In this document: one piece after another, positions 1-64,000 of the stretch
Position numbering within the stretch: the first letter of the stretch is position 1
Layout: each line of letters starts with the position of its first letter
Assembly (NCBI GenBank): GCA_038884755.1
Contig: JAWABJ010000001.1
Span: 153,792 to 217,791, forward strand
Reading direction: 5' to 3'
Source: Candidatus Norongarragalinales archaeon
GTDB taxonomy: Archaea > Micrarchaeota > Micrarchaeia > Norongarragalinales > Norongarragalinaceae
DNA: 64,000 bases
The notes under the pieces: model-generated
The model's database searches: none
What the model was told of the DNA's origin: nothing
What the model saw: the letters and a program-made list of their open reading frames with translations, nothing else
Program-made: the position numbers and the translations under genes

Positions 1-752
1 AACCTGTACGTGAGGCACTCCAAGAGCGTTGCGCCTTCGCCTTTGCGAGCCCTTTCCACGGCTTGTTTTGTTGCGCTATAAACTGCAAGCACGTCGTTTC
101 CGTCGACTTGCATTCCTTCGATTCCGAACGCGATTGCTTTCTGCGCGAGTGTTTTCGACGCGGTTTGCAGCCGCAGCGGGACGGAAATGGCGTAGTAGTT
201 GTTTTGGCAAAGGAAAACCGTGGGGGTTTTGAATACGCCTGCAAAGTTGAACGCTTCGAGCGCGTCGCCTTCGCTCGTAGCCCCGTCTCCGAAGAAAGGC
301 ATTGTCACGCCTTTCTTTCCGGTGTTTTTGAACGCCAAGCCCATTCCCGCCGCGTGAATCAAGTGCGTTGCGATCGCAATCGTTAGGGGGTAAATGTTTT
401 TTTCTGTGCGTAGCCCTTCCTCGCTTCCCATCCAGTACAAAAACATGTTTTCCAGGGGCATTCCCGCGCAGATCATCGCAGCGTGTTCTCGGTAAGTGGG
501 GAAAATCCAGTCTACGCTCGTGTCCAAGGCAAAAACGCTTCCCACTTGCGAGGCTTCCTGCCCTTCCATTTGCGCGACCGTAAAGCTCCTCCCTTGGCGC
601 TGCAAATTGAACGCCTTCTTGTCGAACGCGCGCGCCAAAGCCATTTTCTCGTACATTTGCTTGAGCGTGTCGTTGGAAAGCTTGGGCTCTAGCGAAGCGT
701 CGGCGTTGCCGTCCACGTCGACTATCTCGAGCTTTTTGATTTCAAAATTCAT
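1..752 (-). CDS. TPP-dependent 2-oxoacid dehydrogenase E1 component alpha subunit (pyruvate/acetoin/BCKDH type); N-terminal part only, the gene runs off the window start
   Basis: Minus-strand ATG at 752 gives MNFEIKKLEIVDVDGN... A TPP-binding motif GDG-x27-NN is present (FFGDGATSEGDALEAFNFAGVFKTPTVFLCQNNYY). The start lies 7 nt downstream of the lipA stop. Confidence 0.75.
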   Translation of the reverse strand, partial: MNFEIKKLEIVDVDGNADASLEPKLSNDTLKQMYEKMALARAFDKKAFNLQRQGRSFTVAQMEGQEASQVGSVFALDTSVDWIFPTYREHAAMICAGMPLENMFLYWMGSEEGLRTEKNIYPLTIAIATHLIHAAGMGLAFKNTGKKGVTMPFFGDGATSEGDALEAFNFAGVFKTPTVFLCQNNYYAISVPLRLQTASKTLAQKAIAFGIEGMQVDGNDVLAVYSATKQAVERARKGEGATLLECLTYR

Positions 753-759
753 TTTCGTT

Positions 760-1662
760 TCAGGCACTTGCTACCACCATTTGTTTTTCTTTCAACGCTT
801 TCACGAACAATTCTCCTGCCTTGTAAGAACTGCGTACGAACGGTCCTGACGCACAATAGAGAAAGCCTTTTTCCAGCGCTTTTGTCTTGAACCAGCCGAA
901 TTTTTCTGGCGCGACGTATTCGAAAACCGGAAGCTCGCGTTCTGTCGGGCGCAAGTATTGGCCGAAAGTGATGAAATCGCATTTTACGCTTCGCAAGTCG
1001 TCCATCGTTTTCAGCACGCTTTCGTCCTGCTCTCCCATTCCCAGCATTATCGAGCTTTTCGTGAATATGGTCGAATCCATTTTCTTCACGTTTTCCAGCA
1101 CGCCGAGGGACTGGGCGTAGCCGGCGCGCATGTCGCGCGCCACGCGCTGTAGTTCTTCGACCGTTTCAACGTTGTGCGCGATGACGTCCGGCTTTGCTTC
1201 GACAATCGTTTTCAGGCACTGTTCGTCGCCGCGGAAATCCGGAATCAGCACTTCAACCAAGACGCCTTCACAGTGCTTGCGTATTGCACGAATGCATTTG
1301 GCGAAATGCTCGGCCCCTTGGTCCGGCAGGTCATCACGGTCCACGCTTGTTATGACGACGTAGTCCAAACCCCACTTGCGTACTGCTGAAGCTATTTTCC
1401 AAGGTTCGAGGACGTCGATAGGCTGTCCTTCGATTCCTTTGCCCACGCTGCAGAAATGGCATCCTCTGGTGCATATGCTTCCTAAAACCATGAACGTTGC
1501 AGTTCCCGAGCTCCAGCACTCGCTCGCGTTGGGGCAGTGTGCTTCTTCGCACACTGTAACCAAGCCCAATTGCCTCAGCGTGGCTTTTACGCCTTCAAAA
1601 TTTTCTTTTGGAGGGCGTATTTTCAGCCACGAGGGCTTTTGTTCCGCGTAGTGGGTTTGCAT
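760..1662 (-). CDS. lipA: lipoyl synthase (radical SAM)
   Basis: 300 aa. It has the CEEAHCPNASECW and CTRGCHFC cysteine clusters typical of LipA. It sits directly upstream of E1-alpha on the same strand. Confidence 0.9.
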   Translation of the reverse strand: MQTHYAEQKPSWLKIRPPKENFEGVKATLRQLGLVTVCEEAHCPNASECWSSGTATFMVLGSICTRGCHFCSVGKGIEGQPIDVLEPWKIASAVRKWGLDYVVITSVDRDDLPDQGAEHFAKCIRAIRKHCEGVLVEVLIPDFRGDEQCLKTIVEAKPDVIAHNVETVEELQRVARDMRAGYAQSLGVLENVKKMDSTIFTKSSIMLGMGEQDESVLKTMDDLRSVKCDFITFGQYLRPTERELPVFEYVAPEKFGWFKTKALEKGFLYCASGPFVRSSYKAGELFVKALKEKQMVVASA

Positions 1663-1772
1663 ATCCTTTCTTTCAGTCGAACAAATCTTTTAACTGTTTT
1701 CGGCATCGCCAATTGTCGTTCGTTTCACTATGCTTTTATTCAAGCGCAAGCCGAATTTTTACGCTGTTGGAA

Positions 1773-1922
1773 ATGGATTTCACGAAAATAATGGAGTGGG
1801 ACGAACTGCGCATAGTGTTGGGAGTTTTGCTAATGCTTTTCGGCCAGTTCGACATCGGGTTTTGGGTCGCGATTTTGGGTTTGTTCATGTTTCTCACTAC
1901 CGAAGGCTACTTGAGCTTTTAA
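1773..1922 (+). CDS. small hydrophobic protein (49 aa), hypothetical
   Basis: MDFTKIMEWDELRIVLGVLLMLFGQFDIGFWVAILGLFMFLTTEGYLSF, one or two TM helices. A TTTTATT TATA-like box lies about 45 nt upstream. A GCGGTTT/AAACCGC hairpin lies just downstream. Confidence 0.3.
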   Translation: MDFTKIMEWDELRIVLGVLLMLFGQFDIGFWVAILGLFMFLTTEGYLSF

Positions 1923-1972
1923 AACTCCAGCGGTTTTTTAAACCGCCTTTCTTTAAGAGTAGGGAGGGTGTT

Positions 1973-2329
1973 TTGTCGTTGGTTCATTTGGAAGCAGCAG
2001 ATGCTTTAATCCAGGAAGTGAGCCTGGTTTTGAGTGCGGTCGTGCTGGTGTTTTGGGTTTCGTATTCGCTCATGCTGTACCACCAGTTGAAGCGAGGCAC
2101 GGTGCGGAAGGACTGGTGGCTGTCCATGGTGTTCTACATAGGCATAGGCCTGCTCGTGCTCGCGAATTTGCTTCTGGCTTTCAGCCAGCTTTACCACACG
2201 CCCATAGGCGAGCGCGTTTCCATCGCGGTGAACATGGTTTCCATGGTGGTTTTCATCTTCGCTTTCTATTTGCGAATGAAGTCTTCGCTGGAAAACCACT
2301 ATTCCCCTTCCTCGAAAAAGCGCAGGTAG
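1973..2329 (+). CDS. hypothetical membrane protein (about 3 TM), likely TTG start
   Basis: The C-terminal 118 aa of the 1730..2329 ORF are hydrophobic (LSAVVLVFWVSYSLMLYHQLK...IGIGLLVLANLLLAF...MVSMVVFIFAFYL). A GGAGGGTG Shine-Dalgarno-like box sits just before a TTG codon. The upstream part of the ORF looks non-coding. Confidence 0.35.
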   Translation: MSLVHLEAADALIQEVSLVLSAVVLVFWVSYSLMLYHQLKRGTVRKDWWLSMVFYIGIGLLVLANLLLAFSQLYHTPIGERVSIAVNMVSMVVFIFAFYLRMKSSLENHYSPSSKKRR

Positions 2330-2423
2330 GTTTAAAGTTTGCGGCGCCGAAATAAGCTTCGGAATTGGATGGGGGAGCGCAAGGGCAGTGCCTTTAACAA
2401 AGGTTTTTAAAGCAGTTTTGGCT

Positions 2424-2435
2424 TTATTATAAAGT
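2424..2435 (+). promoter_or_regulatory. TATA box (TTTATTATAAAG) about 35 nt upstream of rpoH
   Basis: An AT-rich TATA-like element with an upstream purine-rich BRE-like stretch. It is positioned appropriately for an archaeal promoter driving the RNAP operon. Confidence 0.4.
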
Positions 2436-2468
2436 CGAGTGTTTAGAGTATTCTCTTTAGGTTTTGGG

Positions 2469-2696
2469 ATGGATTCTGCCTTCACCCACTATTTGGTTCC
2501 AAAAATGGAGAAGATTGGCGACAAGGAACTAGCAGAGCTTTTGCAAAAGATGCATTGCACGAAGGAAGACTTGCCTTTGATAAACTTTTCAGACTCGGGT
2601 TTGAAGGGATTGGAAGTCAGCGCGGGGGACGTCGTGAAAATAACCCGCGACGAGAAGAAGAAGGAATTCTACTACCGCCTGGTAGTCGAAGATTGA
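2469..2696 (+). CDS. rpoH: DNA-directed RNA polymerase subunit H (Rpb5 homolog)
   Basis: 75 aa beginning MDSAFTHYLVPKMEKIGDKELAELL...DLPLI...DSGLKGLEVSAGDVVKITR. The size and position immediately upstream of rpoB are canonical for archaea. Confidence 0.8.
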   Translation: MDSAFTHYLVPKMEKIGDKELAELLQKMHCTKEDLPLINFSDSGLKGLEVSAGDVVKITRDEKKKEFYYRLVVED

Positions 2697-2766
2697 AACT
2701 GCGTTTGCAGAGCATTGGCGCGTTCGGCCGCACAGGCCGCGTGCGTGAATAAGGGGTTGCCTGGGT

Positions 2767-4233
2767 ATGTTCAAGCAAGTTTCAAGCGCGTTTTTGAAGG
2801 AAAACACTATCGTAGACCAGCACATCGAGTCTTTCAACAACTTTGTCGAGAAAACGATGCAGGACATTGTCGACGCCCAGCGCGTTATCGAGCCGCAAGT
2901 CGAGGGGCTGAGCGTGAAGCTGGGCAAAATCCGCGCGGAAAAGCCCATGGTCGTGGAAGGAGACGGGTCGAGGAGGCCGTTGTACCCGCTCGAAGCGCGG
3001 CTGCGCGATTTGAACTATTCCGCGCCTTTGTTTTTGGAAATGACGCAAGTCGTAAAGGGAATAGAAAAGAGGACTGAAGACGTTTACGTGGGCGAGCTGC
3101 CCGTGATGCTCAAATCGAGGCTATGCTACCTGCACGGGCGCAACGCGAAGGAACTGCAGCAGATTGGCGAGGACTCGCAGGATGCGGGCGGCTATTTCGT
3201 GATAAACGGAACGGAAAAGACGCTGATGATTCTCGAGGATTTGGCGCCGAACCGCATTCTCGTTTCGAGGGAAAAGGAAACGGGTTTGGTTCAGGCGAAG
3301 ATTTTCTCGACGCGCTCCGGTTTCAGGGGGCGTTGCACGGTCGACAGGACGAAGGAAGGGCTGTTGGGCGTGACCATGCCTTCTTACAACAAGCCTTTGG
3401 AACTCGTGCTTTTGCTTAGGGCCTTGGGGCTCGTCGATTCCGAAAGGATTGTGGACGCGTTTTCTTCCGCTACCGAAGTGAAGAACGACATCCAGCTCAA
3501 CCTCGAGGACAGCGTTGAAATAAAGAGCAAGCGCGATGCGCTGGAAACGATCGGAAAGCGCGCCGCTCCCGGCCAGCCCGTCGACTATCAAATAAAGAGG
3601 GCCGAAGTTTTGATAGACCGTTATTTGCTGCCGCACATCGGCATTGAAGAGAAAAACCGCCTGGCGAAGGCTTTCTTCTTGTGCAGGATGGCCGAGCGCG
3701 CCATACTTGTTGCTTACAAAAAGCGTCCGGTTGACGACAAGGACCATTATTCCAACAAGCGTTTGAAGACTCCCGGAAAATTGATGGAGGAAGTGTTCCG
3801 CTACGCGTTCCAGTTTCTCGTGAAAGACGTTGCGTACCAAATGGAACGCGCTAACGTTCGAGGGCGCAGGATGACTATGTTTGCCATAGTGCGTCCGGAC
3901 GCGTTGAGCGACAGGATAAAATATTCGATGGCAACTGGCAACTGGGTGGGCGGCTATACAGGCGTGTCGCAGCCTTTGGACCGTTATAATTTCATTTCAG
4001 CCGCGGCTTTCTTGAAGAGAGTGACTTCGCCTTTGGCTAAAAAACATCCGCACTACAAGGCGCGCGACTTGCACGGCACGCACTGGGGGCGATTGGACCC
4101 GAACGAGACTCCTGAAGGCCCGAACTGCGGCTTGGTGCGCAACTTGTCCTTGTATTCGGAAATAACTGTTGGTGCGAAGACAGAGGAAGTGGAGAAAGTT
4201 TTGAGCAAGCTGGGAGTTTCGATGAACGTTTAA
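2767..4233 (+). CDS. rpoB2: DNA-directed RNA polymerase subunit B'' (N-terminal half of split RpoB)
   Basis: 488 aa, collinear with the N-terminal half of Rpb2/RpoB. It ends 10 nt before the B' start. Confidence 0.95.
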   Translation: MFKQVSSAFLKENTIVDQHIESFNNFVEKTMQDIVDAQRVIEPQVEGLSVKLGKIRAEKPMVVEGDGSRRPLYPLEARLRDLNYSAPLFLEMTQVVKGIEKRTEDVYVGELPVMLKSRLCYLHGRNAKELQQIGEDSQDAGGYFVINGTEKTLMILEDLAPNRILVSREKETGLVQAKIFSTRSGFRGRCTVDRTKEGLLGVTMPSYNKPLELVLLLRALGLVDSERIVDAFSSATEVKNDIQLNLEDSVEIKSKRDALETIGKRAAPGQPVDYQIKRAEVLIDRYLLPHIGIEEKNRLAKAFFLCRMAERAILVAYKKRPVDDKDHYSNKRLKTPGKLMEEVFRYAFQFLVKDVAYQMERANVRGRRMTMFAIVRPDALSDRIKYSMATGNWVGGYTGVSQPLDRYNFISAAAFLKRVTSPLAKKHPHYKARDLHGTHWGRLDPNETPEGPNCGLVRNLSLYSEITVGAKTEEVEKVLSKLGVSMNV

Positions 4234-4242
4234 GGTGGAAAC

Positions 4243-6054
4243 ATGAAGCACGCTGGGGTTTTTGTCGACGGGAAGTTCGTGGGTTTCGCCGAGAACGGCG
4301 AGAAGCTCGCAAGGGAATTGCGGGAAATGCGCAGGGCCGGCGACGTGCACTCGCAAATCAACATCGCTTTTTATGCGAAAACCAACGAGGTTTTCATAAA
4401 CACCGACGAGGGCCGCGTGCGAAGGCCTTTGATCGTGGTGAAAAACGGAAAGCCGTTGCTTTCGAAAGAGCAGGCTGACAAGCTCGAGAAAGGCGAATTG
4501 CATTGGAAGAACCTGGTGGAACAGGGGCTGATCGAGTTTTTGGATGCTGAAGAGGAGGAGAACGCTTTCGTGGCGCTTAAGCCGGAAGACGTCACGCCCG
4601 ACCACACGCACTTGGAAATAGACCATTCTATGATTCTCGGCTTCGCTTCTTCGCAGCTTCCGTATCCCGAGTACAACATGGCGCCCAGGGTTTTGATGTC
4701 GGCGCAGCACGCGAAGCAGAGCTTGGGCCTTTATGCTTCCAACTTCAATTTGCGAAGCGATACGCGCGCGCACGTTTTGTTCTACCCGCAACAGCCGTTG
4801 CTGCAAACCAGCGCGTACCGCAACTTGCGCTTGAACAAGCGGGCTTCAGGCCAAAACCTCGTGGTCGCCGTCCTTTCCTACAAGGGCTTCAACATGAACG
4901 ACGCGGTGGTGTTGAACAAGACGAGCGTCGAGCGAGGCATAGGGCGCAGTGCTTTCATACGCACTTACGGCGCCGTCGAAAGGCGTTATCCAGGCGGGCA
5001 GAAGGATTCGTTCGGGATTCCCGAAGAGTACGTGCAGGGTTTCCTCGGGGAAGAGGCTTACGCTCATTTGGACGAAGACGGCTTTGCAGCGCCTGAAACT
5101 GTGGTCAAAGGCAACGCCGTTCTGGTTGGAAAGTCTTCGCCGCCCAGGTTTTTGAAGGAAATTTCGGCTTTGGAAATGGAGAGCGAACGCAGGCGGGAGT
5201 CGAGCGTAACCGTGCGGGGCAACGAAGAAGGCACTGTTGATGCGGTTATTCTGAGCGAAACGACTTCCGGGAACAAGATGGTCAAGATTCGCGTGCGCAA
5301 CACCAACATTCCTGAAGTGGGAGACAAGTTCGCTTCGCGCCACGGGCAAAAAGGCGTTGTTTCCATCCTCGTTCCGCAGGAAGACATGCCTGCCACGAAA
5401 GACGGGATTACTCCCGACTTGATAATCAACCCGCACGCAATTCCCGGCAGAATGACCGCCGGGCATTTGCTTGAAATGCTCGGGGGCAAGGCGAGCGCGT
5501 TGAAGGGAAGCATAGGTGACGCGACTGCGTTTTCCGGAGATAAGCAGGCGGATTTCGAGAAAGTCTTGCTGCAAAACGGTTTCGAGGCTGCGGGGCAGGA
5601 AGTGCTTTACGACGGCAAGACCGGCGAACGCCTGTACGCAAAGATTTTCATGGGAGTAATTTACTACCAACGCTTGCACCATCTGGTTTCCCTCAAGATG
5701 CACGCTCGCTCGCGCGGGCCGGTGCAAATGCTCACCCACCAGCCGACCGAAGGCCGCGCTCGCGAGGGCGGATTGCGTTTGGGTGAAATGGAAAGGGATT
5801 GTTTCATTGGTTACGGTGCAGCGTCGCTTTTGAAGGAAAGGATGATGGACTCGAGTGACAAGACTGTGGAGTTGGTGTGCGCGAATTGCGGTTCGCTGGC
5901 GTATACCGACAGGCAGAAGAACAAGAGCTATTGCGCGTTGTGCGAGAGCAGCGACATACAGCCTGTCGAAATGAGCTACGCGTTCAAGCTTTTGCTTGAT
6001 GAGATGAAGTCCATAGGAATATTTCCGAAACTGCGTCTTGGAGACCGGGCTTAA
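4243..6054 (+). CDS. rpoB1: DNA-directed RNA polymerase subunit B' (C-terminal half of split RpoB)
   Basis: 603 aa. It contains the conserved GDKFASRHGQKG and QPTEGRAREGGLRLGEMERDC motifs and a C-terminal Zn ribbon CANCG...CALC. Confidence 0.95.
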   Translation: MKHAGVFVDGKFVGFAENGEKLARELREMRRAGDVHSQINIAFYAKTNEVFINTDEGRVRRPLIVVKNGKPLLSKEQADKLEKGELHWKNLVEQGLIEFLDAEEEENAFVALKPEDVTPDHTHLEIDHSMILGFASSQLPYPEYNMAPRVLMSAQHAKQSLGLYASNFNLRSDTRAHVLFYPQQPLLQTSAYRNLRLNKRASGQNLVVAVLSYKGFNMNDAVVLNKTSVERGIGRSAFIRTYGAVERRYPGGQKDSFGIPEEYVQGFLGEEAYAHLDEDGFAAPETVVKGNAVLVGKSSPPRFLKEISALEMESERRRESSVTVRGNEEGTVDAVILSETTSGNKMVKIRVRNTNIPEVGDKFASRHGQKGVVSILVPQEDMPATKDGITPDLIINPHAIPGRMTAGHLLEMLGGKASALKGSIGDATAFSGDKQADFEKVLLQNGFEAAGQEVLYDGKTGERLYAKIFMGVIYYQRLHHLVSLKMHARSRGPVQMLTHQPTEGRAREGGLRLGEMERDCFIGYGAASLLKERMMDSSDKTVELVCANCGSLAYTDRQKNKSYCALCESSDIQPVEMSYAFKLLLDEMKSIGIFPKLRLGDRA

Positions 6055-6064
6055 GGGTGGAAAA

Positions 6065-9000
6065 ATGAAGGTCGTAAAAGCAATTGGTTTTTCGATATAC
6101 TCGCCTGAGAACGTGCGTAAGATGAGCGCCGCGAAAATCACCGTTCCAGACACTTACGACGAGGACGGCTACCCCATCAGCGGGGGCCTGGCAGACCAGC
6201 GCTTGGGCGTTGTAGACCCCGGCTTGAAGTGCCGCACGTGCGGAGGAAGGATGAAAGACTGTCCCGGGCACTCGGGGCACATCGAGCTCGTGAGGCCGGT
6301 GATTCACGTCGGTTTCGCAAAGCTCATTTACAATTTGCTGAAAGCCACTTGCAGGAAATGCGGAAGGCTCATGCACTACGCTTCGCGCGTCGAGGAAGCC
6401 AAAAAATCGCTGGAATGCCCGCATTGTGGCGAGAAGCAGAGGAAAGTCAAGTTCGTAAAGCCCAGCGCTTTTTACGAGGAAGACCGCAAGCTCTTTCCCA
6501 ACGAAATCAGAGAGCGTTTGGAGCACATTCCTGACGATGACTTGCGCACGTTGGGCGTTGCAATTCGCCCCGAGTGGGCAGTGCTCACCGTTTTGATAGT
6601 CCCTCCAGTCACAGTCCGCCCTTCTATCACTCTCGAAACTGGGGAAAGGAGCGAGGACGATTTGACGCACAAGCTCGTGGACATTCTTCGAATCAACCAG
6701 CGTTTGGAAGAGAATATCGACGCGGGCGCGCCGCAGCTTATAATAGAAGACTTGTGGGAATTGCTGCAATACCACGTTACCACTTACTACGACAACGAGA
6801 CTTCCGGAATTCCTCCTGCGCGACACCGTTCGGGGCGCCAGCTTAAGACTTTGTTCCAGCGTTTGAAGGGCAAGGAAGGGCGCTTTCGCTACAATCTCAG
6901 CGGAAAGAGGGTAAACTTTTCGGCCCGCACCGTGATTTCTCCCGACCCAACGCTGGGAATAAACGAGTTGGGCGTGCCGATGGAAATTGCGAGAGAGCTT
7001 ACCGTTCCGGTCAGCGTGACGCAATGGAATTTGGAGAACGTGAAGGAAATGATTCGCGCTCGCGCCGAGGCCATAAATTACGTAATCCGCCCAGACGGGA
7101 AGAGGAAGAAAATCACTACCGCCAACATAGAAGAGGTTTTGACCGAGCTTACGCCGGGCTATACTGTGGAAAGGCAGCTGTTCGACGGCGACGTAGTGAT
7201 ATTCAACAGGCAGCCTTCCCTCCACCGCGTTTCGATGTTGTGCCATGAAGTCAAGGTTTTGCCTGGAAAAACGTTCCGCTTTAACGTCGCAAATTGCAAC
7301 CCGTACAATGCCGACTTCGACGGAGATGAAATGAACATTCACGTTCCGCAGACTGAAGAGGCGCAGGCTGAAGCCGAACTGCTGATGAAAGTTCAGGATA
7401 ACATCCTCTCGCCGCGCAACGGCTCTCCGCTTATCGCGCCCGACTTGGACCAAATCACGGGATTGTATTTGCTTTCGCTCGACGATTTCGTTGTTACTAA
7501 AAAGGAAGCTTGCAATTTGCTTAACGCAGCTGGAGTGGATGGCGCGTTGGAAAAAAGCTTGGTGAGCGGCAAGGAAATTTATTCCATGATATTGCCTGAA
7601 AAGTTCGACTTGGAGCTTGAAGGCAAGGGTGGAAACAAAGTCCGCATAAAGAACGGGAAGCTCACCGAAGGGTTTTTGGACGCGCACGCCAACCGCACCG
7701 TCGTGAGACGAATTTTCGACGAGTTTGGGAGTGAGGAAGCTCGAAAGTACGTTGACAAGGCGACCAAGCTTTCGGTCGAGCTTGCATACCGCTACGGGTT
7801 TTCGCTGAGCTTGAAGGACTATTACTTGCCCGAATCGGCGATTGCGGAAATAACCAAGCTTTACGACGAGGGCAGGCAGCGGCTCGTAGAGCTCGTGAGG
7901 AAATACAAGACCAGGAAGCTTGAACGGCTTCCGGGAAAGACGCTCAAGGAAACTCTCGAAGAGCAGGTAATGAACATCGTCGAACTCATACGCTTCCACT
8001 GCTGGACTATAGTCAAGGAAAAAATTTCTAAAACCGCCGTAGAAATTAACGGCAGGCAGTTCGAGCACAATTCTTCCCTGCTCATGGCACAGGCCGGGGT
8101 GAAGAACAAGCCCATCAACGTCGTGCAGATGACCGCGCTGGTGGGACAGCAGGCCGTCCGCGGAAAGAGGCCCGCCGCAGGATTCAAGAAAAGGCTTTTG
8201 CCGCACTTCAGGCGTGGCGATTTGGGCGACGCGGCGCGCGGTTTCGTCAAAAACAATTACAAGAGCGGGTTGAATGCCGTCGAGTATTTCTTCCACGCTG
8301 CGGGAGGAAGGGACAGCGTGGTCGACAAGGGAGTTAACCCGGCAAAGACTGGTTACATGCAACGCCGTCTCATTAATGCATTACAGGATTTGATCGTAAA
8401 GGAAGACGCGAGCGTCAGGGACAGCGAAGGAAAAATAGTACAGTTCAAGTACGGCGGGGACGGAATCGACCCTTCGACTGGAAAGCAAATCGCTTACGGC
8501 GAGCCTGTCGGGGTTATCGAGGCGCAGAGCATCGGCGAGCCCGGAACTCAAATGACTTTGCGCACTTTCCACTATGCCGGCGTAGCTTCGCTGGCGCAAT
8601 TCGGCTTCACGCGTTTGGTAGAGTTGGTGGACGCCCGCAAATCGCCGAAAAAGCCGGTCATGGAAATTTGCCTGAAGAAAAGCATTGCAGGCGATTTCGA
8701 GAAAGTCAAGACGATAGCTGCCAGCATCGAAAGCGTGGTTTTGGAGGACGTTGCGGAAACCAAGGAGAATTTCGACCGGAAGGCGATTACCATAACCCTC
8801 AACCCATTGCTGCTCAAGGACAAGGGAATCCGCGAAAAGGCGATTTTGGACGAGATTGGTAAAATAACCCCCAACTTCAAGCACGAAGGACACGAGATTG
8901 TGATTAAAACGAAGGAAGAGTCCCTCAAGGCCGTACGTAAGTTGACTCTACGCTTCAAGGAATTGCATTTGGGCGGAGTCAAGGGAATAAGGAAAGCGAT

Positions 9001-9472
9001 TATCGTGGAAAAGAAGACCGAAGGCGGGAAGGAGTACACCATCGCAACCGAAGGCTCTAATCTCGAAGACATTCTCAAGCTGGAAGAAATAGACTCTCAC
9101 CGCACGAGCACGAACGACATCATGGAAATAGGGCGCGTTCTCGGGATAGAAGCGGCGCGAAACGCGATTATCCAGGAAATAAAGAAAGTGTTGGACACGC
9201 AGGACTTGACTGTCGACGAAAGGCACATAATGCTCATCGCCGACGCCATGACTTTCTTGGGCGGAGTGAAGAGCGTTGGAAGGCACGGGCTTGCAGGGCA
9301 AAAGAAAAGCGTGCTTGCGCGCGCGGCGTTCGAAGAGACCGCAAAGCATTTGCTGAACGCATGCATTTACGGAGAGGAAGACCCGCTGAAAGGCATAGCG
9401 GAAAACATCATCATCGGGCAAACAATCCCTGCTGGAACCGGCACAGTGCAACTGGAAATGAAGCTCGAGTGA
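6065..9472 (+). CDS. rpoA: DNA-directed RNA polymerase subunit A, unsplit (A' and A'' regions in one reading frame)
   Basis: About 1135 aa from MKVVKAIGFSIYSPENVRKMSA. N-terminal Zn motifs CRTCGG...CPGHSGH and catalytic NADFDGDEMN are present. Reading continues without a stop through the A'/A'' junction (...KYGGDGIDPSTGKQIAYGEPVGVIEAQSIGEPGTQMTLRTFHYAGV...) to the A''-type C-terminus IIGQTIPAGTGTVQLEMKLE. Confidence 0.9.
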   Translation: MKVVKAIGFSIYSPENVRKMSAAKITVPDTYDEDGYPISGGLADQRLGVVDPGLKCRTCGGRMKDCPGHSGHIELVRPVIHVGFAKLIYNLLKATCRKCGRLMHYASRVEEAKKSLECPHCGEKQRKVKFVKPSAFYEEDRKLFPNEIRERLEHIPDDDLRTLGVAIRPEWAVLTVLIVPPVTVRPSITLETGERSEDDLTHKLVDILRINQRLEENIDAGAPQLIIEDLWELLQYHVTTYYDNETSGIPPARHRSGRQLKTLFQRLKGKEGRFRYNLSGKRVNFSARTVISPDPTLGINELGVPMEIARELTVPVSVTQWNLENVKEMIRARAEAINYVIRPDGKRKKITTANIEEVLTELTPGYTVERQLFDGDVVIFNRQPSLHRVSMLCHEVKVLPGKTFRFNVANCNPYNADFDGDEMNIHVPQTEEAQAEAELLMKVQDNILSPRNGSPLIAPDLDQITGLYLLSLDDFVVTKKEACNLLNAAGVDGALEKSLVSGKEIYSMILPEKFDLELEGKGGNKVRIKNGKLTEGFLDAHANRTVVRRIFDEFGSEEARKYVDKATKLSVELAYRYGFSLSLKDYYLPESAIAEITKLYDEGRQRLVELVRKYKTRKLERLPGKTLKETLEEQVMNIVELIRFHCWTIVKEKISKTAVEINGRQFEHNSSLLMAQAGVKNKPINVVQMTALVGQQAVRGKRPAAGFKKRLLPHFRRGDLGDAARGFVKNNYKSGLNAVEYFFHAAGGRDSVVDKGVNPAKTGYMQRRLINALQDLIVKEDASVRDSEGKIVQFKYGGDGIDPSTGKQIAYGEPVGVIEAQSIGEPGTQMTLRTFHYAGVASLAQFGFTRLVELVDARKSPKKPVMEICLKKSIAGDFEKVKTIAASIESVVLEDVAETKENFDRKAITITLNPLLLKDKGIREKAILDEIGKITPNFKHEGHEIVIKTKEESLKAVRKLTLRFKELHLGGVKGIRKAIIVEKKTEGGKEYTIATEGSNLEDILKLEEIDSHRTSTNDIMEIGRVLGIEAARNAIIQEIKKVLDTQDLTVDERHIMLIADAMTFLGGVKSVGRHGLAGQKKSVLARAAFEETAKHLLNACIYGEEDPLKGIAENIIIGQTIPAGTGTVQLEMKLE

Positions 9473-9563
9473 CGAGATTCATTTTTGCCTTCTCTTCTTG
9501 GTTTATGCGAAAAAGTTAATGACCTTTCAGCAAAGGGTTTAGTGTTCGCTGGGAGGGTGTTGC

Positions 9564-9986
9564 ATGAACCTGTTTTCTTTTTTGGTTGCTTTCGTTTTGC
9601 TTGTTTCCGCTTCGCTGGTTTTCTCTTCGGATGGGGAAACGGGTGAAGCAGGGGTTACCCCTGTTCGGCTTCCGGATTACGTGGTCTGGCCTTTCAGGGC
9701 GGACAAGTTCGGAGACGGCGTAAGGGTTCAAGCCGTTACGCTCAACCACGGGCAAGGAGATGCGAAGCCGCACGAGAGTTCTTTCACGCGCATAATTGCA
9801 AACTCGAACGCAACGGATTTTCCAGTTACGCCTCTCAGGCGCGGGCAGCCTTCTAGTCTCCACGTCGTAGATTTCAAGTGCAAGAAAGGAAACAATGTTT
9901 TCATCACTGCGATAGCCGATTTCTACGGAAGCGTGGAAGAGTCGGACGAAACGAACAACGCCGTTTCCACGAGAGTAGTGTGCTGA
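9564..9986 (+). CDS. small secreted protein with CARDB-like domain
   Basis: 140 aa with a signal peptide MNLFSFLVAFVLLVSASLVFSS. The C-terminal ...GSVEESDETNNAVSTRVVC resembles the E-x-NE-x-NN end of CARDB domains. Confidence 0.5.
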   Translation: MNLFSFLVAFVLLVSASLVFSSDGETGEAGVTPVRLPDYVVWPFRADKFGDGVRVQAVTLNHGQGDAKPHESSFTRIIANSNATDFPVTPLRRGQPSSLHVVDFKCKKGNNVFITAIADFYGSVEESDETNNAVSTRVVC

Positions 9987-10110
9987 GATGCTTTTGCGCA
10001 ACGCGCCCGCGAGAATAGTTTCGTTTAAATACCGCTTGTTTTAATGTTATGAAACAGTTTTTTAGAGAGGAGGGGATGCGTAGATGGCTATGGCGGCGAA
10101 TTGCGTGTGC

Positions 10111-10269
10111 GGAATGCACGCGTGCGGAAAGTGTAGTCCAATGCTTTTGCTGTTCGGGATTTTGTTCCTTATAGCGAGCTTGGGAGTTTACACGGCTTCT
10201 TGGTTCAACGGCTGGACCATTCTCGGCGTGTTCTTCGTCCTTTGGGGCGGCATGTCGATGATGAAGTAA
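10111..10269 (+). CDS. small membrane protein (about 52 aa) with CxxC pairs, hypothetical
   Basis: MHACGKCSPMLLLFGILFLIASLGVYTASWFNGWTILGVFFVLWGGMSMMK. A strong hairpin terminator follows. Confidence 0.3.
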   Translation, partial: GMHACGKCSPMLLLFGILFLIASLGVYTASWFNGWTILGVFFVLWGGMSMMK

Positions 10270-10275
10270 GTTTCA

Positions 10276-10312
10276 ACGAAAAAAAAGGGCTTTTTTTGAA
10301 AAGCCCTTTTTT
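10276..10312 (+). terminator. hairpin plus T-tract terminator-like structure
   Basis: AAAAAAAAGGGCTTTTTTTGAAAAGCCCTTTTTTTTT: a GGGCTTTT/AAAAGCCC stem with T tracts on both strands. Confidence 0.5.
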
Positions 10313-10387
10313 TTTTCCTTCTTTTGTGCATTTGCTTAAGGCGCGGTTTTGTTTCGTTTAGTTTTTCGTTTGGCGGGCGTGATTTGA

Positions 10388-10888
10388 GTGGTTTTTGCAG
10401 AAGCGTGGATTGAAATCGCTTTCGTTTCCCTGTTGTTTTCAATCGCGGCGTTCGCCGCGAACAAGACTCTCGGGCAGAGGGACAAGGTGAAGGAACTGCA
10501 GAAGGAAACACAGGCCTACCAGAAGGAAATGCAAAAGGCGGTTTTGGCCAAGGACGAGAAGAAGATCGAGGAGCTGCAAAAGCGGGAGAAGGAAGTCAAC
10601 GAGAAGATGATGCAGATGCTCATGCTGCCTTGGAAGGCGAGCATCGTCATGCTTCCGATAGCGTGGATTTTGATTTCGTTCGTCCTGCCTTTTTTTTACA
10701 AGGGCTTCGTCATACTCCTTCCTTTCGACATCCACTTGGGCGCCTTGCTTTCCTGGACTTTTTACACCAACGTTTTCCGCACTGCCGCTTACGGCACGAC
10801 CGGGTTTTTCATAGTATGCTCTATAGTGTTCGGGTTGCTTTTGGAAAAGTTCGGAAACATGGCGTGGCCCGCCAAAACTCAGCCTTAG
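10388..10888 (+). CDS. DUF106/EMC3/YidC-Oxa1-like membrane insertase homolog
   Basis: 166 aa. TM1 is followed by a K/E-rich coiled coil (KVKELQKETQAYQKEMQKAVLAKDEKKIEELQKREKEVNEKMMQM) and then two TMs. This architecture is typical of archaeal DUF106 proteins. Confidence 0.6.
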   Translation: MVFAEAWIEIAFVSLLFSIAAFAANKTLGQRDKVKELQKETQAYQKEMQKAVLAKDEKKIEELQKREKEVNEKMMQMLMLPWKASIVMLPIAWILISFVLPFFYKGFVILLPFDIHLGALLSWTFYTNVFRTAAYGTTGFFIVCSIVFGLLLEKFGNMAWPAKTQP

Positions 10889-10946
10889 CAAACCGCTTGC
10901 GACCTCATCTTTTTAAGCGAAAGCGCGGTTATCCTAAGCGGGTGGA

Positions 10947-11606
10947 ATGTTGAAAATACAGGCTGATTTCGCTTTGTTCATGGCATTCCTGGTTTTGGTG
11001 ATTCTGGGAATTTTCCTTCTCCTTCCTTCCGCTTTGGAGCGGCCCAAGCATTTCGCTTGCGTAAACCAGGCTTGCGTAGAGGTTGAAGGCGCAGGGCCTG
11101 ACTATTGTTCGGATTCGCAAGACTGCGCTCCAAAACCCACTGTTTTCGAATCTACAGTCCAGCCTTCGGTTCCGGCTGAATTCGAGGAAACGCCCCTCGC
11201 GAACCTCACGCGCGAGTGCGCTGAAAAGTTTTCCTACGCCTTTTCCAAAAACGACGTTTCGTCGTGCGTCATCGACGGCTGTCCGCTTTCCACCCACTAT
11301 TGCCAGGCTGCAGTGGCGGATTTCGAGTGCGTGGGCGTGGTGCAGGGCTCGGGAAACCAGTCGAAAAGGGACTTGTGCGAATTGAATTTCGCTATAAACA
11401 GCGGCGGCATCGAGCAGTGCGGTTACTTGCCCGAGCCCGCTAAGCAGTATTGCATTGCTTTGAAGGAAAAGAGCGTTGCGAAGTGCTCCGAGATTCCGAA
11501 CAAGTTTTTGAAAGACATTTGCCCCGGAGTGATAGGCGTGTTGACTAAAAACAAGCGGTTGTGCAGCGAAGATTACGCCGAGTGCTTCGCTTTAATAGGC
11601 GGATGA
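10947..11606 (+). CDS. secreted Cys-rich protein (219 aa), hypothetical
   Basis: N-terminal TM/signal FALFMAFLVLVILGIFLLL and about 20 Cys. It contains one copy of the motif CVNQACVEVEGAGPDYCSDSQDC, which is also repeated three times in the 14155 protein. Confidence 0.6.
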   Translation: MLKIQADFALFMAFLVLVILGIFLLLPSALERPKHFACVNQACVEVEGAGPDYCSDSQDCAPKPTVFESTVQPSVPAEFEETPLANLTRECAEKFSYAFSKNDVSSCVIDGCPLSTHYCQAAVADFECVGVVQGSGNQSKRDLCELNFAINSGGIEQCGYLPEPAKQYCIALKEKSVAKCSEIPNKFLKDICPGVIGVLTKNKRLCSEDYAECFALIGG

Positions 11607-11610
11607 AAAA

Positions 11611-13566
11611 ATGGTTTTGCGAGCGCACCAGAAGTTAAGCGTATTGTTTTTTTCCGTTCTAGCAATAGCTTTGCTTTTCACGGCGTTTTCCAACGAAAGT
11701 TCTTCCTACTCGGGACAGTCGCGTTCGCTTTCGTTCGAGAAAGCGAGTGCTTCCCCTGAAGGTTCTGCCAGCCCTTCTCCGAGCGGAGAGGCGAGCCCTA
11801 CTGGTGTTGCTTCGCCTTCCGCATCTGCTTCTCCGACTTGCTCTCCGCCTCCTGGCGGTTGTGGAAGCCGCTGTACGAGTTCTACCGAACGGGTGAGCAG
11901 GGTTTGGGACCAGAACGCTTGCGCTTGCGTTGACGACGGGCCTTTGCCGTCGTGCGCTTGCGGCAATGGGGCGGAGTGCAGCACGTGCTATTGCGAGGAC
12001 GTTACTTACAACGGCGTTCCTGCTGCAGTGTGCCGTTCTACTGGCGGTGATTGCGGAAACCCGTATTGCGCGAGCGGAAGCAGGAGCTGCCAGGACGTTT
12101 GCGGCGCGAACGGTTTTTGCGAGCCGAGGTGCAACAATTGCGCAGGACCAAACGGGTGGAATTGCTACGCGGAATCATGCAATTCTGGCACTGGTCGTTG
12201 CTCGCAGGATTGTTCTTTGACAGACGGCACTACCCCCGGATTATGCGGGACCGCCGGATTTCCCTGTTCTAAAAACAAGCGTTGCCAGAGTTGCGAGTGC
12301 GCTTGGGAGCCTTTGAACTGTTGTCCCGGCAACGCGCCGGCTTGCTTGGAGTGCGTTAATTTCTATCAATTCATACGCCATTACTGCAATCCCGTGACCG
12401 AGTCCTGCAGCCAGGACGGCCCGTATTCCTGCCCGCCGAGTTTTTGCGGTTCAGACCCGTGGTTCGGCTACGGGAACGCTTGCACTTACTGGGACTTTTT
12501 GGGTTGCACGCAAAGGGGTTTGGGCATAGCTTGCCCCTACTTTTCCAACTTGCAGCCCGACCCGCGTTGCGGGTCTCGGTGCGTGGGTGGTTCTCCCACT
12601 CCGACAGCTTCCCCTTCGCCTTCCAACACTCCTTCGCCTTCGGTTTCCCCGCCACCTTGCATTTACAATTGCATAAACGGTTTTTGTTCGAACGACCCGA
12701 ACCGTTCTTGCCAGTATAACGGCGATTTCAGGTGTTGCGTTGAAGTGAGCGCAAGCCCTTCTCCCTACGCTTCCCCTTCGCCTTCCAACACTCCTTCGCC
12801 TTCGGGCAGTCCTTCTCCCAGCGGCAGTCCGTCGCCTTCGCCTTCCAACACTCCTTCGCCTTCGGGCTCCGCCTCCCCGTCTAGCTCTCCTTCTGCAAGT
12901 CCTTCCGTTTCAGGCTCTCCTTCCGGCAGTCCTTCGCCTTCCGCCAGCGTGGGTGGTTCTCCCAGCCCTTCAAACGGAGGAGCCGGTTTTTGCGGCGACA
13001 GGATAATCCAGCCTCCTGAAGAGTGCGATACTGACGACGGCGTGTGCAAAATTCGCGGTCCGACTTACGCTTGCAGCGTGGCTTGCGAGTGTTTTGATGC
13101 GGAAGGGTTTTACGGCGGGATAGTGAAGCTTCCTGACGTGAAAATAGTGAGCGGAACGCAGGTTGAAAGCGCTGAACTCGCAGTGTTATACAACCACGCT
13201 TCAGACGGGTTGGGTGCAAGCGAAGGCGACATAGGCAATTTCTTTTCGATTTTGGTTGACGACAGGAATATAATTACGCAGTGCTTGGAGCAAGAGCCCG
13301 CTTGCCTGCGCTACGGCGGCGAACCAGGGGTTTTCGTTCTCACGCTTTCGCCGCAGTTGCTTGGCTTGCAGTCTCAAGAGCTTCCAGAAGGTTCTTACCG
13401 AATCAAGGCCATAGTGCGCGAAAACGGGGTTTTCTACGAGGCGAACGCGCCCAACGCGCTAATAGTGCAGAGGCAGGAAACCTCGCTGCCCGAAACCGAC
13501 TTTCTCGTCGTGTTGTTTTTCGCCTTGCTCGCGGCGTTCGCAATGCGCACTTCGCGGAAGCGATAG
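11611..13566 (+). CDS. large Cys-rich cell-surface protein with Ser/Pro linkers and an LPETD-TM-basic C-terminal sorting-signal-like tail
   Basis: 651 aa with a signal peptide and more than 60 Cys. S/P/T linkers (SPSPSNTPSPSGSPSPS...). A Myxococcus-type Cys repeat FCGDRIIQPPEECD. The C-terminus is ...RQETSLPETDFLVVLFFALLAAFAMRTSRKR. Confidence 0.7.
   Translation: MVLRAHQKLSVLFFSVLAIALLFTAFSNESSSYSGQSRSLSFEKASASPEGSASPSPSGEASPTGVASPSASASPTCSPPPGGCGSRCTSSTERVSRVWDQNACACVDDGPLPSCACGNGAECSTCYCEDVTYNGVPAAVCRSTGGDCGNPYCASGSRSCQDVCGANGFCEPRCNNCAGPNGWNCYAESCNSGTGRCSQDCSLTDGTTPGLCGTAGFPCSKNKRCQSCECAWEPLNCCPGNAPACLECVNFYQFIRHYCNPVTESCSQDGPYSCPPSFCGSDPWFGYGNACTYWDFLGCTQRGLGIACPYFSNLQPDPRCGSRCVGGSPTPTASPSPSNTPSPSVSPPPCIYNCINGFCSNDPNRSCQYNGDFRCCVEVSASPSPYASPSPSNTPSPSGSPSPSGSPSPSPSNTPSPSGSASPSSSPSASPSVSGSPSGSPSPSASVGGSPSPSNGGAGFCGDRIIQPPEECDTDDGVCKIRGPTYACSVACECFDAEGFYGGIVKLPDVKIVSGTQVESAELAVLYNHASDGLGASEGDIGNFFSILVDDRNIITQCLEQEPACLRYGGEPGVFVLTLSPQLLGLQSQELPEGSYRIKAIVRENGVFYEANAPNALIVQRQETSLPETDFLVVLFFALLAAFAMRTSRKR
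12742..12979 (+). repeat. low-complexity Ser-Pro-encoding repeat tract (linker) inside the 11611 gene
   Basis: Reiterated GCTTCCCCTTCGCCTTCC-like units encode (A/G)SPSPS(N/G)TPSPSGS. A shorter tract lies at 12595-12667. Confidence 0.7.
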
Positions 13567-13615
13567 CGCGCCGTTCAGATGTTTTAAAAAGCACTTTCGT
13601 CTGATTAATTGCGAG

Positions 13616-14170
13616 ATGGGCGCGGAGAAAATAATCCTTGTGGCGGCTTTGCTTTTCGTGGTTATCGCTTTGTTTGTCTGGCAGCCGTTCCGCCCGCCTT
13701 TACCTTCGCCAACGCCTTCGGTTTTGATTCCAACACCGACGGCTTCTATTCCTTCGCCAGTAGACTTGCAGGCTGAATGTAACAAGAAGCTTTCCGACGC
13801 AATACGCTTGTTCAGCCCTGGCGCGTGTGAACAGATTTCCTGCGAAGAGCAGAAGAATTACTGCTTGGGAGTGCTGGGGAAGGACGTGCAGGCTTGCGAA
13901 AAGCTTGAAACGCAAGATTACAAGGACGTTTGCTACGGCAACATGGCTTCGAAATTAAAGGCGAGGGAATTGTGCGACAGGATTGCGAACGGCGACAGGA
14001 AAAACTATTGCTTGTTGGGCTTCGACCCGAAGGAATCTTATTGTGATGCTATGGTTTTGCACTCGTTCAAGGACAATTGCTACCACCGGCTTGCGATAGT
14101 GTTGAAAGACGCTTCTTATTGCGAGAAGATAAGTAGTAATTCCACCAGGGCGCGTTGCGCTGGTCGATGA
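13616..14170 (+). CDS. membrane-anchored/secreted Cys-rich protein (184 aa), hypothetical
   Basis: N-terminal TM IILVAALLFVVIALFVW, then a PSPTPS linker, then repeated (K/R)NYC.../DVCYGN Cys motifs. Confidence 0.55.
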   Translation: MGAEKIILVAALLFVVIALFVWQPFRPPLPSPTPSVLIPTPTASIPSPVDLQAECNKKLSDAIRLFSPGACEQISCEEQKNYCLGVLGKDVQACEKLETQDYKDVCYGNMASKLKARELCDRIANGDRKNYCLLGFDPKESYCDAMVLHSFKDNCYHRLAIVLKDASYCEKISSNSTRARCAGR

Positions 14171-16026
14171 AAATGCGTTTTCTTGCTTTCGCCTTTGTTT
14201 TTGCCTTCGCGCTTTTTGCGCAGCAGGGCTTTTCCCAAGGCGTTCCCATGTGTCCTGGCAATGGAAACAATTTCGAGTGCCCGCCTTGCAACGAGCCTTG
14301 CTCGATTCCCGTCGGTCCGCCGGAGTGCTGCGCTTGGAACCCCAACGCAGGTCCCGAATGCCAAGGCGTTTTGCCCGCGTGCATGGTTTGCGCGGTTGCC
14401 ATTCAAGCCGCTCCTGCTTCCAACCTCAACTTTTGCACTTCCTCCGGCTACGAAGCTAAAGCTTTGGAGGGAGTTGTTCCCGCGCAACGCGCTTTGATTT
14501 CCTTGGCTGAAACTTGCCCTGATACTGTGACGACAGTCCCTTGCAACAACAAGTTTGGAGACTGCTGCTTGTGCGACGGCACGCTCATGACTTATCAAGG
14601 AGATGAGGAAACCCTCCGCTGCCTGCCGGGCACGTGCGAGCCTGGGGTGAGCGAATGCAATTTCGAAAACCAGGGTTTCAGGTGCGAGGCTGACGCCATT
14701 CCCAACGGCTGCACTCCAGACCCGAACGTTTGCGCTTCCCCTTCTCCATCACCTTCGCCCAGCCCCTCTCCAAGCCCTTCCCCCAGCGCTTCGCCCAGCC
14801 CTTCGGCTTCTGCCTCTCCAAGCCCCTCGCACACGATTTGCTCCTTGGGTTCGTGTATTGTCGTTCAAGGTCCTGGTCCGAATTATTGTTTTTCAAACTC
14901 CGATTGCGTTGAGCCGTCGCACACGATTTGCTGGCTAGGGCAATGCATTTCAATCCAAGGCCCAGGCCCGAACTATTGCAGTTCTAACGCGAATTGCGTT
15001 TCGCAATCGCACACCATATGCTCCAACCAGCAGTGCATTTCTGTTGTAGGCCCCGGCTCGAACCAGTGTTCTTCCAACAGCCAGTGCGGTTCGGCTTCGC
15101 CTTCCCCCAGCCCAGGCGGCTCTCCTTCCCCAAGCGGTTCTCCCACTCCCTCGGGCAGTCCTTCTCCTAGCGGCAGTCCCTCGCCTTCCGGTTCTCCTTC
15201 GCCTAGCGGAAGCCCGTCTCCAAGCGGTTCTCCTTCTCCCTCAGGGTCTCCCAGCCCTTCCGGCTCGCCCAGCCCCTCCGGTTCTCCTTCGCCTTCGGGC
15301 AGTCCTTCTCCCAGCGGAACTCCGTCGCCTTCGCCTTCCAATACGCCGTCCCCTTCGGGCTCCGCTTCGCCTTCGGGTTCTCCGAGCGGCAGCCCCAGTT
15401 CTTCCCCGTCTTCTTCACCCAGCTCGTCTCCAAGCGGTTCTCCAGGCGGAGGGTATTGCGGAAACGGGGTGATAGACCCGGGCGAGGTTTGCGACAAGGC
15501 CAACAACGCCGGATGCGCGCAAGGGGAATTCTGCAACTTCGACTGCAGCGCTTGCTTCTCGCCAGGTTCGCCTGAAGGAAGCATACTGCGCATCGAAGGA
15601 AAGCGCGTGATTGGCGGGGAGGAAATCCAGGCTGCGACAGTGCCGATTTTGTACAATACCGCGGCAACCGGGCTTGCCGCCCCTTGCAGCGAGCAGGTCA
15701 AGGGCAGTTTGTTGTTCACGATAGACGACGCGCGTTTGGGAAGCATTCCCGAGGCGTTGTCTTGCGACTCTTCAAAACCCGGGGTTTTCATTCTCACGCT
15801 TTCGCCGCAGTTGCTGGGATTGCAGTCGCAAGAGCTTCCTTCCGGAAGCTACCGCGTGAAAGTAGAGGTTGACGAGGGAGGGACGGTTTACAGCGCGAAC
15901 GACCCGCAGGCTTTGATTGTAGTAAAACAAAAGCAGGCTTTGCCTGAAACGGATTTCCTCGTCGTATTGTTCTTCGGCTTGCTTGCCTTGCTTTTCGTGC
16001 GCAGCGGCACGCGCCGCAACGAGTAA
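14155..16026 (+). CDS. large Cys-rich cell-surface protein, paralog of 11611..13566, with an LPETD-TM-basic C-terminal tail
   Basis: 623 aa with a signal peptide. It has three tandem HTIC-x-LG-x-C-I-x-[VI]-x-GPGPNYC-x-SN-x-x-C modules and long (GSPSPS)n linkers. A YCGNGVIDPGEVCD repeat is present. The C-terminal module is near-identical to the 11611 protein, ending ...KQKQALPETDFLVVLFFGLLALLFVRSGTRRNE. Confidence 0.7.
   Translation: MRWSMKMRFLAFAFVFAFALFAQQGFSQGVPMCPGNGNNFECPPCNEPCSIPVGPPECCAWNPNAGPECQGVLPACMVCAVAIQAAPASNLNFCTSSGYEAKALEGVVPAQRALISLAETCPDTVTTVPCNNKFGDCCLCDGTLMTYQGDEETLRCLPGTCEPGVSECNFENQGFRCEADAIPNGCTPDPNVCASPSPSPSPSPSPSPSPSASPSPSASASPSPSHTICSLGSCIVVQGPGPNYCFSNSDCVEPSHTICWLGQCISIQGPGPNYCSSNANCVSQSHTICSNQQCISVVGPGSNQCSSNSQCGSASPSPSPGGSPSPSGSPTPSGSPSPSGSPSPSGSPSPSGSPSPSGSPSPSGSPSPSGSPSPSGSPSPSGSPSPSGTPSPSPSNTPSPSGSASPSGSPSGSPSSSPSSSPSSSPSGSPGGGYCGNGVIDPGEVCDKANNAGCAQGEFCNFDCSACFSPGSPEGSILRIEGKRVIGGEEIQAATVPILYNTAATGLAAPCSEQVKGSLLFTIDDARLGSIPEALSCDSSKPGVFILTLSPQLLGLQSQELPSGSYRVKVEVDEGGTVYSANDPQALIVVKQKQALPETDFLVVLFFGLLALLFVRSGTRRNE
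15085..15450 (+). repeat. tandem 18-nt repeat array (GGTTCTCCTTCGCCTAGC-like), about 18 units, encoding (GSPSPS)n
   Basis: The period-18 unit is visible directly in the nucleotides at 15120-15310. Each copy differs by synonymous or near-synonymous changes. Confidence 0.8.
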
Positions 16027-16050
16027 AAAACCCGCTTTCGTGCTTTTAGC

Positions 16051-16593
16051 ATGCGAATCGCCATTTCCGGACCCACTGCGTGCGGTAATTCCACCGCTTC
16101 AAGACTCGTAGCCAAGGCGCTGCGCTTGAAAAAGTACAACTACACTTTCCACGACCTCGCGAGGGAATCCAAAATCCCGTTTGAAAAGCTGCATGCGAAG
16201 GCGGAGAAAGACGCGCGGTTAGACGTGCTGTTGGACAGGAAGCAAATTGAATTCGCTTTGAAGGAAAAAAACTGTGTGGTGGGAACGCGTTTGGCGGTTT
16301 TCCTCGATCGGATAGCGCCGCAACTCGGAATGAAAAAACCGGCTTTCGATTTGAAAGTGTGGCTGGACGCACCCGAACCCGTAAGGGCCGGGCGTTTAGC
16401 CAAGCGCGACAAGAAAAGTGCGGACGCTGCGCTGAAGGAAATTCGCTACCGGGATTCTTCCAACAAAAAACGCTACAAAAAACTTTACAACCTGGATTTC
16501 AAAAAACCCGTTCGGTGTTTGCTTGTAGACAATTCAAGTCTCGATGCAAAGCAGACTGCCGCATTGATAATTACAGCTGCGCGAAAAGCATGA
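16051..16593 (+). CDS. cmk: archaeal-type cytidylate kinase homolog with non-canonical P-loop
   Basis: 180 aa MRIAISGPTACGNSTASRL...VWLDAPEPVRAGRLAKRD...IRYRD...RYKKLYNLD is collinear with the archaeal Cmk family. Walker A reads GPTACGNST rather than GPPGSGK(S/T)T. Confidence 0.7.
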   Translation: MRIAISGPTACGNSTASRLVAKALRLKKYNYTFHDLARESKIPFEKLHAKAEKDARLDVLLDRKQIEFALKEKNCVVGTRLAVFLDRIAPQLGMKKPAFDLKVWLDAPEPVRAGRLAKRDKKSADAALKEIRYRDSSNKKRYKKLYNLDFKKPVRCLLVDNSSLDAKQTAALIITAARKA

Positions 16594-16599
16594 ACCTGC

Positions 16600-17544
16600 T
16601 TATTTTTCTGTTTCCCCCACGTCTAGAATGAGTGCCGTGAGCAAAAGCTGCACGCCTACGATTGAAGGCAGTAGGCAAAGCAAAACGCTTCCCACGCTTG
16701 GCGAAAGCGAATGGAATGCTTTTTGCCACAAAATCCACACTCCCGTTGCCAAGCCTATTGAAAACAGTGCTATTCCGAACGAGAAGAACAGGGCGATGGG
16801 GTGGAAGTCGCGCAAGACGTACTTCTCGAAAATCCTTTTGAAAAAGCTTTTGACCAGGAAGAGAGAGGCGGAAGGCACGAAACTGCGGAGTTTTATTCCG
16901 CTTTTTTCGCTTCCGTAGCTTGCCGGAATGGCGACGTCTTTCACCCGCAAGTTGGCTATGTTGAGCTTCACGAGCATGTCGTTTTCGAAGCAGTATCCCT
17001 TGTTCAAAGAATCCAAGTCTATTTCCTTGAGCGCTGAAGAGCGGATTGCCGTGAACCCGTTTTGCGGGTCGAAAATGTGCCAGTATCCGCTAGCCGCTTT
17101 AGTGAGGAAAGTGAGCAGCACGTTTCCCAAAATGCGTATGACCGGCATGCCTTCCAGCGAGCTTTTAGCCAAAAACCTGTTTCCCTTGGCGTAATCGTAC
17201 CCTTCCAGCAAAGCGTCGAGAAGCTTGCGCGCGTGTTCGGGTTGCATTTGCCCGTCCCCCGCCATTACCACCGAAAAATCGGCGCCCAGTTCCAAAGCTT
17301 TCCTGTGCCCCGTGACAATCGCCCCGCCCACTCCCTGGTTTTTCTCGTGCTTTATGACGAAAACCTTTTTGTTCAACTGCTTTCCGGCCGCCTTTCTTGC
17401 CGCATCAAAAGTTCCATCTTTGCTTGCGTCGTCCACCACGACAATCCAATCCACGTATTTAGGAGCGGTTTTCACCACGTTTCCTACGAACCTGCTTTCA
17501 TTAAACGCGGGAATTACTACGCAAACCTTGTTTTTCTTGTACAT
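16600..17544 (-). CDS. GT2-family dolichyl-phosphate sugar synthase (DPM1/AglK-like)
   Basis: 314 aa beginning VCVVIPAFNESRFVGNVVKT...VVVDDASKDGT...NQGVGGA, a GT-A fold with DxD. C-terminal TM helices follow. The start lies 8 nt after the stop of the upstream GT-C-like gene. Confidence 0.85.
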   Translation of the reverse strand: MYKKNKVCVVIPAFNESRFVGNVVKTAPKYVDWIVVVDDASKDGTFDAARKAAGKQLNKKVFVIKHEKNQGVGGAIVTGHRKALELGADFSVVMAGDGQMQPEHARKLLDALLEGYDYAKGNRFLAKSSLEGMPVIRILGNVLLTFLTKAASGYWHIFDPQNGFTAIRSSALKEIDLDSLNKGYCFENDMLVKLNIANLRVKDVAIPASYGSEKSGIKLRSFVPSASLFLVKSFFKRIFEKYVLRDFHPIALFFSFGIALFSIGLATGVWILWQKAFHSLSPSVGSVLLCLLPSIVGVQLLLTALILDVGETEK

Positions 17545-17551
17545 TTTTTTT

Positions 17552-19489
17552 TCACTTCCGCTTGACTTCGTAAATTTCGTAGTCTAAGTCGTTTATTGTT
17601 TTTTTGTATATTAACTTGAAAAGCGGGGAGGCGCGTATCGCGGTTTCGTTCAGCCCTTTGAACCTGCGTTCGTTGCTGGGAATGAGTGAAACGTGCGTTA
17701 TGCCGTATTTCCTTATGACTTCGTCCATTCTTTTTCCCGAGTAGAAGTCGTATTGGTTTGTCGCCCGTTCGTACCAATCGCTTCTTCCCTTGACCCACCC
17801 TACCGCGGGAAACCCGAGCATTCTTACCCTGCCTACGAGGTCGAAAGCGTGAGGGCCGTCGAAAGCGATGACGACCGCGTCAGGCGGGAGGATTGCATTC
17901 GCGTCTTTCGCGAATTCTATGTCGGCGCGTCCGTAGAGCGAAAGCTGGTTCCAAGCGTCCTTCTGGATTGAAAGGGCGCCCGGGAGTATTGCCGCTGCCA
18001 GAATAACAACCGCTGCCGCAGGCGGAATGAAGTTTAGCAAAGCCGTTTCGTTTTTTTTTCCTTTGCGCACTGGAAACCGGAATTCGAAAAGCCGTGCGAG
18101 GGCGATTGCCCCCAAAGCAAAAGTAGGAATTTGCCACAGGTTGACGAGCTTCATGTTGTTCATGTAGTCGGGCGAAAAGCGGAACATGCTGAACGCAAGG
18201 AAAAGCGGAACGAACGCAACGTAATACTTGCGCACGGTTTTTGGGGAAGTGAAAAACGCGCTTAGCGCGAGCAGCAGGGGAAGCCCCATGTTTTGCACCC
18301 AAAACCACGCTATGTCGACGGGGTTTTGCGAAAGCGCCCTCCACCCTATTTCCAACGCCACGTAACTGTTGGAAGTGGAGGGCTCGAGCCACGCGTACGT
18401 TTGCACCGCGCCCAAAACCAAGGCGGGCGCGAAAAACCACGCCCATTTCCTGCTCCTGTAAATCACGAACAGTGCGCCTGCGGTCAGCACGCACGCTATG
18501 AACGCGGCTTCACGCATTAGCGGAAGAAAGCCCGCGAGTACCCCGCTCGCGAAAAGCATTTTGTTCAACCGCTTTTGTTGCCTTTCGGGAGTTTTCGCGG
18601 TCTCGAACTGCCTGGCTATTTCGAAAAGCATTATGAACACGACTACCGCGACGGTATACCCGAAGTTGCTTGCCCTCTGCCTCGCCAAGTGCGATTTGAA
18701 AAACTGGATTATGTGGCCCACCCACGGGTTTTCTATCAGCGCGGCGTAATCCCTGTCCGGATTTTCAAGCCACTCGCCTACGCTCGCGTGCTTTTGCGCG
18801 TCTTCAAGCATCATTCCGTAAGACATGCTGCCGGAGAAAAAGAGGAACAAGACGGCGACGATTGCCGCGTTTTTGCTTGAACCCAAGCGAAACGCGAGGA
18901 AGTAGACGCACGCGAAAAACGCGATTATCATTATCAGTGCCGGGACTGCGAACGCGAGAGTGAAAGGCATTTCAAGCCTTTCCAGCACTCCCGAGTACAA
19001 GTCTATCAAGAACGGGTAGTTGAGCGGAACGCCTGCGTACTGCGGGTCTTGCGGAGGCACTATGTGATTGTATGCAAAGTATTTCTCGATGTTGACGTGG
19101 TAGTACGTGTCCTGCCAGAACAACGCGCTCACTTCGTAATTCAAGCTCTTGTTCACGTGCACTGCGCCGTACGAAAACAAGACTATTATAAGGAGTATTA
19201 CGGGCGCCATTCTCAGCCAAAACCCGGAGTCCCACCCTTTTTCGAAAGCGCGCCCTCCCCCTCCCCGCAGCAACGCGACCGCAGCCATTGCAAGAGCAGC
19301 AAGCGCGGCGTAGTGCGCTTGCGCGCCGAAAGCGAAAAAAGAGGCGTAAGCCACGACCGAAGCGAGCGGCAGGCCTATCGCAATCGAAAAGAAGATTTGC
19401 TCTTCGCGAGTTTTCGCAAGCCCGATTTTCTTTTCTACTGCAAACCCGAAGAGTATAGAGAACAGGATAAAAAGAATGCCGAGAATCAT
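17552..19489 (-). CDS. large polytopic membrane protein, GT-C-like glycosyltransferase candidate (paralog A)
   Basis: 645 aa with about 13 TM helices and a roughly 120-aa C-terminal soluble domain. It is a paralog of 35793..37670 (for example LFASGVLAGFLPLMREAAF...RSRKW versus LFAAGVLAGLLPLAHAHS...SVRKW). It is co-oriented with the Dol-P-sugar synthase. Confidence 0.55.
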   Translation of the reverse strand: MILGILFILFSILFGFAVEKKIGLAKTREEQIFFSIAIGLPLASVVAYASFFAFGAQAHYAALAALAMAAVALLRGGGGRAFEKGWDSGFWLRMAPVILLIIVLFSYGAVHVNKSLNYEVSALFWQDTYYHVNIEKYFAYNHIVPPQDPQYAGVPLNYPFLIDLYSGVLERLEMPFTLAFAVPALIMIIAFFACVYFLAFRLGSSKNAAIVAVLFLFFSGSMSYGMMLEDAQKHASVGEWLENPDRDYAALIENPWVGHIIQFFKSHLARQRASNFGYTVAVVVFIMLFEIARQFETAKTPERQQKRLNKMLFASGVLAGFLPLMREAAFIACVLTAGALFVIYRSRKWAWFFAPALVLGAVQTYAWLEPSTSNSYVALEIGWRALSQNPVDIAWFWVQNMGLPLLLALSAFFTSPKTVRKYYVAFVPLFLAFSMFRFSPDYMNNMKLVNLWQIPTFALGAIALARLFEFRFPVRKGKKNETALLNFIPPAAAVVILAAAILPGALSIQKDAWNQLSLYGRADIEFAKDANAILPPDAVVIAFDGPHAFDLVGRVRMLGFPAVGWVKGRSDWYERATNQYDFYSGKRMDEVIRKYGITHVSLIPSNERRFKGLNETAIRASPLFKLIYKKTINDLDYEIYEVKRK

Positions 19490-19577
19490 TATACCACTCG
19501 AATGTAAGATGAACGGGAGTATTGCTTAAAAACAAGTGCGAGTCCGTTTCAGCATTCGATTGGAATGGTGGTTTTGA

Positions 19578-19741
19578 ATGACTAGGGTGTTTCAAAAGGG
19601 AGTCAAGGCGAAAATAATTTCAGGAAGAAGGAAAGGGCAGATTGTCGAAATAACGGAAGTGGTGGACAACTCCTTCGTGAAAATAAAGACTGCGAAAGGC
19701 AAAGAGCGGAAGATGAATGCGAAGCACCTGCAGCCTGCTTG
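19578..19741 (+). CDS. rpl14e: 50S ribosomal protein L14e (eL14), short form
   Basis: 54 aa MTRVFQKGVKAKIISGRRKGQIVEITEVVDNSFVKIKTAKGKERKMNAKHLQPA, a KOW motif like Sulfolobus L14e (GRICVKTRGREAGKKCVIVDIID.NFVLV...RVNILHIEP). The L14e-(cmk)-cbf5 neighbourhood matches. Confidence 0.7.
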
Positions 19742-19752
19742 AGCTTTTTGAT

Positions 19753-19911
19753 AAAACTTTTTCGCAAAAAGTTTTCTTTTTCCGAATCTTTCTTTGTTGA
19801 AGCGTTCTTTTCTTTACTCAATTTTTCTTTTCCTAAAAGAAAAATTGGAGGGCTCGGTAGTCGTAATCTCATCATTCCGTTTTTTGATCAAACTTTTTAT
19901 AAAAAAGTTTG
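19753..19911 (+). repeat. three AT-palindromic hairpins in the L14e-cbf5 spacer (members of the window-wide hairpin family)
   Basis: 19753-19775 AAAACTTTTTCGCAAAAAGTTTT; 19819-19847 CAATTTTTCTTTTCCTAAAAGAAAAATTG; 19889-19911 CAAACTTTTTATAAAAAAGTTTG. Confidence 0.7.
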
Positions 19912-19988
19912 TCAGAGTCAAGCCTTTATCTTCATAGCCCAATTACTTATTGAATATCTTAAACTATTATCTGTTTTCGTGGGTAGAA

Positions 19989-20912
19989 ATGATCGGTTTG
20001 CGCAAGGGCGACGGCAATTACGGCAAAAAGCCGAGCGAACGCACTCTTGACGAAAAGCTGCGCAAGGGCGTATTTGTTTTGGATAAGCCTTGCGGTCCTT
20101 CCTCCCACGAGGCTGCCGCGTTCGTGCGCAAGATTTTGGGTTTGAAGAAAGCTGGGCACAGCGGGACGCTGGATGCGAACGTTTCCGGCGTGCTGCCTGT
20201 TTTCCTCGAGGAGGCGACCAAGGCAGTACGGTATTTTCTCGGCGAGCGCAAGAAATACGTTTGCATAATGCGTTTGAACGAAAGGAAAAGTGCGAAGGAA
20301 ATCGAAGATGCTTTTTCGCATTTTAAAGGAAAAATCTACCAAAAGCCTCCTTTGGCGAGTGCTGTTGCTAAGAAACTGCGAGTGCGCGAAGTGTTCGGGT
20401 TGCGCGTGCTGGAAATCGACGGGAAGGACGTCTTGTTCGAGTGCGATGTGGAAGGCGGATTTTACGTGCGCAAGCTTTGCGCTGACGTGGGGGAGGTTTT
20501 GGGGTGCGGGGCGGCAATGCTGGAGCTGCGCAGGACTTACGCGGCCGGGTTTACCGAAGCGAAGGCGCATTCGCTGCAGGACTTGAGCGACGCGTTTTGG
20601 CTGTGGAAAGAGGTGGGAAACTCAAAAACGTTGGACGAGATGGTTTTCAATCTGGAAGACGTTTTGCATTTGAAGAAAGTCGTCGTGGACGATGGTGCGT
20701 TAAAACCAATTTCCACCGGCGCGAACCTCGCGATTCCTGGCATAGTTGAAATGGACGATTCGATTGAAAAAGGCGAGAGCGTGCAAGTTTTGAGCGGAAA
20801 GGGAGAGGTAATCTGTTTTGCCAAAGCATTGTTCAGTTCGAAGGAAATAGCCGAGAAGGAAAGGAAGGGGCATGGTGGTTTGGCGTTCGACATCGAACGC
20901 GTTTTGCTTTGA
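19989..20912 (+). CDS. cbf5: tRNA/rRNA pseudouridine synthase Cbf5 (TruB family, H/ACA RNP catalytic subunit)
   Basis: About 307 aa from MIGLRKGDGNYGKKPSE. It has TruB motifs VLDKPCGPSSHEAAAFVRKIL and AGHSGTLDANVSGVLPV, and a C-terminal PUA-like region. Confidence 0.85.
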   Translation: MIGLRKGDGNYGKKPSERTLDEKLRKGVFVLDKPCGPSSHEAAAFVRKILGLKKAGHSGTLDANVSGVLPVFLEEATKAVRYFLGERKKYVCIMRLNERKSAKEIEDAFSHFKGKIYQKPPLASAVAKKLRVREVFGLRVLEIDGKDVLFECDVEGGFYVRKLCADVGEVLGCGAAMLELRRTYAAGFTEAKAHSLQDLSDAFWLWKEVGNSKTLDEMVFNLEDVLHLKKVVVDDGALKPISTGANLAIPGIVEMDDSIEKGESVQVLSGKGEVICFAKALFSSKEIAEKERKGHGGLAFDIERVLL

Positions 20913-21040
20913 GTTTTTTTGCGCATCGAAAGGGTTTTTAAATCGGTGTAGAATAGTGTTATACTGGAAAATTAAAGGCTCACGGAGCTCTCTGTTTTTC
21001 CCGAAGGTTTTTAACCGCGAGAAAGCAAATTCTTTCTTGC

Positions 21041-21236
21041 GCCGGGATGGCAGAGTGGTTAATGCGCACGCTTGGAAAGTCTTTTTCTGGTTGCTCTTTT
21101 TCGAGCGTACCGAAAACTTCCCTTACAGCGTGTGGCCGAAAGGCCTCCTGAGTTCGAAAGCTTTTCTTTCTTTGCAAAAGAAAGAAAACCTTGGAAAAGA
21201 AAGAAAACGCGAGAGACGAGATTCTCAGTCCCGGCG
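21041..21236 (+). tRNA. tRNA-Ser (anticodon GGA), type II, with two introns (about 49 nt at 37/38 and about 64 nt in the T-loop)
   Basis: Acceptor GCCGGGA/TCCCGGC plus discriminator G; D-arm GCA/TGC; anticodon stem CACGC/GCGTG with loop TTGGAA|A; long variable arm T-GGCC-GAAA-GGCC-TC; T-arm CTGAG-TTCGAA|T-CTCAG. Intron 1 spans about 21078-21126 and intron 2 about 21160-21223. Confidence 0.7.
21162..21188 (+). repeat. hairpin-family copy inside the T-loop intron of tRNA-Ser
   Basis: CTTTTCTTTCTTTGCAAAAGAAAGAAAA, followed by CCTTGGAAAAGAAAGAAAACG. Confidence 0.7.
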
Positions 21237-21261
21237 CTTTCGCTTTACAATAGTTTAAACG

Positions 21262-21933
21262 GTGTCATCGAGTTTGGCTGACGACAAGTCTGTAAAGAAG
21301 GAACAAAACGTAAGGACAGAGCAAAAGAAAAGCTCTTTTCAACCCCAGCCGCAGCTTCCTTCGAAACTCGTCAAGCGCAAGGACAAGGAGTCGAAAGACT
21401 TTCGCGGGATAGTGCGCGTTGTAGGACGGGACGTTGACGGGCACTTGACTGTCGCCGAGTCGTTAAGGAAAGTGAAAGGGCTCGGGTACAATCTGGGGAC
21501 CAACCTCGGCGGGATTGTTTCGACCAAACTCGGCATTCCTTTGAGTGAATTGATCGGAAACCTTTCCGAAGAGCAGTTCGTAAAGCTTGAAGATGTCGTG
21601 CGTTTTCCGCAGAATTATGGAGTGAAATCGTTTTTGCTCAACCGCCAGAAGGATTACGATTCTGGAGAGAATAAGCATTTGGTGATGTCCGACTTGACTT
21701 TCTCCCTGCGTCAGGATGTCGTGAGAGAACGGGATTCGAAGACCTACCGGGGATGGAGGCACGCGATCGGACAGAGAGTGCGCGGGCAGCACTCGCGCAC
21801 TACCGGCAGGAGCGGAATGGCCGTGGGCGTTTTGAAGAAGGCGATCAAGGCACAGAAAGCCGCGGCAGCGACCGGCGCGCAGGAAAAGTCTTCCACCGCG
21901 CCAGCGGCTGCGAAGGAAGAGAAGAAAAAGTGA
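21262..21933 (+). CDS. rps13: 30S ribosomal protein S13 (uS13) with N-terminal K-rich extension and C-terminal A/K-rich tail; start uncertain (GTG)
   Basis: Core IVRVVGRDVDGHLTVAESLRKVKGLGYNLG...RGWRHAIGQRVRGQHSRTTGRSG. It is preceded by about 48 extra residues starting at GTG 21262, which lies 26 nt after tRNA-Ser. Confidence 0.8.
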   Translation: MSSSLADDKSVKKEQNVRTEQKKSSFQPQPQLPSKLVKRKDKESKDFRGIVRVVGRDVDGHLTVAESLRKVKGLGYNLGTNLGGIVSTKLGIPLSELIGNLSEEQFVKLEDVVRFPQNYGVKSFLLNRQKDYDSGENKHLVMSDLTFSLRQDVVRERDSKTYRGWRHAIGQRVRGQHSRTTGRSGMAVGVLKKAIKAQKAAAATGAQEKSSTAPAAAKEEKKK

Positions 21934-21956
21934 TTTTTGCTTTTGAAGTGATTTGA

Positions 21957-22517
21957 ATGGGAGACCCTGTCAGGAAATCAAAGAAATTCGAAAAGCCTAA
22001 AAGACTGTGGGACAAGCCCAGAATCGAGGCGGAAAAGGCCTTGAGGAACGAATTCGGGCTGAAGAACGCGCGGGAATTGTGGAGAATGCAGACTTTGCTC
22101 AGGCGCATCAGGCGCGAGGCGCGGAGGCTTTTGAGCGGCAAGGGCTCGCAGGCCGAAGAGCGGGCGAAGAAACTCCTGTCGCGCGTGCAGCGGTTGTTTT
22201 TACAGAAGGCGGACGCGACGCTGGACGACTTGCTTTCGCTGAACGTCAAGGACATTTTGAGCCGAAGGCTGCAGAGCGTGGTGGTGCGAAAGGGTTTCGC
22301 GAAGACCATGCATCAGGCCAGGCAGTTCATCACGCACGGGCACATTTCCATAGGCGGGAGGAAAGTTTCCGCGCCTTCGTACCTGGTTTCTTTCGACGAG
22401 GAATCGAAAGTGGAATGGTTCAAGAAGCCCGTTGCCGTCGAGCAAAAGCCGGTCGTTGCAGAAGCGGCCGAAGGCAAGGAAAAGGAGAAAGTTGAGAGCG
22501 TGAGTGCGAATGGCTGA
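21957..22517 (+). CDS. rps4: 30S ribosomal protein S4 (uS4/S9e)
   Basis: 186 aa [43 protein letters not shown]...[18 protein letters not shown]. Confidence 0.9.
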
Positions 22518-22977
22518 AACGGCATCGCTTCCAAAGCAAGAGGAGATGCGCGAGAGGCGCAGTCATTTTGACGACCGCAGGGTTTTGCTTACCGAAGGGA
22601 AATGGGGGGTTGCTCACGTTTTCTCTTCTAAAAATGATACGATAATCACGATTACGGACTTGAGCGGCGCTGAAACGATTTCGACCGGAAGCGGAGGCAT
22701 GATAGTCAAGAGCGACCGCGAAGAGGGAAGCCCTTACGCTGCTATGCAAGCCGCTTTCCGCGCTTCTGCCAAGGCGAAAGAACGCGGGGTTGTCGGAGTG
22801 CACGTGCGCGTTCGCGCGCCCGGCGGGCACCGCTCGAAAACTCCCGGCCCAGGCGCGCAGGCGGCGATACGCGCGTTGGCGAGAAGCGGGCTGCGAATAG
22901 GAAAAATAGAAGACGTCACTCCCTTGCCTACGGACACTACGAAGCGCAAGGGCGGAAAAAGGGGAAGGAGAGTTTAA
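22510..22977 (+). CDS. rps11: 30S ribosomal protein S11 (uS11)
   Basis: [25 protein letters not shown]...AAMQAA...[14 protein letters not shown]...[28 protein letters not shown]. It overlaps the S4 stop by 8 nt. Confidence 0.9.
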
Positions 22978-22989
22978 GGGGGATTTGCA

Positions 22990-23688
22990 ATGAAGGTTTT
23001 CAGCGAGGACGAGAAGACTCTCGTGTTGGTTTCGGAAAAGGAAACTCCCGCGTTGTTGAACGCAATGCGCAGGGCGGTGATTTCCGAAATCCCAGCGATG
23101 GCAATCAGCGAAGTGGATTTTTACGAGAACAATTCCGCCTTGTTCAACGAGTATTTGGCGAACCGCATGGGCTTGATTCCCTTGAGCTGGGAGGAAGGTG
23201 TGGAAGACGACGTGAAAATGTCATTTTCCTTGAACGCCGAGGCGGTCGAAGAGCCCAAGACCGTGTACAGCCGAGACCTGGTTTCTTCCGACGAGAAAAT
23301 CAAGGTTTATTCGGAAAACATTCCCATTGTAGTATTGAACAAGGGGCAAAAGTTGAGGCTGGAGGCTTTCGCGGTGAAAGGCACTGCGAAAACGCACGCG
23401 CGCTTCCAGAGTGCGTTGGCTTACTACGGGAAGGCAGGAGAGTTCAAGGCGGGAGAAAAGTGCAAGAAATGCTCTTCTCCCCTGGTTTCCTTTCCGGCAA
23501 TAGCGGGAAAGAAAGACTTGCCAGAAAACAGCTTTCTCTGCGCCAATTGCTCCAAGCCAGATGGCGAGGGCAAAGAGTTTTTGTTTGTAGTCGAATCTTT
23601 CAACAACCTTTCGGCGAGAGAGCAGTACGAACGGGCGTTGAAAGTCATGGAGGAAAAAGCCAAGGCTTTGGAAAAAGAATTCAAGTGA
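22990..23688 (+). CDS. rpoD: DNA-directed RNA polymerase subunit D (Rpb3 homolog) with 4-Cys cluster
   Basis: 232 aa in the canonical position after S11. CKKCSS...CANCS matches the [4Fe-4S]/Zn Cys quartet of archaeal RpoD. Confidence 0.85.
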   Translation: MKVFSEDEKTLVLVSEKETPALLNAMRRAVISEIPAMAISEVDFYENNSALFNEYLANRMGLIPLSWEEGVEDDVKMSFSLNAEAVEEPKTVYSRDLVSSDEKIKVYSENIPIVVLNKGQKLRLEAFAVKGTAKTHARFQSALAYYGKAGEFKAGEKCKKCSSPLVSFPAIAGKKDLPENSFLCANCSKPDGEGKEFLFVVESFNNLSAREQYERALKVMEEKAKALEKEFK

Positions 23689-23692
23689 GCGC

Positions 23693-23944
23693 ATGAGGGC
23701 GAGGGTTTTTCCCAACGCAAAAGAGTTTTGCGTTTCGTTCGGCGAAGGCATTTTGAAAGTGCGCGTTTGCGCGCCGGCCGAAGGAGGCCGGGCGAACAAA
23801 GAGCTCGTGCGGATGCTTTCAAAGCTGCTTGGGGTGAAGGTCGAGGTCGTCCGCGGCTTGAAGTCGCGGGATAAAGAGATTTTGTTCGAGGATTTGAGCG
23901 AAAAAGAGGTTGTGGAAAAGGTTAATTCCCTCTCAAGCCAATAA
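23693..23944 (+). CDS. DUF167/UPF0235 (YggU-like) small protein
   Basis: 83 aa ILKVRVCAPAEGGRANKELVRMLSKLLGVKVEVVRGLKSRDKEILFE fits the UPF0235 signature (V.V.A.P..GKAN.ELI..L...LGV.....IV.G..SR.K.I). Confidence 0.6.
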   Translation: MRARVFPNAKEFCVSFGEGILKVRVCAPAEGGRANKELVRMLSKLLGVKVEVVRGLKSRDKEILFEDLSEKEVVEKVNSLSSQ

Positions 23945-23956
23945 GTTTGGTTCTGA

Positions 23957-24041
23957 GCAGGGGTGGCAGAGCCTGGTCAAATGCGCTAGCTTGAGGTGCT
24001 AGTCTCTTAGGAGTTCGGGGGTTCAAATCCCTCCCCCTGCA
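23957..24041 (+). tRNA. tRNA-Leu (anticodon GAG), type II, intron-less
   Basis: Acceptor GCAGGGG/CCCCTGC plus A73; anticodon stem CTAGC/GCTAG with loop TTGAGGT; variable arm TCTCTTAGGAGT; T-arm GGGGG-TTCAAAT-CCCTC. Confidence 0.85.
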
Positions 24042-24042
24042 T

Positions 24043-24085
24043 TGAATTTTTCTTTTAGAAAAAGAAAAATTCAGTAAAGAAAAAC
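24043..24085 (+). repeat. hairpin-family copy immediately 3' of tRNA-Leu
   Basis: TGAATTTTTCTTTTAGAAAAAGAAAAATTCA, followed by GTAAAGAAAAACG. Confidence 0.75.
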
Positions 24086-24114
24086 GAAAATGTTCGAAAA
24101 GAGTTGGAAACAAA

Positions 24115-24486
24115 ATGAAGAAATCCAAATTCAGAGGACCTGAAAGTTCCGAAGTCAAGGCGCTCGTTGCGTTTTTGGAAAAAACCGTGCGCAAGTCGCA
24201 TTCGAGAGCGTGGGCCAGCGTAGCCTCGTTCATGCTGAAGCCCGCGCGCGTGAAGAAAGGCAAGGCGGTTAACTTGTACAAACTGGAAAAAATCGCGAAA
24301 GACGGGGACGTGATAGTTATCCCGGGCGTTTTGCTTGGCGTGGGAGACTTAAAGAAGAAAATTACTGTTGCCGCATTCAAGGCAAGCGAGAGCGCGAGGG
24401 CCAAGCTCGGAAAAAATCTTGTTTCCATAAGGGCGCTGGCGGAGAAAAACCCAGAGGGAAAGAAAGTGAGGATAGTGATAGGCTGA
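24115..24486 (+). CDS. rpl18e: 50S ribosomal protein L18e (eL18)
   Basis: 123 aa in the canonical position upstream of L13. It contains ...DVIVIPGVLLGVGDLKKKITVAAFKASESARAKL... Confidence 0.8.
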   Translation: MKKSKFRGPESSEVKALVAFLEKTVRKSHSRAWASVASFMLKPARVKKGKAVNLYKLEKIAKDGDVIVIPGVLLGVGDLKKKITVAAFKASESARAKLGKNLVSIRALAEKNPEGKKVRIVIG

Positions 24487-24511
24487 TGTTTTTGAGGAAA
24501 GCGTGGTTTGA

Positions 24512-24934
24512 ATGATTGTGATAAACGGGGAGAAAGCGGTTTTCGGTCGCGTGCTGGCGTTTGCAGCCAAGAAGCTTCAGGAAGGAGAGGACGTGGTGGT
24601 CGTAAACGCGGAAAAGACGGTAATTTCCGGAAATCCAGAGCGGATAATAGCGCGTTATCACGCGAAGCGCGGGATATCCAACAAGGGCAATCCCGAGCAC
24701 GCACCAAAATTCCCGGTCCGCCCGGACTTGTTTTTGAAGTACATTTTAAGGGGAATGCTCCCGAAGAAAAAAGCTAGCGGGAAGAAGGCGAGGGAAAAGT
24801 TCAAGGCGTTTTTGGGAATGCCGAAGGAATTCGAAGGAAAGGCGCAAAAGTTTTACAAGACTTCCGAAGACTTGAGCGTAAGCTTCGTTTCGCTCGAGGA
24901 AATCTGCAAGAGGCTAGGCTGGAAGAGGGCTTGA
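24512..24934 (+). CDS. rpl13: 50S ribosomal protein L13 (uL13)
   Basis: MIVINGEKAVFGRVLAFAAKKL...VVVVNAEKTVISGN...YHAKRG... Confidence 0.9.
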   Translation: MIVINGEKAVFGRVLAFAAKKLQEGEDVVVVNAEKTVISGNPERIIARYHAKRGISNKGNPEHAPKFPVRPDLFLKYILRGMLPKKKASGKKAREKFKAFLGMPKEFEGKAQKFYKTSEDLSVSFVSLEEICKRLGWKRA

Positions 24935-24947
24935 CTGTTGGAACGGT

Positions 24948-25403
24948 GTGTTGAAAATGGCTGAAGATGCGGTGAAAAAGGAAGCTAAACCCAAGAAAAT
25001 TCGAAAGAAAAAGCAGGTCGTGGAAAGGGGCAAGCGAAAGGAAGCGATAGCCCGCGCTTCAATCAAGGCAGGAAAGGGCGTGATTCGCGTTAACGGAATA
25101 GCGCTTACTGCGTTTCCCAACCCTTACGCCAGGCAAATCATGGCCGAGCCGCTGTCTTTCTTGGACCAGCAGGATTTCGACATAGACGTTTCGGTCCGCG
25201 GCGGGGGAGTGATGGGGCAGGCGCAGGCAGTGCGCACCGCAATAGCAAGAGCAATCCTGGCGTTCAAGAAGGGCAGCGAAGAGCTGAAAAAAGCGTTCGT
25301 CGATTACGACCGGTTTATTCTTGTCGAAGACGCGAGGCGCGTGGAGCCCAAGAAGTTCAAGGGGCCAAAGGCGCGCGCTCGCTTTACTAAATCATACCGT
25401 TAA
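24948..25403 (+). CDS. rps9: 30S ribosomal protein S9 (uS9)
   Basis: GKRKEAIARASIKAGKGVIRVNG...VSVRGGGVMGQAQAVRTAIARAI...ARARFTKSYR. Confidence 0.9.
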   Translation: MLKMAEDAVKKEAKPKKIRKKKQVVERGKRKEAIARASIKAGKGVIRVNGIALTAFPNPYARQIMAEPLSFLDQQDFDIDVSVRGGGVMGQAQAVRTAIARAILAFKKGSEELKKAFVDYDRFILVEDARRVEPKKFKGPKARARFTKSYR

Positions 25404-25421
25404 AATGGGGTGTTTGTGAAA

Positions 25422-25619
25422 ATGTTGATTCCCGTGCGTTGTTTTACTTGCGGCAAGCCAGTCGCCGAGTATTGGGAGTCTTTCGAAGAGCGCACTTCGA
25501 AAGGTGAGGATGCAGGCAAGGTTTTAAGCGAATTGGGCTTGAACCGTTATTGCTGCAGGAGAATGTTCCTGGGGCAAGTGGACCTGATGGACGAAATCCT
25601 GCCCTACCAGAGGTTTTAA
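25422..25619 (+). CDS. rpoN: DNA-directed RNA polymerase subunit N (Rpb10 homolog)
   Basis: MLIPVRCFTCGKPVAEYWESF...RYCCRRMFLGQVDL, including the CX2C...CC Zn motif. Confidence 0.85.
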   Translation: MLIPVRCFTCGKPVAEYWESFEERTSKGEDAGKVLSELGLNRYCCRRMFLGQVDLMDEILPYQRF

Positions 25620-25648
25620 CTTTTTCTCGACACCCCATTAGTAGAGAT

Positions 25649-25721
25649 GGGGCTGTGGGGTAGCCTGGTATCCTGCATGGCTGGGGGCCATGCGACCTGA
25701 GTTCGAATCTCAGCAGCCCCA
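25649..25721 (+). tRNA. tRNA-Pro (anticodon GGG), intron-less
   Basis: Acceptor GGGGCTG/CAGCCCC plus A; D GGGT/ATCC; anticodon stem CATGG/CCATG with loop CTGGGGG; T-arm CTGAG-TTCGAAT-CTCAG. A T10 tract follows. Confidence 0.85.
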
Positions 25722-25755
25722 CTGTTTTTTTTTCATGCCACCTGAGGCTTCAAAA

Positions 25756-27003
25756 ATGGACAAAAAAAAGGCAATGCTCTGGATATTGTTTTCGGTCGTG
25801 TTTCTTGATCTGCTGGGCTTCGGCTTGGTAATCCCTATTTTCGCGCCTTTGTTCATCAACCCTTCCTACGGACTGCTTCCTTTGGACTACTCTTACGAAA
25901 CGCGCGCGGTTTTGCTCGGTTTGTTTCTCGGCTCTTACGCGATGATGATGTTCTTTTCCACTCCCATTCTCGGCGCGCTGTCGGACAAGCACGGCCGCAA
26001 GAAGCTCTTGATTTTTTCACTCGCGGGAACGGTAGTAGGGTATTTGATTATCGGCGCAGGCGTTTTTACTAAAAACGTTTGGCTGATGTTCGCAGGCCGC
26101 ATTCTCGACGGGATTACGGGCGGCAACATTTCAATCGCGCAAGCCGCTATCGCTGATTTGAGCGACGAGAAATCGAAAGCAAAAAACTTTGGTTTGATAG
26201 GCATGGCTTTCGGGCTGGGTTTCATCATCGGCCCGTTTTTGGGCGGAAAGCTTTCCGACCCGAACGTGGTTTCGTGGTTCAATACCGCGACGCCGTTCTG
26301 GTTTACCGCCGCGTTTTCCCTCTGCGCCTTGCTCTTGCTCGCATGGCGTTTTGAAGAGACTCTGGAGAAAAAGAACGAGCGCATCAAAATCGACGCTTTC
26401 ACTGGCTTGCGCAACGTTGCGAAAGGCCTTGCCATGCGCAATTTGCGCGTGATGTTTGCGGTGCTTATGCTTTTTGCCTTCGGCTTCACTTTCTTCAACC
26501 AGTTTTTCCAAGTGTTTTTGATAAAACGCTTTTCATTCACTCCCGCGCAGATAGGAGATTTCTTCGCTTTCTTCGGGCTGTGCGCCGCATTAACGCAAGG
26601 CGTGATAGTGCGCTGGGTTTCCCCTCGCTTTCCTCCTGAATCCGTGCTTTCCAAAAGCCTGCTGGGCATTTCGTTGTGCATGGCCGCCACGCTGCTCGTT
26701 CCCCAAGCTTGGGGGTTGTACCTGCTCGTGCCTTTGCTTTCTGTCTTTCAAGGGCTTTCCTTCCCCAACACCACCGCCCTTATGTCCAACCTCGCTGGCA
26801 AAGAGTCGCAAGGCGAGATTCTCGGCATAAGCACTTCCATCCAGTCGCTGGGAATGGCTTTGCCGCCTCTGGTTGCAGGACTGATAGCTGCATTGGACTA
26901 TACTTTCCCCGTGTTAGCTGCCAGTTTACTCATGCTTTTAGCTTGGGCGGTTTTCGTTTTTTCCTTCAAGCCTTCTTTGAAACAAGCGTTTCACGAAGCG
27001 TGA
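25756..27003 (+). CDS. MFS transporter (DHA1/tetracycline-resistance-like, 12 TM)
   Basis: MDKKKAMLWILFSVVFLDLLGFGLVIPIF...GALSDKHGRKK...GRILDGITGGNISIAQAAIADL are MFS signatures. Confidence 0.8.
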   Translation: MDKKKAMLWILFSVVFLDLLGFGLVIPIFAPLFINPSYGLLPLDYSYETRAVLLGLFLGSYAMMMFFSTPILGALSDKHGRKKLLIFSLAGTVVGYLIIGAGVFTKNVWLMFAGRILDGITGGNISIAQAAIADLSDEKSKAKNFGLIGMAFGLGFIIGPFLGGKLSDPNVVSWFNTATPFWFTAAFSLCALLLLAWRFEETLEKKNERIKIDAFTGLRNVAKGLAMRNLRVMFAVLMLFAFGFTFFNQFFQVFLIKRFSFTPAQIGDFFAFFGLCAALTQGVIVRWVSPRFPPESVLSKSLLGISLCMAATLLVPQAWGLYLLVPLLSVFQGLSFPNTTALMSNLAGKESQGEILGISTSIQSLGMALPPLVAGLIAALDYTFPVLAASLLMLLAWAVFVFSFKPSLKQAFHEA

Positions 27004-27977
27004 GTTTCGTCGTCAAGCTCTTTCTTCGACTTCCAAAAGAAGAATCCTATAACGGCGAAGGTGATTGCTCCCGAAGTCCACTCGGGAATGTGCATTCCGA
27101 AAGCGTTCAAAATCATTATGCAACCCAAGAAAAGCACGGAGTACATTGCGCCGTTCTTCAAGTACCCGTATTTCTTTACCCGTTCGATGTTGCTTATGGT
27201 CAACTGGCGCACGGCAATTGCTCCCAATCCGCTTCCGATTATTATCAATGGCACAGAGAAAGTGAATGCGAACGCTCCAAGCACCCCGTCGATGGAGAAC
27301 GTTGCGTCTATGACTTCCAAGTACATTATCTTGCTCCAGTCGCTCAAGTGCGTTCCTTCGTGCATTAATTCCCTTTCCTTCATTTCAGCGTTTTGTTTGA
27401 AGCCATGGGTAATGAAAAAAGCCGTCGAGCCCACGACCGCCCCGAAAGCCATCATGTCGTTCTTTTGGAGTGCAAACCACGTGAGTACCGTAAGCAGAAT
27501 TGCGACTACGGTGTAGAACCACACGCCCCTCTTGTAAATTGGCTCTTCCCAACTCATTCCGAACTTCTTTTTCTCGAGGAAAAGCCAGTTCAACCCCAGG
27601 AAAACCATGAACACTCCCGCCATCATTAGCAGCACGGGTTTGCTTTGTTCTATCTGTTCTGCAACCGCCGGGTCTTCGCTCAAGGTTGCGGTGAAAGAGC
27701 CTTGAATGCCGAGGGAAGGGTTTGAAACGAATATTATGAACCACGGCAGCAAGCCCCTGACCAGGAACACGGCGATGAGCATTCCCCAAAGCAAAAACCA
27801 CCTTTTCGCCTTTTCGCTCATCGTGTTCAAAACGTGGGCGTTTATGACCGCGTTGTCCACGCTCAGGATTAGCTCGAATACCGCCAATCCCAAAACAGCT
27901 AGAACTGCGGAAAAAACATCCACCTTGCAAACGCCCTTTTTTTCTTCCTGAAATTGAAAACTAGTTTCGAATTGCAA
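26991..27977 (-). CDS. TerC/DUF475-family integral membrane protein
   Basis: 328 aa polytopic with ...ELILSVDNAVINAHVL..., typical of TerC-like proteins. Its 3' end overlaps the MFS gene 3' end by 13 nt. Confidence 0.6.
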   Translation of the reverse strand: MQFETSFQFQEEKKGVCKVDVFSAVLAVLGLAVFELILSVDNAVINAHVLNTMSEKAKRWFLLWGMLIAVFLVRGLLPWFIIFVSNPSLGIQGSFTATLSEDPAVAEQIEQSKPVLLMMAGVFMVFLGLNWLFLEKKKFGMSWEEPIYKRGVWFYTVVAILLTVLTWFALQKNDMMAFGAVVGSTAFFITHGFKQNAEMKERELMHEGTHLSDWSKIMYLEVIDATFSIDGVLGAFAFTFSVPLIIIGSGLGAIAVRQLTISNIERVKKYGYLKNGAMYSVLFLGCIMILNAFGMHIPEWTSGAITFAVIGFFFWKSKKELDDETHAS

Positions 27978-28012
27978 GGTTAATTAAGTTTTTCAAACCT
28001 TTTTCTATAACT

Positions 28013-28194
28013 GCGGCGATGGTCTAGTGGTATGATCCGAGCCTTCCATTGAATTTTTCTTTTTTTTTACAAAAAAAGAAAAATTCAGTAAAGAAAAAAC
28101 TTTCAGGAAAGCTTGAGGCCCGGGTTCGATAGGGGCGAAACTGCGTTTCTCCCTCTTCCTTTCGGAAAAGGTGCCGAAAATCCCGGTCGCCGCA
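28013..28194 (+). tRNA. tRNA-Gly (anticodon TCC) with two introns (61 nt at 37/38 and about 50 nt in the T-loop)
   Basis: Acceptor GCGGCGA/TCGCCGC plus A; anticodon stem CGAGC/GCTTG (G-U pair) with loop CTTCCA|A; T-arm CCGGG-TTCGA|AT-CCCGG. Intron 1 spans about 28049-28109 and intron 2 about 28130-28179. A T10 tract follows the gene. Confidence 0.65.
28050..28100 (+). repeat. hairpin-family copy inside the anticodon-loop intron of tRNA-Gly (contains a T9 run)
   Basis: TGAATTTTTCTTTTTTTTTACAAAAAAAGAAAAATTCA, followed by GTAAAGAAAAAAC. It is nearly identical to the copy 3' of tRNA-Leu. Confidence 0.75.
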
Positions 28195-28204
28195 CTTTTT
28201 TTTT

Positions 28205-28537
28205 TCAAATCCTGTAAAACTGCAAGTGCGGTATTCCTTTTATTTTCTTTACGTTCGCTTTGTTGAAGCCCAGCGCCTTTTGCGCGGCTGCGACGGACTT
28301 TTCCCCGACAATGTTGACGTTCTCGGCGTTGCGCAGCAATTCCACCGCCTGGATTTCGGTTACGGTGTAGCCTTCGTAGAAAGAACGGTATGCCTTGAGG
28401 TCGAGCGTCTTCTCTCCTTGAGTGAAGCATTTTCCCAAAAGCTCGGTGTCGCACAACGCGAGGATTTTCGTTTCAAAGCCGCGCGCCGAGCGCAAGTGGA
28501 CGCGTGCGGTGATGCTGCTTTTCAAAGCGTTTCTCAC
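28205..28537 (-). CDS. conserved hypothetical protein (110 aa)
   Basis: MRNALKSSITARVHLRSARGFETKILALCDTELLGKCFTQGEKTLDL...IKGIPHLQFYRI has a globular composition. The start codon overlaps the stop of the upstream coiled-coil gene (4-nt overlap), suggesting an operon. Confidence 0.45.
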   Translation of the reverse strand: MRNALKSSITARVHLRSARGFETKILALCDTELLGKCFTQGEKTLDLKAYRSFYEGYTVTEIQAVELLRNAENVNIVGEKSVAAAQKALGFNKANVKKIKGIPHLQFYRI

Positions 28538-28893
28538 TTTTTGCCGTACTTCTTGAAGTAATCTTCCAAAAGCTCTTTTACTTGGTCTATCGTGGCGAAT
28601 TCCAAGGGGTTTATTTCTTCGAGCAGGGCCTTGAGCTCGCGCAGTTCCTGCCTGGTGGCGAACTTGCTTTCGTCTATTTGCGCCCCCCTTCCTCCTCCGC
28701 CTTCCCTCGCGACTTTCTCTACCTTCTCGTTCAACGTGATGAGCGTGCGGCCCATGATTTCCTCGTTTTTTTCCATGGTTTTTAGCTTTTGGGCTATGAG
28801 GTTTATCTTGGAATCGAGGGTCTGCAGTTCGGAATTAAATGCTTCCAGAACGTCCTGTGGTTTTGCGGGCCTTTGCGGCGGCATTGTCATCAA
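28534..28893 (-). CDS. coiled-coil protein (119 aa), hypothetical
   Basis: Two heptad-rich segments are separated by a G-rich loop (REGGGGRGAQ). Confidence 0.45.
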   Translation of the reverse strand: MMTMPPQRPAKPQDVLEAFNSELQTLDSKINLIAQKLKTMEKNEEIMGRTLITLNEKVEKVAREGGGGRGAQIDESKFATRQELRELKALLEEINPLEFATIDQVKELLEDYFKKYGKK

Positions 28894-29129
28894 TCCCCTT
28901 TTTGAGCGTGTTGGTCAAACCGTTTCACGCAGCCGGCTCTTAAATAGGTTTGCCGGCGCTCCCGCAAATATAATATAGACGTCGGCTATCCACGTCTAAA
29001 AGGACTGGTTTTAAAAGCCGACTTCTATAGCTGCAGAAATGCAATGCATTCGTCCGCTTGCTGAAGCAAACGGTTTTCTGCATTTCTGCATAAAACTCTT
29101 GGGCTGGTAGAAACTTAAGGTGGGTTTTT

Positions 29130-31580
29130 TTGAAGGGGGATAAAAACGGCGTATTGCGGGCTTTCCTGCTTGAAGTCGACCACGCTCTGGTCGAAGGCGA
29201 GAGCGCCGTGCGCCTCATGCTTAAGCTGGAAGACGGGCGCACTATACGCTTGTACGACTCTTTCGAGCCTTACTTTCTCGTAAAGCCTGCTGAAAAAAGC
29301 GAACTGCAAAAGTGCAAAGAAAACTTGGAGAAAATGCGCGCCTTCGGAAAATCCGGCGAAGTCAAGGCAAAGCGGGTGGAGGAAACGCAGCTTTCCTTCA
29401 GAAACCAACGCTTGCAGTTGCTGAAAGTTTTCGCTTTCCGCGCGTCCGACGTGCCCTTGCTGCGCAAAGATGCTGAAAAGCACGGCGTTCCGTTCGAGTT
29501 CGACATTCCCTACACGCGGCGCTATCTTTTGGACAAGCGCCTTCGCCCTAACGCCTTGCATGAAGTGGCGCACGATGGGCTGAAAGTAAAGGCAATAAGG
29601 GTGTTGGATTTGCAAGGTGAAACTCCGAAATTCCGCATGCTTTCTCTTGATATTGAAACTTACAATCCGGACTCGATGCCCAATGCAGAGAAAGACCCTG
29701 TTTTGATGATCGGCTTTGACGGCGAAGCGAAAGGCGTTTTTTCGTTCAAGAAAAAGTTTTCTCGCGATTTTGTTAAGGCTTTCGCTTCCGAGAAGGAAAT
29801 GATAGAGGCGTACTGCGCTTTGCTCAAGGAAAAGAAAATCGATTTGGTGTGCACTTACAACGGCGACCAGTTCGACTTGCCTTACTTGGACACCCGTTCG
29901 AAGCGCATAGGCGCTTCGTTGCGGTTGGGAAGGGACAAGACTCCTGTGAAAACCAAGCGCCTTGGCTTGCGGAATGTTTCTAAAATTTCCGGGAGGATTC
30001 ACTACGACGTTTTTCCCGTCGCTTCGTTCTTGAATTTCATCGGCACGATCAAAGTGGAGCGCCTTACGCTGGAGGAAGTTTATGCGACGGTTCTGGGCGG
30101 AAAAAAGCTGGGCGTAAAAAAGGAAGAAATCCACAGGATTTGGGATTCCGGCTCGCAGAAAGAACTCGATTTTCTCGCGGAGTACTGCCTTACGGATGCG
30201 ATAGCGTGCATAGCGCTCACCAAACACTTCCTGCACTTACATATGGAATTGGGAAAGCTGGTGCAAATGCCGCTGTCGGAAGTTTCGCGCGCGACCGCGT
30301 CGCAATTGGTGGAAACGTACCTGCTGGGAAAGGCTTTTGCGCGCAACGAACTCGTTCCCAACAAACCTTCTTCCACCGACATTTACTCGCGGCAGTCGCC
30401 CGTGGAAGGCGCTTTCGTGAAAACTCCCGACGCGGGGCTGTACGAGAACATTGCGGTCCTGGATTTCCGTTCGCTGTACCCCTCCATAATAATTTCGCAC
30501 AACATCGACGCTACCACTTTCAACTGCGACTGCTGCGGGAAAGACGGCTTCGTTTCGCCGCAAGGGCACCGGTTTTGCAAAAAACGCAAGGGGATAATTC
30601 CGGAAATGCTCGAGGAGATTTTGAAGGAGCGCACGCGCATACGCTCTGAAATGAAAAAGCTCGAGCCTTCTTCGAAGGAATACAGGGCTTTGGATGCCAG
30701 GCAGTGGAGTTTAAAGATTCTTGCGAACAGCACTTACGGTTATTTGCTTTACGCACGCTCGCGGTGGTACTCCCGCGAGGGCGGGGAGGCGACTACCGCG
30801 TGGGGGAGGCACTACGTGCAGGACGTGCTGAAAAAGGCAGAAGAGTTCGGGCTCAAGCCTTTGTATGCCGATACGGATTCGGCGTTCTTGCTTTATGAAG
30901 ACAAGAAGAAGGTGGTGGAGTTCCAGAAGAAAGTCAACTCTTCTCTTCCCGAAGCCATGCAGTTGGAGCTAGAGGGTTTTTACCCGCGCGGGATTTTCGT
31001 TTCCAGGAAAGTGAAGGGGGCGGAGGAGAAGGGTGCGAAGAAGAAGTACGCGCTTATCGGCGAGGACGGGAAAATCAAAATCCGGGGTTTCGAGCTTGTA
31101 CGCAGGGACTGGAGCAAAATCGCGCGGGAGACGCAGCGCAAGGTTTTGGAACTGATGCTGAAGGAAGGCAGCGTGGAAAATGCTGTCGCGCTGGTGAAAA
31201 ACGTCTTGCTGGAGCTTAAGGCAGGGAAGGTTCCTCTTGAAGACTGTGTGATATACACTCAGCTTCGCAAGAGCGCTTCCTCGTACGAAGTGCTTTCGCC
31301 AGAATTGGGCGCGGTGGAGCATGCCCGGAAACAAGGGATTAGGGTTCCTGCCAACGCTGTCATTGGATATGTGGTCACGAAAGAAGGGAAGGAAGCGTCG
31401 AAAAGCAAGCAGAAGATTCACTTGCAGTCTAGGCTCGTCGAACTTGCGAAAGATTACGACGCCGACTATTACATAAACCACCAGGTTTTGCCTGCGGTGC
31501 TTCGTATTCTGGGTTCGTTGGGTTTCGACGAGGATTCCTTGAAAAACAAGGGAAAGCAGACTGGCTTGGGCTCGTGGTGA
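29130..31580 (+). CDS. polB: family B DNA polymerase (PolB)
   Basis: 816 aa. Exonuclease motif LSLDIETYN, polymerase motifs DFRSLYPSII, KILANSTYGY and YADTDS. No intein is present. Confidence 0.9.
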   Translation: MKGDKNGVLRAFLLEVDHALVEGESAVRLMLKLEDGRTIRLYDSFEPYFLVKPAEKSELQKCKENLEKMRAFGKSGEVKAKRVEETQLSFRNQRLQLLKVFAFRASDVPLLRKDAEKHGVPFEFDIPYTRRYLLDKRLRPNALHEVAHDGLKVKAIRVLDLQGETPKFRMLSLDIETYNPDSMPNAEKDPVLMIGFDGEAKGVFSFKKKFSRDFVKAFASEKEMIEAYCALLKEKKIDLVCTYNGDQFDLPYLDTRSKRIGASLRLGRDKTPVKTKRLGLRNVSKISGRIHYDVFPVASFLNFIGTIKVERLTLEEVYATVLGGKKLGVKKEEIHRIWDSGSQKELDFLAEYCLTDAIACIALTKHFLHLHMELGKLVQMPLSEVSRATASQLVETYLLGKAFARNELVPNKPSSTDIYSRQSPVEGAFVKTPDAGLYENIAVLDFRSLYPSIIISHNIDATTFNCDCCGKDGFVSPQGHRFCKKRKGIIPEMLEEILKERTRIRSEMKKLEPSSKEYRALDARQWSLKILANSTYGYLLYARSRWYSREGGEATTAWGRHYVQDVLKKAEEFGLKPLYADTDSAFLLYEDKKKVVEFQKKVNSSLPEAMQLELEGFYPRGIFVSRKVKGAEEKGAKKKYALIGEDGKIKIRGFELVRRDWSKIARETQRKVLELMLKEGSVENAVALVKNVLLELKAGKVPLEDCVIYTQLRKSASSYEVLSPELGAVEHARKQGIRVPANAVIGYVVTKEGKEASKSKQKIHLQSRLVELAKDYDADYYINHQVLPAVLRILGSLGFDEDSLKNKGKQTGLGSW

Positions 31581-31633
31581 AAACCGAAAACCGTTTTAAA
31601 TGCGCGCGCAGTAAGATTTTCAAGGGTTGTTTG

Positions 31634-31981
31634 ATGATAATAAGCAGGCAGGTTCTTTTGGTCATCGCCTTAGCCATGCTGGCAGTTTCGCTCGTGTTCT
31701 TAACTTGGGTTTTGCAACTCCCGTCCTATGCGCCGCAGGCTGTGGGGTACGTTCCTCCTGCCGTGGGTATAGTTTCGGTGGAAGTCGTGGCTACCGCAAC
31801 GCCTTCGGCTACTGCAGACCCCGCGGTCGTGGACTTTTGCTCTTCCTATCCGAAAGACTTGCAGCAAGCTTGCGTTGACGGAATAACCGCCGGAGGGGGA
31901 AGAATTCCCGAAAGCTCGCAAGACTGCGAGCTCGTTCCAGAAGAACTGCGCGAAGAGTGCATGCGGAATTTCGCGGGCTAG
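31634..31981 (+). CDS. small membrane-anchored protein, hypothetical
   Basis: MIISRQVLLVIALAMLAVSLVFLTWVLQLPSYAPQAVGYVPPAVG, then a Cys-containing C-terminal part. It has weak similarity to the next small ORF. Confidence 0.35.
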   Translation: MIISRQVLLVIALAMLAVSLVFLTWVLQLPSYAPQAVGYVPPAVGIVSVEVVATATPSATADPAVVDFCSSYPKDLQQACVDGITAGGGRIPESSQDCELVPEELREECMRNFAG

Positions 31982-32046
31982 GTGCTTTCACTCGCACGAC
32001 GCTTTTAAAAACAAGTTTGAATCATTTTTTACCGGGGGGTTTAACA

Positions 32047-32268
32047 ATGTTGGAAAAACATTCGGTTTTGCTCGTGGCAATTGGCTTTCTGGCTTTGTCC
32101 GTAGCCTTCTTCGTTTGGGTTGCGTTTTTGCCTCCCGCTCCTTTGGTGCCAGTGAACAACCAAATTCCTCAAGCCGGGCGGGTTGAAGCCTACGTTTTGC
32201 CTCCCAGCCCGACGCCTTGGCAGGAGGCGCCTGCCACTCCGTCTCCGCCCGAAGAGGAGCAGGCTTAA
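32047..32268 (+). CDS. small membrane-anchored Pro-rich protein, hypothetical
   Basis: MLEKHSVLLVAIGFLALSVAFFVWVAFLPPAPLVPVNNQIP...PSPPEEEQA. Confidence 0.3.
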   Translation: MLEKHSVLLVAIGFLALSVAFFVWVAFLPPAPLVPVNNQIPQAGRVEAYVLPPSPTPWQEAPATPSPPEEEQA

Positions 32269-32356
32269 ACTCCCGTTGTTTCCCGCGCTTTTTGATTCGA
32301 TCACGTTTGTATGCATAAAATGCCTTTCAATGTTTTTTTTTTGCGTGTGAAGAAAA

Positions 32357-33241
32357 ATGGTTTCCGAGGAAGAATTGAAGAATTATTTGCAAGCGGCTAG
32401 GGTGCACGAGGCTGCGCAGGAAACAGCGCGCAGCGTGGTGAAAGAAGGAGCGGGCGTCCTGGCCGCAGCGAATGCGATTGAAAAGGAGATTGTGGATTCC
32501 GGCGGAAAGCCCGCTTTTCCCGTCAACATTTCCTTCGACAGCGAAGCGGCGCACAACACTCCTGTTGTGGGCGACAAGCGGGTGTTTGCGAGAGAAGTTG
32601 TGAAAGTTGATATTGGCGTGCATGTCGCCGGTTGCATAATAGATTCTGGGTTTACCATGGATTTGGGCGGCGAGCAAGGAAAGCTCGTGGAAGCAAGCGA
32701 ACAGGCGTTGAAAGACGCTTTGAGCGTGATGCGCGCGGGAGCAAAAGCGAAGGAAGTCGGTGCAGTAATAGAGAAAACCATCCGAAACAAGGGCTTCAAG
32801 CCCGTGGAAAACTTGTCGGGGCACTTGCTCGAGCCGTATAACCTTCATGCAGGCGTGGAAGTTCCGAATGTTGCGAAAGGCGGGGAGCATGTTTTTGAGG
32901 AAGGCGAGGTTTTTGCCGTCGAGCCTTTTGCTTCCACGGGCGCGGGGTTCGTTAGCGACGGGCCGGCTCCAGCGGAAATTTTTTCGATAATCGCGTTGAA
33001 GAACGTGCGCATGCAGCGCAGCCGCGAGTTTTTGCACAAGGTGTTCGAAGAGCGGCAGCTTTTGCCTTTCGCCAAGCGCTGGTTTGCCGAGGAAAAAATG
33101 CTGGATTTCACGTTGCGCGATTTGGCCAGGCAAGGCGTATTGCACGACTACCCTGTTTTGGTAGACGAGGGCAAGGGCTTGGTTTCTCAGGCGGAGTCTA
33201 CAGTGATTATAGAAAAGGATTCCGTGCGCGTGCTCGTTTGA
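32357..33241 (+). CDS. map: methionine aminopeptidase, type 2 (archaeal)
   Basis: 294 aa beginning FPVNISFDSEAAHNTP...VKVDIGVHVAGCIIDSGFT...GHLLEPYNLH. It has the pita-bread fold metal ligands. Confidence 0.9.
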   Translation: MVSEEELKNYLQAARVHEAAQETARSVVKEGAGVLAAANAIEKEIVDSGGKPAFPVNISFDSEAAHNTPVVGDKRVFAREVVKVDIGVHVAGCIIDSGFTMDLGGEQGKLVEASEQALKDALSVMRAGAKAKEVGAVIEKTIRNKGFKPVENLSGHLLEPYNLHAGVEVPNVAKGGEHVFEEGEVFAVEPFASTGAGFVSDGPAPAEIFSIIALKNVRMQRSREFLHKVFEERQLLPFAKRWFAEEKMLDFTLRDLARQGVLHDYPVLVDEGKGLVSQAESTVIIEKDSVRVLV

Positions 33242-33257
33242 GCGGTTATGCAGAACT

Positions 33258-34202
33258 TTATTTAGCGCCGAGCAACAGCGCAATCAACGCCATTCTCACT
33301 GGCACGCCGTTCGCTGCTTGGCGGAAGTATGCCGCGCGAAGATCGCCGTCAACGCTTTCTTCTATTTCCCCTATCCTGGGCAAGGGGTGCATTACTATTG
33401 ATTTCGGCTTCATTTTCGACAAAAGCGAATTGTCCACGTGATACAACGACTTTAGTTTTTGGTAGTCGTCTTGCGGAGAAAGGCGTTCTTTCTGCAAGCG
33501 CGTGACGTAAAGAACGTCGAGGTTGCCTGCAATTTGGCTGACGTTTTCGCAAAACTCCACGCGCGAGCCTTTCGCTTCTGCCTTCTTAACGTATTCTCCG
33601 GGCATTTGCAGCGAAGGCGGCGCTATGCAATAGAAATTCGCGCCGAAGCGCGATGCGCCCATTATGAGCGAATGGACTGTGCGCCCGTACTTCAAATCGC
33701 CGTAAAACCCTATGTTCACGTCCAGTCTTCCCAACTCCTTCTTGATTGTGTACAAATCAAGCAGCGTTTGCGTAGGGTGTTCGCCCTTACCTTCCCCCCC
33801 GCTTATCACGGGTATCGAGGCATATTCGGCCGCGAGGGAAAGCGAGTTCGGTTGCGAGTGCCGCATTGCTATCACGTCGGCATAGCCGTCGATAATGCGG
33901 ATGGTGTCCTGCAAAGTTTCTCCTTTGGCTACAGAAGTCCCGCTGGTGTCGGAAAAGCCTATTGCGCTTCCGCCGAGGCGAAGCATGGCCGTTTGGAAAG
34001 AGAATTGCGTGCGCGTGGAAGGCTCGAAAAAAAGCGTGGCGAGAACCTTGCCTTGGCAAAGCGTGGTCGGCCTGTGCTTGGCTTCCTCCATTTCCGCGGC
34101 GGTTTCCAAAACGCTTTGCACTTCCGAGTCGGCGAAATCGTTTATTGAAATCAAGTCGCGTCCTTTCAGGGAACCCATCTTTCCCACCAACTCCCCCACC
34201 AA
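33258..34202 (-). CDS. pyrB: aspartate carbamoyltransferase catalytic subunit
   Basis: Motifs STRTQFSF, HPTQ and HPLPR are present. The likely start is MGSLKGRDLISINDF. No pyrI is adjacent. Confidence 0.9.
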   Translation of the reverse strand: MVGELVGKMGSLKGRDLISINDFADSEVQSVLETAAEMEEAKHRPTTLCQGKVLATLFFEPSTRTQFSFQTAMLRLGGSAIGFSDTSGTSVAKGETLQDTIRIIDGYADVIAMRHSQPNSLSLAAEYASIPVISGGEGKGEHPTQTLLDLYTIKKELGRLDVNIGFYGDLKYGRTVHSLIMGASRFGANFYCIAPPSLQMPGEYVKKAEAKGSRVEFCENVSQIAGNLDVLYVTRLQKERLSPQDDYQKLKSLYHVDNSLLSKMKPKSIVMHPLPRIGEIEESVDGDLRAAYFRQAANGVPVRMALIALLLGAK

Positions 34203-34231
34203 GCAAATTGTTGGGTCAAGTTTTTATTTGA

Positions 34232-35323
34232 GTGTGTTTTTCTTCTTTCATGCCCGCGGACTCCAAACAAGGCAAACCCCCCGTAGTGAAACCCGCGCCT
34301 CCTGTGCAGGAAGTCCACAAGGAAATAGTCATCCCCTTGCGTTTCAAGGTTGGAAAAGAGTTTACTTCGAAACTGCCTTTCCTCGTCGCCTTGTTCCTGT
34401 TCTTTTCCTTTTCTATGGTGATGTTCGACAAGAGCAACTTCAAAACGACGGACTTGAGCGACTTGCAGCGCGTGTATTTCAACATTCCCAAGCTCTACAG
34501 CCTTTCGTTTATTCTCTTCATGGTTCTCTTTTCCCTTGCCATGGCGCTAGGCATATACTATTCCATCGGCTTAGGGTGGATTCCTTCTTTGCTTGTCGTT
34601 CCCGCCACGTTCCTTCCAGCGGTAGTCGCTGGAATGCTGTTCTTTCCCGCCTTGACCGGCGCGTTCATGGTCTTCGCCTTGACGATTTCGTTCACTTCCC
34701 TCGTTGCATCGTTCTGGCCCGGATACTCCCTGTCCCGCGCATGGTCGATACTGAGCCTTTCGATGGTGTTGTTCGCTTTGCTGGCGTTTTTCGTGGTTTT
34801 CTACAAGGTTGCCGAGAACAAGGACGTGCATGTCGACTTGTTCTTGAACTCGCTCGTGGCGCAGTCTCAAGGCGGGGGTTTGGGAAGCATTTCCATTCCC
34901 GCGCAAGTGATTTCATCTTCATTGACCAAGGATGATTTCGCCTCGTTCATAACCCAGAACGACATTCGCGATCTGCTTCTTTCCAGCTATCCCAACTTCG
35001 CTTCGCTTTCCGACCAGGAAAAGGAGGCGGCGATAACGGCGTTTCACACTAAAATGGTTGATTTGGGCTTCAAGTCGTTCCAGGAGAATTCCGGCTTGAT
35101 TTCGGACGCGTTGGGGCGCTCGCTGTCTTCGCGCTTCGCGAGCGGTTCCGAGGCGTTGAAACAGCAGATTTACCTTTTGCCCCAGTTTAAGCTCATTTAC
35201 GACCGCTACGCGTTCTTTTCAGGGGCGTTGGCTGCGCTGGTGGCGTCGTTCATCGCGATTTTCATCCAAATCCTCGCAGTCGCCTTTCTTTTCGCCTTGC
35301 ACAAGCTCGTTCCGCAGCCTTGA
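34232..35323 (+). CDS. polytopic membrane protein (363 aa), hypothetical
   Basis: Six or more hydrophobic helices, with a soluble segment carrying FASFITQNDIRDLLLSSYPNFASLSDQEKEAAI. Confidence 0.5.
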   Translation: MCFSSFMPADSKQGKPPVVKPAPPVQEVHKEIVIPLRFKVGKEFTSKLPFLVALFLFFSFSMVMFDKSNFKTTDLSDLQRVYFNIPKLYSLSFILFMVLFSLAMALGIYYSIGLGWIPSLLVVPATFLPAVVAGMLFFPALTGAFMVFALTISFTSLVASFWPGYSLSRAWSILSLSMVLFALLAFFVVFYKVAENKDVHVDLFLNSLVAQSQGGGLGSISIPAQVISSSLTKDDFASFITQNDIRDLLLSSYPNFASLSDQEKEAAITAFHTKMVDLGFKSFQENSGLISDALGRSLSSRFASGSEALKQQIYLLPQFKLIYDRYAFFSGALAALVASFIAIFIQILAVAFLFALHKLVPQP

Positions 35324-35369
35324 AAATCAGCTGGTTTTATTTCTTTGCGCGGGCAAACTATTCTACAGT

Positions 35370-35532
35370 GGGCCTTTAGTATAGCCTGGATAGAATAGGG
35401 GCTTCCGAAGCCTCAGACAGGGGTTCGAAGACCGCCTTTTCTTTTTAGAAAAAGAAAATGCGGTCGGCCGAAAAGAAAACGGTCGTCAGTCTCAAAGAAG
35501 CGCGGACTAGAACGGAAATCCCCTAAGGCCCG
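35370..35532 (+). tRNA. tRNA-Arg (anticodon CCG) with an 89-nt T-loop intron; D-arm imperfect
   Basis: Acceptor GGGCCTT/AAGGCCC plus G; anticodon stem GGGGC/GCCTC with loop TTCCGAA; T-arm AGGGG-TTCGAA|T-CCCCT with the intron at about 35430-35518. The D-stem pairs poorly. Confidence 0.5.
35430..35480 (+). repeat. hairpin-family copy at the 5' end of the tRNA-Arg(CCG) T-loop intron
   Basis: GACCGCCTTTTCTTTTTAGAAAAAGAAAATGCGGTC, followed by GGCCGAAAAGAAAACGG. Confidence 0.7.
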
Positions 35533-35614
35533 CTTTGCGCTAACCGGCGAGAGCTCAAGCTCGAGCTTTCGCAAGGTAGAGAATAAGAAACCCGCAGTGA
35601 AAATTATTTATCAC

Positions 35615-35734
35615 GGGCCCGTGTGGTAATGGACAACCGGCGGGGCTTCGGACCCCGAGTTGCGCGTTCGAAGAACCTTTCTTTGCGAAAGAAAGCTTTG
35701 CCAAAGAAAGGCAGCGAAAATCGCGCCGGGCCCG
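35615..35734 (+). tRNA. tRNA-Arg (anticodon TCG) with a 48-nt T-loop intron
   Basis: Acceptor GGGCCCG/CGGGCCC plus G; D TGGT/ACCG; anticodon stem CGGGG/CCCCG with loop CTTCGGA; T-arm GCGCG-TTCGAA|T-CGCGC with the intron at 35673-35720 containing the hairpin CTTTCTTTGCGAAAGAAAG. Confidence 0.65.
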
Positions 35735-35737
35735 CTT

Positions 35738-35784
35738 AAACTTTCTTTTTTTTGCGAAAAAAGAAAGTTTAATCAAAGAAAAAG
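35738..35784 (+). repeat. hairpin-family copy 3' of tRNA-Arg(TCG), also 9 nt upstream of the 35793 gene
   Basis: AAACTTTCTTTTTTTTGCGAAAAAAGAAAGTTT, followed by AATCAAAGAAAAAG. Confidence 0.75.
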
Positions 35785-35792
35785 GGAAGGAA

Positions 35793-37670
35793 ATGTTTGT
35801 CGCGCTTTTGTTTCTCTTGAGTTCGCTTTACTCCGGGTTCGTCGCCGCGAAAAAACTCGGCATTCTGGATACCGAAATCAAGCGGCTTTCGATTGGTTTT
35901 CTCGCGGGTTTCGTGCTGCAAAGCGCGTTTTTGCTCGCGCTGTCGTGGCTTTCCGGCGGGCTTGAGGAGCAATGGATTCTGCTTTCGTCGGTTGTTTTCG
36001 TTTTGGCCGCTTTCGCTTTCGACAGGCGTTTCGCCGTTGCGAGATTGAGGGAAAGGAGGCTTCCTTTCGTTTCCAACGCGGACAGGATTGCCCTCGCTTT
36101 TTCCCTGTTGTTTCTTGCCTTGAATTTCCTTGCAATCCTGCATCCCACGCAAACCGGCTTCGAGTCTGTGGCGAGCGTTTGGGGGGATTATCCCCTGCAT
36201 TTGAGCATAGCGAATTCCTTCGCATTGCGGGACAATTTTCCGCCGCAATACCCCGTTTTGCTGGGAGAGCCTTTGAAATACTCTTTCCTGTTCGACTTCA
36301 GTTCCGCAATACTGTTGAAAGGCGGTTTCGACTTCCGTTCGGCATTCCTTGTGCCAAACGCCTTGGTTTTCGTGGCTTTCGCGCTGGCGCTGGTGCTGTT
36401 GTGCGAGCTTTTCGCCGGAAGCAAGGGAAGGGTTTTGTTCGTTTTCCTGGCTTTCGCATTGTTTTTCTTCAACGGGAACTACGGGATGGCGGGCGCGCTT
36501 GAAGACGCTTTTTCGCAGGGAAGCCTGTCGCCGCTTTTGCACCCCGACCGCAATTATTCCAACGCAGACGACAAGGGCGTGGTGGTGATGAACTGGGTTT
36601 ACTCCATTCTCATGCCGGCGAGAAGCGCTTTGTTGGGCCTGGCAATTTCGGTTTTCACTTACGCCGTGCTTTTCTCGAGCGTGTTGAATTCGCGTTGGAA
36701 CAGGCGGGAGCTTTTTGCAGCGGGCGTTTTGGCCGGGCTTTTGCCTCTAGCCCACGCGCACTCGCTAGTGGTTGTTGGTGCGGTTGCCGGGTTTTTGTTC
36801 CTGTTTTCCGTGCGAAAGTGGAAAGAGTGGGTTTTTTTCGCCGGTCCCGCCGCAGTTATTGCCTTGCCGCAGTTGGCTTGGCTTTCTTCCAAGGTTTTCT
36901 TCAAAATTTTTCCCGGTTGGCTTTCGCCGGAAAAAAGCTTTCTAGGTGTTGCAGAGTTTTGGGTCAAGAATGGGTGGGCCGTGCTCCTTTGCTTTGCGGC
37001 TTGGCTTGCGTTCGCTTTGAAAAGCAATGACTGGAAAAGACTGGCTCTCGCCGCTCCCTTCGCCTTGGTTTTCGTGCTTGCGAACCTCTTCGTGCTTCAA
37101 CCGTGGGAGTGGGACAACACCAAGTTTTTCATGCAATTCTTTCTTTTCGCCTGCATTGCAAGCGCGTTGTTCCTGGAGTCGCTGTGGACGGCACAAGGAA
37201 AACAACGAATTTTGCACAAGGCGGTCGTTGTCGTGATAGTGCTTTTGGGAGTTGCGTCGGGAGTGCTGGCAATATTGTGGACCGGCTGGGGGGACAACGC
37301 GCGTTACGAGACGTTCTCGAAAGAGGACGTTGCGCTTGCTGCATGGATAACTGTCAACACGCCTAGCGGCGCGTTGTTTTTGAGTTCCACTTTCCACCAT
37401 AATCCAGTGCCTGCTCTGGCCGGAAGGCAGATTGTGGCCGGGTACGAAGGCTGGCTGTGGAGCCACGGGCTAAACTACCAAAAGACTTTGCAGGACGCCA
37501 AGAAAATGTTCGAAGAGGCGGACTGCCGTTTGATGGGCGAGTACGGAGTTGATTTCGTGCTTGTAAGAAAAACGTGGGAGGATGCGGCGTTGTACGAAGG
37601 AAAAGGTTTCGAAAGGGTTTATTCCGACCGACGCGGGAACATGGTTTTCAAGTCCAATTGCATTGCATAG
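35793..37670 (+). CDS. large polytopic membrane protein, GT-C-like glycosyltransferase candidate (paralog B)
   Basis: 625 aa, collinear paralog of 17552..19489: shared HPDRNY, LFAAGVLAGLLPL and VRKWKEW blocks, and the same C-terminal soluble domain. Confidence 0.55.
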   Translation: MFVALLFLLSSLYSGFVAAKKLGILDTEIKRLSIGFLAGFVLQSAFLLALSWLSGGLEEQWILLSSVVFVLAAFAFDRRFAVARLRERRLPFVSNADRIALAFSLLFLALNFLAILHPTQTGFESVASVWGDYPLHLSIANSFALRDNFPPQYPVLLGEPLKYSFLFDFSSAILLKGGFDFRSAFLVPNALVFVAFALALVLLCELFAGSKGRVLFVFLAFALFFFNGNYGMAGALEDAFSQGSLSPLLHPDRNYSNADDKGVVVMNWVYSILMPARSALLGLAISVFTYAVLFSSVLNSRWNRRELFAAGVLAGLLPLAHAHSLVVVGAVAGFLFLFSVRKWKEWVFFAGPAAVIALPQLAWLSSKVFFKIFPGWLSPEKSFLGVAEFWVKNGWAVLLCFAAWLAFALKSNDWKRLALAAPFALVFVLANLFVLQPWEWDNTKFFMQFFLFACIASALFLESLWTAQGKQRILHKAVVVVIVLLGVASGVLAILWTGWGDNARYETFSKEDVALAAWITVNTPSGALFLSSTFHHNPVPALAGRQIVAGYEGWLWSHGLNYQKTLQDAKKMFEEADCRLMGEYGVDFVLVRKTWEDAALYEGKGFERVYSDRRGNMVFKSNCIA

Positions 37671-38698
37671 TCGGCAAGCTGTTTGAATGCAAACGCCGCA
37701 AGAACTACGAGCGGGACTTGCAGGAACACTATGAACCTGTCCATGAAGACGCGCACGCCCACCAAGTCGTTTTTGATGAAGGCGAAGCCCGCGAGCGCCA
37801 ACGCTATCAAAAGCAGCTCCCTGTCTCTCGGCTGGAAAAAGTTTCTAGCCGCGAGCAGCACAAACCCAAGCACGCTTCCGGCAGTCAAAACCAACCCGTT
37901 CTTTTCCAAAAACAAGTCGAATCCCACTGGGTTGCCTTCGTGGTTTGAAAACTGGGCTATGTCGAAAATGTTGGCGTTGCCTGTCGCTATAAAGTGCCAT
38001 CCGACGTATGCAATAAGAGCCAGTGCCCAGCACAACAATGCGGTCCAAGCGCTTTCCGAAGGCATTGCGACTTTCCTCGTTTGGGCGAATTGGGAGAAAA
38101 CCTTGAGCGCGGCGAAAGCGAACGCTCCCGCCGCAAGGAACGCGATTGTTTCCTGGTGGACCATGGCGATTGCAAAAGTCAAAAGCAACGCCGTTTTCCG
38201 CTTGTTGCGGGCGATGGCGTAGAAGGCGAAGGGAAGCAAAGCCAGTCCCAGCCCCTGCGGCAGCGGGCGGACGGTATAAATGAGCAGTTCGGCGGGAAGG
38301 GAAGCGAAAAACGCTGCCGCCAGTCCCGTGAAGTCGTCGAACACCTCTCTTGCAAACAGGAAAAAGCCTATGGGCAAAAGAATTGCGAAAAGCATCACCA
38401 GCATTCTTTGCGCGAAATCCACGTCTTGCAAAACGAACGTGGTTCCCGCAAGCAAGAGCCTGTAGCCCGGAACGTAAAGCGCCGGAATCCCGCCGCCGTA
38501 AGAGTAATCGTTTTGCAGCGGGTATTCGCCGTGCTTGAGAATGTGCTGTGCGAAAGCAACGTGGATGTTGGTGTTGCCGTACGTGGGGTAGTACCACTCT
38601 TTCCAAACCATCGAGTGCGAGTGGAGGCTTGTCACGACCGCAATGAAAAGCAGTGCGTAAACCAAAAGCTTGTCCTTGTCCAGGTTGCGCAAATCCAT
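37619..38698 (-). CDS. membrane-domain-only paralog of the GT-C-like family (paralog C, part 2)
   Basis: 359 aa, all TM. The first-loop motif H..FAQHILKHGEYPLQNDY matches H..IANSFALRDNFPPQYP of paralog B. There is no C-terminal soluble domain. Confidence 0.5.
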   Translation of the reverse strand: MDLRNLDKDKLLVYALLFIAVVTSLHSHSMVWKEWYYPTYGNTNIHVAFAQHILKHGEYPLQNDYSYGGGIPALYVPGYRLLLAGTTFVLQDVDFAQRMLVMLFAILLPIGFFLFAREVFDDFTGLAAAFFASLPAELLIYTVRPLPQGLGLALLPFAFYAIARNKRKTALLLTFAIAMVHQETIAFLAAGAFAFAALKVFSQFAQTRKVAMPSESAWTALLCWALALIAYVGWHFIATGNANIFDIAQFSNHEGNPVGFDLFLEKNGLVLTAGSVLGFVLLAARNFFQPRDRELLLIALALAGFAFIKNDLVGVRVFMDRFIVFLQVPLVVLAAFAFKQLADYAMQLDLKTMFPRRSE

Positions 38699-38702
38699 GA
38701 AA

Positions 38703-39212
38703 TCACGGTTTCTTTACTTTGTAAATCCTGTGCCCGTTGTCGAAAACCTTTTCGAAGTACTGAGAATCGCCGAATATGGTGTAGTCCGCCCCTTTCCAAG
38801 TGAACCCGGGGAACAGAGACCGGTCGGGCACCCAGACGTATTCGGCGCGGTATTTCAACGCGGTTTCCCACGCTTGCCTTCCGCTTTTGGCTTCGTAAAA
38901 ATTGTATTGGATGTCGTGCATTCTCTGCACTACGTTCGGCACTATCGCCCAATCCCCGCCTTCGGTTCCTTCGCGCAGCACGCTCATCAAAAGCTCTCCG
39001 CCGAAAATGTCGCTCACGAACACCGTGCGTTCGGGCGTGTTTTGCAAAACCCATTCCAGCGCGGATACCTCGTTTTTGGAAACGACGGGGTTCATCCAGG
39101 GCTTCGCCTGGTTGAGCGCAGCGTCAAAATCCTTGTTGGCGAAGTAAATGACGAGTGCGAAAAGCAAGAGCACCGGAACGTATTGCAGTGCCTTGCGGGC
39201 GTCGGATTCCAT
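38703..39212 (-). CDS. TM-anchored soluble domain homologous to the C-terminal domain of the GT-C-like paralogs (paralog C, part 1)
   Basis: 169 aa with N-terminal TM VPVLLLFALVIYFA. SKNEVSALEWVLQNTPERTVFVS aligns to SKEDVALAAWITVNTPSGALFLS of paralog B. The tail ...DYTIFGDSQYFEKVFDNGHRIYKVK resembles the ends of paralogs A and B. It is encoded upstream of part 2 with a 4-nt gap. Confidence 0.45.
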   Translation of the reverse strand: MESDARKALQYVPVLLLFALVIYFANKDFDAALNQAKPWMNPVVSKNEVSALEWVLQNTPERTVFVSDIFGGELLMSVLREGTEGGDWAIVPNVVQRMHDIQYNFYEAKSGRQAWETALKYRAEYVWVPDRSLFPGFTWKGADYTIFGDSQYFEKVFDNGHRIYKVKKP

Positions 39213-39267
39213 GTCCTATTCCTTTCAACCACTAAAAATTTAAGTGCTTTCACGCGGTTCTATTGCC

Positions 39268-39927
39268 ATGCAAAAAGACGTGAGGAAAGTTTACGACGCG
39301 ATTGCCGAACGCTGGAACGAGAGGCACTACAAAACGCGTTCTTGGGTCAGGTTTTTCAGGCCGATGCTCAAGAAAAACGACGTTGTGCTGGACGCGGGCT
39401 GCGGCAACGGCGTGAACGCAATTTCGTTCGCCCCTTTCGTCCGCAAAATCTACGCGGTCGACTTCTCGCCGAAAATGGTTGAATACGCGAAGCGCAACGT
39501 CCGCAAAGCCAAGCTTTCAAAAAAAATCATTGCGAGCAAGGCTGACGTGCTCAAGCTTCCCTTCAAAAATTCTTTCTTCAACGTTGCGGCGTATTTCGCG
39601 GTCGCCCACCATTTTTCCGGAAAGCGGGAATTGCAATTGCTTTTTTCCGAAATGAGCCGGGTTTTGAAGAAAAAGGGGTTTGCTTTCGTGACCGTGCGCT
39701 GCGAAGGCTGGTCTGCCCAGGAGGCTGGCAAAGCAGTGTTTTTCAATTACGCCGGCAAAACAGGGTTGACTTTGCCGAGAATCTACAGTTCTCCAGGCAA
39801 GAAAACCCTGGTTTCCGTTGCGTCGAAAAGCGGGCTTGCGCTTCGAAAGTTTTTCTTCGAGAGGAAGGGCAGGCTTTGCACGAAACGCGAAGCGCGAAAC
39901 TTTTGCCTGGTTTTCCAAAAGCTTTGA
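39268..39927 (+). CDS. class I SAM-dependent methyltransferase
   Basis: Motif I VLDAGCGNGVNA, followed by an acidic post-I residue (AVDFS). Confidence 0.6.
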   Translation: MQKDVRKVYDAIAERWNERHYKTRSWVRFFRPMLKKNDVVLDAGCGNGVNAISFAPFVRKIYAVDFSPKMVEYAKRNVRKAKLSKKIIASKADVLKLPFKNSFFNVAAYFAVAHHFSGKRELQLLFSEMSRVLKKKGFAFVTVRCEGWSAQEAGKAVFFNYAGKTGLTLPRIYSSPGKKTLVSVASKSGLALRKFFFERKGRLCTKREARNFCLVFQKL

Positions 39928-40578
39928 TTACTTCTTGCGCAAAACCAAAAACAAGTGGTCTTGCTCGAACGGCTCCAAGGGGATTTCCTGCTCGATTTCG
40001 AAAGCCTCGGAAAGGGTTTTTTTCACTTTCGCGTACACGCGCGCAGGTTCTTCGACGGAATTTATTGCGCGTGACTTGATTGCAATCAGCGCATAACCCC
40101 CTTTCGCGAGAAAACGGGAGTTCGCGTTGAGTATTTCCGCCTGCTGGGGGTCTGCAACATCCTCGAAAACCACATCGACAGAGCCGATTTCCTCGTAATT
40201 CTCGGGCTTGCGCGCGTCGGCAAGGATGGGTATCATGTTGCCCCGTTTTTCGCACACGCTGATTAAATCGCGCATGGCGATGGGTGCTACTTCAATGCAG
40301 TAAACTTCCCCTTTGCTTCCCACTATGTCGCTTACGAACGAGGGCGTGGCGCCGTGTGCTGCGCCCAAATAAAGGACTTTAGACCCTTTGGTTATGGGCA
40401 TGTGCTTGATGCCTTTCGCAATCGCCGCGCAAAGCTTGCTTTGGTGGGGGTTCCACTCGCGGTATTGAATTCCTTTTTCCTCGACGAGCTTTTCCCCGTG
40501 CACCTTGAATCCTTTGAGGGAATTGCGCGTGTAGAAAAAGCTGTTTTGCGCGTAAATCCCCGGAAAAATTTCTTTCAC
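39928..40578 (-). CDS. flpA: fibrillarin-like rRNA/tRNA 2'-O-methyltransferase
   Basis: 216 aa beginning YREWNPHQSKLCAAIAKGI...KVLYLGAAHGATPSFVSDIVGSKGEVYCIEVAP. It lies directly downstream of nop5. Confidence 0.9.
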   Translation of the reverse strand: MKEIFPGIYAQNSFFYTRNSLKGFKVHGEKLVEEKGIQYREWNPHQSKLCAAIAKGIKHMPITKGSKVLYLGAAHGATPSFVSDIVGSKGEVYCIEVAPIAMRDLISVCEKRGNMIPILADARKPENYEEIGSVDVVFEDVADPQQAEILNANSRFLAKGGYALIAIKSRAINSVEEPARVYAKVKKTLSEAFEIEQEIPLEPFEQDHLFLVLRKK

Positions 40579-40598
40579 GCGTCACAGCACCTGAAGAG

Positions 40599-41578
40599 TC
40601 AGCGCCTGCCTTTGTTGAAGCGCTTGAAAGGCTTTTTGCCGAACGATTTTCCGCTCCCGCCGTGGAAAGGCCTGCCTTCGACCGGCCTTCCGCCGAATCT
40701 CCTTTCGCCAAACGGCTTGCGCCTGTAATCGTCTTCCCTGCTGCCCTCGCGGTAGTTGTGCTTAGGCTTTTCGGACTGCGGTTTGATTGGCGTTTCCTGG
40801 ATTTGTTTCAAGCGCTTTTCGAAATGCTCCTTGAGCTTTGGCGCGATGAAGTGGTGAGTGTAGAAGTCAGCCTTAGCGGCAATCGCCAGTTTGGTTGCAA
40901 GCGCGCGCGCGATGCGCCCGCGCTGGTGCATAGGCGCGGAGTTTATTGCAGGATGCTGGAATATGATGCCGTGCTTCGGTGGGCGCGTGTGTTGTCTTAA
41001 GTGTTTGAACAAACTCTTTTCGGCGCCAATTACTTGAATGGTTGAAGCTGGCATTTCCGCCAGGTTTTTGAGCGAGCCTGCGAGCGCAAGAAGCCTTGCG
41101 GCGAGCAGCGGGTCGAGCAAATACGTCACGTTCTTGAGCTCTTTTTCAACCATGCCTTTCACGTATTCCTCAGTCTCTTTCCTCGCTTCCATGATTTCGG
41201 CTATTTGCTTTGCGAAAACTTGAACAGCCTTAGAGTCTTCCTTGTCGAACTTCGCTCCATAACTGGATTCAGAGGCGACCATGATGGCGTTTGCCTTCGA
41301 CTCGCTGGCTATTTCAGCAAGCTTTTTCTCCTCATAGTGCTCTTTGCTTCCGAACTCTGCCGCTATTCGCGCGAGCACGTCTTCGTTCACGCGCAAGTCG
41401 GGAAAATTGACTTTATACCATTCGTTGAGCCTTTGCTGGAGTAGGCTTTTGACTTCGTCCAAATCGTCTATGCTACGTACGGCTTGGATGATCAACGCGT
41501 CTTTTTGGGACAAAGCTTCCTGGGTTTGCTTTTTCGCCTTTTCCAAGAACTTTTTCCTAGTTTCAAGAGCCTTCACTG
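40599..41578 (-). CDS. nop5: Nop5 (Nop56/58) C/D box snoRNP protein; short form apparently lacking the N-terminal fibrillarin-binding domain, with R/G/K-rich tail
   Basis: Coiled-coil KDALIIQAVRSIDDLDEVKSLLQQRLNEWYKVNFPDL plus NOP domain ...GAEKSLFKHLRQ...HGIIFQHP.... The C-terminal tail is RRKPFGERRFGGRPVEGRPFHGGSGKSFGKKPFKRFNKGRR. The annotated ORF start at 41927 overlaps glyS and the TATA box. A GTG at 41578 preceded by GGAAGGGTGG is more plausible. Confidence 0.7.
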
Positions 41579-41620
41579 TTAACCACCCTTCCGTAGAAAA
41601 GCAAAATAACCGTTTTAAAA

Positions 41621-41632
41621 CTCTATATAGAG
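41621..41632. promoter_or_regulatory. palindromic TATA element (CTCTATATAGAG) centred about 50 nt from both the glyS ATG and the nop5 GTG
   Basis: A perfect 12-nt palindrome lies midway between divergent genes. It is a candidate shared bidirectional promoter. Confidence 0.4.
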
Positions 41633-41681
41633 TAAGATAGTAGCAGGGCGTTTTTAATCCCCGCGATTGAAGTGTGTTGAA

Positions 41682-43169
41682 ATGTCTCAAGCTCAAGGGA
41701 AAATAGACAAGGTCGTCAACCTGTGTTCGAGGCGCGGGTTGGTTTTCCCGAATTCCGAAATCTACTCTCCTCTCGGCGGGTTTTTCGACTACGCGCACTA
41801 CGGACTCGCGATTAAAAAAAGAATCGCAAGTGCGTGGTGGGATTACTTCGTCAAGCAAAGGGAGGACGTAGTGGGTTTGGACGGCTCGATAATCTCCTCG
41901 CCCAAGGTTTGGAAAGCGAGCGGGCATCTTGAAAACTTTACCGACCCGCTGGTGGAATGCAAGAAATGCAAATCGCGCTTTCGCGCAGACCAGCTCGTGC
42001 GCGATGAATTAAAGCTTGAAGTGGAAGGGCTGGACGAAAAAACGCTGGCGAAACTCATTAGCGAGCACAAGCTCGTGTGCGAAAAGTGCAGGGGAGAGCT
42101 TGCTGAAGCGAAGACGTTCAATTTGATGTTCAAGACGCAAGTGGGCGTTATTGAAGACGATGCGAACGCAGTTTTCCTTCGCCCCGAGACGGCGCAAACT
42201 ATTTTCGCGGACTTCAAGTCAATCGCTGGTTTCGCGCGCAAAAAGCTTCCTTTCGGAATAGCGCAAATTGGAAAGGCGTTTAGAAACGAAATTTCTCCAA
42301 GGAATTTTCTTTTTCGCGCGCGAGAGTTCGAACAGATGGAATTGGAGTTTTTCCTGCACCCTAACAAAAGTCCGCGTTTCGATAAAATAAAGCTCAACCA
42401 AAAAATCAAGGTTTTTACCGCACGCGCCCAGTCTCAAAAAAGTGGGTTGGTTGAAAAAAGCGTGGAAAAGCTGTTTGAAGAAAAGATTGTTTCTAACGAA
42501 TGGCTGGTGTACTGGCTTGCCGAAGCGTGGTTTTTCTTGACTGAAGAACTGGGACTGAAGAAAGAGAATCTGCGAATGCGCCAGCATGTCGCTACCGAGT
42601 TGTCGCACTATTCGAAAGAAACCTGGGACGTGGAATATGATTATCCAGAGTGGGGCTGGAAGGAACTCGTGGGAATAGCCAACCGCGGGGACTTCGACTT
42701 GCAGCAGCACCAAAAGCATTCAGGTAAAGACCTTTCGGTTTTCGACGAAGAGTCGAAGCAAAAGGTTCTGCCGACAGTCATCGAGCCTTCCTTCGGCTTG
42801 GACAGGCTTTTCTTCACGGTGCTTATCGATTCTTTCGAAGAAGAGGGTGAGAAGACTGTTTTGAAGCTCGAAAGGCGGATAGCGCCTCTCGACTGCGCGG
42901 TTTTCCCTCTGATGGCGAAAGACGGGCTGGACGAAAAAGCGAGAGAGGTTTTCGAAATGCTCAAGCACCTCGGGTTGGAGTGCGAGTACGACGAGAGAGG
43001 AAGCATTGGAAAGCGCTACGCTCGCATGGACGAAATCGGAGTGCCACTATGCATTACTGTCGATTACGATTCTTTGGAAAAGAACGATTGCACCGTGCGC
43101 TATCGCGATTCGGGAAAGCAGGAAAGGGTTTTAATCACTCTTTTGCCTGAAAAACTGCATTCTGCCTGA
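41682..43169 (+). CDS. glyS: glycyl-tRNA synthetase (archaeal/eukaryotic alpha2 type)
   Basis: GLVFPNSEIYSPLGGFFDYAHYG, the class II motifs, and an anticodon-binding C-terminal domain. Confidence 0.85.
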   Translation: MSQAQGKIDKVVNLCSRRGLVFPNSEIYSPLGGFFDYAHYGLAIKKRIASAWWDYFVKQREDVVGLDGSIISSPKVWKASGHLENFTDPLVECKKCKSRFRADQLVRDELKLEVEGLDEKTLAKLISEHKLVCEKCRGELAEAKTFNLMFKTQVGVIEDDANAVFLRPETAQTIFADFKSIAGFARKKLPFGIAQIGKAFRNEISPRNFLFRAREFEQMELEFFLHPNKSPRFDKIKLNQKIKVFTARAQSQKSGLVEKSVEKLFEEKIVSNEWLVYWLAEAWFFLTEELGLKKENLRMRQHVATELSHYSKETWDVEYDYPEWGWKELVGIANRGDFDLQQHQKHSGKDLSVFDEESKQKVLPTVIEPSFGLDRLFFTVLIDSFEEEGEKTVLKLERRIAPLDCAVFPLMAKDGLDEKAREVFEMLKHLGLECEYDERGSIGKRYARMDEIGVPLCITVDYDSLEKNDCTVRYRDSGKQERVLITLLPEKLHSA

Positions 43170-43183
43170 TTTGCCTGTTAAGT

Positions 43184-45829
43184 TCAGAGTCCTTTATTCT
43201 TTCTTCTTCCTATCGAGTAGGCGACCAGCGCAACAACGAAAACCGCGATTATGAGCGCGTAAATCAAGCTCGAGTTTTGCGTTTGGATTCTAATTGCGTT
43301 TTCGTTCGGTTTCAGGGTTTGCGTCGGCTGGATTCTATTGGACTCGGGTTTTTCCTCGTCCACCAGCGTCAAAACGGTGAACTCGTCGAGAATTTTTTCT
43401 TCAGTTTTTTCGTTCAAACTCACGCTGACCGTGAATTTTTCGAACGGCTTAAGAGAAAGCCTTTCCCACGTTGCTATTATGCTTCCTTCGCTCGTTTGAG
43501 ATGGTTTTGGTGAAATGTTTATTTTTCCGGCAATGTATTCAGAATAGTCGAAGGGCAGAGTCCACGCGAGCGTTCCTTTGAATCCCCTGCTTCCTGCAGT
43601 ATATGATAGGGAAAACACGGTTTTAGAAAGGAAAAACTCGCCTTTTATCTTAGCCCTAGGGTCTAAAGTTTTTTCTTTCACCTTCGGCGCTGGAGCCGTA
43701 ATAGTGGGCGTTGGTGTGGTTTTAGCACCACGCCAGTCTATGTAAACATCGCGTCCTCGTGAACCGCCCGAAACTACGGTCATTTGAAAGTTTGCAAGGA
43801 GAGTGGTGCAAGTTGCTGAATAGTTTTGCGCTTCGGGAAAACACGCGGTGTAGTTGAAAGTTTCAGCGAGGGCAGAAGGTGTTTGATTGCTTTCCTCTAC
43901 GTAAGAACTGTCGAAATCCACGCTAGTGCCGTTGCGGTAGAGCGTGAGATTGCCTTCCGTGACGTTTTTCCAAGCCGAAGCGTTGACTGCCACGCTTGAG
44001 GTGTAACTCCTGTCTTCTGCGCTTCCGTCGAGTGTTGCAGTGATTGAAACGCTTCCCTTGCTTACAGTGAGAAAATGCGTGTCGGTCGATGTGCTGTAAT
44101 TCGTGTTGGCATCACAGTGAATAGTGTAGTTGTAATATCCTGCCGCGAGAGTTGTTATTTCCGGGTTTGAGCGTATAGTGGAATTTCTGTACAATGTATC
44201 AATCACTATTCCGGAACAAAAGCCCGAGGCGTTTACGCTTTGAGGATATGCGATAGTCAAATCTGCGTCGGTAGAGTTGAGCAATAGGTTTGCTCCCGTG
44301 GTGTTCTTCACCACGACTATACTGTAAGTTTGCGAAGTGGAAGCTCCAACGCCATCCAACGCCGTGAAGTTATAGTAATAAGTTCCCGCAGGCAGTCCTG
44401 AAATATTGTAATTCCACACTCCAGAAGTGCTCGTTCCGTTCCAAAGACTCATGGTATAGTTGGTGTTTTGAAAACTCATGTTGACTTCGGAAATTCCGCT
44501 GTCGTCTTTCAAAGAAACGAAGAATTGCATCGTGAGTGGAGTGTTGAATTCCGAACCATTGGTGAAATTCGAGGTTTGCCACTGGAATTCTGGAGGTGCG
44601 TTTATCGAAATCGTCACTTCGCTCGAACCAACTTGATTGTCGGTAACGTTCCTTTGAGTTTGGTTCCAACGCGAGCCTACTGACGCGGTGAAATTGTGGT
44701 ATGAAGTGAATACTTTCGTTTCACTTCCGTTCAGATAATAGTGCCTTAACTCCTGCCTTTGAACGTATCCTGTAGAATTGGTGGTTCCCGAAAAGTGGGT
44801 GTGAGATTCGTTGTCTATTACCACGACATTCGCTCCTTCAACCGCAGTGCCATTAGCGTATTTGACTACCACGTCAACCCACCACAACCGGTTTACTGTG
44901 GACTGGCTTAAGTTTCCGGTTGAGAATTCAAACTTGTCGCTTTGCCAAGTGGTGTTTGTAAAGTTGAAGTTTGTGCCGTTGATTAAAGCCACCGTTCCGT
45001 TTGCGTCTCCAGTGGAGTTTGTTTGGTTGATTATAACGTTTTTGAATACTACCGTAGTGAGCAGGGAATTCCCCATTTGTATCAAGTAGTTGGTCGTAGT
45101 TTTTCCTTGACGTTGAATGAGCTTCGAGTTGTAAACCCTAAGGCTGTAATTGCCGGTCGTGTCGCTGGCGGTGTCGCCAAAACCGAAAATCACGGGAATG
45201 GCGTCTGTATCTCCAGACGCGGCGTATTCTATTCGCGAATTTTCTACTATTACCGTAATGTTGCTTTTCGTTGCTTGAGCAAATCCCGCTCTCACAAGGC
45301 TGGTGCCGGTTATAGTAATGTTGGCTATGGAATTGTTGAAATACACCACCAGCGGTGCCCCGCTTGGATTTACGGACATTTGAAGACAAGCGCCATCCGG
45401 CTGTGCGGTAAGAGTCAATTTCTTTAGAGTGCCGTTAAAAAGAACGTTGTAAAACGTTAAGTTGGAATAAGTTGTGGTTATCGAAGCGCAAGAGTCGAAT
45501 CCGGTTATGTACGCCAAGACATTAGTAAGATTGTTTCCGCCTTTACTGCCGTTTTGGAAAGAAAAAACCGTGGGGTTTCCGCTCGTTCCAGTATAGGTGG
45601 AAGTGATGTTGTAAGTTGGTTTGTCAGTTGTAAAACCGCTCGAGTTGGCTGAAGAATTGAAGGTTATGCTGGGAGTGGTTGAACTCGAAGTCGTGTGAGT
45701 CAAGTTTCCGGTTATATTATACCAGTCTCCTTGCGTTCCAATCGTGTAAGGAAGGGACGAGATTGTTATTGCAGACGCGGAGAGGAAAGAAGCCGTAACG
45801 ACTGCTAACAACAATAGCGCGATTTTCAT
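43184..45829 (-). CDS. large secreted, heavily N-glycosylatable surface protein (S-layer glycoprotein candidate) with C-terminal TM anchor
   Basis: 881 aa with a signal peptide MKIALLLLAVVTASFLSASA. More than 50 N-x-S/T sequons (NIT, NLT, NSS, NGT, NFT, NYS...). S/T/N-rich beta-like composition. C-terminal TM plus basic tail LIYALIIAVFVVALVAYSIGRRKNKGL. Confidence 0.6.
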   Translation of the reverse strand: MKIALLLLAVVTASFLSASAITISSLPYTIGTQGDWYNITGNLTHTTSSSTTPSITFNSSANSSGFTTDKPTYNITSTYTGTSGNPTVFSFQNGSKGGNNLTNVLAYITGFDSCASITTTYSNLTFYNVLFNGTLKKLTLTAQPDGACLQMSVNPSGAPLVVYFNNSIANITITGTSLVRAGFAQATKSNITVIVENSRIEYAASGDTDAIPVIFGFGDTASDTTGNYSLRVYNSKLIQRQGKTTTNYLIQMGNSLLTTVVFKNVIINQTNSTGDANGTVALINGTNFNFTNTTWQSDKFEFSTGNLSQSTVNRLWWVDVVVKYANGTAVEGANVVVIDNESHTHFSGTTNSTGYVQRQELRHYYLNGSETKVFTSYHNFTASVGSRWNQTQRNVTDNQVGSSEVTISINAPPEFQWQTSNFTNGSEFNTPLTMQFFVSLKDDSGISEVNMSFQNTNYTMSLWNGTSTSGVWNYNISGLPAGTYYYNFTALDGVGASTSQTYSIVVVKNTTGANLLLNSTDADLTIAYPQSVNASGFCSGIVIDTLYRNSTIRSNPEITTLAAGYYNYTIHCDANTNYSTSTDTHFLTVSKGSVSITATLDGSAEDRSYTSSVAVNASAWKNVTEGNLTLYRNGTSVDFDSSYVEESNQTPSALAETFNYTACFPEAQNYSATCTTLLANFQMTVVSGGSRGRDVYIDWRGAKTTPTPTITAPAPKVKEKTLDPRAKIKGEFFLSKTVFSLSYTAGSRGFKGTLAWTLPFDYSEYIAGKINISPKPSQTSEGSIIATWERLSLKPFEKFTVSVSLNEKTEEKILDEFTVLTLVDEEKPESNRIQPTQTLKPNENAIRIQTQNSSLIYALIIAVFVVALVAYSIGRRKNKGL

Positions 45830-45845
45830 TCAACTACCTCTCGAC

Positions 45846-45858
45846 TTTTATAATTAGC
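45846..45858 (-). promoter_or_regulatory. TATA box (minus strand AATTATAAAAG) about 20-25 nt upstream of the surface-protein ATG
   Basis: The plus strand reads CTTTTATAATT. On the minus strand it lies just downstream of a hairpin plus T5 run (AAGCTTGAAACCAGCTT-GATTTTT) that follows the tdh stop. Confidence 0.45.
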
Positions 45859-45903
45859 TAACGAATTTGCAATTAAAAATCAAGCTGGTTTCAAGCTTTT
45901 TTG

Positions 45904-46851
45904 TCAATACGCTCGTTTTGACAATTGCTTGATCATGTCTTTAGTCATAGCTGTCAAGTCGTACTCGGGCTTCCAGCCCCATTCTTCGCGCGCTGCACTG
46001 TCGTCAATGCTTTTTGGCCAAGAGTCAGCAATAGCCTGCCTGAAGTCGGGTTTGTAGCTTATTGTGAATTCGGGAATCTCTTGCTGAATGGCGGCCGCGA
46101 TTTCGGCTGGAGAAAAACTCATTGCGGAAACGTTGAAGTCGGTTCTATGCTTTAGTTTCGAGCCGTCCGCTTCGGCAAGCTGGATTATTGCCCTGAGCGC
46201 GTCGGGCATGTACATCATTGGCAATGCAGAGTCGGGCTTGAGGAAGCACGTGTAGTGCTGGCGTTTTACGGCATAGTAGTATATTTCGACGGCGTAATCC
46301 GTAGTCCCGCCTCCGGGTTGCGTGACGTTGCTTATTATTCCCGGCAAGCGCAATCCGCGCACGTCCACTCCGAATTTCTTGAAGTAATAATTCCCGAGCA
46401 GCTCGCCGTGCACTTTGGAAATGCCGTACATGGTGGTTGGCTTGAGTATGGTTTCGTTGGGCGTGTTGTCTCGCGGCGTTTCGGGCCCGAAGACTGCGAT
46501 TGAACTGGGAACCATCACGCGCTCGAGTTTTTTCTCCCTCGCCGTCTCGAGAACGTTGTATAACGTGGTGTTGTTGACGAAATAAGCGAATTGCGGGTTT
46601 TTTTCCCCTGCTGCCGAAAGTATTGACGCCAAGTGGTATATCGCGTCAACGCCGTTTTTTTCTACGCAAGCGTCAATCTGCTCTTTTTTCGTCGCATCCA
46701 ATACGCCGGTAGGTCCGTGGTTTTGCGCTTCCGGCGAAGCGGGCTTGATGTCCGTCGCAATAACGTTTTCCTTCCCGTATTTTTTTCTCAACTCAGGGAC
46801 GAGTTCAGAGCCGATTTGCCCGAACGCACCTATGACTAGGACTTTTTTCAC
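45904..46851 (-). CDS. tdh: L-threonine 3-dehydrogenase, extended-SDR/epimerase-like type
   Basis: 315 aa MKKVLVIGAFGQIGSELV...YHLASILSA...YGISK, with a Rossmann GxxGxxG and the YxxxK catalytic pair. It is divergently paired with kbl. Confidence 0.8.
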   Translation of the reverse strand: MKKVLVIGAFGQIGSELVPELRKKYGKENVIATDIKPASPEAQNHGPTGVLDATKKEQIDACVEKNGVDAIYHLASILSAAGEKNPQFAYFVNNTTLYNVLETAREKKLERVMVPSSIAVFGPETPRDNTPNETILKPTTMYGISKVHGELLGNYYFKKFGVDVRGLRLPGIISNVTQPGGGTTDYAVEIYYYAVKRQHYTCFLKPDSALPMMYMPDALRAIIQLAEADGSKLKHRTDFNVSAMSFSPAEIAAAIQQEIPEFTISYKPDFRQAIADSWPKSIDDSAAREEWGWKPEYDLTAMTKDMIKQLSKRAY

Positions 46852-47013
46852 TCAGCATACCCCCTAGCAAACATTATTTTTTGTTAAAAATATTTTGGGC
46901 TCAATCCTTAAAAGACGAAGGCAATTCGCCGATTGTCGTTGTTGCTTTCGGTTTTTATTGTTTGTGCGGCTAGTTTTGTTTATTGCATTGGTTTCTTGGG
47001 AAGGCGTTGAACA

Positions 47014-48210
47014 ATGGCTAAACGGGATGCGACTTCGTTCTTGAAGCAGGAGTATGAAGCGCTGGTGCAGCAAAGCTTGGACTGGCGGATAAAGCAGTTG
47101 CAAGGCCCTTCAACCGCGCACGCGAAAGTCGACGGCAAGAATGTTTTGATGCTTTGTTCTAACAATTACTTGAATTTGTCCAACCACCCCAAACTCAAGG
47201 AAGCGGCTATACGCGCGGTGCAAACGCACGGCGCAGGGAGCGGCAGCGTAAGGGCAATTGCGGGAAGCATGGATTTGCACTTGGCTTTGGAAAGAAAGAT
47301 AGCTTCGTTCAAACACGCCGAAGCAGCGTTGTACTATCAGACTGGTTTTGCGGTGAACGCGGGTTTGATTCCGCAGTTGGTGGGCGAAGGCGACGTGGTG
47401 ATAAGCGATGAATTAAACCACGGTTCCATCATTGACGGCGTAAGGTTGAGCAAGGCGGAACGCGCGATTTACAAGCACTGTGACGTCGGCGATTTGGAGA
47501 GAGTATTGAAGGAATTGGATTCCAGACCCACGCCCCCGAGAAGAATTTTGGTTATCACTGACGGTGTTTTTTCTATGGACGGCGACATCGCGCCGTTGGA
47601 CAAGATTGCCGGCATTGCAGAAGCGCACGGCGCGATGGTTTACGTTGACGACGCGCACGGCGACGGAGTGCTGGGCGAAGGCGGGAGGGGTATAGTAAAT
47701 CATTTTCATTTGGAGGGGAAAGTGCACGTGGAAATGGGCACTTTCTCGAAAGCTTTCGGAGTCGTCGGGGGCAGTATTGCCGGTAGCAAAGACTTGGTTG
47801 CTTTCGCGTTGAACAAGTCGCGCACTTGGCTGTTGAGCGGTTCTGCGCCTCCTGCGACTGTCGCTGCATGCTTTGCAGCGCTGGAAGTTTTGGAAACAGA
47901 GCCGCAGCATTTCAAGAAACTGTGGGACAACACGAATTACTTCAAGAAAGAGTTGCAGGCGCTGGGTTTCGATACGGGCGTGAGCCAAACGCCCATAACG
48001 CCAGTGATAGTTGGGGAAAGCGGGAAAGCGAAAGCGTTGAGCGAAAAGCTCTTTGAAACAGGCGTTTTCGCCCTGCCCATTGTTTTTCCGATGGTTGCGA
48101 AAGACAAGGCGAGAATACGCACGATGATGAATGCAGGGCTTTCGAAAGAGGATTTGGATTTTGCTTTGAACGCATTCGAAAAATCGGGCAAGGAACTCGG
48201 AATAATTTGA
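47014..48210 (+). CDS. kbl: 2-amino-3-ketobutyrate CoA ligase (glycine C-acetyltransferase), PLP-dependent
   Basis: 398 aa of the alpha-oxoamine synthase family: SNNYLNL, HGSIIDG, and the PLP-lysine context GTFSKAFG. Confidence 0.85.
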   Translation: MAKRDATSFLKQEYEALVQQSLDWRIKQLQGPSTAHAKVDGKNVLMLCSNNYLNLSNHPKLKEAAIRAVQTHGAGSGSVRAIAGSMDLHLALERKIASFKHAEAALYYQTGFAVNAGLIPQLVGEGDVVISDELNHGSIIDGVRLSKAERAIYKHCDVGDLERVLKELDSRPTPPRRILVITDGVFSMDGDIAPLDKIAGIAEAHGAMVYVDDAHGDGVLGEGGRGIVNHFHLEGKVHVEMGTFSKAFGVVGGSIAGSKDLVAFALNKSRTWLLSGSAPPATVAACFAALEVLETEPQHFKKLWDNTNYFKKELQALGFDTGVSQTPITPVIVGESGKAKALSEKLFETGVFALPIVFPMVAKDKARIRTMMNAGLSKEDLDFALNAFEKSGKELGII

Positions 48211-48232
48211 GCGAAAAAAGGTTGGTTTTTCT

Positions 48233-49660
48233 TTGAGCAAGACGAAAATCGTTTGCACCCTCGGCCCTTCCACTTCGTCCGAGGAAACTATACGCAAGCT
48301 CGCGCGCAAGGGCATGGACGTTGCGCGCTTGAACTTTTCCCACGGCAGGCTTTCCGACCACGCTAGAATGATTTCCTTAGTGAAGAAAGTGCGGCGCGAA
48401 TTGGGGGTTCCGATTGCGATTCTTGCGGACTTGCAGGGTCCGCGCATTCGAACCGGCGTTTTCAAGAGCGGAAAGGCGGAATTGAAGCGCGGGAGCACGG
48501 TGCTCGTCAATTCCGAGAGCGATTTCGTCGGTTCCGGCCGCGAGTTCAGCATTCCTTACGCCCGCTTGTCCAAGGAAGTGGGCGTGGGCGACAGGATTTT
48601 CATCGACGGCGGGCTCATCGAGCTTTTGGTCGTGGGAAAGAAAAACGGGGTTTTGGCTGCAGAGGTCGTTGAAGGCGGGGAAGTGGGCGACCACAAGGGC
48701 GTCAACCTTCCCAACGCCGACATTTCACTCAACTCCCTCACCCGCAAGGACTTGCGCGACTTGAAGTTTTTGCAGTCTCAAAACGCGGATTACGTGGCGC
48801 AGAGCTTCGTGCGCGTAGCGGGAGACGTGATGTTTTTGAAAAAAAAGCTTTCCAGGTGGAAGCTCAAGCCGAAAGTAATTGCAAAGATAGAGACTGCTAA
48901 GGCGCTGTACGACATTGATGCGATAATCGACGAGAGCGACGGCATAATGATCGCGCGCGGGGATTTGGGCATAGAGCTCAACCCCGAGGAAGTGCCGTTA
49001 ATCCAAAAAAGCTTGATTAAAAAGTGCAACGCGGCTTTCAAGCCCGTCATTACTGCAACGCAGATGCTCGAGAGCATGACGTACTCTCCCATTCCCACGC
49101 GTGCGGAGGCGAGCGATGTTGCGAACGCAGTTCTCGACGGAACCGACGCGTTGATGCTCAGCGGCGAGACCGCGATGGGAAAATACCCTTTGAAGGCAGT
49201 GGAAACTATGGATTCGATAGCCAAGAAGGCGGAATTCGTCTTGACGCACGCCCCGCACTTCGACTCTTTCGAGGGAAAGCCCCTTCATCATTCCATAGTC
49301 GAGGCGATAAGCGGCGCAGTCACGCACACGGCTTTTCACTTGAAGGCGAAGTTCATCGTCGCCTATACCACGCACGGAACTACTGCGAGGCTGATTTCAA
49401 AACACAAGCCTCCCCAGAAAATAATCGCTTTCACCCCCCACGAGTCGGCGCGAAACCAGTGCGCGTTGTTGTGGGGCGTCGAACCGCTGCTTTTGCGCAA
49501 GGCGGGCGGGCTGGAAGATTTCACGCGCATGGCGGAAACGGAATTGAAGGCGAGAAAGCTCGTGAAGAAAGGCGATTTGCTTGTTTTGACCGCGGGCATT
49601 CCGCTTGAAGTGAGCGGGAACACGAACGTAATGAAAGTGCACGTGGTAAACGGCTTTTGA
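48233..49660 (+). CDS. pyk: pyruvate kinase
   Basis: MSKTKIVCTLGPST...ARLNFSHG...IIAKIE...MIARGDLGIE... Confidence 0.9.
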   Translation: MSKTKIVCTLGPSTSSEETIRKLARKGMDVARLNFSHGRLSDHARMISLVKKVRRELGVPIAILADLQGPRIRTGVFKSGKAELKRGSTVLVNSESDFVGSGREFSIPYARLSKEVGVGDRIFIDGGLIELLVVGKKNGVLAAEVVEGGEVGDHKGVNLPNADISLNSLTRKDLRDLKFLQSQNADYVAQSFVRVAGDVMFLKKKLSRWKLKPKVIAKIETAKALYDIDAIIDESDGIMIARGDLGIELNPEEVPLIQKSLIKKCNAAFKPVITATQMLESMTYSPIPTRAEASDVANAVLDGTDALMLSGETAMGKYPLKAVETMDSIAKKAEFVLTHAPHFDSFEGKPLHHSIVEAISGAVTHTAFHLKAKFIVAYTTHGTTARLISKHKPPQKIIAFTPHESARNQCALLWGVEPLLLRKAGGLEDFTRMAETELKARKLVKKGDLLVLTAGIPLEVSGNTNVMKVHVVNGF

Positions 49661-49685
49661 CTTTGTTTTGCTTGCCTTTTTTTTT

Positions 49686-52600
49686 TCAAACGAAGTTTGC
49701 TAGCGAAAACTGCTTTTCGGCTTTTTCGCGAAACACTTCCTTTATCTCGCGTTCGATGAGCATGAGCCTTTGCTTGAGGTATTCCGGCAAATCAAACCGT
49801 TCCGCCATTTCCTTGGCGATGCCGAGGTACTTTTCAATTCCCGCCTTGTGTATAGTGAGCAAAAGCTTTCCGCCGCACTTGCGGCATTTGCCAGCCAAAG
49901 GCGGGCGGCGGTATTTAGCGTTGCATTCGCCGCAGCGGAATTTCTGGCGGGAGAACGAGCGCAGGTTCCCGTAAAGGTCCGGGAAAAAGTGCGAGAGGAT
50001 TATGCGTTCGGCCGCCTGTTGCGCGTCGACGGCGCGGATTTTTTCCATCAGGCGCAGTTCGGCCTCGAGTTTTTGCTGCATGCTTGTGGCGAGCTTGACG
50101 TAGCTGCTTCTGAAGGGCGTGAGCGGGTCTATGGTGCAGGCGTGCGTGAACCCTATGCCTTCGTACTGCTGTTCCTTTCCGAGCGTGTCGGAAATTGTTT
50201 CTATCTGCACTTCGCCGGGACTGGAGTAGTTGAGCGTAGCTTGGTAGAATTCCAGTGGGTAAGCCCACGCCCGGTCCATGGCGTGCACTTCGTCGTCCAC
50301 TTCCAGTGGGTCGAGAATGGTCGTCAGCACGAGCGGCGCGTCCATTTTCCCGCCGCGCGTTTCCGGCAGGAATTCACGGGAAAAATTAAGGAGCCCGTCC
50401 ATCATCATTATTATCGCTAGTTCATCTCCGTCCGCGTTTCTCCGGCAGGCGCAGTGCAGGTAAGGGTGCGCTATTATGCCTTGCACTTGCGCGTAGCCTA
50501 TGACCCTGCACACTATTCCTGCTGAAGTGTGCGGGGCGATTGCGATGCTTTGCGTTCCCACCAAGTCCTTTTCGCTCGAGGCGTTGTAGAATGCCGGCAA
50601 GTTGTAAAAGTAAACGAGCAAATCGTCGATGAAGCGGGAAACGCGCAGCAAATACTGCATGCACTCTTGCGAAACGATGATGTCTTGGGGTTTGAGTTCC
50701 ACGAGCTGGCTTTCGTTTTCCAACGCGTTTCCAAGCGCGTCTTTCTCGTAACCCATTTCCCTGAGTTTTTCCACGCTCGTGCCTATTTCGGCGGGGTAAA
50801 AGTGCGTGCACGGGATTTCGGTCGCGTCAAAGCGGCTGGTGCCGTCTCGGAACACGGTGATTCCGTGCTTTGCTCGAAGAAAGCCTTTCTCGAGGGCTTC
50901 TGGCGTTTTTCTCGCGGAAATCAGGCCTTGCACCGCCTTGACTTCGTCGGGCACGAGCCCAGTTTTTGCAATGGCGTTGTCGACCGCGCGTACTAGGTTG
51001 AGCTGCTGAATTTCGAACGCAGCGCCTTCGCTTCCACACTGGCATTCTTGTTTTTCGTTGAGCCTTCCGCACTTGGGGCATTTGAATGCGGGCGTGGTCT
51101 TCCCGCCGCAATCGCATTTTCTCGCCCAGTTTTGCTTTCCACAATCCGCGCACTTTCTCACTTCAAGTTCGAATTCGGCAGTGGGGCTTCCGCCGGATTG
51201 CTTGACCGTAGCGTAAGCTTTCTTTACGCTTCGCACTTTTCCGCCCAGGAAGCCGATGGGGAAAAGCGAGTGAACGGGCGGCTTCATCTTGCGCTCGCGG
51301 CTTTTTTCAGGCCTGCCCATAGCGCTTCCAACGTAAACCCCGCTTTTTCCGCGGATTTCGAACGGCGAGACAGAGTTTATTATTTGCAAAACGCTTTTGT
51401 CCTTGCTTTCGGCAATCGCCTTTCTCACTGCCGAAGCGTCTAGTTTTTTGCTTTTCAGCATTCCCAATGGCGCGAGGAGGGAAAGCGCGGCGTCCTTGCC
51501 GAAAATTATTTCACTTTCTTTCACCGAATGCTCGACGCCGAGGTTTTCGAGAATGGTTTTTTCCTGCGCGAGAGGCAGGGAAAAGCTCTTGAATTCGAAC
51601 CACTCCATTTCCAGCCTGCCTTTTTCCAAGTACGCCACGAGTTTTTCCAATTCTTCGGCGTTCAAGTCGCTCCAGAACAGAGTGTGAGAAGGCGCGAGGG
51701 GGACGCCGTGTTTTTCGCAAAGTTCTTTCGCGCCGTCGAAGGAAATGGTCTTGAGTTCTTGCGCAGTTTTCTCTATTCCCCTGCCTTTCAACTCTAGGGC
51801 AAGCCACTCTTCCACCCACGGGGAAGGGACGAGCGGGTGGGCGCTCTTGTTGAAATCGCCGTAGCAGCACAGCATGTCGCCGAGAAAAAGTATTTCCTTG
51901 ACTTTGTTGCGCAGCGCGTAAGCCTCGTCAATGTTCGATATTTTTTTTACGCTGTCGTCGTCCAAAAGCACTATGGGCCCGTCGATAGTTTCGCAGGGGG
52001 TTACGATGCACCCTTTAGCTGGGCGTTCGGTTTTCACTTGAGTGCCGAACACAGGAAAATCGTCCAGCAAAACCATTGTGGCAGGGTGAATTGCTTTGGC
52101 CAGAATTCCAGTGAACCGAGTTCTGCCGTAGCGAAGGCGGAAGCCGCCTTTGCGCATGGGGAAAGAGAATATCGGGCGTCCAGCGACGATTTCTTCCATG
52201 AACCTTTCGTTCGGCTTTATTTCGACTTTCTTCGCTTCTTGCTTGGCGACTTTAATCAAATTCTCGAGCCACTGCCAGTCGAGCCCGTTTTTTTTCGCGA
52301 TTTTCAAGACTTTCGCCGCTTTCAAGCACACGCCTTCGCCTATCACCAGGCACACGCCGCTTCTCACGCGGTTGGTTTCTATCGAGGCTACGTCCCTGTT
52401 CACGCTCACTTCATATTCTTCGGTGGGCTCTCCATCTATGCGGACGGGGCAGTTTTTCACCACCCAAATTGTTTCTTCGCGCGTCGGCACGTATTGTCCA
52501 GCGCGTGTTTTGCGCGCGTACAATCCTGTTTCTTCAACATAGCGTTCGAGCTCGCTTTCGAGCGGGCGGTACTCTCGGATGCCGAAAAACTTCCTGCAAT

Positions 52601-53120
52601 AATCCGCCAGTAGCAGGGCGAACGCCTGTCCCGTTCCCCCTGCCCCGCGTATCGGGCCTGCAAAGTACACGCCAACGTAATCGCTCCCGTCTGGGTTTTG
52701 CTTGATTTTTATTTTCGAAACGCCTTCAATCGGCGCCGAAACCACCCCTTCCGTGAAAAGCGCGAGGCCGGTGCGCACCGCCTGTTCGATGAGCTTTTCC
52801 TTGTCTTCCTTGGAATCGGTTTTTTCCTGGCTTTCTTGCAATGAAAACTGTTTTTCCAGGATTTTCTTAGCGATTTCAAAGCAGGTTTTCTCACGGTTGT
52901 GCTGTTCGCCTAGAGCGCGTATCGTTTCCGCAACGCCTTTCGGCCCCACCAGTCCTTCGACGCGTGCGGCGACGTCTTGCGCAGGCGCTATTTCCACTGT
53001 TGCTACGGGGTCGAGGTTTCTTTCCCTCGCTTTCCCAGCTGCTTCCAACTGCTTCTGCAATTCGCCTTCAAGCATTCTGAAGTAGCCTTTCATTTCCTGC
53101 GAAGAGTTCTGGGTGTTCAC
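49686..53120 (-). CDS. polC: DNA polymerase II (PolD) large subunit DP2
   Basis: 1144 aa with Zn-finger clusters CADCG...CDCG...CPKCG...CQCG and C-terminal CGEC...CRKCGG. It is co-oriented with and overlaps DP1 by 4 nt. Confidence 0.9.
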   Translation of the reverse strand: MNTQNSSQEMKGYFRMLEGELQKQLEAAGKARERNLDPVATVEIAPAQDVAARVEGLVGPKGVAETIRALGEQHNREKTCFEIAKKILEKQFSLQESQEKTDSKEDKEKLIEQAVRTGLALFTEGVVSAPIEGVSKIKIKQNPDGSDYVGVYFAGPIRGAGGTGQAFALLLADYCRKFFGIREYRPLESELERYVEETGLYARKTRAGQYVPTREETIWVVKNCPVRIDGEPTEEYEVSVNRDVASIETNRVRSGVCLVIGEGVCLKAAKVLKIAKKNGLDWQWLENLIKVAKQEAKKVEIKPNERFMEEIVAGRPIFSFPMRKGGFRLRYGRTRFTGILAKAIHPATMVLLDDFPVFGTQVKTERPAKGCIVTPCETIDGPIVLLDDDSVKKISNIDEAYALRNKVKEILFLGDMLCCYGDFNKSAHPLVPSPWVEEWLALELKGRGIEKTAQELKTISFDGAKELCEKHGVPLAPSHTLFWSDLNAEELEKLVAYLEKGRLEMEWFEFKSFSLPLAQEKTILENLGVEHSVKESEIIFGKDAALSLLAPLGMLKSKKLDASAVRKAIAESKDKSVLQIINSVSPFEIRGKSGVYVGSAMGRPEKSRERKMKPPVHSLFPIGFLGGKVRSVKKAYATVKQSGGSPTAEFELEVRKCADCGKQNWARKCDCGGKTTPAFKCPKCGRLNEKQECQCGSEGAAFEIQQLNLVRAVDNAIAKTGLVPDEVKAVQGLISARKTPEALEKGFLRAKHGITVFRDGTSRFDATEIPCTHFYPAEIGTSVEKLREMGYEKDALGNALENESQLVELKPQDIIVSQECMQYLLRVSRFIDDLLVYFYNLPAFYNASSEKDLVGTQSIAIAPHTSAGIVCRVIGYAQVQGIIAHPYLHCACRRNADGDELAIIMMMDGLLNFSREFLPETRGGKMDAPLVLTTILDPLEVDDEVHAMDRAWAYPLEFYQATLNYSSPGEVQIETISDTLGKEQQYEGIGFTHACTIDPLTPFRSSYVKLATSMQQKLEAELRLMEKIRAVDAQQAAERIILSHFFPDLYGNLRSFSRQKFRCGECNAKYRRPPLAGKCRKCGGKLLLTIHKAGIEKYLGIAKEMAERFDLPEYLKQRLMLIEREIKEVFREKAEKQFSLANFV

Positions 53121-54640
53121 GCTTTCATCCTCTTGCTTTCGCTTTCGTCGTTGAAGTCAAGTATTTTCAAGGCGCCCGTGCGAATGTCGTAGACCGGCAT
53201 GAGGCAAGGCGTGGGTTTCCTGCCCATGCTTTTCTGGTAGTCGGTTTCGCCTTGCCACGTTCCCGAGTTTATTATTACCGTGCCGTTGTAGTCGAACGAA
53301 GCGTTCTTGTGCACGTGCCCGAAGTGGAAAATGTCCGGCACTTCTTCCACGACCATCCCGTCTTCCGGCGAGGGGACTATTGGCTTTTCGCCGTAAGTGG
53401 GGCACAAGTGCCTGCGGCGGAGAATTTCAACCGCCACTTTTTCCGGATGGTCGAAAGCGTCGCCCAGCTTTTGCGAGTTGGAAACAAGCGCGTCGAACGA
53501 AGTGCCGTGGTATACGAGGATTTTCAGCCCGTGCACGCGCAGGAGGCACGGGTTGGGAATGAAGCGGATGTTTTCCTGGTTGAGCTCGTGCACGAATTCG
53601 TTTGGAAGGGTGGGCTGGGGTTCGGCGTCGCGCACCGCGTCGTGGTTGCCAGGGCAAATCACGACTTGAATGTCATTAGGAATTTTCTTGAGGTATTGAG
53701 AAAGCAAAGAATATTGTTCAAAAATGTTTTTCGTGACGAGCTGCTTTTCCTGCGAAGGGTATACGCCTACGCCGTCGACAACGTCGCCCGCGATTATCAC
53801 GTAGCGAATTGTTTTTGCTATACGCCGTTCTTCCTCGCTTCCCGTTCCGTTGAGGAACGCCAACGCTTTTTCAAAGCGGTCTTCCAGAAAATATTTGCTT
53901 CCCACGTGCAAGTCGCTCAAGAACGCTATGCTGGCTTCTCCTTCAACCTGCACTGTTTTCTTCTGCCGCATGGGCACTCCCGGCCACACCACGTTTTCGA
54001 CGAGGAACAGTCCTTGCGAGTAGACGCCGTCGACCGCTACCACGTCGTCCAGCCACAGTTCTTGGGCTTTTTCCATGGCGGGCTTGTTCTGCTGCGCTAC
54101 GCAAGTCATCACGCCAGTCTCGTCTTCGATTTCGAACCGCAAATTCCCTTTCTTGGTCACGCCCTTGCTTCCAACCATGCCGATTATTCTGGATTTCCTG
54201 CGTTCAAGCGCGCCTTTAGCGTGTTCTATCGAAATCACGCCGTTCGCTGCCGAAACCCTGTTTTTAAGTATGCTTGAAAGCTTGTGGAATCTGTTGCGGA
54301 AGTGCGCGATGAAGTCTTCGACAGTTCCGTCGCAGTCGAATTTCTTGAACGGGGGGATTTCCAGGGAATGCACGAACCCGTTCTCGCGCGCCGGAGAGGG
54401 CGCGTACTGCCTTTTTTCTACCTGCACTATCGCCTGCCCGGCTTTCTTCCCCTGGTTTTTTTCCGACACGATTTCGCCTACCGACGCCAGGGTTATGACC
54501 GGCTGCTTTTTTTCTTCCGCCTTGCTCTCAGCTTCCAGCAGGATTTCAAGCGCTTCATCTTGCGGCATTGCGGCGAGTTTTTCCAAAACTCCGCTTTCCA
54601 GTAGTAGCTTCCTCTGCTTCACCACCTGCCTCAAATCCAC
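53117..54640 (-). CDS. polB: DNA polymerase II (PolD) small subunit DP1 (calcineurin-like phosphoesterase)
   Basis: 507 aa with an OB-like N-terminal region and phosphoesterase motifs FLSDLHVGS, IIAGDVVDG, GNHD and GHVH. Confidence 0.85.
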   Translation of the reverse strand: MDLRQVVKQRKLLLESGVLEKLAAMPQDEALEILLEAESKAEEKKQPVITLASVGEIVSEKNQGKKAGQAIVQVEKRQYAPSPARENGFVHSLEIPPFKKFDCDGTVEDFIAHFRNRFHKLSSILKNRVSAANGVISIEHAKGALERRKSRIIGMVGSKGVTKKGNLRFEIEDETGVMTCVAQQNKPAMEKAQELWLDDVVAVDGVYSQGLFLVENVVWPGVPMRQKKTVQVEGEASIAFLSDLHVGSKYFLEDRFEKALAFLNGTGSEEERRIAKTIRYVIIAGDVVDGVGVYPSQEKQLVTKNIFEQYSLLSQYLKKIPNDIQVVICPGNHDAVRDAEPQPTLPNEFVHELNQENIRFIPNPCLLRVHGLKILVYHGTSFDALVSNSQKLGDAFDHPEKVAVEILRRRHLCPTYGEKPIVPSPEDGMVVEEVPDIFHFGHVHKNASFDYNGTVIINSGTWQGETDYQKSMGRKPTPCLMPVYDIRTGALKILDFNDESESKRMKA

Positions 54641-54793
54641 CGGAACACCCTTCGCGCAGCATTGCGCCTAGCCGTCTGTATAGCAAAAAAGCCTTCTTGC
54701 CTTAATCTCAATCTCACGATGGAATTTATTTCTTTTGCAACGCGCGCGTATCACAACTTTTTTAAGAGCGGTTTTACTGATGAAAGCGGGTGA

Positions 54794-56221
54794 ATGGGTA
54801 AAGTGGGCCTGGAAAACTCTAAGCTTATTGCGGCGTTTGCCCTTGCGCTATTGGCAATCCCGTTTTCCCACGCGGTTGAAAACTGCGCGGACTTGATACG
54901 CTTCGGCTACTCGTCGAGTGCCATAATGCCCATTTACGGGCAGGACGTTTCGCCAGGCGGCGCGGTGGTTGCGGTAGTGTCGCTCAAACCCGTGGCTTTC
55001 TATTTGGGCGAAAACGGCTATGCCGAGTATTTCTTCACGGCTTTGGAAGACCAGTACCAGGGAGGAAAGCAGCTGATGGCCATAGGCGACGTGTTTTACA
55101 GGCACGAGAATACCACTGGGTTCAACAACACTTACTTCCGCAAGGCAAAGCAAAAGCCAGTTTACGTCGAGAGCGGGGACGAATTCACGATAGAATTCCA
55201 GCCGGACTTCAAGCTAGAATACAAAGACCGTTCTTTCACCACGGGCGTGCTGAGGTTTTCTTCCACGAAGCCCATCGCCTTTGGAGCGGGATACGGGTTC
55301 GGAGACAGTGTGATTGCGCTTGCAGAAACGCTTGACCCGCTGGTCGCAGAGTTCAAGCGCGGGAGCATTTTCCTTGAATCCAAAGACGGGCTGGTTTACG
55401 TGCCTGACGGGAGAGTGCGGTTCGTAGGCTCTTGCACCGCCTCGTGCTCCGACCCGGACGTTACGGATTATTACTCCAACGCCACTTGCAAGTCCACCCT
55501 CGTCGACGGAAGCGATTACTGCCTAAGCGAGAGCGAGCTCGTGGAATTTTCGTGTTCTTTCCAAAACAACTGCGCCCCGAAGCAGTTCTCTTGCCCGTTC
55601 GGGTGCAAGGATGGCAAGTGCATTACCGGCGAGAAAGCGAAGTGCGAAGATTCCGACGGACTGAACTTAGCGCAGAGGGGAAGGACTTCCGGAAACTACC
55701 CCAACGGATCGAAATTCTCGTTTCTCGACGAGTGTTCCGGAAGCACGAAGCTCATTGAATACTACTGCACTGAAGAAAAGGTTTTGAAGAAAAACGTTTT
55801 GGAATGCAACGGCGGCTCGTGCGAGGACGGAGCTTGCGTTCCAGTGCCTACTGTTGCCGAGTGTTCCGACACCGACGGCGGGAGGGATTACGAAACTTCT
55901 GGCGTTTGCTCGGATTCCTCGGGAAGCTACCCCGACTCTTGTGCTGAAAGCTCGGTGGTGGAATACTATTGTGAATCCGGCTACTGCAAAACCATAGTTT
56001 CCCCGTGCTCGCAGTGCTCGGAAAACGCGTGCTCGAAAAGCGAACTCGTCCCAACGTCGAACACTGCACTGTTCGCAATCGTGGTTTTGGCTGTCGCAGT
56101 CTTGGCTTTCGCCCTCAGCATGCGCGGGAGGCGCAAGGAAACGCTGGCTTCGGAAATAGAAAAGATAAGCTACGAAGTTCCCAAGCCGCCGGCGTTCAAG
56201 AAAAGCGGAAAGAAAAAATAA
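54794..56221 (+). CDS. secreted Cys-rich protein with three ~55-aa CxDxDGG-type modules and C-terminal TM anchor plus K-rich cytoplasmic tail
   Basis: 475 aa with a signal/TM at the N-terminus. The modules are CSDPDVTDYYSNATC..., CEDSDGLNLAQRG...EYYCTEEK..., and CSDTDGGRDYETSGVCSDSSGSYPDSC...EYYCESGYC.... The TM is LFAIVVLAVAVLAFALSMRGRRK. Confidence 0.6.
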   Translation: MGKVGLENSKLIAAFALALLAIPFSHAVENCADLIRFGYSSSAIMPIYGQDVSPGGAVVAVVSLKPVAFYLGENGYAEYFFTALEDQYQGGKQLMAIGDVFYRHENTTGFNNTYFRKAKQKPVYVESGDEFTIEFQPDFKLEYKDRSFTTGVLRFSSTKPIAFGAGYGFGDSVIALAETLDPLVAEFKRGSIFLESKDGLVYVPDGRVRFVGSCTASCSDPDVTDYYSNATCKSTLVDGSDYCLSESELVEFSCSFQNNCAPKQFSCPFGCKDGKCITGEKAKCEDSDGLNLAQRGRTSGNYPNGSKFSFLDECSGSTKLIEYYCTEEKVLKKNVLECNGGSCEDGACVPVPTVAECSDTDGGRDYETSGVCSDSSGSYPDSCAESSVVEYYCESGYCKTIVSPCSQCSENACSKSELVPTSNTALFAIVVLAVAVLAFALSMRGRRKETLASEIEKISYEVPKPPAFKKSGKKK

Positions 56222-56266
56222 GCACAACCCCCACGTGGGTTTGGAGCAGGTAGGACGCAAAACTTT

Positions 56267-56542
56267 TTATCTTTCCTTGAGCGCTTCCAGTTCGCTGAGC
56301 AAATTCCATACCATGGTCCTGCCGTGCATGGGCAGGTTGATGTCGTTGCTTATCTCGTCCAACGCGTAAATCGCGCCGCTTACTGCGGTCGCAATATCCT
56401 CTTCTTTTTCCAGCCTTTCCTTGGCGAGGGAAATGTTGGTGCGCACGTTGCGCGGGATGCTCGTGTCCTGCAGTAGCCCGTCCAATAGGGGAATGAGCTT
56501 CTGTAACTCGGGATTTGCCGCCATGAGACACACCGTTTCCAT
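56267..56542 (-). CDS. UPF0147-family small archaeal protein
   Basis: 91 aa ...DTSIPRNVRTNISLAKERL...AIYALDEISNDINLPMHGRTMVWNLLSELEAL matches the UPF0147 pattern (PRNIRR...EMS.DPN.P.H.RT.IW...SELE). Confidence 0.55.
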   Translation of the reverse strand: METVCLMAANPELQKLIPLLDGLLQDTSIPRNVRTNISLAKERLEKEEDIATAVSGAIYALDEISNDINLPMHGRTMVWNLLSELEALKER

Positions 56543-56625
56543 CCAACCGACGTTTTCGTTTGAAAATAGCTTGCGCTTGTTTGCTACTCTTTTTGTGCAG
56601 GCACTCTTTTAATTGGTTCGCAAAG

Positions 56626-56701
56626 CGGGCCCGCCGCGATTTGAACGCGGGACCTTCCGCTTAGGAGGCAGATGCTCTCTTCCAGGCTGAGCTACGGGCC
56701 C
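56626..56701 (-). tRNA. tRNA-Arg (anticodon CCT), intron-less
   Basis: The reverse complement reads GGGCCCG-TA-GCTC-AGCCTGGAAGA-GAGC-A-TCTGC-CTCCTAA-GCGGA-AGGTC-CCGCG-TTCAAAT-CGCGG-CGGGCCC-G. Confidence 0.85.
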
Positions 56702-56760
56702 AAACTTTCTTTTTCGCAAAAAGAAAGTTTGATCAAAGAAAAACGACGCAAAGAAAAACC
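56702..56760 (+). repeat. hairpin-family copy abutting the 5' end of tRNA-Arg(CCT), about 70 nt upstream of the antiporter gene
   Basis: AAACTTTCTTTTTCGCAAAAAGAAAGTTT, followed by GATCAAAGAAAAACG and ACGCAAAGAAAAACC. Confidence 0.75.
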
Positions 56761-56826
56761 AAAGGGAATTCCAGCCTATAAGAAACATGGCGGTTGGTTT
56801 TTATTTGCTTTTTGAATTCTGTATTC

Positions 56827-58890
56827 ATGCTAGCCGCCGAAGCCACGCAAATCCCGATAGTAGAAATAGGCGTGATAGTCTTGGCGGCGCTGTTTTTCGG
56901 GATAATCGCCTCGCGATTGCGCCTTCCCACTTCCATAGGCTACATAATTGCAGGCTTTCTCCTCGGCCCCCAAGTTTTTCATTTCCTGACGCCGAACGAG
57001 GGTATCGCGCAGCTGTTCGGCGAAATAGGCCTTTTGCTCTTGCTTTTCTATCTGGGTTTGGAATTGAGCATAAAGAAATTCAAGGAAAGCGGCGCCTTGG
57101 CGTCCATAATAGCTTTCGTTGAAATGGGAATACCATTTTTGTTCTCTTTCCTCGTTGCACTCGCGTTCGGCTTTGGCTTTACCGAAGCGCTGGTCATAGG
57201 CGCGATGCTCACTGCGACAAGCACGGTCATGGTAACGAAATTCATGTTCGACCGGCGCATAGAAAAGGAGCCTGAATCGAGGCTGGGGATTTCCATTCTC
57301 GTCGTCGAAGACTTTTTCGCCATTCTCGTTTTGGCTTTCCTGTTCAGCATTTCCAACGCCGTTTCGTTCAAGCAAACGCTCTTGAATGGCGTTCTTTTCG
57401 TTGTCGCGATGTTTTTCGTCGTAAGCCGCGTCACGCGCTTCGTATCGAGCTTTTTCGAGCGGCACGGGAAGACGAGCGTAATGACGCTCTTCGCCTTGGG
57501 CGTGGGCATAATGGTCGCCTACTTCAGCTCTTACCTCGGGCTTACCATAGCGTTGGGCGCCTACTTCGCGGGTTTTGCGCTGACCGAAACGCCTTTCGGC
57601 GAGAGGGTGAAAAAGGAAATTGGCTTCATGCGCGAGTTTTTCATACTCTTCTTTTTCGTTGGCTTTGGAACTACGGTAACCACACCTTCTTCCGGCTCGC
57701 TCGTCCTAGTCTTCGCTCTAGTGGCTTTCTACATCCTCGCTAAAATCATCGCCTACGGGTTTTTCGCGACGGCGTTCGGCTTGGGCATGAACTCGGCAAT
57801 AAAGCTCGGCATGATGATGATTCCCATAGGCGAGTTCAGTCTGATAATCGCGGCGGCTTCCGCGCCTTTCATGCGCAATGCCGGCGAAATAATCTCTATA
57901 GCGTTCCTCCTCACTATAGTTTCCACGCTGATTTCTCCCGTGCTTTTCGACAATTCCAAGCGCATAGCTGAATTAGTGTCGTCGTTGTACCCGAAAAAAC
58001 TGCGCAAGTCGATAAACGCCTTGGGAAAGGAACTGCATTCGCTGGAAAAAGTTTCGCAAAACCCCGCGTTCCAAAACGAATTATCGCGGGCTTTGGAAAG
58101 CTTCGTTTTGAATTCGGTAGTGGCGTTGGCGATAGTCTACATGAGCTTCCTCGCTTCTTTCAACGTCGACCTGAGCTTCATTCCTTTCCTCCCTCCGGAA
58201 ATTTCCATCAACGTCTTGATACTGCCTTTAGTTTTCTGGCCAATATACAAGGCAATCAATGACTTGAAGTTCATCGCTTACTCCGCAGTCTCGCAGTGGT
58301 CACGCCAGCACTTTCCGTACTGGAAGAGGCACCACGACGCGGGTATTGCCGCGTCGGAAATAATCACTTCTTTCGTCCTTACACTGGCGGGTGTTTTCGC
58401 GTGCTTTCTCTTCTACTTTACTAGCACCGAGCTCTTGCTTGTCCCCCTTCTTTTCACGCTGCTCGCGCTCATGTACTTGAGCAAGAGCATTTACTCGCTG
58501 TTCGAACAGGCGGAAGATTTACAGGCGGTTGCCGAAAGCGGCGGCGTTTCGGGAAAGGAAGTGCTTTCCTTGAGCAGGGAACTGCGGATGCGCGCTCAGA
58601 AAATCGCCGAGTTGAACGAAGAGCGCGAAAAATCCTTGAGGGAAATCCGCGCGGCGCTGGGCGCGGGGAAAATGGCGAAAGCGCGCTCGGAAATGCAGCA
58701 CTTCAAAAAGCGCGAGGCGGCAATCCTGGCAAAACTCGAAGGCGCGGAAAAACGATTGGAAAAGAAAGAATTCGCCGCGCTTTCGCGCGAGGAGACTGCC
58801 ACGAAAAAAGCGCTGGAAAGTTATTTCCTTAAGCAAGCCCCGCGCATCCTAGGCGAAAAGCGCAAGTCTTCGAAAAAGCCCAAGCGTTGA
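56827..58890 (+). CDS. monovalent cation:proton antiporter (CPA2/Kef-like) with extra C-terminal TM plus coiled-coil extension
   Basis: An N-terminal region of about 380 aa with 12-13 TM (GYIIAGFLLGP...LLLFYLGLELS). C-terminal added helices and a K/E/R-rich coiled coil follow. Confidence 0.7.
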   Translation: MLAAEATQIPIVEIGVIVLAALFFGIIASRLRLPTSIGYIIAGFLLGPQVFHFLTPNEGIAQLFGEIGLLLLLFYLGLELSIKKFKESGALASIIAFVEMGIPFLFSFLVALAFGFGFTEALVIGAMLTATSTVMVTKFMFDRRIEKEPESRLGISILVVEDFFAILVLAFLFSISNAVSFKQTLLNGVLFVVAMFFVVSRVTRFVSSFFERHGKTSVMTLFALGVGIMVAYFSSYLGLTIALGAYFAGFALTETPFGERVKKEIGFMREFFILFFFVGFGTTVTTPSSGSLVLVFALVAFYILAKIIAYGFFATAFGLGMNSAIKLGMMMIPIGEFSLIIAAASAPFMRNAGEIISIAFLLTIVSTLISPVLFDNSKRIAELVSSLYPKKLRKSINALGKELHSLEKVSQNPAFQNELSRALESFVLNSVVALAIVYMSFLASFNVDLSFIPFLPPEISINVLILPLVFWPIYKAINDLKFIAYSAVSQWSRQHFPYWKRHHDAGIAASEIITSFVLTLAGVFACFLFYFTSTELLLVPLLFTLLALMYLSKSIYSLFEQAEDLQAVAESGGVSGKEVLSLSRELRMRAQKIAELNEEREKSLREIRAALGAGKMAKARSEMQHFKKREAAILAKLEGAEKRLEKKEFAALSREETATKKALESYFLKQAPRILGEKRKSSKKPKR

Positions 58891-58921
58891 ACTAATAAAC
58901 TCCAGTGAACAAAATTTTGTT

Positions 58922-58978
58922 TAGTGATGATAACTGAACAACCTCTGAACCGATGATGAGGCTGATAGCGTCTGATCC
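58922..58978 (+). ncRNA. candidate C/D box sRNA (2'-O-methylation guide)
   Basis: C box GTGATGA (58924-30); D' CTGA (58945-48); C' TGATGA (58954-59); D box CTGA (58972-75). The D guide is GGCTGATAGCGT (12 nt) and the D' guide TAACTGAACAACCT. It is intergenic, and nop5/flpA are present in the window. Confidence 0.45.
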
Positions 58979-59051
58979 AGGAGAAACTACGTTTCTCCCT
59001 GGAACCCTCTTCCTGCGACGAAATTAATACTCCCGACTTCATTCTTTTTTC

Positions 59052-59744
59052 ATGCCGGATTTTGACCAACAGGAAATTTGGGAGAAAGAGCATTCCAAAC
59101 CCTTAGTCTTGCCTCAGATGAGTAAAGAAGATGCTTCTGGGGGTGTTGTCGAATTCTACTCATGGCTTGCAAGAAATAGTCTTACAAGCGAATTGTCTGG
59201 AGTAGAAATGGGGTGTGGAAAGGGAAGAAACTGCTTGTGGTTGGCAAAACAAGGAGTCAAAATGACTGGTTTCGACTTTTCGAAAAATGCAATTTCAGAA
59301 GCTCGAAAAAAAGCTGGAAAAACGGGCTTACAGAATGCGTTTTTTTTAGTTCACGATGCCACCAAAAAATGGCCTTTCGATAACGAGGCTTTCGACATTG
59401 GTATAGACTGCTTTGCATCAACCGACATAGATTCTCTTGAAGGAAGAACCTTCGCGAGGGATGAATTCAAGCGAGTAATCAAGAAAAGCGGCTTTCTGCT
59501 CGTGTATACACTCTCGACTGACGACGAATTTCACAAGCAAATGGTTGAAGAATATCCTGCAGGAGAAAGGAACAGTTTCAGGCATCCGCAAACCGGAAAA
59601 TTCGAGAAAATATTCGACAGAAACGAGATTTTTGATTTTTACCGAAATTTCAAACTAATCGAAGAGTGCAGGATAGAGAAGGATGAGGTCTTTTTTGGAA
59701 AAAGCTATCGATGCAAGCATTTTTGGCTGGTATTTCAAAAGTAG
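59052..59744 (+). CDS. class I SAM-dependent methyltransferase in an AT-rich islet
   Basis: Motif I VEMGCGKGRNCLWLA, followed by an acidic post-I residue (GFDFS). Local GC is visibly lower than the flanks. Confidence 0.7.
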   Translation: MPDFDQQEIWEKEHSKPLVLPQMSKEDASGGVVEFYSWLARNSLTSELSGVEMGCGKGRNCLWLAKQGVKMTGFDFSKNAISEARKKAGKTGLQNAFFLVHDATKKWPFDNEAFDIGIDCFASTDIDSLEGRTFARDEFKRVIKKSGFLLVYTLSTDDEFHKQMVEEYPAGERNSFRHPQTGKFEKIFDRNEIFDFYRNFKLIEECRIEKDEVFFGKSYRCKHFWLVFQK

Positions 59745-59758
59745 GTCTTTGTGGTTAA

Positions 59759-60040
59759 ATGCACTACCGGATTTTGGTTGAAGGCAGGGTGCAGGGCGTC
59801 GGGTATAGGGCTTTCGTGAAAAGCGCCGCCTGCGCGCTGGGAGTAAAAGGTTTTGTTCGTAATTTGGAAGACGGGCGGGTGGAAATAAACTGCGAGTGCG
59901 GCGAGAGCGTTTTGAAAGATTTTTTGAAGAAACTCGAGCGCAAGAGCGAAGGCTTCGCCGGAATTCACGTTGAGCGGCTGGCTGTGGAAAAAACCGCTTC
60001 CCCTCGAGAAGGCTTTTCTTCGTTCGAAATACGGTTTTGA
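59759..60040 (+). CDS. acyP: acylphosphatase
   Basis: 93 aa beginning [16 protein letters not shown]...[13 protein letters not shown], the canonical acylphosphatase signatures. Confidence 0.85.
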
Positions 60041-60119
60041 GTCTTTTTTTGCGCAAGAACTGGTTTTTATACCTCGGCAATTACGTTTATCTTAACGGTT
60101 TTTCCACGGAGGGGATTCG

Positions 60120-63100
60120 GTGCAGGAACGCGCGTTTTTCGCCTTGTTTTCGATTATGATTTTGAGCGGGCTTGTTTTCGCCGCCTCTTCCACGCCAATC
60201 CCCGAAAAAAAGCTTTTCGAAACCAACGACATGCTGTCAGTCCAGTTTCCGCAAAGCGCCTCGTACGAAATCAAGGACGGGAACAAGCTTTACTTCAACG
60301 AGCCGGTAAAAGAAGTTTACCTGCATTATTTCTCGGGCGGAAGCGAAACGAGGCAGACGCTTTACAAGGTCGGGCGCATTGATGTTTGGCCGAAATTCGA
60401 AATGCTGGTTTTCGACAACACTTCGCAGTCGACGATGGTCGTTTTGAAAGACAAGCGCACGACTGTGCAGACGGCCGTGCGCTTCAGGGCGGTTTTCTAC
60501 GAAACTTCCGTTTCTTCTGCAGCACCAGCGCAGGACTCTCCGGTCACAACCCCTTCCGCAGTCTGTCCTTTCGTTTACGGGTTTAAGAAAGACGGGGCAA
60601 TAGCCGGCTTCAGGCTCAGCGACAACGGAACCGCTAAAGACCTGAAGACCGTGGTTTTCGGTGAAACGGATGCGGTCGATTACACCCTCCTGTGGCCTTC
60701 GGGCGAAAGCACGGTGAAGAAATTCAACGTAAAGAGAATAGAACTCTTGACTGCCACGCAAGGCAACGCGAAGAAGGAAGTTTCCGACACCAAAACCTCG
60801 TACTCGTTCGCTTCGCCCGTTATTATCCTGGTCACTCCCGAGAACGGGAAACAATTCGTGGCTGCAGTAAAGAAAATGACTTTCTCGTCCAAATCGAGCG
60901 TGGAAAAGGCGTTCCAGTTCGGCGCTCCTGACGTGGGCAACGTCAAGACCGAATACACTACCGGCGCTTTGGCAGTCCAATCGCGCGAAAAGCCGTTTTC
61001 GTTCAATTTGGTTGAAGACCAGCGGGTTTCTTCCTTCGACTGGGACCCTTCGAGCGCCTCGTGCTATCCAGTTTTCGTCGAGGGCGCGGAAAAGCCAGTT
61101 TGGGTGAGGGACTTGAGTTGGGAGAGCGCGCCTTCGTACGCCGGTTCGAGAGCCGGGAACGCGCAAGGCTGCGCCGCGCAGTTGGGAAGGTGCATTACCG
61201 AAACGACCGCCAACCTTTACAAGCTTAAGTTTTCTTCCGAAACTAAAGTCACGCTGGTTTCGTGCAACGTGCTTCAAGACAATCCCGTTGCGAAAGCCAA
61301 ACTCGGCGAAGTTGAATTCGATTTGGTCGCGCTGTTCGACAAGAAGCCCGAGTTCGTTTTCGACGGGGCTAAGTTCGAATTCAAGTATTCGTTCAGGCAA
61401 GGCAACGCGAAAGACTTCGGAATCAACAACGGCGTTTGGCACGTGGTTTACGACCCTGCTGCCTTCGATTACTACCACTCTTTGAACAAGAACGGCGGCG
61501 TGCCTTCTGCAGTGCCGCGCCACGAGGACGAGGCTTACGCGCCTCAAAACCACTACTGCCCTAGCGCCGGCGTGAATTCCTACACCCTAATGAACAGCGG
61601 GGATTATCTCGCCAGAATGTGGATTGCCGGCACGCAAGGCGATTTGGTTTTGAGCGAGAGCCTCGTGCGCTTGGTCCACTCCCCCTCCACCTTCGGCCAG
61701 TTCCTGCTCGCACACCGCTCTTCCGACGTTGTGCAGGAAAACTTCCAATTCCGCACGAACTACGTTGAAGCGCGGAACGCGCCGAAAGCGCTTTTGTTCA
61801 ACAATCTTTTATACTCGGTTTTTTCCTTGTCTCCAGCAACCTCCAGCTCTGCCGCCGGTTTCCTTGCAAGCGTAAAGGATGCTGCAACCAACAACGCGGT
61901 TTTAGACGTCGTGAATCCGGGCGCGTTCGGAAGCGTAGGAAAAATTTCTTTGAGGAACGTTTTCTACACCGGATACAAGATTTCCTTGAAATCAAAAGAC
62001 GACAAGTTTGAAGGGGTTGCTTTTACCATTCTCCAGCCAAAGTCTGCCGGAGCTCCAGGCGCCGATTGCGAATCTTCATTCTTCAACCCGTCGGCTCAGT
62101 CGAGCAAAAAGTGTTTTGACGCCGCGCCGTTCTGCTGGGGGTATTTGAGCGGCAGCGGAACTCCCTTCGGAAACTATCGCTGTTACCCTGTTTCCGCAGG
62201 CAACGGCTATCCTGCCGCGGACGCTTACGCATGCAAGGGAACGGTTTATTCCGACCTGAACGCGCAGACGCGAGAGCACGGGACCGTGTATTTGAAGTAC
62301 GCCGAAGGCAAAGGGCATTGCTCCAACAACCAGCGGGCTGAAGAGTTGATTAAAGACGGCAGTTGCAAGAAAACGCCTTTGGAAAACATTTCTTACGTCG
62401 TAACCAAAGACGGCAAGGAAATGACTTACAAAGTGAAAGTGCTGGACTGCTCTGCAAGGTATTCCGACGCGAACGCTGGCGGAGCCGGCGGTAGGGACAG
62501 GCCGCCTGCGGCCGGAACCGGAAGGGCGTCCATTCCCGCACTCGAATCTTCAGGCGGCCTTTCGGTGAAAACCCCCGCCCAGAAGGTGAAAGAATGCCGC
62601 AGCCAAGGCGCGGGCTTCGACTGCAGGAACGTGAACGCTTGCGACCCTGCCTCGATAAAACGCGGCTTGTGTCCGGGCGGTGACGACAACGTGTGCTGCA
62701 AGGCAAAAGGACAGGATTCCGAAAAGTGCGAAACCCTTCCTGTTTCCGAGTGCAAGAAACAACCTTCGTGCGAAGTGAAAAGCTCCGGAGGCGTAGATTC
62801 TTGCGTCCCGAAGGCGTCTTCCTCGGAAACTTGCGAAACCCTTTCACCCTCCGAATGCCGCAAGAATTCGAAGTGCGTGGTAATACCGACGACAACCTAC
62901 GGCAACGCTTGCATTTCGAAATCAAACGCACCGTCGTGCTCTTCGATAGGCGTTTCGCGATGTAGCTCGTACGAATACTGCGAGGTTATAGACACTACCT
63001 ACGGCAAAGCGTGCGTCGAAAAATCGGCTGCAACGCCGAAGCCTCCAAAAACCTGGAACCTGCCTGACGGCAAAACCTGTTCCGACATTCTCAAGCAACA

Positions 63101-63671
63101 GGATTGCGTGAAGTACTACCAGTGCGATTGGACTAGAGACCAGTACGGCGTTTGGTCTTGCGACGTGAAAGCCGGAAACGCCCGCGACTCGTGCGAGGCC
63201 GTGGGAGGCTGGAGCTGCAACGCCGCCTCTGCCTGCGTGCCTTCGACCGCTGACAAGCGCGGGGCGGGAACGTGCCCGTACGGGACAGTGTGCTGCCAGC
63301 CGCTCAAATCCCTGCCTTCAGGCGAAACCTGCTACTCCATAAGCCCGTCGCTTTGCTTGCAGTACCGCTCTTGCGAACTGATAGACGCGTCTTTCTACGG
63401 CAAAGCATGCGTGCCCAAAACCGCACCGAAAGGCTCTTTGTTCCTACCCGCAAGCAAAAGCTGCTCTTCCATAAGTGAAACCGATTGCCTGAAGTACGTG
63501 GAATGCACTTTGCAGTACAAGTTCGGCACATCCATTTGCGTGACTAAAACTGGCTACTGGAAACTGCCTGCTGGAAAAACCTGCAGCAGCATAAGCAATT
63601 CGGAGTGCAATTACTACAGCAAGTGCAAGCTTGCAAGCACGGTAGGCGGGACTTTCTGCCAGGAAAAGTGA
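60120..63671 (+). CDS. very large secreted protein (1183 aa) with at least 7 tandem ~30-aa 4-Cys modules in the C-terminal third
   Basis: Signal peptide MQERAFFALFSIMILSGLVFAASS. The N-terminal ~800 aa is non-repetitive. The C-terminal modules have the pattern [KT]C-x5-(E/D)C-x5-C-x9-11-C[VI]-x-K (for example TCETLSPSECRKNSKCVVIPTTTYGNACISK and SCSSISETDCLKYVECTLQYKFGTSICVTK). There is no TM anchor. Confidence 0.65.
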   Translation: MQERAFFALFSIMILSGLVFAASSTPIPEKKLFETNDMLSVQFPQSASYEIKDGNKLYFNEPVKEVYLHYFSGGSETRQTLYKVGRIDVWPKFEMLVFDNTSQSTMVVLKDKRTTVQTAVRFRAVFYETSVSSAAPAQDSPVTTPSAVCPFVYGFKKDGAIAGFRLSDNGTAKDLKTVVFGETDAVDYTLLWPSGESTVKKFNVKRIELLTATQGNAKKEVSDTKTSYSFASPVIILVTPENGKQFVAAVKKMTFSSKSSVEKAFQFGAPDVGNVKTEYTTGALAVQSREKPFSFNLVEDQRVSSFDWDPSSASCYPVFVEGAEKPVWVRDLSWESAPSYAGSRAGNAQGCAAQLGRCITETTANLYKLKFSSETKVTLVSCNVLQDNPVAKAKLGEVEFDLVALFDKKPEFVFDGAKFEFKYSFRQGNAKDFGINNGVWHVVYDPAAFDYYHSLNKNGGVPSAVPRHEDEAYAPQNHYCPSAGVNSYTLMNSGDYLARMWIAGTQGDLVLSESLVRLVHSPSTFGQFLLAHRSSDVVQENFQFRTNYVEARNAPKALLFNNLLYSVFSLSPATSSSAAGFLASVKDAATNNAVLDVVNPGAFGSVGKISLRNVFYTGYKISLKSKDDKFEGVAFTILQPKSAGAPGADCESSFFNPSAQSSKKCFDAAPFCWGYLSGSGTPFGNYRCYPVSAGNGYPAADAYACKGTVYSDLNAQTREHGTVYLKYAEGKGHCSNNQRAEELIKDGSCKKTPLENISYVVTKDGKEMTYKVKVLDCSARYSDANAGGAGGRDRPPAAGTGRASIPALESSGGLSVKTPAQKVKECRSQGAGFDCRNVNACDPASIKRGLCPGGDDNVCCKAKGQDSEKCETLPVSECKKQPSCEVKSSGGVDSCVPKASSSETCETLSPSECRKNSKCVVIPTTTYGNACISKSNAPSCSSIGVSRCSSYEYCEVIDTTYGKACVEKSAATPKPPKTWNLPDGKTCSDILKQQDCVKYYQCDWTRDQYGVWSCDVKAGNARDSCEAVGGWSCNAASACVPSTADKRGAGTCPYGTVCCQPLKSLPSGETCYSISPSLCLQYRSCELIDASFYGKACVPKTAPKGSLFLPASKSCSSISETDCLKYVECTLQYKFGTSICVTKTGYWKLPAGKTCSSISNSECNYYSKCKLASTVGGTFCQEK

Positions 63672-63677
63672 GTTGCA

Positions 63678-64000
63678 ATGGGCAGCACCCGCTTGTTTCT
63701 GTTGGTTTTACTTTTTTCCGCGGTCCTCTTCGCAGGCTGCGTTTCCAGCCAAAACCCAGCGGAAAGACAGGTCCAGAGTTCGGAAAACGCGCTGGAACTA
63801 GAGCGTTTTGTTGAAACGCAGGAAGAGCTGGACGCCTTCGACCAGGAATCTTTCTCCGAGTCCGAGAAAAAAATCTTGGAGGCAAACCAAGCGTACTTGG
63901 ATTTCATTGGCGAGGCTGGAAAACTCAACAACCTCGCGTTCGACTGCGCAAATTTCGAGCTCTACCAGAAAAACCTCGACACCCTCCAGAACGCGATTGA
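63678..64000 (+). CDS. putative lipoprotein, N-terminal fragment (runs off window end)
   Basis: MGSTRLFLLVLLFSAVLFAGCVSS has a lipobox-like LFAGC. An acidic coiled region follows. Confidence 0.4.
   Translation, partial: MGSTRLFLLVLLFSAVLFAGCVSSQNPAERQVQSSENALELERFVETQEELDAFDQESFSESEKKILEANQAYLDFIGEAGKLNNLAFDCANFELYQKNLDTLQNAI

Follow-up and report, generated by a model that had tools for sequence, protein, structure and literature searches.

A tRNA-Gly(UCC) gene with two introns in a Norongarragalinales archaeon: a terminator-like T run, most likely read through, in an intron that appears to derive from a repeat of stable-RNA genes

The gene at positions 28013-28194 of the 64-kb window (the whole stretch of DNA analysed here) raises the question of how a tRNA can be produced from a gene that seems to carry a transcription terminator in its middle. 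The preliminary description of this locus pointed to a T9 run inside the first intron as a terminator-like signal and offered two ways out, namely that termination at T tracts is context-dependent, or that the 5' part of the gene is expressed as a half-molecule. The run is present where it was reported, as part of a T5-C-T9 stretch spanning 28054-28068 on the non-template strand, and the puzzle is a fair one. In vitro, T5 is the minimal archaeal terminator and T5-T6 already terminates efficiently (PMC2253867), while the termination factor aCPSF1 needs no more than two U4 tracts to bind (PMC8716108). The best overall explanation, and one that is considered fairly likely, is a functional gene in which the T runs are read through and both introns are spliced out, the first of them being derived from a repeat.

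The tRNA-Gly(UCC) gene and its introns

Re-reading of the sequence agreed with the earlier account of a tRNA-Gly(UCC) gene with two introns (Table 1). When the three exons are joined in silico they give a 71-nt RNA with a normal cloverleaf in which every stem is intact, and ARAGORN calls both splice variants of this product tRNA-Gly(tcc), so that the assignment is confirmed. The unspliced gene was missed by a standard ARAGORN run and by Rfam at the gathering threshold. The intron mode of ARAGORN placed intron 1 at 33/34 and called a tRNA-Ser(tga), a solution ruled out by the orthologue loop CTTCCAA. Motifs similar to the promoter-like one in front of the gene, with GGTT followed by an A/T-rich stretch, are found in front of tRNA-Ser and tRNA-Arg(CCG) at much the same distance.

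Table 1. Features of the tRNA-Gly(UCC) locus and members of the repeat family in the window
Feature	Position	Strand	Remarks
Promoter-like GGTTAATTAAG motif	27978..27989	+	about 25-35 nt upstream of the tRNA; read from the sequence, putative
Exon 1, tRNA positions 1-37	28013..28048	+	spliced product recognised by ARAGORN
Intron 1, 61 nt, position 37/38	28049..28109	+	36/37 would yield the same product
Repeat copy inside intron 1 of tRNA-Gly	28049..28099	+	R1 55.1 bits, E 6e-9
T9 run, 5' arm of hairpin	28060..28068	+	after T5-C; pairs with A7 at 28071-28077
Intron-specific 3' adaptor CTTTCAGGAA	28100..28109	+	pairs with the anticodon loop, forming the central helix of the splice motif
Exon 2, tRNA positions 38-59 (end revised)	28110..28130	+	
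Intron 2, 50 nt, T loop, 59/60	28131..28180	+	4-bp central helix UUCG/CGAA, two 3-nt bulges
Exon 3, tRNA positions 60-73	28181..28194	+	CCA not encoded
T10 run, presumed terminator	28196..28205	+	two bases past the tRNA 3' end
Copy right after candidate C/D-box small RNA	19806..19849	-	R1 71.2 bits
Weak member between D' and C' boxes of candidate C/D small RNA	19877..19912	-	11.5 bits, E 4
Member within T-loop intron of tRNA-Ser(GGA)	21156..21205	+	22.8 bits
Copy immediately after discriminator base of tRNA-Leu(GAG)	24042..24085	+	R1 70.3 bits
Family hairpin within T-loop intron of tRNA-Arg(CCG)	35437..35458	+	19.3 bits
Member within T-loop intron of tRNA-Arg(TCG)	35671..35712	+	16.7 bits
Member in 3' trailer of tRNA-Arg(TCG), with T8 run	35735..35784	+	39.7 bits
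Member abutting 5' end of tRNA-Arg(CCT), antisense to that tRNA	56699..56744	+	42 bits

The gene lies upstream of the genes for a DUF424 protein and PolB, the latter 1 kb downstream and with a product identical to NCBI protein MEM4254922.1 (Candidatus Norongarragalinales archaeon). Contigs of relatives were collected via their PolB proteins, and the comparison with them that the preliminary description had proposed found tRNA-Gly(UCC) orthologues in synteny, with one intron or none. Contig L006 (PolB 77% identical) has an intron-free tRNA-Gly(TCC) in the syntenic place, beside tRNA-Pro, and three others (L003, L004 and L005; PolB 77%) have a tRNA-Gly with a single 43-nt intron at 37/38 and no T-loop intron. 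The gene is absent from the syntenic place in L001 (PolB 84%), and a more distant contig, L051, carries an intron-free copy. Exon 1 is identical at 33/36 positions to exon 1 of the L003 and L006 orthologues, and pair 28:42 of the anticodon stem differs between the lineages: G.U in the window, C-G in L003, G-C in L006. This compensatory change, together with the conserved exons, speaks for selection on each of the three genes as a tRNA. The syntenic gene is the only tRNA-Gly(UCC) found in the relatives' loci, and no second copy occurs within the 64-kb window. The locus is probably a functional, single-copy tRNA-Gly(UCC) gene of a Norongarragalinales (Micrarchaeota, DPANN) archaeon.

Introns interrupt 4/7 of the tRNA genes in the window, giving six introns in all, which are AT-rich and 48-89 nt long. 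At intron 2 of tRNA-Gly, tRNA residues U54-G57 pair with CGAA at the intron 3' end, and the cuts fall inside the bulges AU|A and AA|U. Imposing the bulge-helix-bulge (BHB) fold as a constraint costs just 2.1 kcal/mol relative to the minimum free energy fold, and as modelled the motif is a strict archaeal BHB. The earlier boundaries of this intron were off by one base and give the T loop TTCGAAT; moving the intron one base to the right gives TTCGATT, as in L003 (L006 has TCCGATT). It was placed at 59/60 because this reproduces the orthologue T loop and yields the strict splice motif, and 59/60 is a documented intron site in Micrarchaeota (PMC3239211). No paralogue of intron 2 was found in the sequences compared (the window and the relatives' contigs).

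The boundaries of intron 1, which comes directly after A37, stand as first described. At its site L003 has an intron of 43 nt and L006 has none. It is dominated by a hairpin of 17-19 bp, with the T5-C-T9 stretch in one arm and A7-G-A5 in the other, and its splice motif has 3/4 central pairs (C-G, U.G and U-A) followed by a C/C mismatch. Adopting the splice conformer costs 9 kcal/mol relative to the minimum free energy fold, in which the hairpin dominates, and in this folding model the motif would count as a relaxed BHB. Relaxed motifs are cleaved by the endonuclease of ARMAN-2 (PMC3239211). A splicing endonuclease was not among the window ORFs scanned. The intron 1 adaptor has a 15-nt match in contigs L076 and L058, which is not in a tRNA and was set aside.

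A repeat family at stable-RNA genes

The first 51 nt of intron 1 are a copy of a conserved repeat of about 45 nt, in which a U-rich 5' arm and an A-rich 3' arm enclose a short loop and are followed by an A-rich tail (A-N-Y-A-AAGAAA). Members were sought in three ways: with a relaxed pattern, by scanning for hairpins, and with a covariance model, R1, built from four copies. Nine family members are found in the window, every one of them within or touching stable-RNA genes, and R1 gave no copies with E below 0.5 elsewhere in the 64 kb. A 23-nt piece of the element has three matches in the window with up to three mismatches, and none in 100 shuffles. That the hairpin belongs to a sizeable repeat family had been overlooked in the preliminary description, as had the fact that in Micrarchaeota tRNAs with two introns are the rule (PMC3239211).

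The intron 1 hairpin had been called both essentially the same as, and identical to, an element near tRNA-Leu and outside any tRNA. The first wording holds and the second does not: the two copies match over the first 15 nt and over 26 nt of the 3' part, but the centre differs, with longer T and A runs in the intron copy. The tRNA-Leu copy does lie outside the tRNA, though it starts at the base directly after the discriminator of tRNA-Leu(GAG). Another window member, in the T-loop intron of tRNA-Arg(TCG), is almost identical in sequence to the intron in the anticodon loop of the L003 tRNA-Gly. The CCGAGCCCTCCA sequence before the copy at 19806-19849 resembles the end of exon 1; it is the 3' stem of a conserved C/D-type small RNA, and the resemblance was dismissed as a coincidence.

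Relatives carry the element in similar settings. In L034 (which belongs to the same assembly as L001), L092 and L096, one copy lies in the 37/38 intron of tRNA-Ala(GGC) and another directly after the same gene, and in L093 a copy occupies the 37/38 intron of a two-intron tRNA-Tyr(GTA). Element scores in the introns of tRNA-Gly (window), tRNA-Ala(GGC) (L034) and tRNA-Tyr(GTA) (L093) are 48-64 bits. A copy follows tRNA-Ala(CGC) in L103, and one lies between tRNA-Leu(GAG) and tRNA-Gly(TCC) in L051. L059 and L104 owe their assignment to the clade solely to the shared element and, in the case of L059, to a source metagenome in common; in both, a copy follows the spacer tRNA-Ala(TGC) between 16S and 23S. 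L104 has in addition a 53-nt insert with the element in a hairpin loop of the 23S rRNA gene, at about model position 1753.

Wider scans added little outside this group. The bare hairpin pattern gave 44 loci in a public genome collection that excludes the window's own genome, nearly all of them unrelated AT-rich bacterial hairpins; the bacterial and other archaeal matches that were checked have no tail and were rejected as family members, and the informative loci were on only two Micrarchaeota contigs. A metagenome scan with the 3' arm and tail gave 95 loci, with the 5' arm present in 11 matches, and a viral scan gave five loci, none with a 5' arm and thus no viral link. The total came to 17 distinct full-length copies.

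Among these 17 copies all of G-C, C-G, U-A and A-U occur as the closing stem pair, both sides have changed at three further stem positions, and nearly every position is paired in 17/17. A model-fitted alignment, in which the same palindromes also appear as read from the reverse strand, has 99.5% of its stem cells paired and seven pairs with changes on both sides. This level of stem covariation was reached by 0/500 shuffles, and slid controls also fell far below it. The tail is invariant, even between subfamilies with different stems.

Conservation could be followed at one orthologous site, the trailer of the C/D small RNA, where the copy is kept in the window, L058 and L076. Its arms and tail are conserved as well as the small RNA itself, and only the loop and the closing pair vary, the latter in a compensatory manner. 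The leader and the downstream spacer of the locus diverge, and the neighbouring proteins are only 76-87% identical. Other sites have turned over: L003 and L006 lack the copy in the tRNA-Leu trailer, and L058 and L076 lack the one inside the C/D RNA. To judge from these sequence comparisons the element is under selection and, because of its conservation at the orthologous C/D site, it leans towards being functional and not merely tolerated.

Folding suggests what a role in introns might be. The U-rich arm (UUUCUUU) has two possible partners, the A-rich arm and the tail (AAAGAAA). Arm-to-tail pairing is the minimum free energy fold in the precursors of tRNA-Ala (L034), tRNA-Tyr (L093) and tRNA-Gly (L003); it closes these three introns beside the splice sites, and the anticodon loop pairs with a short 3' extension that is specific to the site. 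The tRNA-Ala, tRNA-Tyr and 23S copies have site-specific 3' extensions analogous to the intron 1 adaptor, and that of the 23S copy, as read from its sequence, may pair with the upstream exon. On these predicted folds the introns look like 'element plus adaptor'. In the tRNA-Gly of the window both arms are lengthened, with the result that the local hairpin wins over the arm-to-tail pairing. A leader-to-tail pairing around the C/D small RNA was also considered and was dropped, since the complement is missing from the window's leader. An Sm-like protein might conceivably bind the AAUUUUUC arm, a suggestion based on the co-purification of this type of protein with tRNAs and C/D RNAs in Haloferax (PMC5570065).

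Read-through of the T runs and alternative explanations

T runs in the window do not all lie where transcripts would be expected to end. Runs of T8-T10 follow the tRNA-Pro, tRNA-Gly and pyruvate kinase genes of the window, and the element behind tRNA-Arg(TCG) has its T8 run in a hairpin arm. Runs of T5 or longer also occur in 3/6 of its tRNA introns, and sense-strand T8 runs lie inside a methyltransferase gene (59340) and an EMC3/TMCO1-like gene (10690), these coding genes being judged case by case and both having Pfam support. In relatives the element, with a T5-C-T3/4 arm, sits within rRNA transcription units, where the 23S insert adds a T6, and neither the intron 1 copy nor the rRNA spacer and 23S copies are located at the ends of transcription units. 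Because of the element in rRNA operons, the T8 runs within coding genes and the T runs in introns, read-through with normal splicing is favoured over a half-molecule or a pseudogene on this comparative evidence. The T9 puzzle would then most likely be resolved by leaky, context-dependent termination, the first of the two possibilities raised earlier; no support was found for the second, a 5' half-molecule.

The gene would be expressed as one 182-nt precursor, started from the putative promoter some 30 nt in front of it and ended at the T10 run behind it, and both introns would be removed from this precursor by the archaeal tRNA splicing endonuclease and ligase. The relaxed motif of intron 1 may be cut by a broad-specificity endonuclease of the Micrarchaeota type, by analogy with ARMAN-2 (PMC3239211). 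The repeat itself is confined to those parts of stable-RNA precursors that processing discards, namely introns, 3' trailers, 5' flanks, the rRNA spacer and the 23S insert. In introns, the folds suggest that pairing of the U-rich arm with the tail would bring closure near the splice sites and that the site-specific 3' adaptor would complete the splice motif; in the tRNA-Gly of the window the arms have expanded (from T4 to T9 and from A4/5 to A7), so that the local hairpin prevails in the predicted fold. The weak splice motif of intron 1, in competition with a very stable hairpin, counts against this explanation.

The T runs would presumably stop too few polymerases to matter, and several reasons can be suggested. 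T-tract termination may be leaky in this organism; T5 followed by CT may be a weak context, as it is for RNA polymerase III according to work cited in PMC2253867; or the A-rich arm, arriving 2-4 nt later, may sequester the U tract from the termination factor. Formation of the hairpin cannot prevent intrinsic termination, which occurs while the T run is being transcribed. Intrinsic pausing therefore remains at T9, a run that none in the related introns matches in length, and some premature termination is plausible.

Among the alternatives, the one that survives best, though it is unlikely, is that the hairpin-tail element is purely selfish or neutral DNA that persists only where RNA processing removes it, and has no function in splicing or 3'-end formation. 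It would fit the presence or absence of the element at orthologous sites (the tRNA-Leu trailer, the internal loop of the C/D RNA and the tRNA-Gly intron), the near-identical copies in unrelated tRNAs, and the occurrence of both orientations beside tRNAs. It fits poorly with the orthologous C/D trailer copy, which keeps its arms and tail while the flanking spacer diverges, and with a tail that is invariant across subfamilies with altered stems; moreover, comparison of filled with empty sites shows no target-site duplication, and a scan of 40 window ORFs turned up no transposase domain.

Quite improbable is the proposal that the element is a terminator or 3'-end module, such that most transcripts end after exon 1 and the gene yields a 5' half plus a 3' part that is separately started or arises from rare read-through. 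The spacing from RNA to hairpin is the same as after tRNA-Leu (CA|TTGAATT...), copies follow tRNA-Leu, tRNA-Arg, tRNA-Ala and the C/D small RNA at places where terminators are expected, and the U5-C-U4-9 arm satisfies both the two-U4 requirement of aCPSF1 (PMC8716108) and the T5 requirement of intrinsic termination (PMC2253867); split tRNAs are also known in other small archaea (PMC4090602). Against this, the element lies upstream of 23S in rRNA operons and within a 23S gene, where termination would be lethal, and motif inspection found no promoter-like motif (GGTT plus an A/T-rich stretch) in either intron. The 3' part shares only about 4 bp with the 5' half beyond the anticodon stem, and the copies in T-loop introns would leave 3' pieces of 14 nt. 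The broader version, in which a dedicated 3'-end or termination module also seeds introns and the tRNA-Gly is a split tRNA caught at birth, is just as improbable.

Small DPANN genomes usually have single tRNA genes. A pseudogene, a possibility raised in the preliminary description and taken here to be disabled by insertion and expansion of the repeat while another tRNA-Gly(UCC) gene serves the cell, is the least probable reading of all: the weak intron 1 splice motif, the unusually long and stable hairpin with its T9, and an inspection that covered only 64 kb of a contig of at least 714 kb speak for it, but all stems are intact, the promoter-like motif and T10 terminator are kept, the anticodon stem shows a compensatory change, and the gene holds the syntenic position of the relatives' only tRNA-Gly(UCC), with no second copy in the window.

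Relation to known systems and significance

A close counterpart is found in the disrupted tRNA genes of Micrarchaeum acidiphilum (ARMAN-2), which has a three-unit epsilon2 splicing endonuclease of broad specificity (PMC3239211). The two archaea belong to the same phylum and have a high share of interrupted tRNA genes (4/7 here versus 56% in ARMAN-2; PMC3239211), introns at 37/38 and 59/60, some two-intron tRNAs, and a mixture of strict and relaxed motifs. The introns described here differ in being long (48-89 nt), AT-rich and drawn from a shared repeat that has not been reported for ARMAN-2. The interrupted tRNA gene itself is ordinary for Micrarchaeota, where heavily interrupted tRNAs are already documented.

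A second parallel is with the Thermoproteales, in which intron transposition was proposed in 2010 from similar introns in unrelated tRNAs, as related in PMC4090602 and PMC3239211. In both cases highly similar introns are found in non-orthologous tRNAs and at different positions (37/38 and the T loop), and intron content turns over fast between close relatives. At the level of similarity used there (>70% between introns of distinct tRNA genes), the introns of tRNA-Gly, tRNA-Ala(GGC) and tRNA-Tyr(GTA) likewise qualify as related. The present case concerns another phylum, and the shared sequence extends to trailers, 5' flanks, an rRNA spacer, a 23S insert and a C/D loop. To our knowledge, the occurrence of a shared intron sequence outside introns has not been described for Thermoproteales.

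The element is also reminiscent of bacterial REP elements and miniature inverted-repeat elements (MITEs), which are short, multi-copy palindromes. It too is a multi-copy palindrome of about 45 nt with a covarying stem, lying outside mature gene products, but it keeps to stable-RNA genes, carries a conserved tail on one side only, and was found with neither target duplication nor transposase.

The split tRNAs of Nanoarchaeum equitans and Caldivirga maquilingensis (PMC4090602) are broken at 37/38 and have a terminator-like sequence after the 5' half, as here. In the window the two halves are contiguous, on one strand and within 182 nt, there is no promoter motif in the intron, and the long GC-rich complementary leader/trailer pair is absent. 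With archaeal oligo-T terminators (PMC2253867, PMC8716108) the element shares a non-template T run of T5 or longer, and its trailer copies, like the T10 run, lie where terminators belong. The intron, rRNA spacer and 23S copies differ in lying inside transcription units, and the T run of the element is the 5' arm of a hairpin, with its A-rich complement within 2-4 nt.

In the open-access literature no report was found of tRNA introns in Norongarragalinales, nor of an intron family that also occurs in trailers, flanks, rRNA spacers and rRNA genes, and the hairpin-tail repeat family appears to be undescribed. How archaeal tRNA introns arise and pass from gene to gene is a standing question, and transposition in Thermoproteales, as presented in the papers cited above, was inferred from similarity alone, with no donor outside introns identified. 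Here, one conserved 45-nt module is found in introns of the anticodon loop, the T loop and 23S rRNA as well as in the flanks of stable-RNA genes. The element with its site-specific 3' adaptors is a candidate raw material for new introns, and its filled and empty sites offer a setting for tests of mechanism. The long T tracts within essential RNA genes provide a natural test case for the way in which the archaeal polymerase and its termination factor distinguish real terminators from look-alikes. Finally, since 4/7 of the tRNA genes in the window are invisible to default tRNA finders, such genes affect estimates of the completeness of DPANN genomes.

Interrupted tRNA genes and their upstream motif

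Introns interrupt four of the window's seven tRNA genes, namely those for tRNA-Gly, tRNA-Ser, tRNA-Arg(CCG) and tRNA-Arg(TCG). The tRNA-Ser(GGA) gene carries a 49-nt intron at 37/38, which has two T5 runs inside it, and a second intron of 64 nt in the T loop; in its unspliced form it drew no call from ARAGORN or Rfam. Neither of these two tRNA-Arg genes, each with an intron in the T loop, was detected by standard tRNA finders. The genes for tRNA-Gly, tRNA-Ser and tRNA-Arg(CCG) share a motif about 27–38 nt upstream, GGTT and then a stretch rich in A and T. The motif is a putative promoter element for stable-RNA genes in this genome.

Features of the window, with positions and strands
Feature	Position	Strand	Remarks
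tRNA-Ser(GGA), two introns	21041-21236	+	in-silico spliced product called tRNA-Ser(gga)
tRNA-Arg(CCG), 89-nt T-loop intron	35370-35532	+	
tRNA-Arg(TCG), 48-nt T-loop intron	35615-35734	+	
GGTT + A/T-rich motif	27978-27989		upstream of tRNA-Gly
GGTT + A/T-rich motif	21004-21015		upstream of tRNA-Ser
GGTT + A/T-rich motif	35331-35342		upstream of tRNA-Arg(CCG)
Candidate C/D-box small RNA	~19851-19935	-	GGGC-U-AUGAAGA...CUGA...AUGAUGA...CCGA-GCCC
T8 run in EMC3/TMCO1-like protein gene	10690-10697	+	sense strand; Pfam support for gene
T8 run in methyltransferase gene	59340-59347	+	sense strand; Pfam support for gene

T runs and a terminator-like hairpin

Sense-strand T8 runs also occur inside two protein-coding genes. 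An intergenic hairpin (A8-GGGC-T7...GCCC-T10, 10279-10316), with T runs on both strands, has the appearance of a bidirectional terminator, and lies outside the hairpin-tail repeat family.

The hairpin-tail element in other stable-RNA genes

The candidate C/D-box small RNA has no entry in Rfam, is 100% conserved in two contigs with the orthologous site (L058 and L076), and is located upstream of the Cbf5 gene, in divergent orientation to it. Between its D' and C' boxes, the window copy contains an inserted 37-nt hairpin of the hairpin-tail family. A fibrillarin gene is also present in the window (39928-40578). In L058, the full copy that follows the small RNA is itself followed, about 30 nt further downstream, by a second, partial copy of the element (4182-4203, minus strand), which has the 3' arm and tail but no 5' arm.

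In L051, a more distant Micrarchaeota contig, an element copy is all that separates tRNA-Leu(GAG) from an intron-free tRNA-Gly(TCC) (whole locus 206-412, minus strand), the same tRNA pair that shares the element in the window. The tail of this copy, TTTTATAAAAAG, looks like a TATA box.

Two rRNA-operon contigs carry the element and are placed in the clade only by it (L059 also by a shared source metagenome). In L104 the 23S rRNA gene (9730-13872, minus strand) is 4143 nt long, compared with 2987 positions in the model, and in L059 the 16S rRNA gene (966-3206, minus strand) covers 2241 nt where its model has 1478; both rRNA genes therefore contain several inserts. One 53-nt insert of the L104 23S gene is a copy of the element.

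Intron content among close relatives

In L003, a relative's contig with a syntenic tRNA-Gly(TCC), the tRNA-Pro(GGG) gene (4365-4468) carries an insert in the D-loop region, about 30 nt long, which neither the window nor the second syntenic contig, L006, has. Directly upstream lies a free-standing ORF (3267-4361) with a faint LAGLIDADG match. Close relatives differ by quick change of intron content.

Follow-up and report, generated by a model that had tools for sequence, protein, structure and literature searches.

The window analysed here, a 64-kb stretch of the genome of a Candidatus Norongarragalinales archaeon (class Micrarchaeia, phylum Micrarchaeota, DPANN archaea by taxonomy), contains two tandem tRNA-Arg genes with the anticodons CCG and TCG. 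Both lie in intergenic sequence, and each is interrupted in the T-loop by an insert after TTCGAA. This arrangement had been proposed in a preliminary description made from the letters alone; deletion scans, the exact anatomy of the genes and the fold of the junctions all agreed on it, and the coordinates and intron lengths (89 and 48 nt) given at that time proved exact to the base. The features of the pair are:

35335..35343, forward strand: TATA-like box TTTTATTTC, read from the sequence, ∼27–35 nt upstream of tRNA-Arg(CCG)
35370..35429, forward strand: tRNA-Arg(CCG) exon 1, positions 1–59, ending in ...GGGGTTCGAA, its sequence conserved in relatives
35430..35518, forward strand: tRNA-Arg(CCG) intron, 89 nt, at site 59/60
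35519..35532, forward strand: tRNA-Arg(CCG) exon 2, positions 60–73, TCCCCTAAGGCCCG
35533..35614, forward strand: spacer between the two tRNA-Arg genes, 82 nt
35615..35672, forward strand: tRNA-Arg(TCG) exon 1, positions 1–59, ending in ...GCGCGTTCGAA
35673..35720, forward strand: tRNA-Arg(TCG) intron, 48 nt, at site 59/60
35721..35734, forward strand: tRNA-Arg(TCG) exon 2, positions 60–73, TCGCGCCGGGCCCG

The upstream box is a putative promoter of tRNA-Arg(CCG), and a TTTTATT-type box is found at a similar distance upstream of this gene in the relatives L090–L097. The Arg(CCG) intron opens with a hairpin with 17-nt arms (GACCGCCTTTTCTTTTT/AAAAAGAAAATGCGGTC, inverted repeat I1) and carries at its 3′ end CGGA, which pairs with U54–G57 and is followed by the bulge AA|U60. 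Within the Arg(TCG) intron there is a 10-bp helix (CCTTTCTTTG/CAAAGAAAGG), and the 3′-terminal CGAA again pairs with U54–G57 ahead of a bulge AA|U60. Joining the Arg(TCG) exons yields the T-arm GCGCGTTCGAATCGCGC, which is that of the intron-free allele of L084/L091; the D-arm of the window gene is unusual compared with relatives (U10, with a 4-nt variable loop). CCA is absent from the encoded 3′ end of tRNA-Arg(CCG). The 82-nt spacer contains no T run of 5 or more, and co-transcription of the two genes, judged from the sequence, is possible.

Neither locus was matched when the unspliced window was searched with ARAGORN and with Rfam at the gathering threshold; three tRNAs were returned, all of them intron-free (Leu-GAG, Pro-GGG and Arg-CCT). 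A permissive Rfam search gave only a 14-bit partial tRNA match at 35377–35439. In a brute-force scan, each 10–129-nt segment across both loci was deleted and the remainder submitted to ARAGORN at default thresholds. tRNA-Arg(CCG) emerged mainly on removal of 86–91 nt from starts at 35423–35439, and tRNA-Arg(TCG) mainly on removal of 46–50 nt from starts at 35668–35680, with a secondary set at 40–42 nt from 35684–35690. Both loci were found again by deletion scans of the whole window, as well as by an independent stem-matching scan that demanded a T-stem, an acceptor stem, U8 and GG in the D-loop. Once spliced, the sequences (74 nt for CCG and 72 nt for TCG) pass the ARAGORN defaults with good cloverleafs.

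Deletion scanning alone is not clean. Over the whole window it also yielded large clusters for Ser(TGA) at ∼23867, Asn(GTT) at ∼50023 and Trp(CCA) at ∼36082, in addition to a Phe(GAA) cluster at ∼61009. We rejected all four as false positives on account of a position in coding sequence or a 3′ half taken over from tRNA-Leu: the Asn and Trp clusters fall inside long ORFs, whilst the Ser cluster occupies the apparent C-terminal coding sequence of a DUF167-like ORF and takes its 3′ half from tRNA-Leu. The intron option of ARAGORN with lowered thresholds produced junk calls only, rejected on reading the sequences, and the GGTTCGAA sites at 48447, 51594 and 54131 turned out to be coding sequence and not tRNAs. 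It is the comparative and structural evidence that sets the Arg loci apart.

The stem-matching scan and folding also identified tRNA-Ser(GGA) and tRNA-Gly(TCC), which single-deletion scans had missed because each carries two introns. The remaining tRNA features of the window are:

21041..21236, forward strand: tRNA-Ser(GGA), two introns (stem-matching scan, fold)
21078–21126, forward strand: anticodon-loop intron of tRNA-Ser(GGA), 49 nt
21159–21222, forward strand: T-loop 59/60 intron of tRNA-Ser(GGA), 64 nt
23957–24041: tRNA-Leu(GAG) (ARAGORN, Rfam)
25649–25722: tRNA-Pro(GGG) (ARAGORN, Rfam)
28013..28194, forward strand: tRNA-Gly(TCC), two introns (stem-matching scan, fold)
28049–28109, forward strand: anticodon-loop intron of tRNA-Gly(TCC), 61 nt
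28131–28180, forward strand: T-loop 59/60 intron of tRNA-Gly(TCC), 50 nt
about 56625–56701, reverse strand: tRNA-Arg(CCT) (ARAGORN, Rfam)

A 59/60 intron is therefore present in four of the seven tRNA genes of the window. The earlier count of four T-loop-interrupted tRNAs stands, with Ser(GGA) and Gly(TCC) as the other two, but not the assertion that all four are interrupted at TTCGAA, as the Gly loop reads TTCGAT.

We folded the T-stem together with the intron, unconstrained, for nine introns and compared the minimum-free-energy structures with the constrained fold. For both window Arg introns, and for six of the nine overall, the minimum-free-energy structure consists of the T-stem, a 4-bp helix and a 3-nt bulge on the 3′ side. 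The 5-bp T-stem stacks on the 4-bp helix, in which U54-U55-C56-G57 pairs with CGAA, CGGA or CGAG of the intron, and the bulge N-N-U60 on the 3′ strand makes this the canonical 3′ half of the bulge–helix–bulge (BHB) motif. All eight introns of a junction alignment possess this half (T-stem, 3-nt bulge and 4-bp helix); 72 of 72 base-pair cells are paired, against 33–61 % in controls with slid partners, and the T-stem has changed on both sides at three of its five pairs. The 5′ site is relaxed in the window Arg introns, lying at two unpaired bases at the foot of the 17-nt-arm hairpin in Arg(CCG) and within a 5x3 internal loop in Arg(TCG), such that both have the relaxed form of the BHB and not the strict 3-4-3 motif. 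In the relative L095, a strict 3-4-3 hBHBh′ is the minimum-free-energy fold of the Arg(CCG) intron and, for the Arg(TCG) intron, is possible at 1.5 kcal/mol above the minimum.

For the two Arg genes the splice position is ambiguous in sequence because of runs of A, with every choice from 57/58 to 59/60 giving the same product. We assigned 59/60 on the basis of the BHB cleavage rule, and of L094 and Gly, where other positions fail: it is the only one that fits all introns, including that of L094 (...CGAACG|T) and the T-loop intron of Gly (TTCGAT|...|T), whose spliced loop TTCGATT is identical to the intact, uninterrupted T-loop of the L084 orthologue. Duplication of a target site on insertion into TTCGAA was rejected as a simple model because two extra bases always stand between the second CGAA and U60. 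Group I and group II introns, for which we looked for a ribozyme core by covariance model and a size of some 200 nt or more, do not describe introns of 48 and 89 nt; no Rfam intron family matched the Arg introns even at E ≤ 10, and no C/D-box guide motifs were seen by eye inside the two.

The PyrB protein of the window shows 100 % identity to that of a Candidatus Norongarragalinales MAG. Contigs of relatives were collected through PyrB homologues and by searching for an identical 27-nt stretch of the Arg(CCG) 5′ exon. In PyrB, L094 and L095 are 86 % identical to the window, L091 82 % and L086 78 %, with L092 far more distant; in a separate contig scan with PyrB the closest relative had 53 % identity, and its synteny was unusable. 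Three proteins of the window, one of them entered with a wrong start codon, had no hit in exact look-ups. The Arg(CCG) gene is intron-free in L086/L097 and in L092, and carries an insert of 87 nt in L095/L096, 118 nt in L082/L090/L094 and 169 nt in L084/L091/L093. The exons are conserved, whilst the introns (87, 89, 118 and 169 nt) differ in sequence as well as length. The intron-free allele, ...AGGGGTTCGAATCCCCTAAGGCCCG, is the very product predicted from joining the window exons, and the T-arm of the intron-free orthologue, GGGGTTCGAATCCCC, equals the predicted Arg splice product. At Arg(TCG), L084/L091 and L086 are intron-free, L094 has an anticodon-loop intron only, L095 has introns in both the anticodon loop and the T-loop, the latter of 45 nt, and L092 has a T-loop insert of ∼36 nt. 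The spacer between the tRNA-Arg genes is filled in relatives by inserts of 0.7–1 kb, and variable, foreign-looking inserts adjoin tRNA genes in these genomes. No att-like direct repeats of the tRNA 3′ end were found around the inter-tRNA inserts of L084 and L086, ORFs within such inserts had no Pfam matches, and no recombinase gene was found around them.

The intron of Arg(CCG) is homologous in the window, L091, L094 and L095 (z 5–12 against dinucleotide shuffles) and absent from L086 and L092, and the simplest reading of these sequences is that it was gained once and then altered quickly by indels. At Arg(TCG), the window, L095 and L092 have T-loop introns that are mutually unrelated, and L094, L091 and L086 have none; as L094 is a close relative of L095, the pattern implies what looks like repeated gain or loss at this one 59/60 site. 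Furthermore, L084 has in the anticodon loop of its tRNA-Gly(TCC), at 37/38, a 100-nt intron that is a mosaic drawn from the family of Arg(CCG) T-loop introns. The 5′ 45 nt correspond to the window intron (z 15.4) and the 3′ 53 nt to the L094 intron (51/53 identical, z 22.5), and the last 8 nt, the part with which Arg(CCG) introns pair to the T-loop, are lacking. Similarity was also detected between the T-loop introns of Arg(TCG) and Ser(GGA) in the window (z 5.0, 0/300 shuffles). The occurrence of one intron family at 59/60 of tRNA-Arg and 37/38 of tRNA-Gly supports mobility. The idea of a common, possibly mobile, lineage, put forward when the locus was first described, is thus supported, and more strongly than the letters alone could show, by filled and empty alleles among relatives and by intron similarity across genes (z 15 and 22). 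The accompanying notion that the lineage targets the conserved T-loop holds in part, as the 59/60 site is indeed recurrent, but 37/38 is occupied by the same family as well, and recurrence at 59/60 can equally be explained by what a spliceable motif requires.

The introns are built of TTTCTTT-loop-AAAGAAA hairpins. This palindrome pattern occurs nine times in the window against 0.03 expected, and half of the AAAGAAA/TTTCTTT heptamers fall in non-coding DNA, which makes up 11 % of the window, nearly all of that half at tRNA genes. Among the loci of relatives, palindrome copies are confined to tRNA introns and the intron-free relative L086/L087 has none, whilst 80 unrelated archaeal loci contain three in total. 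Scanning viral contigs with the cassette core gave no matches; with the intron module, five were obtained in high-GC phage contigs, which we dismissed as chance. In the window, three hairpin cassettes also stand alone at the ends of tRNA genes:

24042..24085, forward strand: solo hairpin cassette directly after the discriminator base of tRNA-Leu(GAG)
35736..35785, forward strand: solo hairpin cassette 3′ of tRNA-Arg(TCG), TTAAACTTTCTTTTTT / AAAAAAGAAAGTTTAA then TCAAAGAAAAAGG
56703..56760, forward strand: solo hairpin cassette abutting the 5′ end of tRNA-Arg(CCT)

The cassette after tRNA-Leu and the core of the Gly anticodon-loop intron are identical at 42 of 43 aligned bases with one 7-nt gap (z 9.6). 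That after tRNA-Arg(TCG) forms an inverted repeat, I3, of 16 nt with 100 % complementarity, differs little from the one beside tRNA-Arg(CCT) (z 12), and is located just before the ATG at 35793; it includes a T8 run which, going by its sequence, is likely a terminator. The Arg(TCG) intron, moreover, resembles its own 3′ flank (18/22 in repeat D1). The T runs of the solo cassettes look like archaeal terminators, which makes the T5CT9 of the Gly anticodon-loop intron a puzzle.

We consider it highly probable that the locus comprises two functional tRNA-Arg genes, each split at 59/60 by a protein-spliced intron of BHB type, and on the modelled structures both pre-tRNAs are presumably spliced. In the precursor, the T-stem would still form and act as the outer helix. 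The last six bases of the intron would be CGAA or CGGA and two more, the tetranucleotide pairing with U54-U55-C56-G57 as the central helix of 4 bp; N-N-U60, the three bases that follow, would form the bulge with the 3′ cleavage site, and the 5′ site, between A59 and the first intron base, would fall in a more open loop at the base of the intron hairpin, giving a relaxed ‘hBH/bulge–helix–loop’ motif. Going by the biochemical work published on the ARMAN-2 enzyme, both sites may be expected to be cut by a splicing endonuclease of broad specificity (epsilon2 type in Micrarchaeota), after which an RtcB-type ligase would join the exons and restore the TTCGAAT loop, and the CCA end would be added post-transcriptionally. 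The introns themselves would represent a fast-evolving family of TTTCTTT/AAAGAAA hairpin modules, whose members would have been acquired, lost and copied from one tRNA gene to another, and between 59/60 and 37/38, within this lineage. Pfam searches of 36 ORFs revealed no splicing endonuclease, EndA or RtcB ligase in the 64-kb window, nor did tblastn find a match there to an approximate EndA query; the enzyme is therefore assumed to be of epsilon2 type from the phylum (ARMAN-1/-2, PMC3239211).

A different view would be that the tRNA genes are dead, their T-loops hit by a repeated hairpin element, with the splice motif a mere by-product. It draws on the presence of the TTTCTTT..AAAGAAA insert module outside tRNA genes, beside tRNA ends, on the non-canonical 5′ splice sites, and on the atypical D-arm of Arg(TCG) and the D-stem of Arg(CCG), which had been pointed out as weak and which consists of one Watson–Crick and two G.U pairs. 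The suspicion that the CCG copy may be degenerate did not survive comparison with relatives, since its D-arm is identical in three of them found independently via PyrB synteny, the intron-free allele included, and since a double change in its anticodon stem relative to these genes, G.U to U.G, has kept pair 28:42. tRNAs with a single Watson–Crick pair in the D-stem are documented in ARMAN-2 (PMC3239211). Death of the genes is very unlikely in light of exons that are identical or compensatory across lineages with strongly diverged introns, and of the 54–57/intron helix with its 3-nt bulge in all eight introns, which represent at least five independent sequences with a calculated chance of ∼1/32 each for helix and bulge. 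Furthermore, four of the seven tRNA genes of the window would need to be dead, and ARAGORN and Rfam detected no intron-free second copy of either tRNA-Arg in the 64 kb.

The intron hairpins also resemble the T-run cassettes after tRNA-Leu and tRNA-Arg(TCG), and the T5CT9 of the Gly anticodon-loop intron is as long as the T9–T10 runs after tRNA-Pro and tRNA-Gly, as would suit adjacent split genes in which transcription ends at the T-rich hairpin arm of the intron and a separately transcribed 3′ piece is joined in trans, as in Nanoarchaeum. At the T4CT5 of the Arg(CCG) intron, archaeal RNA polymerase might occasionally terminate. T4CT5 and the T3CT3 of Arg(TCG) are, however, all that the Arg introns offer; no promoter for the 14-nt 3′ exons is recognizable within the 48–89 nt; the exons of each gene follow one another on the same strand, with 48 and 89 nt in between, as expected for cis-splicing; and strict BHB introns occupy the same site in relatives. 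We therefore regard trans-joining as extremely improbable. That the tRNA-like folds are chance products of the many deletions tried has in its favour the three other large clusters from the same scan, none of which we regard as a tRNA gene. Yet the Arg loci are intergenic, the independent structural scan arrives at them as well and the splice motif is conserved, whilst intron-free orthologues with identical exons effectively refute such an origin, leaving it a negligible probability.

One mechanism of intron movement that we can entertain only tentatively, and think rather improbable, is that the hairpin-module introns are a self-guided mobile element with a built-in guide for the T-loop, which also lands at tRNA termini. 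Its 3′-terminal CGAA-NN would be the guide, pairing with the near-universal UUCG of the T-loop, and each insertion at 59/60 would thereby generate the splice motif it needs, explaining why four of seven tRNA genes are interrupted there. An element that has lost the 8-nt guide would re-target the anticodon loop, as in tRNA-Gly of L084, and one at the termini of tRNA genes would supply terminator-like cassettes with T or A runs. If this were true, the filled and empty sites at 78–86 % PyrB identity would make the mechanism of intron gain directly testable, with RNA-level reverse splicing set against DNA-level insertion.

Disrupted tRNA genes are known in ARMAN-2 (Candidatus Micrarchaeum acidiphilum), where they make up 56 % of the total, with a relaxed hBH intron at 59/60 of pre-tRNA-Cys(GCA) and introns at both 53/54 and 59/60 of pre-tRNA-Pro(GGG) (Fujishima et al., 2011, PMC3239211), and the in vitro substrates of the three-unit epsilon2 endonuclease of this organism include relaxed motifs (PMC3239211; Hirata et al., 2012, PMC3488258). 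The present genes share with it the phylum, the 59/60 position, a relaxed motif with a canonical 3′ bulge beside the T-stem, many disrupted tRNA genes (4/7 here, 56 % there), multiple introns per gene and odd D-arms. They differ in belonging to the order Norongarragalinales, reported to be sister to other Micrarchaeia (PMC8561730), and in the tRNAs affected (Arg-CCG, Arg-TCG, Ser-GGA and Gly-TCC); hairpin modules common to the introns, and filled and empty alleles, are not described in the ARMAN-2 paper. As ARMAN-2 introns at 59/60 and the endonuclease that cuts them have been published, the Arg introns are not new in kind; they are further cases of the published Micrarchaeota 59/60 introns with relaxed motifs, in a sister order. 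The analysis shows the anatomy of the genes, the structure of their junctions, the conservation of the exons, the polymorphism of the introns and intron homology across genes, and close relatives with and without introns show, as read from their sequences, apparent recent gain, loss and movement between tRNA genes.

A comparable process is the ‘intron transposition’ of Thermoproteales, a name given to the presence of similar introns in different tRNAs and positions (2010, Mol Biol Evol 27:2233; PMC4090602, PMC4033280). Both hallmarks of that type were found here, namely intron similarity across genes and positions, and presence or absence at one site in relatives. The Thermoproteales case concerns Crenarchaeota with an (alpha-beta)2 endonuclease, whereas ours concerns a DPANN lineage, to which ‘transposition’, so far described for Thermoproteales, is thereby extended; in addition, the units here are AAAGAAA/TTTCTTT hairpin modules that also stand alone at tRNA gene ends. 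The split and tri-split tRNA genes of Nanoarchaeum equitans and Caldivirga maquilingensis, and the model in which tRNA genes are disrupted by integration of mobile elements (Sugahara et al., 2012, PMC3293823), offer a further parallel in the BHB-type junction made from exon and flank, the likeness of flank and intron, and the variable inserts nearby. They are distinguished from the present locus by its contiguous pieces, 48–89 nt apart on one strand, around which no recombinase or att-like repeat was found. With natural filled and empty 59/60 sites, a family at two positions in two tRNAs and solo copies at tRNA ends, the locus brings together material that could separate competing models of archaeal intron gain.

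The Norongarragalinales papers that we checked contain tRNAscan-SE predictions and leave introns unmentioned, with tRNA counts serving in PMC8561730 as a criterion of MAG quality. Of the seven tRNA genes of the window, four escape standard tRNA finders, and Micrarchaeota MAGs with incomplete tRNA sets may thus simply carry T-loop introns. Spurious ORFs are also called across the tRNA genes, for example at 35660–35965 and 28005–28454.

In relatives carrying the same pair of tRNA-Arg genes, (CCG) followed by (TCG), inserts of 0.7-1 kb were found in place of the short spacer between the two genes:

L084 4640-5595: AT-rich insert with a 230-aa ORF
L082 (same as L094) ~110-800: insert
L086 6058-6774: insert with two small ORFs (78 and 86 aa)

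The ORFs of the L084 and L086 inserts returned no Pfam matches, and a search for att-like repeats around these two inserts found none. Foreign DNA seems to enter preferentially at the spacer of the Arg pair, as at an insertion hot spot. The surroundings of the pair also vary: 363-aa and 625-aa membrane-protein genes flank it in the window, L084 and L094, whereas in L086 it is placed after the 632-aa membrane-protein gene, a local rearrangement around PyrB relative to the window.

The tRNA genes themselves differ as well. In the window, tRNA-Arg(TCG) (exon 1, 35615-35672) has a D-arm composed of a UGGU/ACCG stem and an 8-nt loop, together with a variable loop of 4 nt; these are strongly unlike their counterparts in all relatives, where the D-arm is GCUC/GAGC, yet the acceptor stem and T-arm are conserved. 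Additionally, tRNA-Pro of L084 (16720-16846, - strand) contains an anticodon-loop insert of ~54 nt, whilst tRNA-Pro(GGG) of the window (25649-25721) has no intron, a further case of intron presence/absence difference.

Two tRNA genes, neither of which was detected by ARAGORN or Rfam in the window, each contain two introns:

21041-21236: tRNA-Ser(GGA), introns in the anticodon loop and at T-loop 59/60
28013-28194: tRNA-Gly(TCC), introns in the anticodon loop and at T-loop 59/60

Spurious ORFs span both genes (20872-21258, + strand, and 28005-28454, - strand, respectively). The hairpin cassette TTGAATTTTTCTTTT..AAAAGAAAAATTCAGTAAAGAAAAA occurs in near-identical copies in the tRNA-Gly anticodon-loop intron (28049-28109) and the 3' flank of tRNA-Leu (24042-24085); a sister cassette is found 3' of tRNA-Arg(TCG) (35736-35785) and abutting the 5' end of tRNA-Arg(CCT) (56703-56760). 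The same tRNA-Gly intron includes a T5CT9 run (28051-28066), equal in length to the T9-T10 runs 3' of tRNA-Pro (25724-25732) and tRNA-Gly (28196-28205), which are likely terminators.

A candidate C/D-box small RNA was also identified, with palindromes in and around it:

19851-19939, - strand: candidate C/D-box small RNA, directly upstream of the Cbf5 gene (19950-20912)
19755-19777, 19819-19845 and 19880-19908: palindromes

Its boxes read AUGAAGA (C-like), CUGA (D') and AUGAUGA (C'), its ends are GGC/GCC, and D' is separated from C' by an AT-rich palindrome; it matches Rfam snoR1 weakly (17.5 bits, E 0.27). A further copy of the tRNA-associated cassette is located at ~19815-19860 (- strand).

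Follow-up and report, generated by a model that had tools for sequence, protein, structure and literature searches.

The gene at positions 60120 to 63671 (plus strand) of the window, i. e., the entire 64,000-nucleotide stretch of DNA analysed here, encodes a protein of 1183 aa in which a flexible linker connects a head that is beta-rich and specific to this family (aa 22-785) with a tail of nine Cys-stapled beads. Head and tail are separable evolutionary units, and between close relatives, everything from the linker up to the end of a small gene further downstream has been replaced as one cassette. The host is Candidatus Norongarragalinales archaeon (Micrarchaeia, DPANN), and the gene product is best explained as a Sec-secreted, modular surface protein of this Micrarchaeon that is rich in presumed disulfides.

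The open reading frame is complete, begins with GTG, and coincides exactly with that claimed by an earlier, sequence-only reading of this DNA. In the NCBI entry, its product is listed as hypothetical protein QXR53_01300 and annotated from Met13; the upstream GTG start is, however, favoured by alignment with the N-terminus of the orthologue P0002. Residues 1-21 (60120 to 60182, plus strand) form a Sec-type signal peptide, MQERAFFALFSIMILSGLVFA, with a presumed cleavage site in front of AS, and a hydropathy scan returned aa 3-27, which correspond to this signal peptide, as the sole hydrophobic segment of the protein. No hydrophobic segment follows aa 27, and neither a C-terminal motif with hydrophobic helix and basic tail (as in PGF/PEF-CTERM-like signals) nor a TM anchor was detected; the protein simply terminates with ...GGTFCQEK. 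The earlier statements that it is secreted and lacks a membrane anchor are thus both borne out. The 54 Cys are distributed unevenly, with 6 in aa 1-640, 14 in aa 641-860, and 34 in aa 861-1183, and their number is even in the whole protein as well as in every module. N-glycosylation sequons, in turn, are limited to three.

The head starts with an extra domain (aa 22-135; 60183 to 60524, plus strand) that was delimited by alignment, appears to be beta-rich (strands modelled at pLDDT 52-69), and is common to P0002 only, since P0003 and P0004 lack it in the alignment. Directly after it, a Ser/Pro-rich linker (aa 136-148) leads into the core ectodomain (aa 149-785; 60564 to 62474, plus strand), which according to alignments and the AF2 model is likewise beta-rich. 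This family-specific core begins at an invariant C-x-F-[VL]-Y-G motif, is known in Micrarchaeota only, and ends with a conserved 8-Cys subdomain (aa 650-777; 62067 to 62450, plus strand), recognised from Cys positions and alignment and including APFCWG...YRCYP. The large non-repetitive N-terminus of about 800 aa, for which the sequence-only reading had considered an enzymatic or adhesive role, therefore stands as far as the non-repetitive part extends to about aa 785, but it includes this Cys-rich subdomain. The aligned sequences then show a low-complexity Gly/Ala/Pro/Ser linker (aa 786-825; 62475 to 62594, plus strand), to the start of which a recombination breakpoint between relatives maps. 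The AF2 model of the N-terminal domain, calculated from a four-sequence alignment, is poor (pLDDT 47.5); Foldseek searches with this model gave no fold match (TM <= 0.08), and no family match was obtained for the domain in Pfam or NCBIfam.

The tail follows the order [6C][4C x4][6C][4C x3] and is hence composed of seven 4-Cys and two 6-Cys modules in two super-repeats, each headed by a 6-Cys module ending in CC. On the plus strand, and assigned by Cys pattern, alignment, and the AF2 model, 6-Cys module 1 (aa 826-860, CRSQGAGFDCRNVNACDPASIKRGLCPGGDDNVCC; 62595 to 62699) is succeeded by 4-Cys modules 1 (aa 870-898; 62727 to 62813), 2 (aa 905-934; 62832 to 62921), and 3 (aa 940-968; 62937 to 63023). 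The remaining modules, also on the plus strand, were assigned by Cys pattern and alignment: 4-Cys module 4 with its variant spacing C-x8-C and C-x12-C (aa 987-1017; 63078 to 63170), 6-Cys module 2 (aa 1025-1059, CEAVGGWSCNAASACVPSTADKRGAGTCPYGTVCC; 63192 to 63296), and 4-Cys modules 5 (aa 1071-1100; 63330 to 63419), 6 (aa 1115-1143; 63462 to 63548), and 7 (aa 1155-1183; 63582 to 63668), the last of which provides the final residues of the protein. The seven 4-Cys modules thus span nt 62727-63668, and the protein stops right behind the seventh. Their spacing is C-x7/8-C-x5-C-x10-12-C-x2-K, as opposed to C-x6-8-C-x5-C-x8-12-C-x5-7-CC in the 6-Cys type (16 copies). The pattern C-x7-8-C-x5-C-x10-12-C occurs eight times in the 364-aa tail, whereas 5000 composition-preserving shuffles contained it 0.21 times on average and never more than 3 times.

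All four Cys of the 4-Cys module are invariant in 16/16 aligned copies from three proteins. Beyond Cys, the orthologues conserve L/I at C1+3, Ser at C1+4, an aromatic residue at C2+3, E-V after C3, and Lys at C4+3, so that every 4-Cys module closes with C-x-x-K (R instead of K in a few orthologue copies). Tandem repetition is not detectable in the array at the DNA level, and the module copies are therefore old and diverged. Where the sequence-only reading had counted "at least 7" modules of about 30 aa with four Cys, there are exactly seven, with a spacing that is rare in shuffles and with copies in orthologues. The regularity ascribed to the array likewise applies to the 4-Cys unit and its length of about 30 aa, but not to the array as a whole, which is interrupted by the two overlooked 6-Cys modules.

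Both module types are real, and structure prediction suggests that they are folded units: the AF2 model of aa 821-971 reached a mean pLDDT of 86.3 with a pTM of 0.44. Each 4-Cys unit was modelled as a short helix packed on a beta-hairpin, while in the 6-Cys module a helix lies at C1 and strands lie at C2 and the CC pair, with no regular strand in the middle. The low pTM despite the high pLDDT indicates that there is no fixed packing between modules. Family searches returned nothing: 0 matches for the whole protein against Pfam and NCBIfam at E<=10, 0 for the tail alone against the same collections at E<=0.01, 0 for the single module copies (16 of the 4-Cys and 16 of the 6-Cys type) at E<=10, no match in a scan of PHROGs, 0 in PDB sequence searches with the protein and with the module profiles, and none when the tail was compared by tblastn with collections of phages and plasmids. 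Foldseek gave no significant fold match to the confident tail model either, and follistatin/FSTL3 and Pfs25 topped the list at noise level only (E 1.8-3.3). The earlier impression that the array belongs to no known repeat class hence agrees with Pfam, NCBIfam, PDB, and Foldseek, none of which yielded a described Cys-repeat family, and by sequence and model comparison neither the 4-Cys nor the 6-Cys type appears to belong to one. MAFFT aligns the 4-Cys units to the first four Cys of the 6-Cys units with identical C1-C4 spacing; the idea that the 4-Cys module is a 6-Cys module without its CC pair is, however, unsupported by hhalign (profile A2 against profile A3: probability 0.3 %, E 0.18).

In a set of 1.84 billion representative proteins, occurrences of the 4-Cys module are confined to syntenic orthologues of QXR53_01300, where it recurs in other metagenomes with a copy number of 4, 5 or 7; within the 64-kb window, its profile found no further copy. 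The gene family occurs in only a handful of genomes, with synteny conserved in several Micrarchaeota. The 6-Cys module, on the other hand, also occurs in other uncultivated microbes, as part of surface proteins that are not related. These proteins include P0006, a 1935-aa Ig-domain protein with the module at its end, the gene of which adjoins an Amidase_2 gene; P0007, a T4SS-pilin-like protein encoded in a pilin gene cluster, with the module at its C-terminal tip; and P0008, a LysM-containing protein of 2251 aa with multiple copies. P0006 and P0007 are themselves equipped with an N-terminal anchor or a pilin-like TM segment and carry the 6-Cys modules at the extreme C-terminus. For P0005, P0014, and P0015, an NlpC/P60-like domain after the 6-Cys arrays had been guessed by eye, which found no support in Pfam or PDB.

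In general organisation, the tail resembles EGF-like and follistatin/Kazal arrays, which also consist of units about 30-40 aa long that conserve little apart from 4-6 invariant Cys and are strung like beads on secreted or surface proteins in variable copy number. There is, however, no sequence or profile match to these families and the Cys spacing differs; moreover, the 4-Cys unit is predicted to be a helix plus beta-hairpin with only two disulfides, and its host belongs to DPANN and not to the eukaryotes. DPANN archaea have tiny genomes and encode many large, unannotated surface proteins that are thought to mediate cell contacts. Against this background, two compact Cys-stapled modules have been defined and confidently modelled for which no family has been described, one restricted to orthologues of a single gene in Micrarchaeota and the other common to unrelated surface proteins of other uncultivated lineages. 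From the two profiles, new domain families could be built to annotate part of the dark matter of DPANN/CPR.

The evidence for cassette exchange comes from the comparison of locus L008 with the P0002 gene. Both share 92.8 % DNA identity over L008 1-167, ending at P0002 codon ~785; across the tail and the small ORF behind it there is no homology, which returns only after the P0002 stop codon. In place of the Cys tail, the P0002 version has an unrelated, Cys-poor domain of 309 aa and no lipobox gene. A by-eye assignment of this alternative C-terminal domain to the TIM-barrel glycosidases remained without support from Pfam or PDB. This clean swap between near-identical genes represents a natural experiment that links the tail to a small lipoprotein. 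In the window, the gene for the latter (63678 to 64000, plus strand, identified by alignment and running off the window) starts with an ATG 6 nt past the stop codon of QXR53_01300, and its small acidic product has a signal resembling a lipobox, MGSTRLFLLVLLFSAVLFAGC.... Such an ORF lies 6-18 nt downstream of the Cys tail, i. e., at operon-like spacing, in 4/4 loci examined (the window, L003, L008, and L009) and is missing from L001/L006, in a sample that comprises four lineages with a Cys tail and one independent Cys-poor lineage only. The lipobox L-x-A-G-C is invariant (L-F-A-G-C in the window, L-L-A-G-C in L003, L-A-A-G-C in L008 and L009) and agrees with the motif [LVI][ASTVI][GAS]C that immediately follows a hydrophobic region at the N-terminus (PMC12462473); the score against Pfam LPAM_1 is 15.4 bits, under the cutoff of 20. 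Lipobox proteins have been predicted to be prevalent in DPANN (PMC12462473). In every pair, the tail has a pI of 7.9-8.6 and the mature small protein one of 4.05-4.2, with the charge difference being modest on the tail side. The sequence-only reading had noticed neither the 6-Cys type and the super-repeats nor the partner gene downstream and the exchange as a cassette.

Tentatively, we propose that the disulfide-stapled tail docks on the downstream lipoprotein and thereby tethers the anchor-less head to the cell surface. The tail Cys would pair into disulfides outside the cell and give rise to a rigid, protease-resistant rod; this rod of Cys beads would serve as the docking element and bind the co-transcribed acidic lipoprotein, which, being lipid-anchored in the membrane, would hold the head on the cell. 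Such docking is consistent with the lack of an own anchor, the folded modules, the cassette, the co-inheritance, the gene spacing, the lipobox, and the complementary charges. Furthermore, a second membrane-bound protein has been proposed to anchor the anchor-less S-layer protein of Micrarchaeota (bioRxiv 10.1101/2021.04.28.441871). Similarly, in SlaA/SlaB of Sulfolobales S-layers and in dockerin/cohesin, an anchor-less secreted protein is held by an adjacently encoded, membrane-anchored partner, as we propose here, and an exchangeable docking module is located C-terminally. The protein has, however, no homology to SlaA/SlaB, dockerin, or cohesin, the interaction is one that we infer, and the partner would be a lipobox protein of about 150 aa in place of a TM stalk. 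Tail and lipoprotein may conceivably constitute an exchangeable pair of dock and anchor, of a kind not known before, for surface proteins of archaea, although we would not put this at even odds. In any case, the cassette swap renders the anchoring hypothesis concretely testable.

Two points speak against docking. Co-inheritance could simply reflect a single replaced DNA segment, and the C-terminal position of the 6-Cys modules in P0006 and P0007 suits a binding tip that is distal and faces outwards better than a dock close to the membrane. External adhesion is indeed nearly as likely as docking on the lipoprotein, even if by itself somewhat doubtful: the tail might be an outward-facing adhesin or ligand-binding array directed at glycans, the envelope of a host or partner cell, minerals, or a biofilm matrix. 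The protein would then be held otherwise or released, and the lipoprotein encoded downstream would act as a chaperone or be carried along as an unrelated passenger. The recurrence of the 6-Cys module in surface proteins P0006, P0007, and P0008 of other uncultivated microbes argues for adhesion, as do the variable module number (4, 5 or 7) and the exchange of whole tails, which are typical of diversifying interaction surfaces. However, no carbohydrate-binding or adhesin family was matched, adhesion explains neither how the protein is anchored nor why the lipobox gene is so tightly coupled to it and strictly co-inherited, and it has been argued that Norongarragalinales belong to the less host-dependent Micrarchaeota (PMC12892359). 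It is rather improbable that the tail is a mere rigid spacer or stalk of disulfide-stabilised beads that binds nothing specifically. Independently folded mini-domains on short linkers (pTM 0.44 despite high pLDDT) and a module number that varies among orthologues would suit a stalk, but the tail forms the free C-terminal end and the signal peptide is presumably cleaved, so that there is nothing to space; in addition, the non-Cys conservation in orthologues exceeds the needs of a pure spacer, and the close relative has a globular domain in its place instead of another spacer.

The Cys patterns also recall peptides of an entirely different kind. Beta-defensins fold into a three-stranded antiparallel sheet with disulfides C1-C5, C2-C4, and C3-C6, and the 6-Cys spacing with its terminal CC resembles their framework; further likenesses are the six Cys as such and a G-x-C that precedes Cys number four. 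The 6-Cys module differs, though, in being a repeat embedded in large proteins and not a free cationic peptide. It is hardly probable that the 6-Cys units adopt a prokaryotic version of the beta-defensin-like (trans-defensin) fold, from which the 4-Cys units would have arisen by loss of the CC pair, and that the tail is a polyprotein or a display array of defensin-like knots; were it true, a fold that has so far been described in animals only would occur in DPANN archaea and other uncultivated microbes. Most improbable is the related scenario of a polyprotein precursor that is cut at the conserved Lys/Arg into defensin-like peptides of about 30 aa that are rich in disulfides (such as antimicrobials or signals), with the 6-Cys units as prokaryotic counterparts of the beta-defensin (trans-defensin) framework. 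The C-x-x-K (or R) at the end of each 4-Cys module, the abutting modules in P0003 and L008 (...SK|TC...), the resemblance of the 6-Cys spacing to that framework, and the modelled helix at C1 with strands at C2 and the CC pair, which is compatible with defensin topology, would speak for it. On the other side, the 6-Cys profile (A3) scores the human beta-defensins hBD1-3 and BDS-I no better than Cys-fixed shuffles (the 4.0 bits of hBD1 were reached by 19/300), so that a beta-defensin identity of the 6-Cys module is rejected at the sequence level. Pfam gave no defensin match, defensins are missing from the Foldseek matches in the PDB, the modules carry no strong positive charge, there is no linked protease gene, and only cis-defensins have been reported in bacteria, with trans-defensins described in animals only (PMC11561630). 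Equally far-fetched is an S-layer or S-layer-associated lattice protein of the host archaeon. The protein is large, secreted, beta-rich, without an own anchor, and syntenic in several Micrarchaeota, which do possess an S-layer; yet the Micrarchaeota S-layer protein has TIGR01564/TIGR01567 domains and almost no sulfur-containing residues, with homologues in 38/49 genomes (bioRxiv 10.1101/2021.04.28.441871). The present family, in contrast, is found in a handful of genomes, and an S-layer identity was rejected given the absence of TIGR01564/TIGR01567 or any other NCBIfam matches at E<=10, the 54 Cys, and only three sequons.

Returning to docking on the lipoprotein and the missing anchor from which it starts, the window itself offers a comparison. 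The Cys-rich surface proteins encoded at 10947-16026 are likewise secreted and Pfam-less, contain 6.5-8.5 % Cys, and are built from tandem 4-Cys units of about 30 aa. Their module, however, reads C-x4-C-x10-C-x5-C, and the 4-Cys profile of QXR53_01300 matches nothing there. They also have long Ser/Pro linkers and, unlike QXR53_01300, their own C-terminal motif with TM segment and basic tail. PETDF-type signals in the window imply an archaeosortase. Because these other Cys-rich surface proteins of the window are equipped with a C-terminal TM anchor, the absence of one is specific to QXR53_01300.

The open reading frame claimed at 60120..63671 (+) is present exactly there, with a GTG start and 1183 codons for amino acids, and its product is identical to the NCBI entry "hypothetical protein QXR53_01300" (Candidatus Norongarragalinales archaeon; Micrarchaeia, DPANN; 714-kb contig), for which Met13 (MILSGL...) was chosen as start. 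Because the upstream GTG (60120-60158 region) provides proper n- and h-regions of a normal n-h-c signal peptide and aligns with the N-terminus of an orthologue, the annotated protein probably lacks its first 12 codons. A hydropathy scan revealed only one hydrophobic segment, which is N-terminal (aa 3-27), whereas the C-terminus has none; the protein is thus secreted and lacks a membrane anchor, as the sequence-only reading had proposed. A head specific to the family is followed by nine Cys-rich mini-domains that form the tail, with the 54 Cys distributed as 6 in aa 1-640, 14 in aa 641-860, and 34 in aa 861-1183. In the 364-aa tail, the spacing C-x7-8-C-x5-C-x10-12-C is matched eight times, whereas 5000 shuffles of its residues gave 0.21 matches on average and never more than 3. 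All seven 4-Cys modules that had been quoted as a regular array are real (aa 870-898, 905-934, 940-968, 987-1017, 1071-1100, 1115-1143, and 1155-1183), while the eighth match uncovered two overlooked 6-Cys modules that end in CC (aa 826-860 and 1025-1059) and both start with the 4-Cys-type spacing. The order of the tail is therefore [6C][4C x4][6C][4C x3], and the chain terminates 3 residues beyond the last Cys. The DNA itself shows no tandem repetition, so the module copies are old.

In 16 aligned copies of the 4-Cys module, taken from three proteins, none of the four Cys varies, and further positions are conserved (L/I at C1+3, Ser at C1+4, an aromatic residue at C2+3, E-V after C3, and Lys/Arg at C4+3), which marks the module as a genuine domain under selection. 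Disulfide-rich beads in tandem on secreted proteins are a familiar design, and a described Cys-repeat family was sought in the profile libraries. In agreement with the earlier failure to assign the repeat, none was found: Pfam and NCBIfam gave no match to the whole protein at E ≤ 10, and Pfam gave none to the tail alone at E ≤ 0.01 and none at E ≤ 10 when 16 4-Cys and 16 6-Cys copies were each scanned singly. Likewise, no match was obtained in PHROGs, in PDB sequences (queried with the protein and the module profiles), or by tblastn in phage and plasmid collections. Both module families thus appear to be undescribed in the libraries searched. When the tail model m63aa7cd83a78 was compared with BFVD, the best viral match, and the only one with high probability, was A0A5J6VLI7, a fragment of an uncharacterised Megaviridae environmental protein, yet below significance (E 0.029, Foldseek probability 0.96, 91 columns, TM 0.20).

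An exhaustive phmmer search among 1.84 billion cluster representatives returned only ten matches and no paralogue from the same genome. Three of them are relatives of the N-terminal domain: P0002 (54 % identical across aa 1-788), P0003 (33 %), and the partial P0004 (27 %; annotated Candidatus Micrarchaeota). When one genome per GTDB species was scanned, only two Micrarchaeota assemblies contained the domain. The target is preceded by genes for the DNA polymerase D subunits DP2 and DP1, a Pfam-less 475-aa ORF, a Na+/H+ exchanger, a SAM methyltransferase, and an acylphosphatase. Synteny identifies P0002 and P0003 as orthologues: each is preceded by the acylphosphatase gene, and the P0002 locus shares the entire PolD-to-acylphosphatase block. 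In the tails of P0003 and of the fragment P0010, a single 6-Cys module precedes five 4-Cys modules, with the C-terminus right after the last. A profile of the 4-Cys module, which had been suggested as a check, finds no second copy within the 64-kb window, and the module so far appears confined to one orthologous gene family of Micrarchaeota.

The other phmmer matches all cover aa ~820-865 and carry the 6-Cys module (C-x3-G-x-G-[YF]-x-C-R-x4-C-x7-G-x-C-P-G-G-x-D-N-x-C-C) on proteins that are otherwise unrelated. Two C-terminal copies each are found in P0007, a T4SS-pilin-like membrane protein from a pilin gene cluster, and in P0006, which spans 1935 aa, has Ig-like domains, and is encoded next to an Amidase_2 gene; several occur in a 2251-aa protein containing LysM (P0008), and seven or more near-identical ones precede an unannotated domain in P0005/P0014. 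P0014 (L005 8001-9851), P0005, P0009, and P0015 share an architecture of 5-9 near-identical modules in front of a ~240-aa domain that is unannotated and has conserved Cys and His. These proteins stem from a gene-sparse contig of 19 % GC that may derive from a very AT-rich eukaryote or symbiont, and the module is therefore not restricted to DPANN/CPR. The pilin cluster (L004 4162-10786) comprises six successive T4SS_pilin-type genes including P0007 and resembles a CPR-type pilus locus that has Cys-knot tips. The 6-Cys framework resembles that of beta-defensins. The profile scores hBD 1-3 and BDS-I no better than Cys-fixed shuffles, though, and neither Pfam nor the Foldseek list yielded a defensin; the likeness therefore goes no further than the Cys framework and a predicted secondary structure that is compatible. 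The 4-Cys and 6-Cys units have an identical C1-C4 spacing and are spontaneously aligned by MAFFT, which suggests a common origin; hhalign lent it no support (probability 0.3 %).

The tail is a separable cassette. P0002 retains the head, with a 309-aa Cys-poor unannotated domain in place of the Cys tail; for this alternative C-terminal domain (aa ~850-1158, L001 ~12550-13477), neither Pfam nor PDB yielded a match at E ≤ 10. When metagenomes were scanned with 4-Cys modules, two short contigs were retrieved, L008 and L009, and L008 encodes a head end almost identical to P0002, then a linker, one 6-Cys and four 4-Cys modules. Its nt 1-167 are 92.8 % identical to the P0002 gene up to codon ~785 (the last conserved Cys of the head), the next ~1180 nt share no homology with the P0002 locus in the DNA comparison, and nt 1349-1407 again correspond to the DNA just past the P0002 stop codon. 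As the non-homologous segment holds the Cys tail plus a 152-aa ORF, the exchanged unit is Cys tail and small gene versus Cys-poor domain. The small ORF also follows P0003 (L003) and the L009 gene and occupies the final 323 nt of the window (ATG at 63678, 6 nt past the target stop codon; tblastn against the L003 copy, E 8e-24), while the P0002 locus lacks it; tail and small gene are thus co-inherited and tightly linked. The small protein displays an invariant L-x-A-G-C lipobox behind a hydrophobic N-terminus, with a sub-threshold match to Pfam LPAM_1; in DPANN, lipobox proteins have been predicted to be prevalent (PMC12462473). Its mature form is strongly acidic (pI 4.05-4.2), whereas the tails are mildly basic (7.9-8.6). 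A tRNA gene lies directly past the cassette in L001 and L003. At the Cys-poor-tail locus, a LAGLIDADG_3 endonuclease ORF (L001 13622-14480, gene 13702-14634; Pfam 30.5 bits) forms a ~860 bp insertion relative to L003, between a conserved ~115-nt element and the tRNA gene and directly downstream of the swapped cassette, the exchange of which it might have promoted.

Zinc sites usually come with CxxC knuckles. These are absent from the tail modules, and given the extracellular location and the even number of Cys per module, the Cys would pair into disulfides. The resulting rigid tail may then dock on the putative membrane-anchored lipoprotein and thereby tether the head to the cell, a mechanism that we put forward as a whole only tentatively. 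An outward-facing tail that binds an external ligand, the main rival and in our view nearly as likely, would fit the distal position of the 6-Cys modules in pilin-like and giant surface proteins, yet it explains neither the anchoring nor the link to the small gene. Clearly less likely are a tail that acts as a pure spacer or represents a defensin-like polyprotein, and an S-layer protein, which fails on domain content and Cys content. The swap of a cassette together with its partner lipoprotein gene offers a concrete, testable hypothesis on the anchoring and diversification of DPANN surface proteins.

Further Cys-rich proteins are encoded in the window, where a cluster at 10947-16026 (+) comprises four Pfam-less predicted surface proteins with 6.5-8.5 % Cys. 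Two of them (651 and 623 aa) have a signal peptide and Ser/Pro/Gly linkers of great length (SPSPSGSPSPS...), and they share a C-terminus, ...[SA]LPETDFLVVLFF... plus a basic tail, that resembles an archaeosortase-type sorting signal. A 4-Cys module that differs from that of the target (HTICSLGSCIVVQGPGPNYCFSNSDCV; C-x4-C-x10-C-x5-C) is present in three tandem copies in the 623-aa protein and in one copy in the 219-aa ORF. Four more large Pfam-less ORFs (475-881 aa) are located at 17552-19489 (-), 35793-37670 (+), 43184-45829 (-), and 54794-56221 (+), and the 475-aa ORF is syntenic with a Pfam-less 420-aa gene of the P0002 locus.
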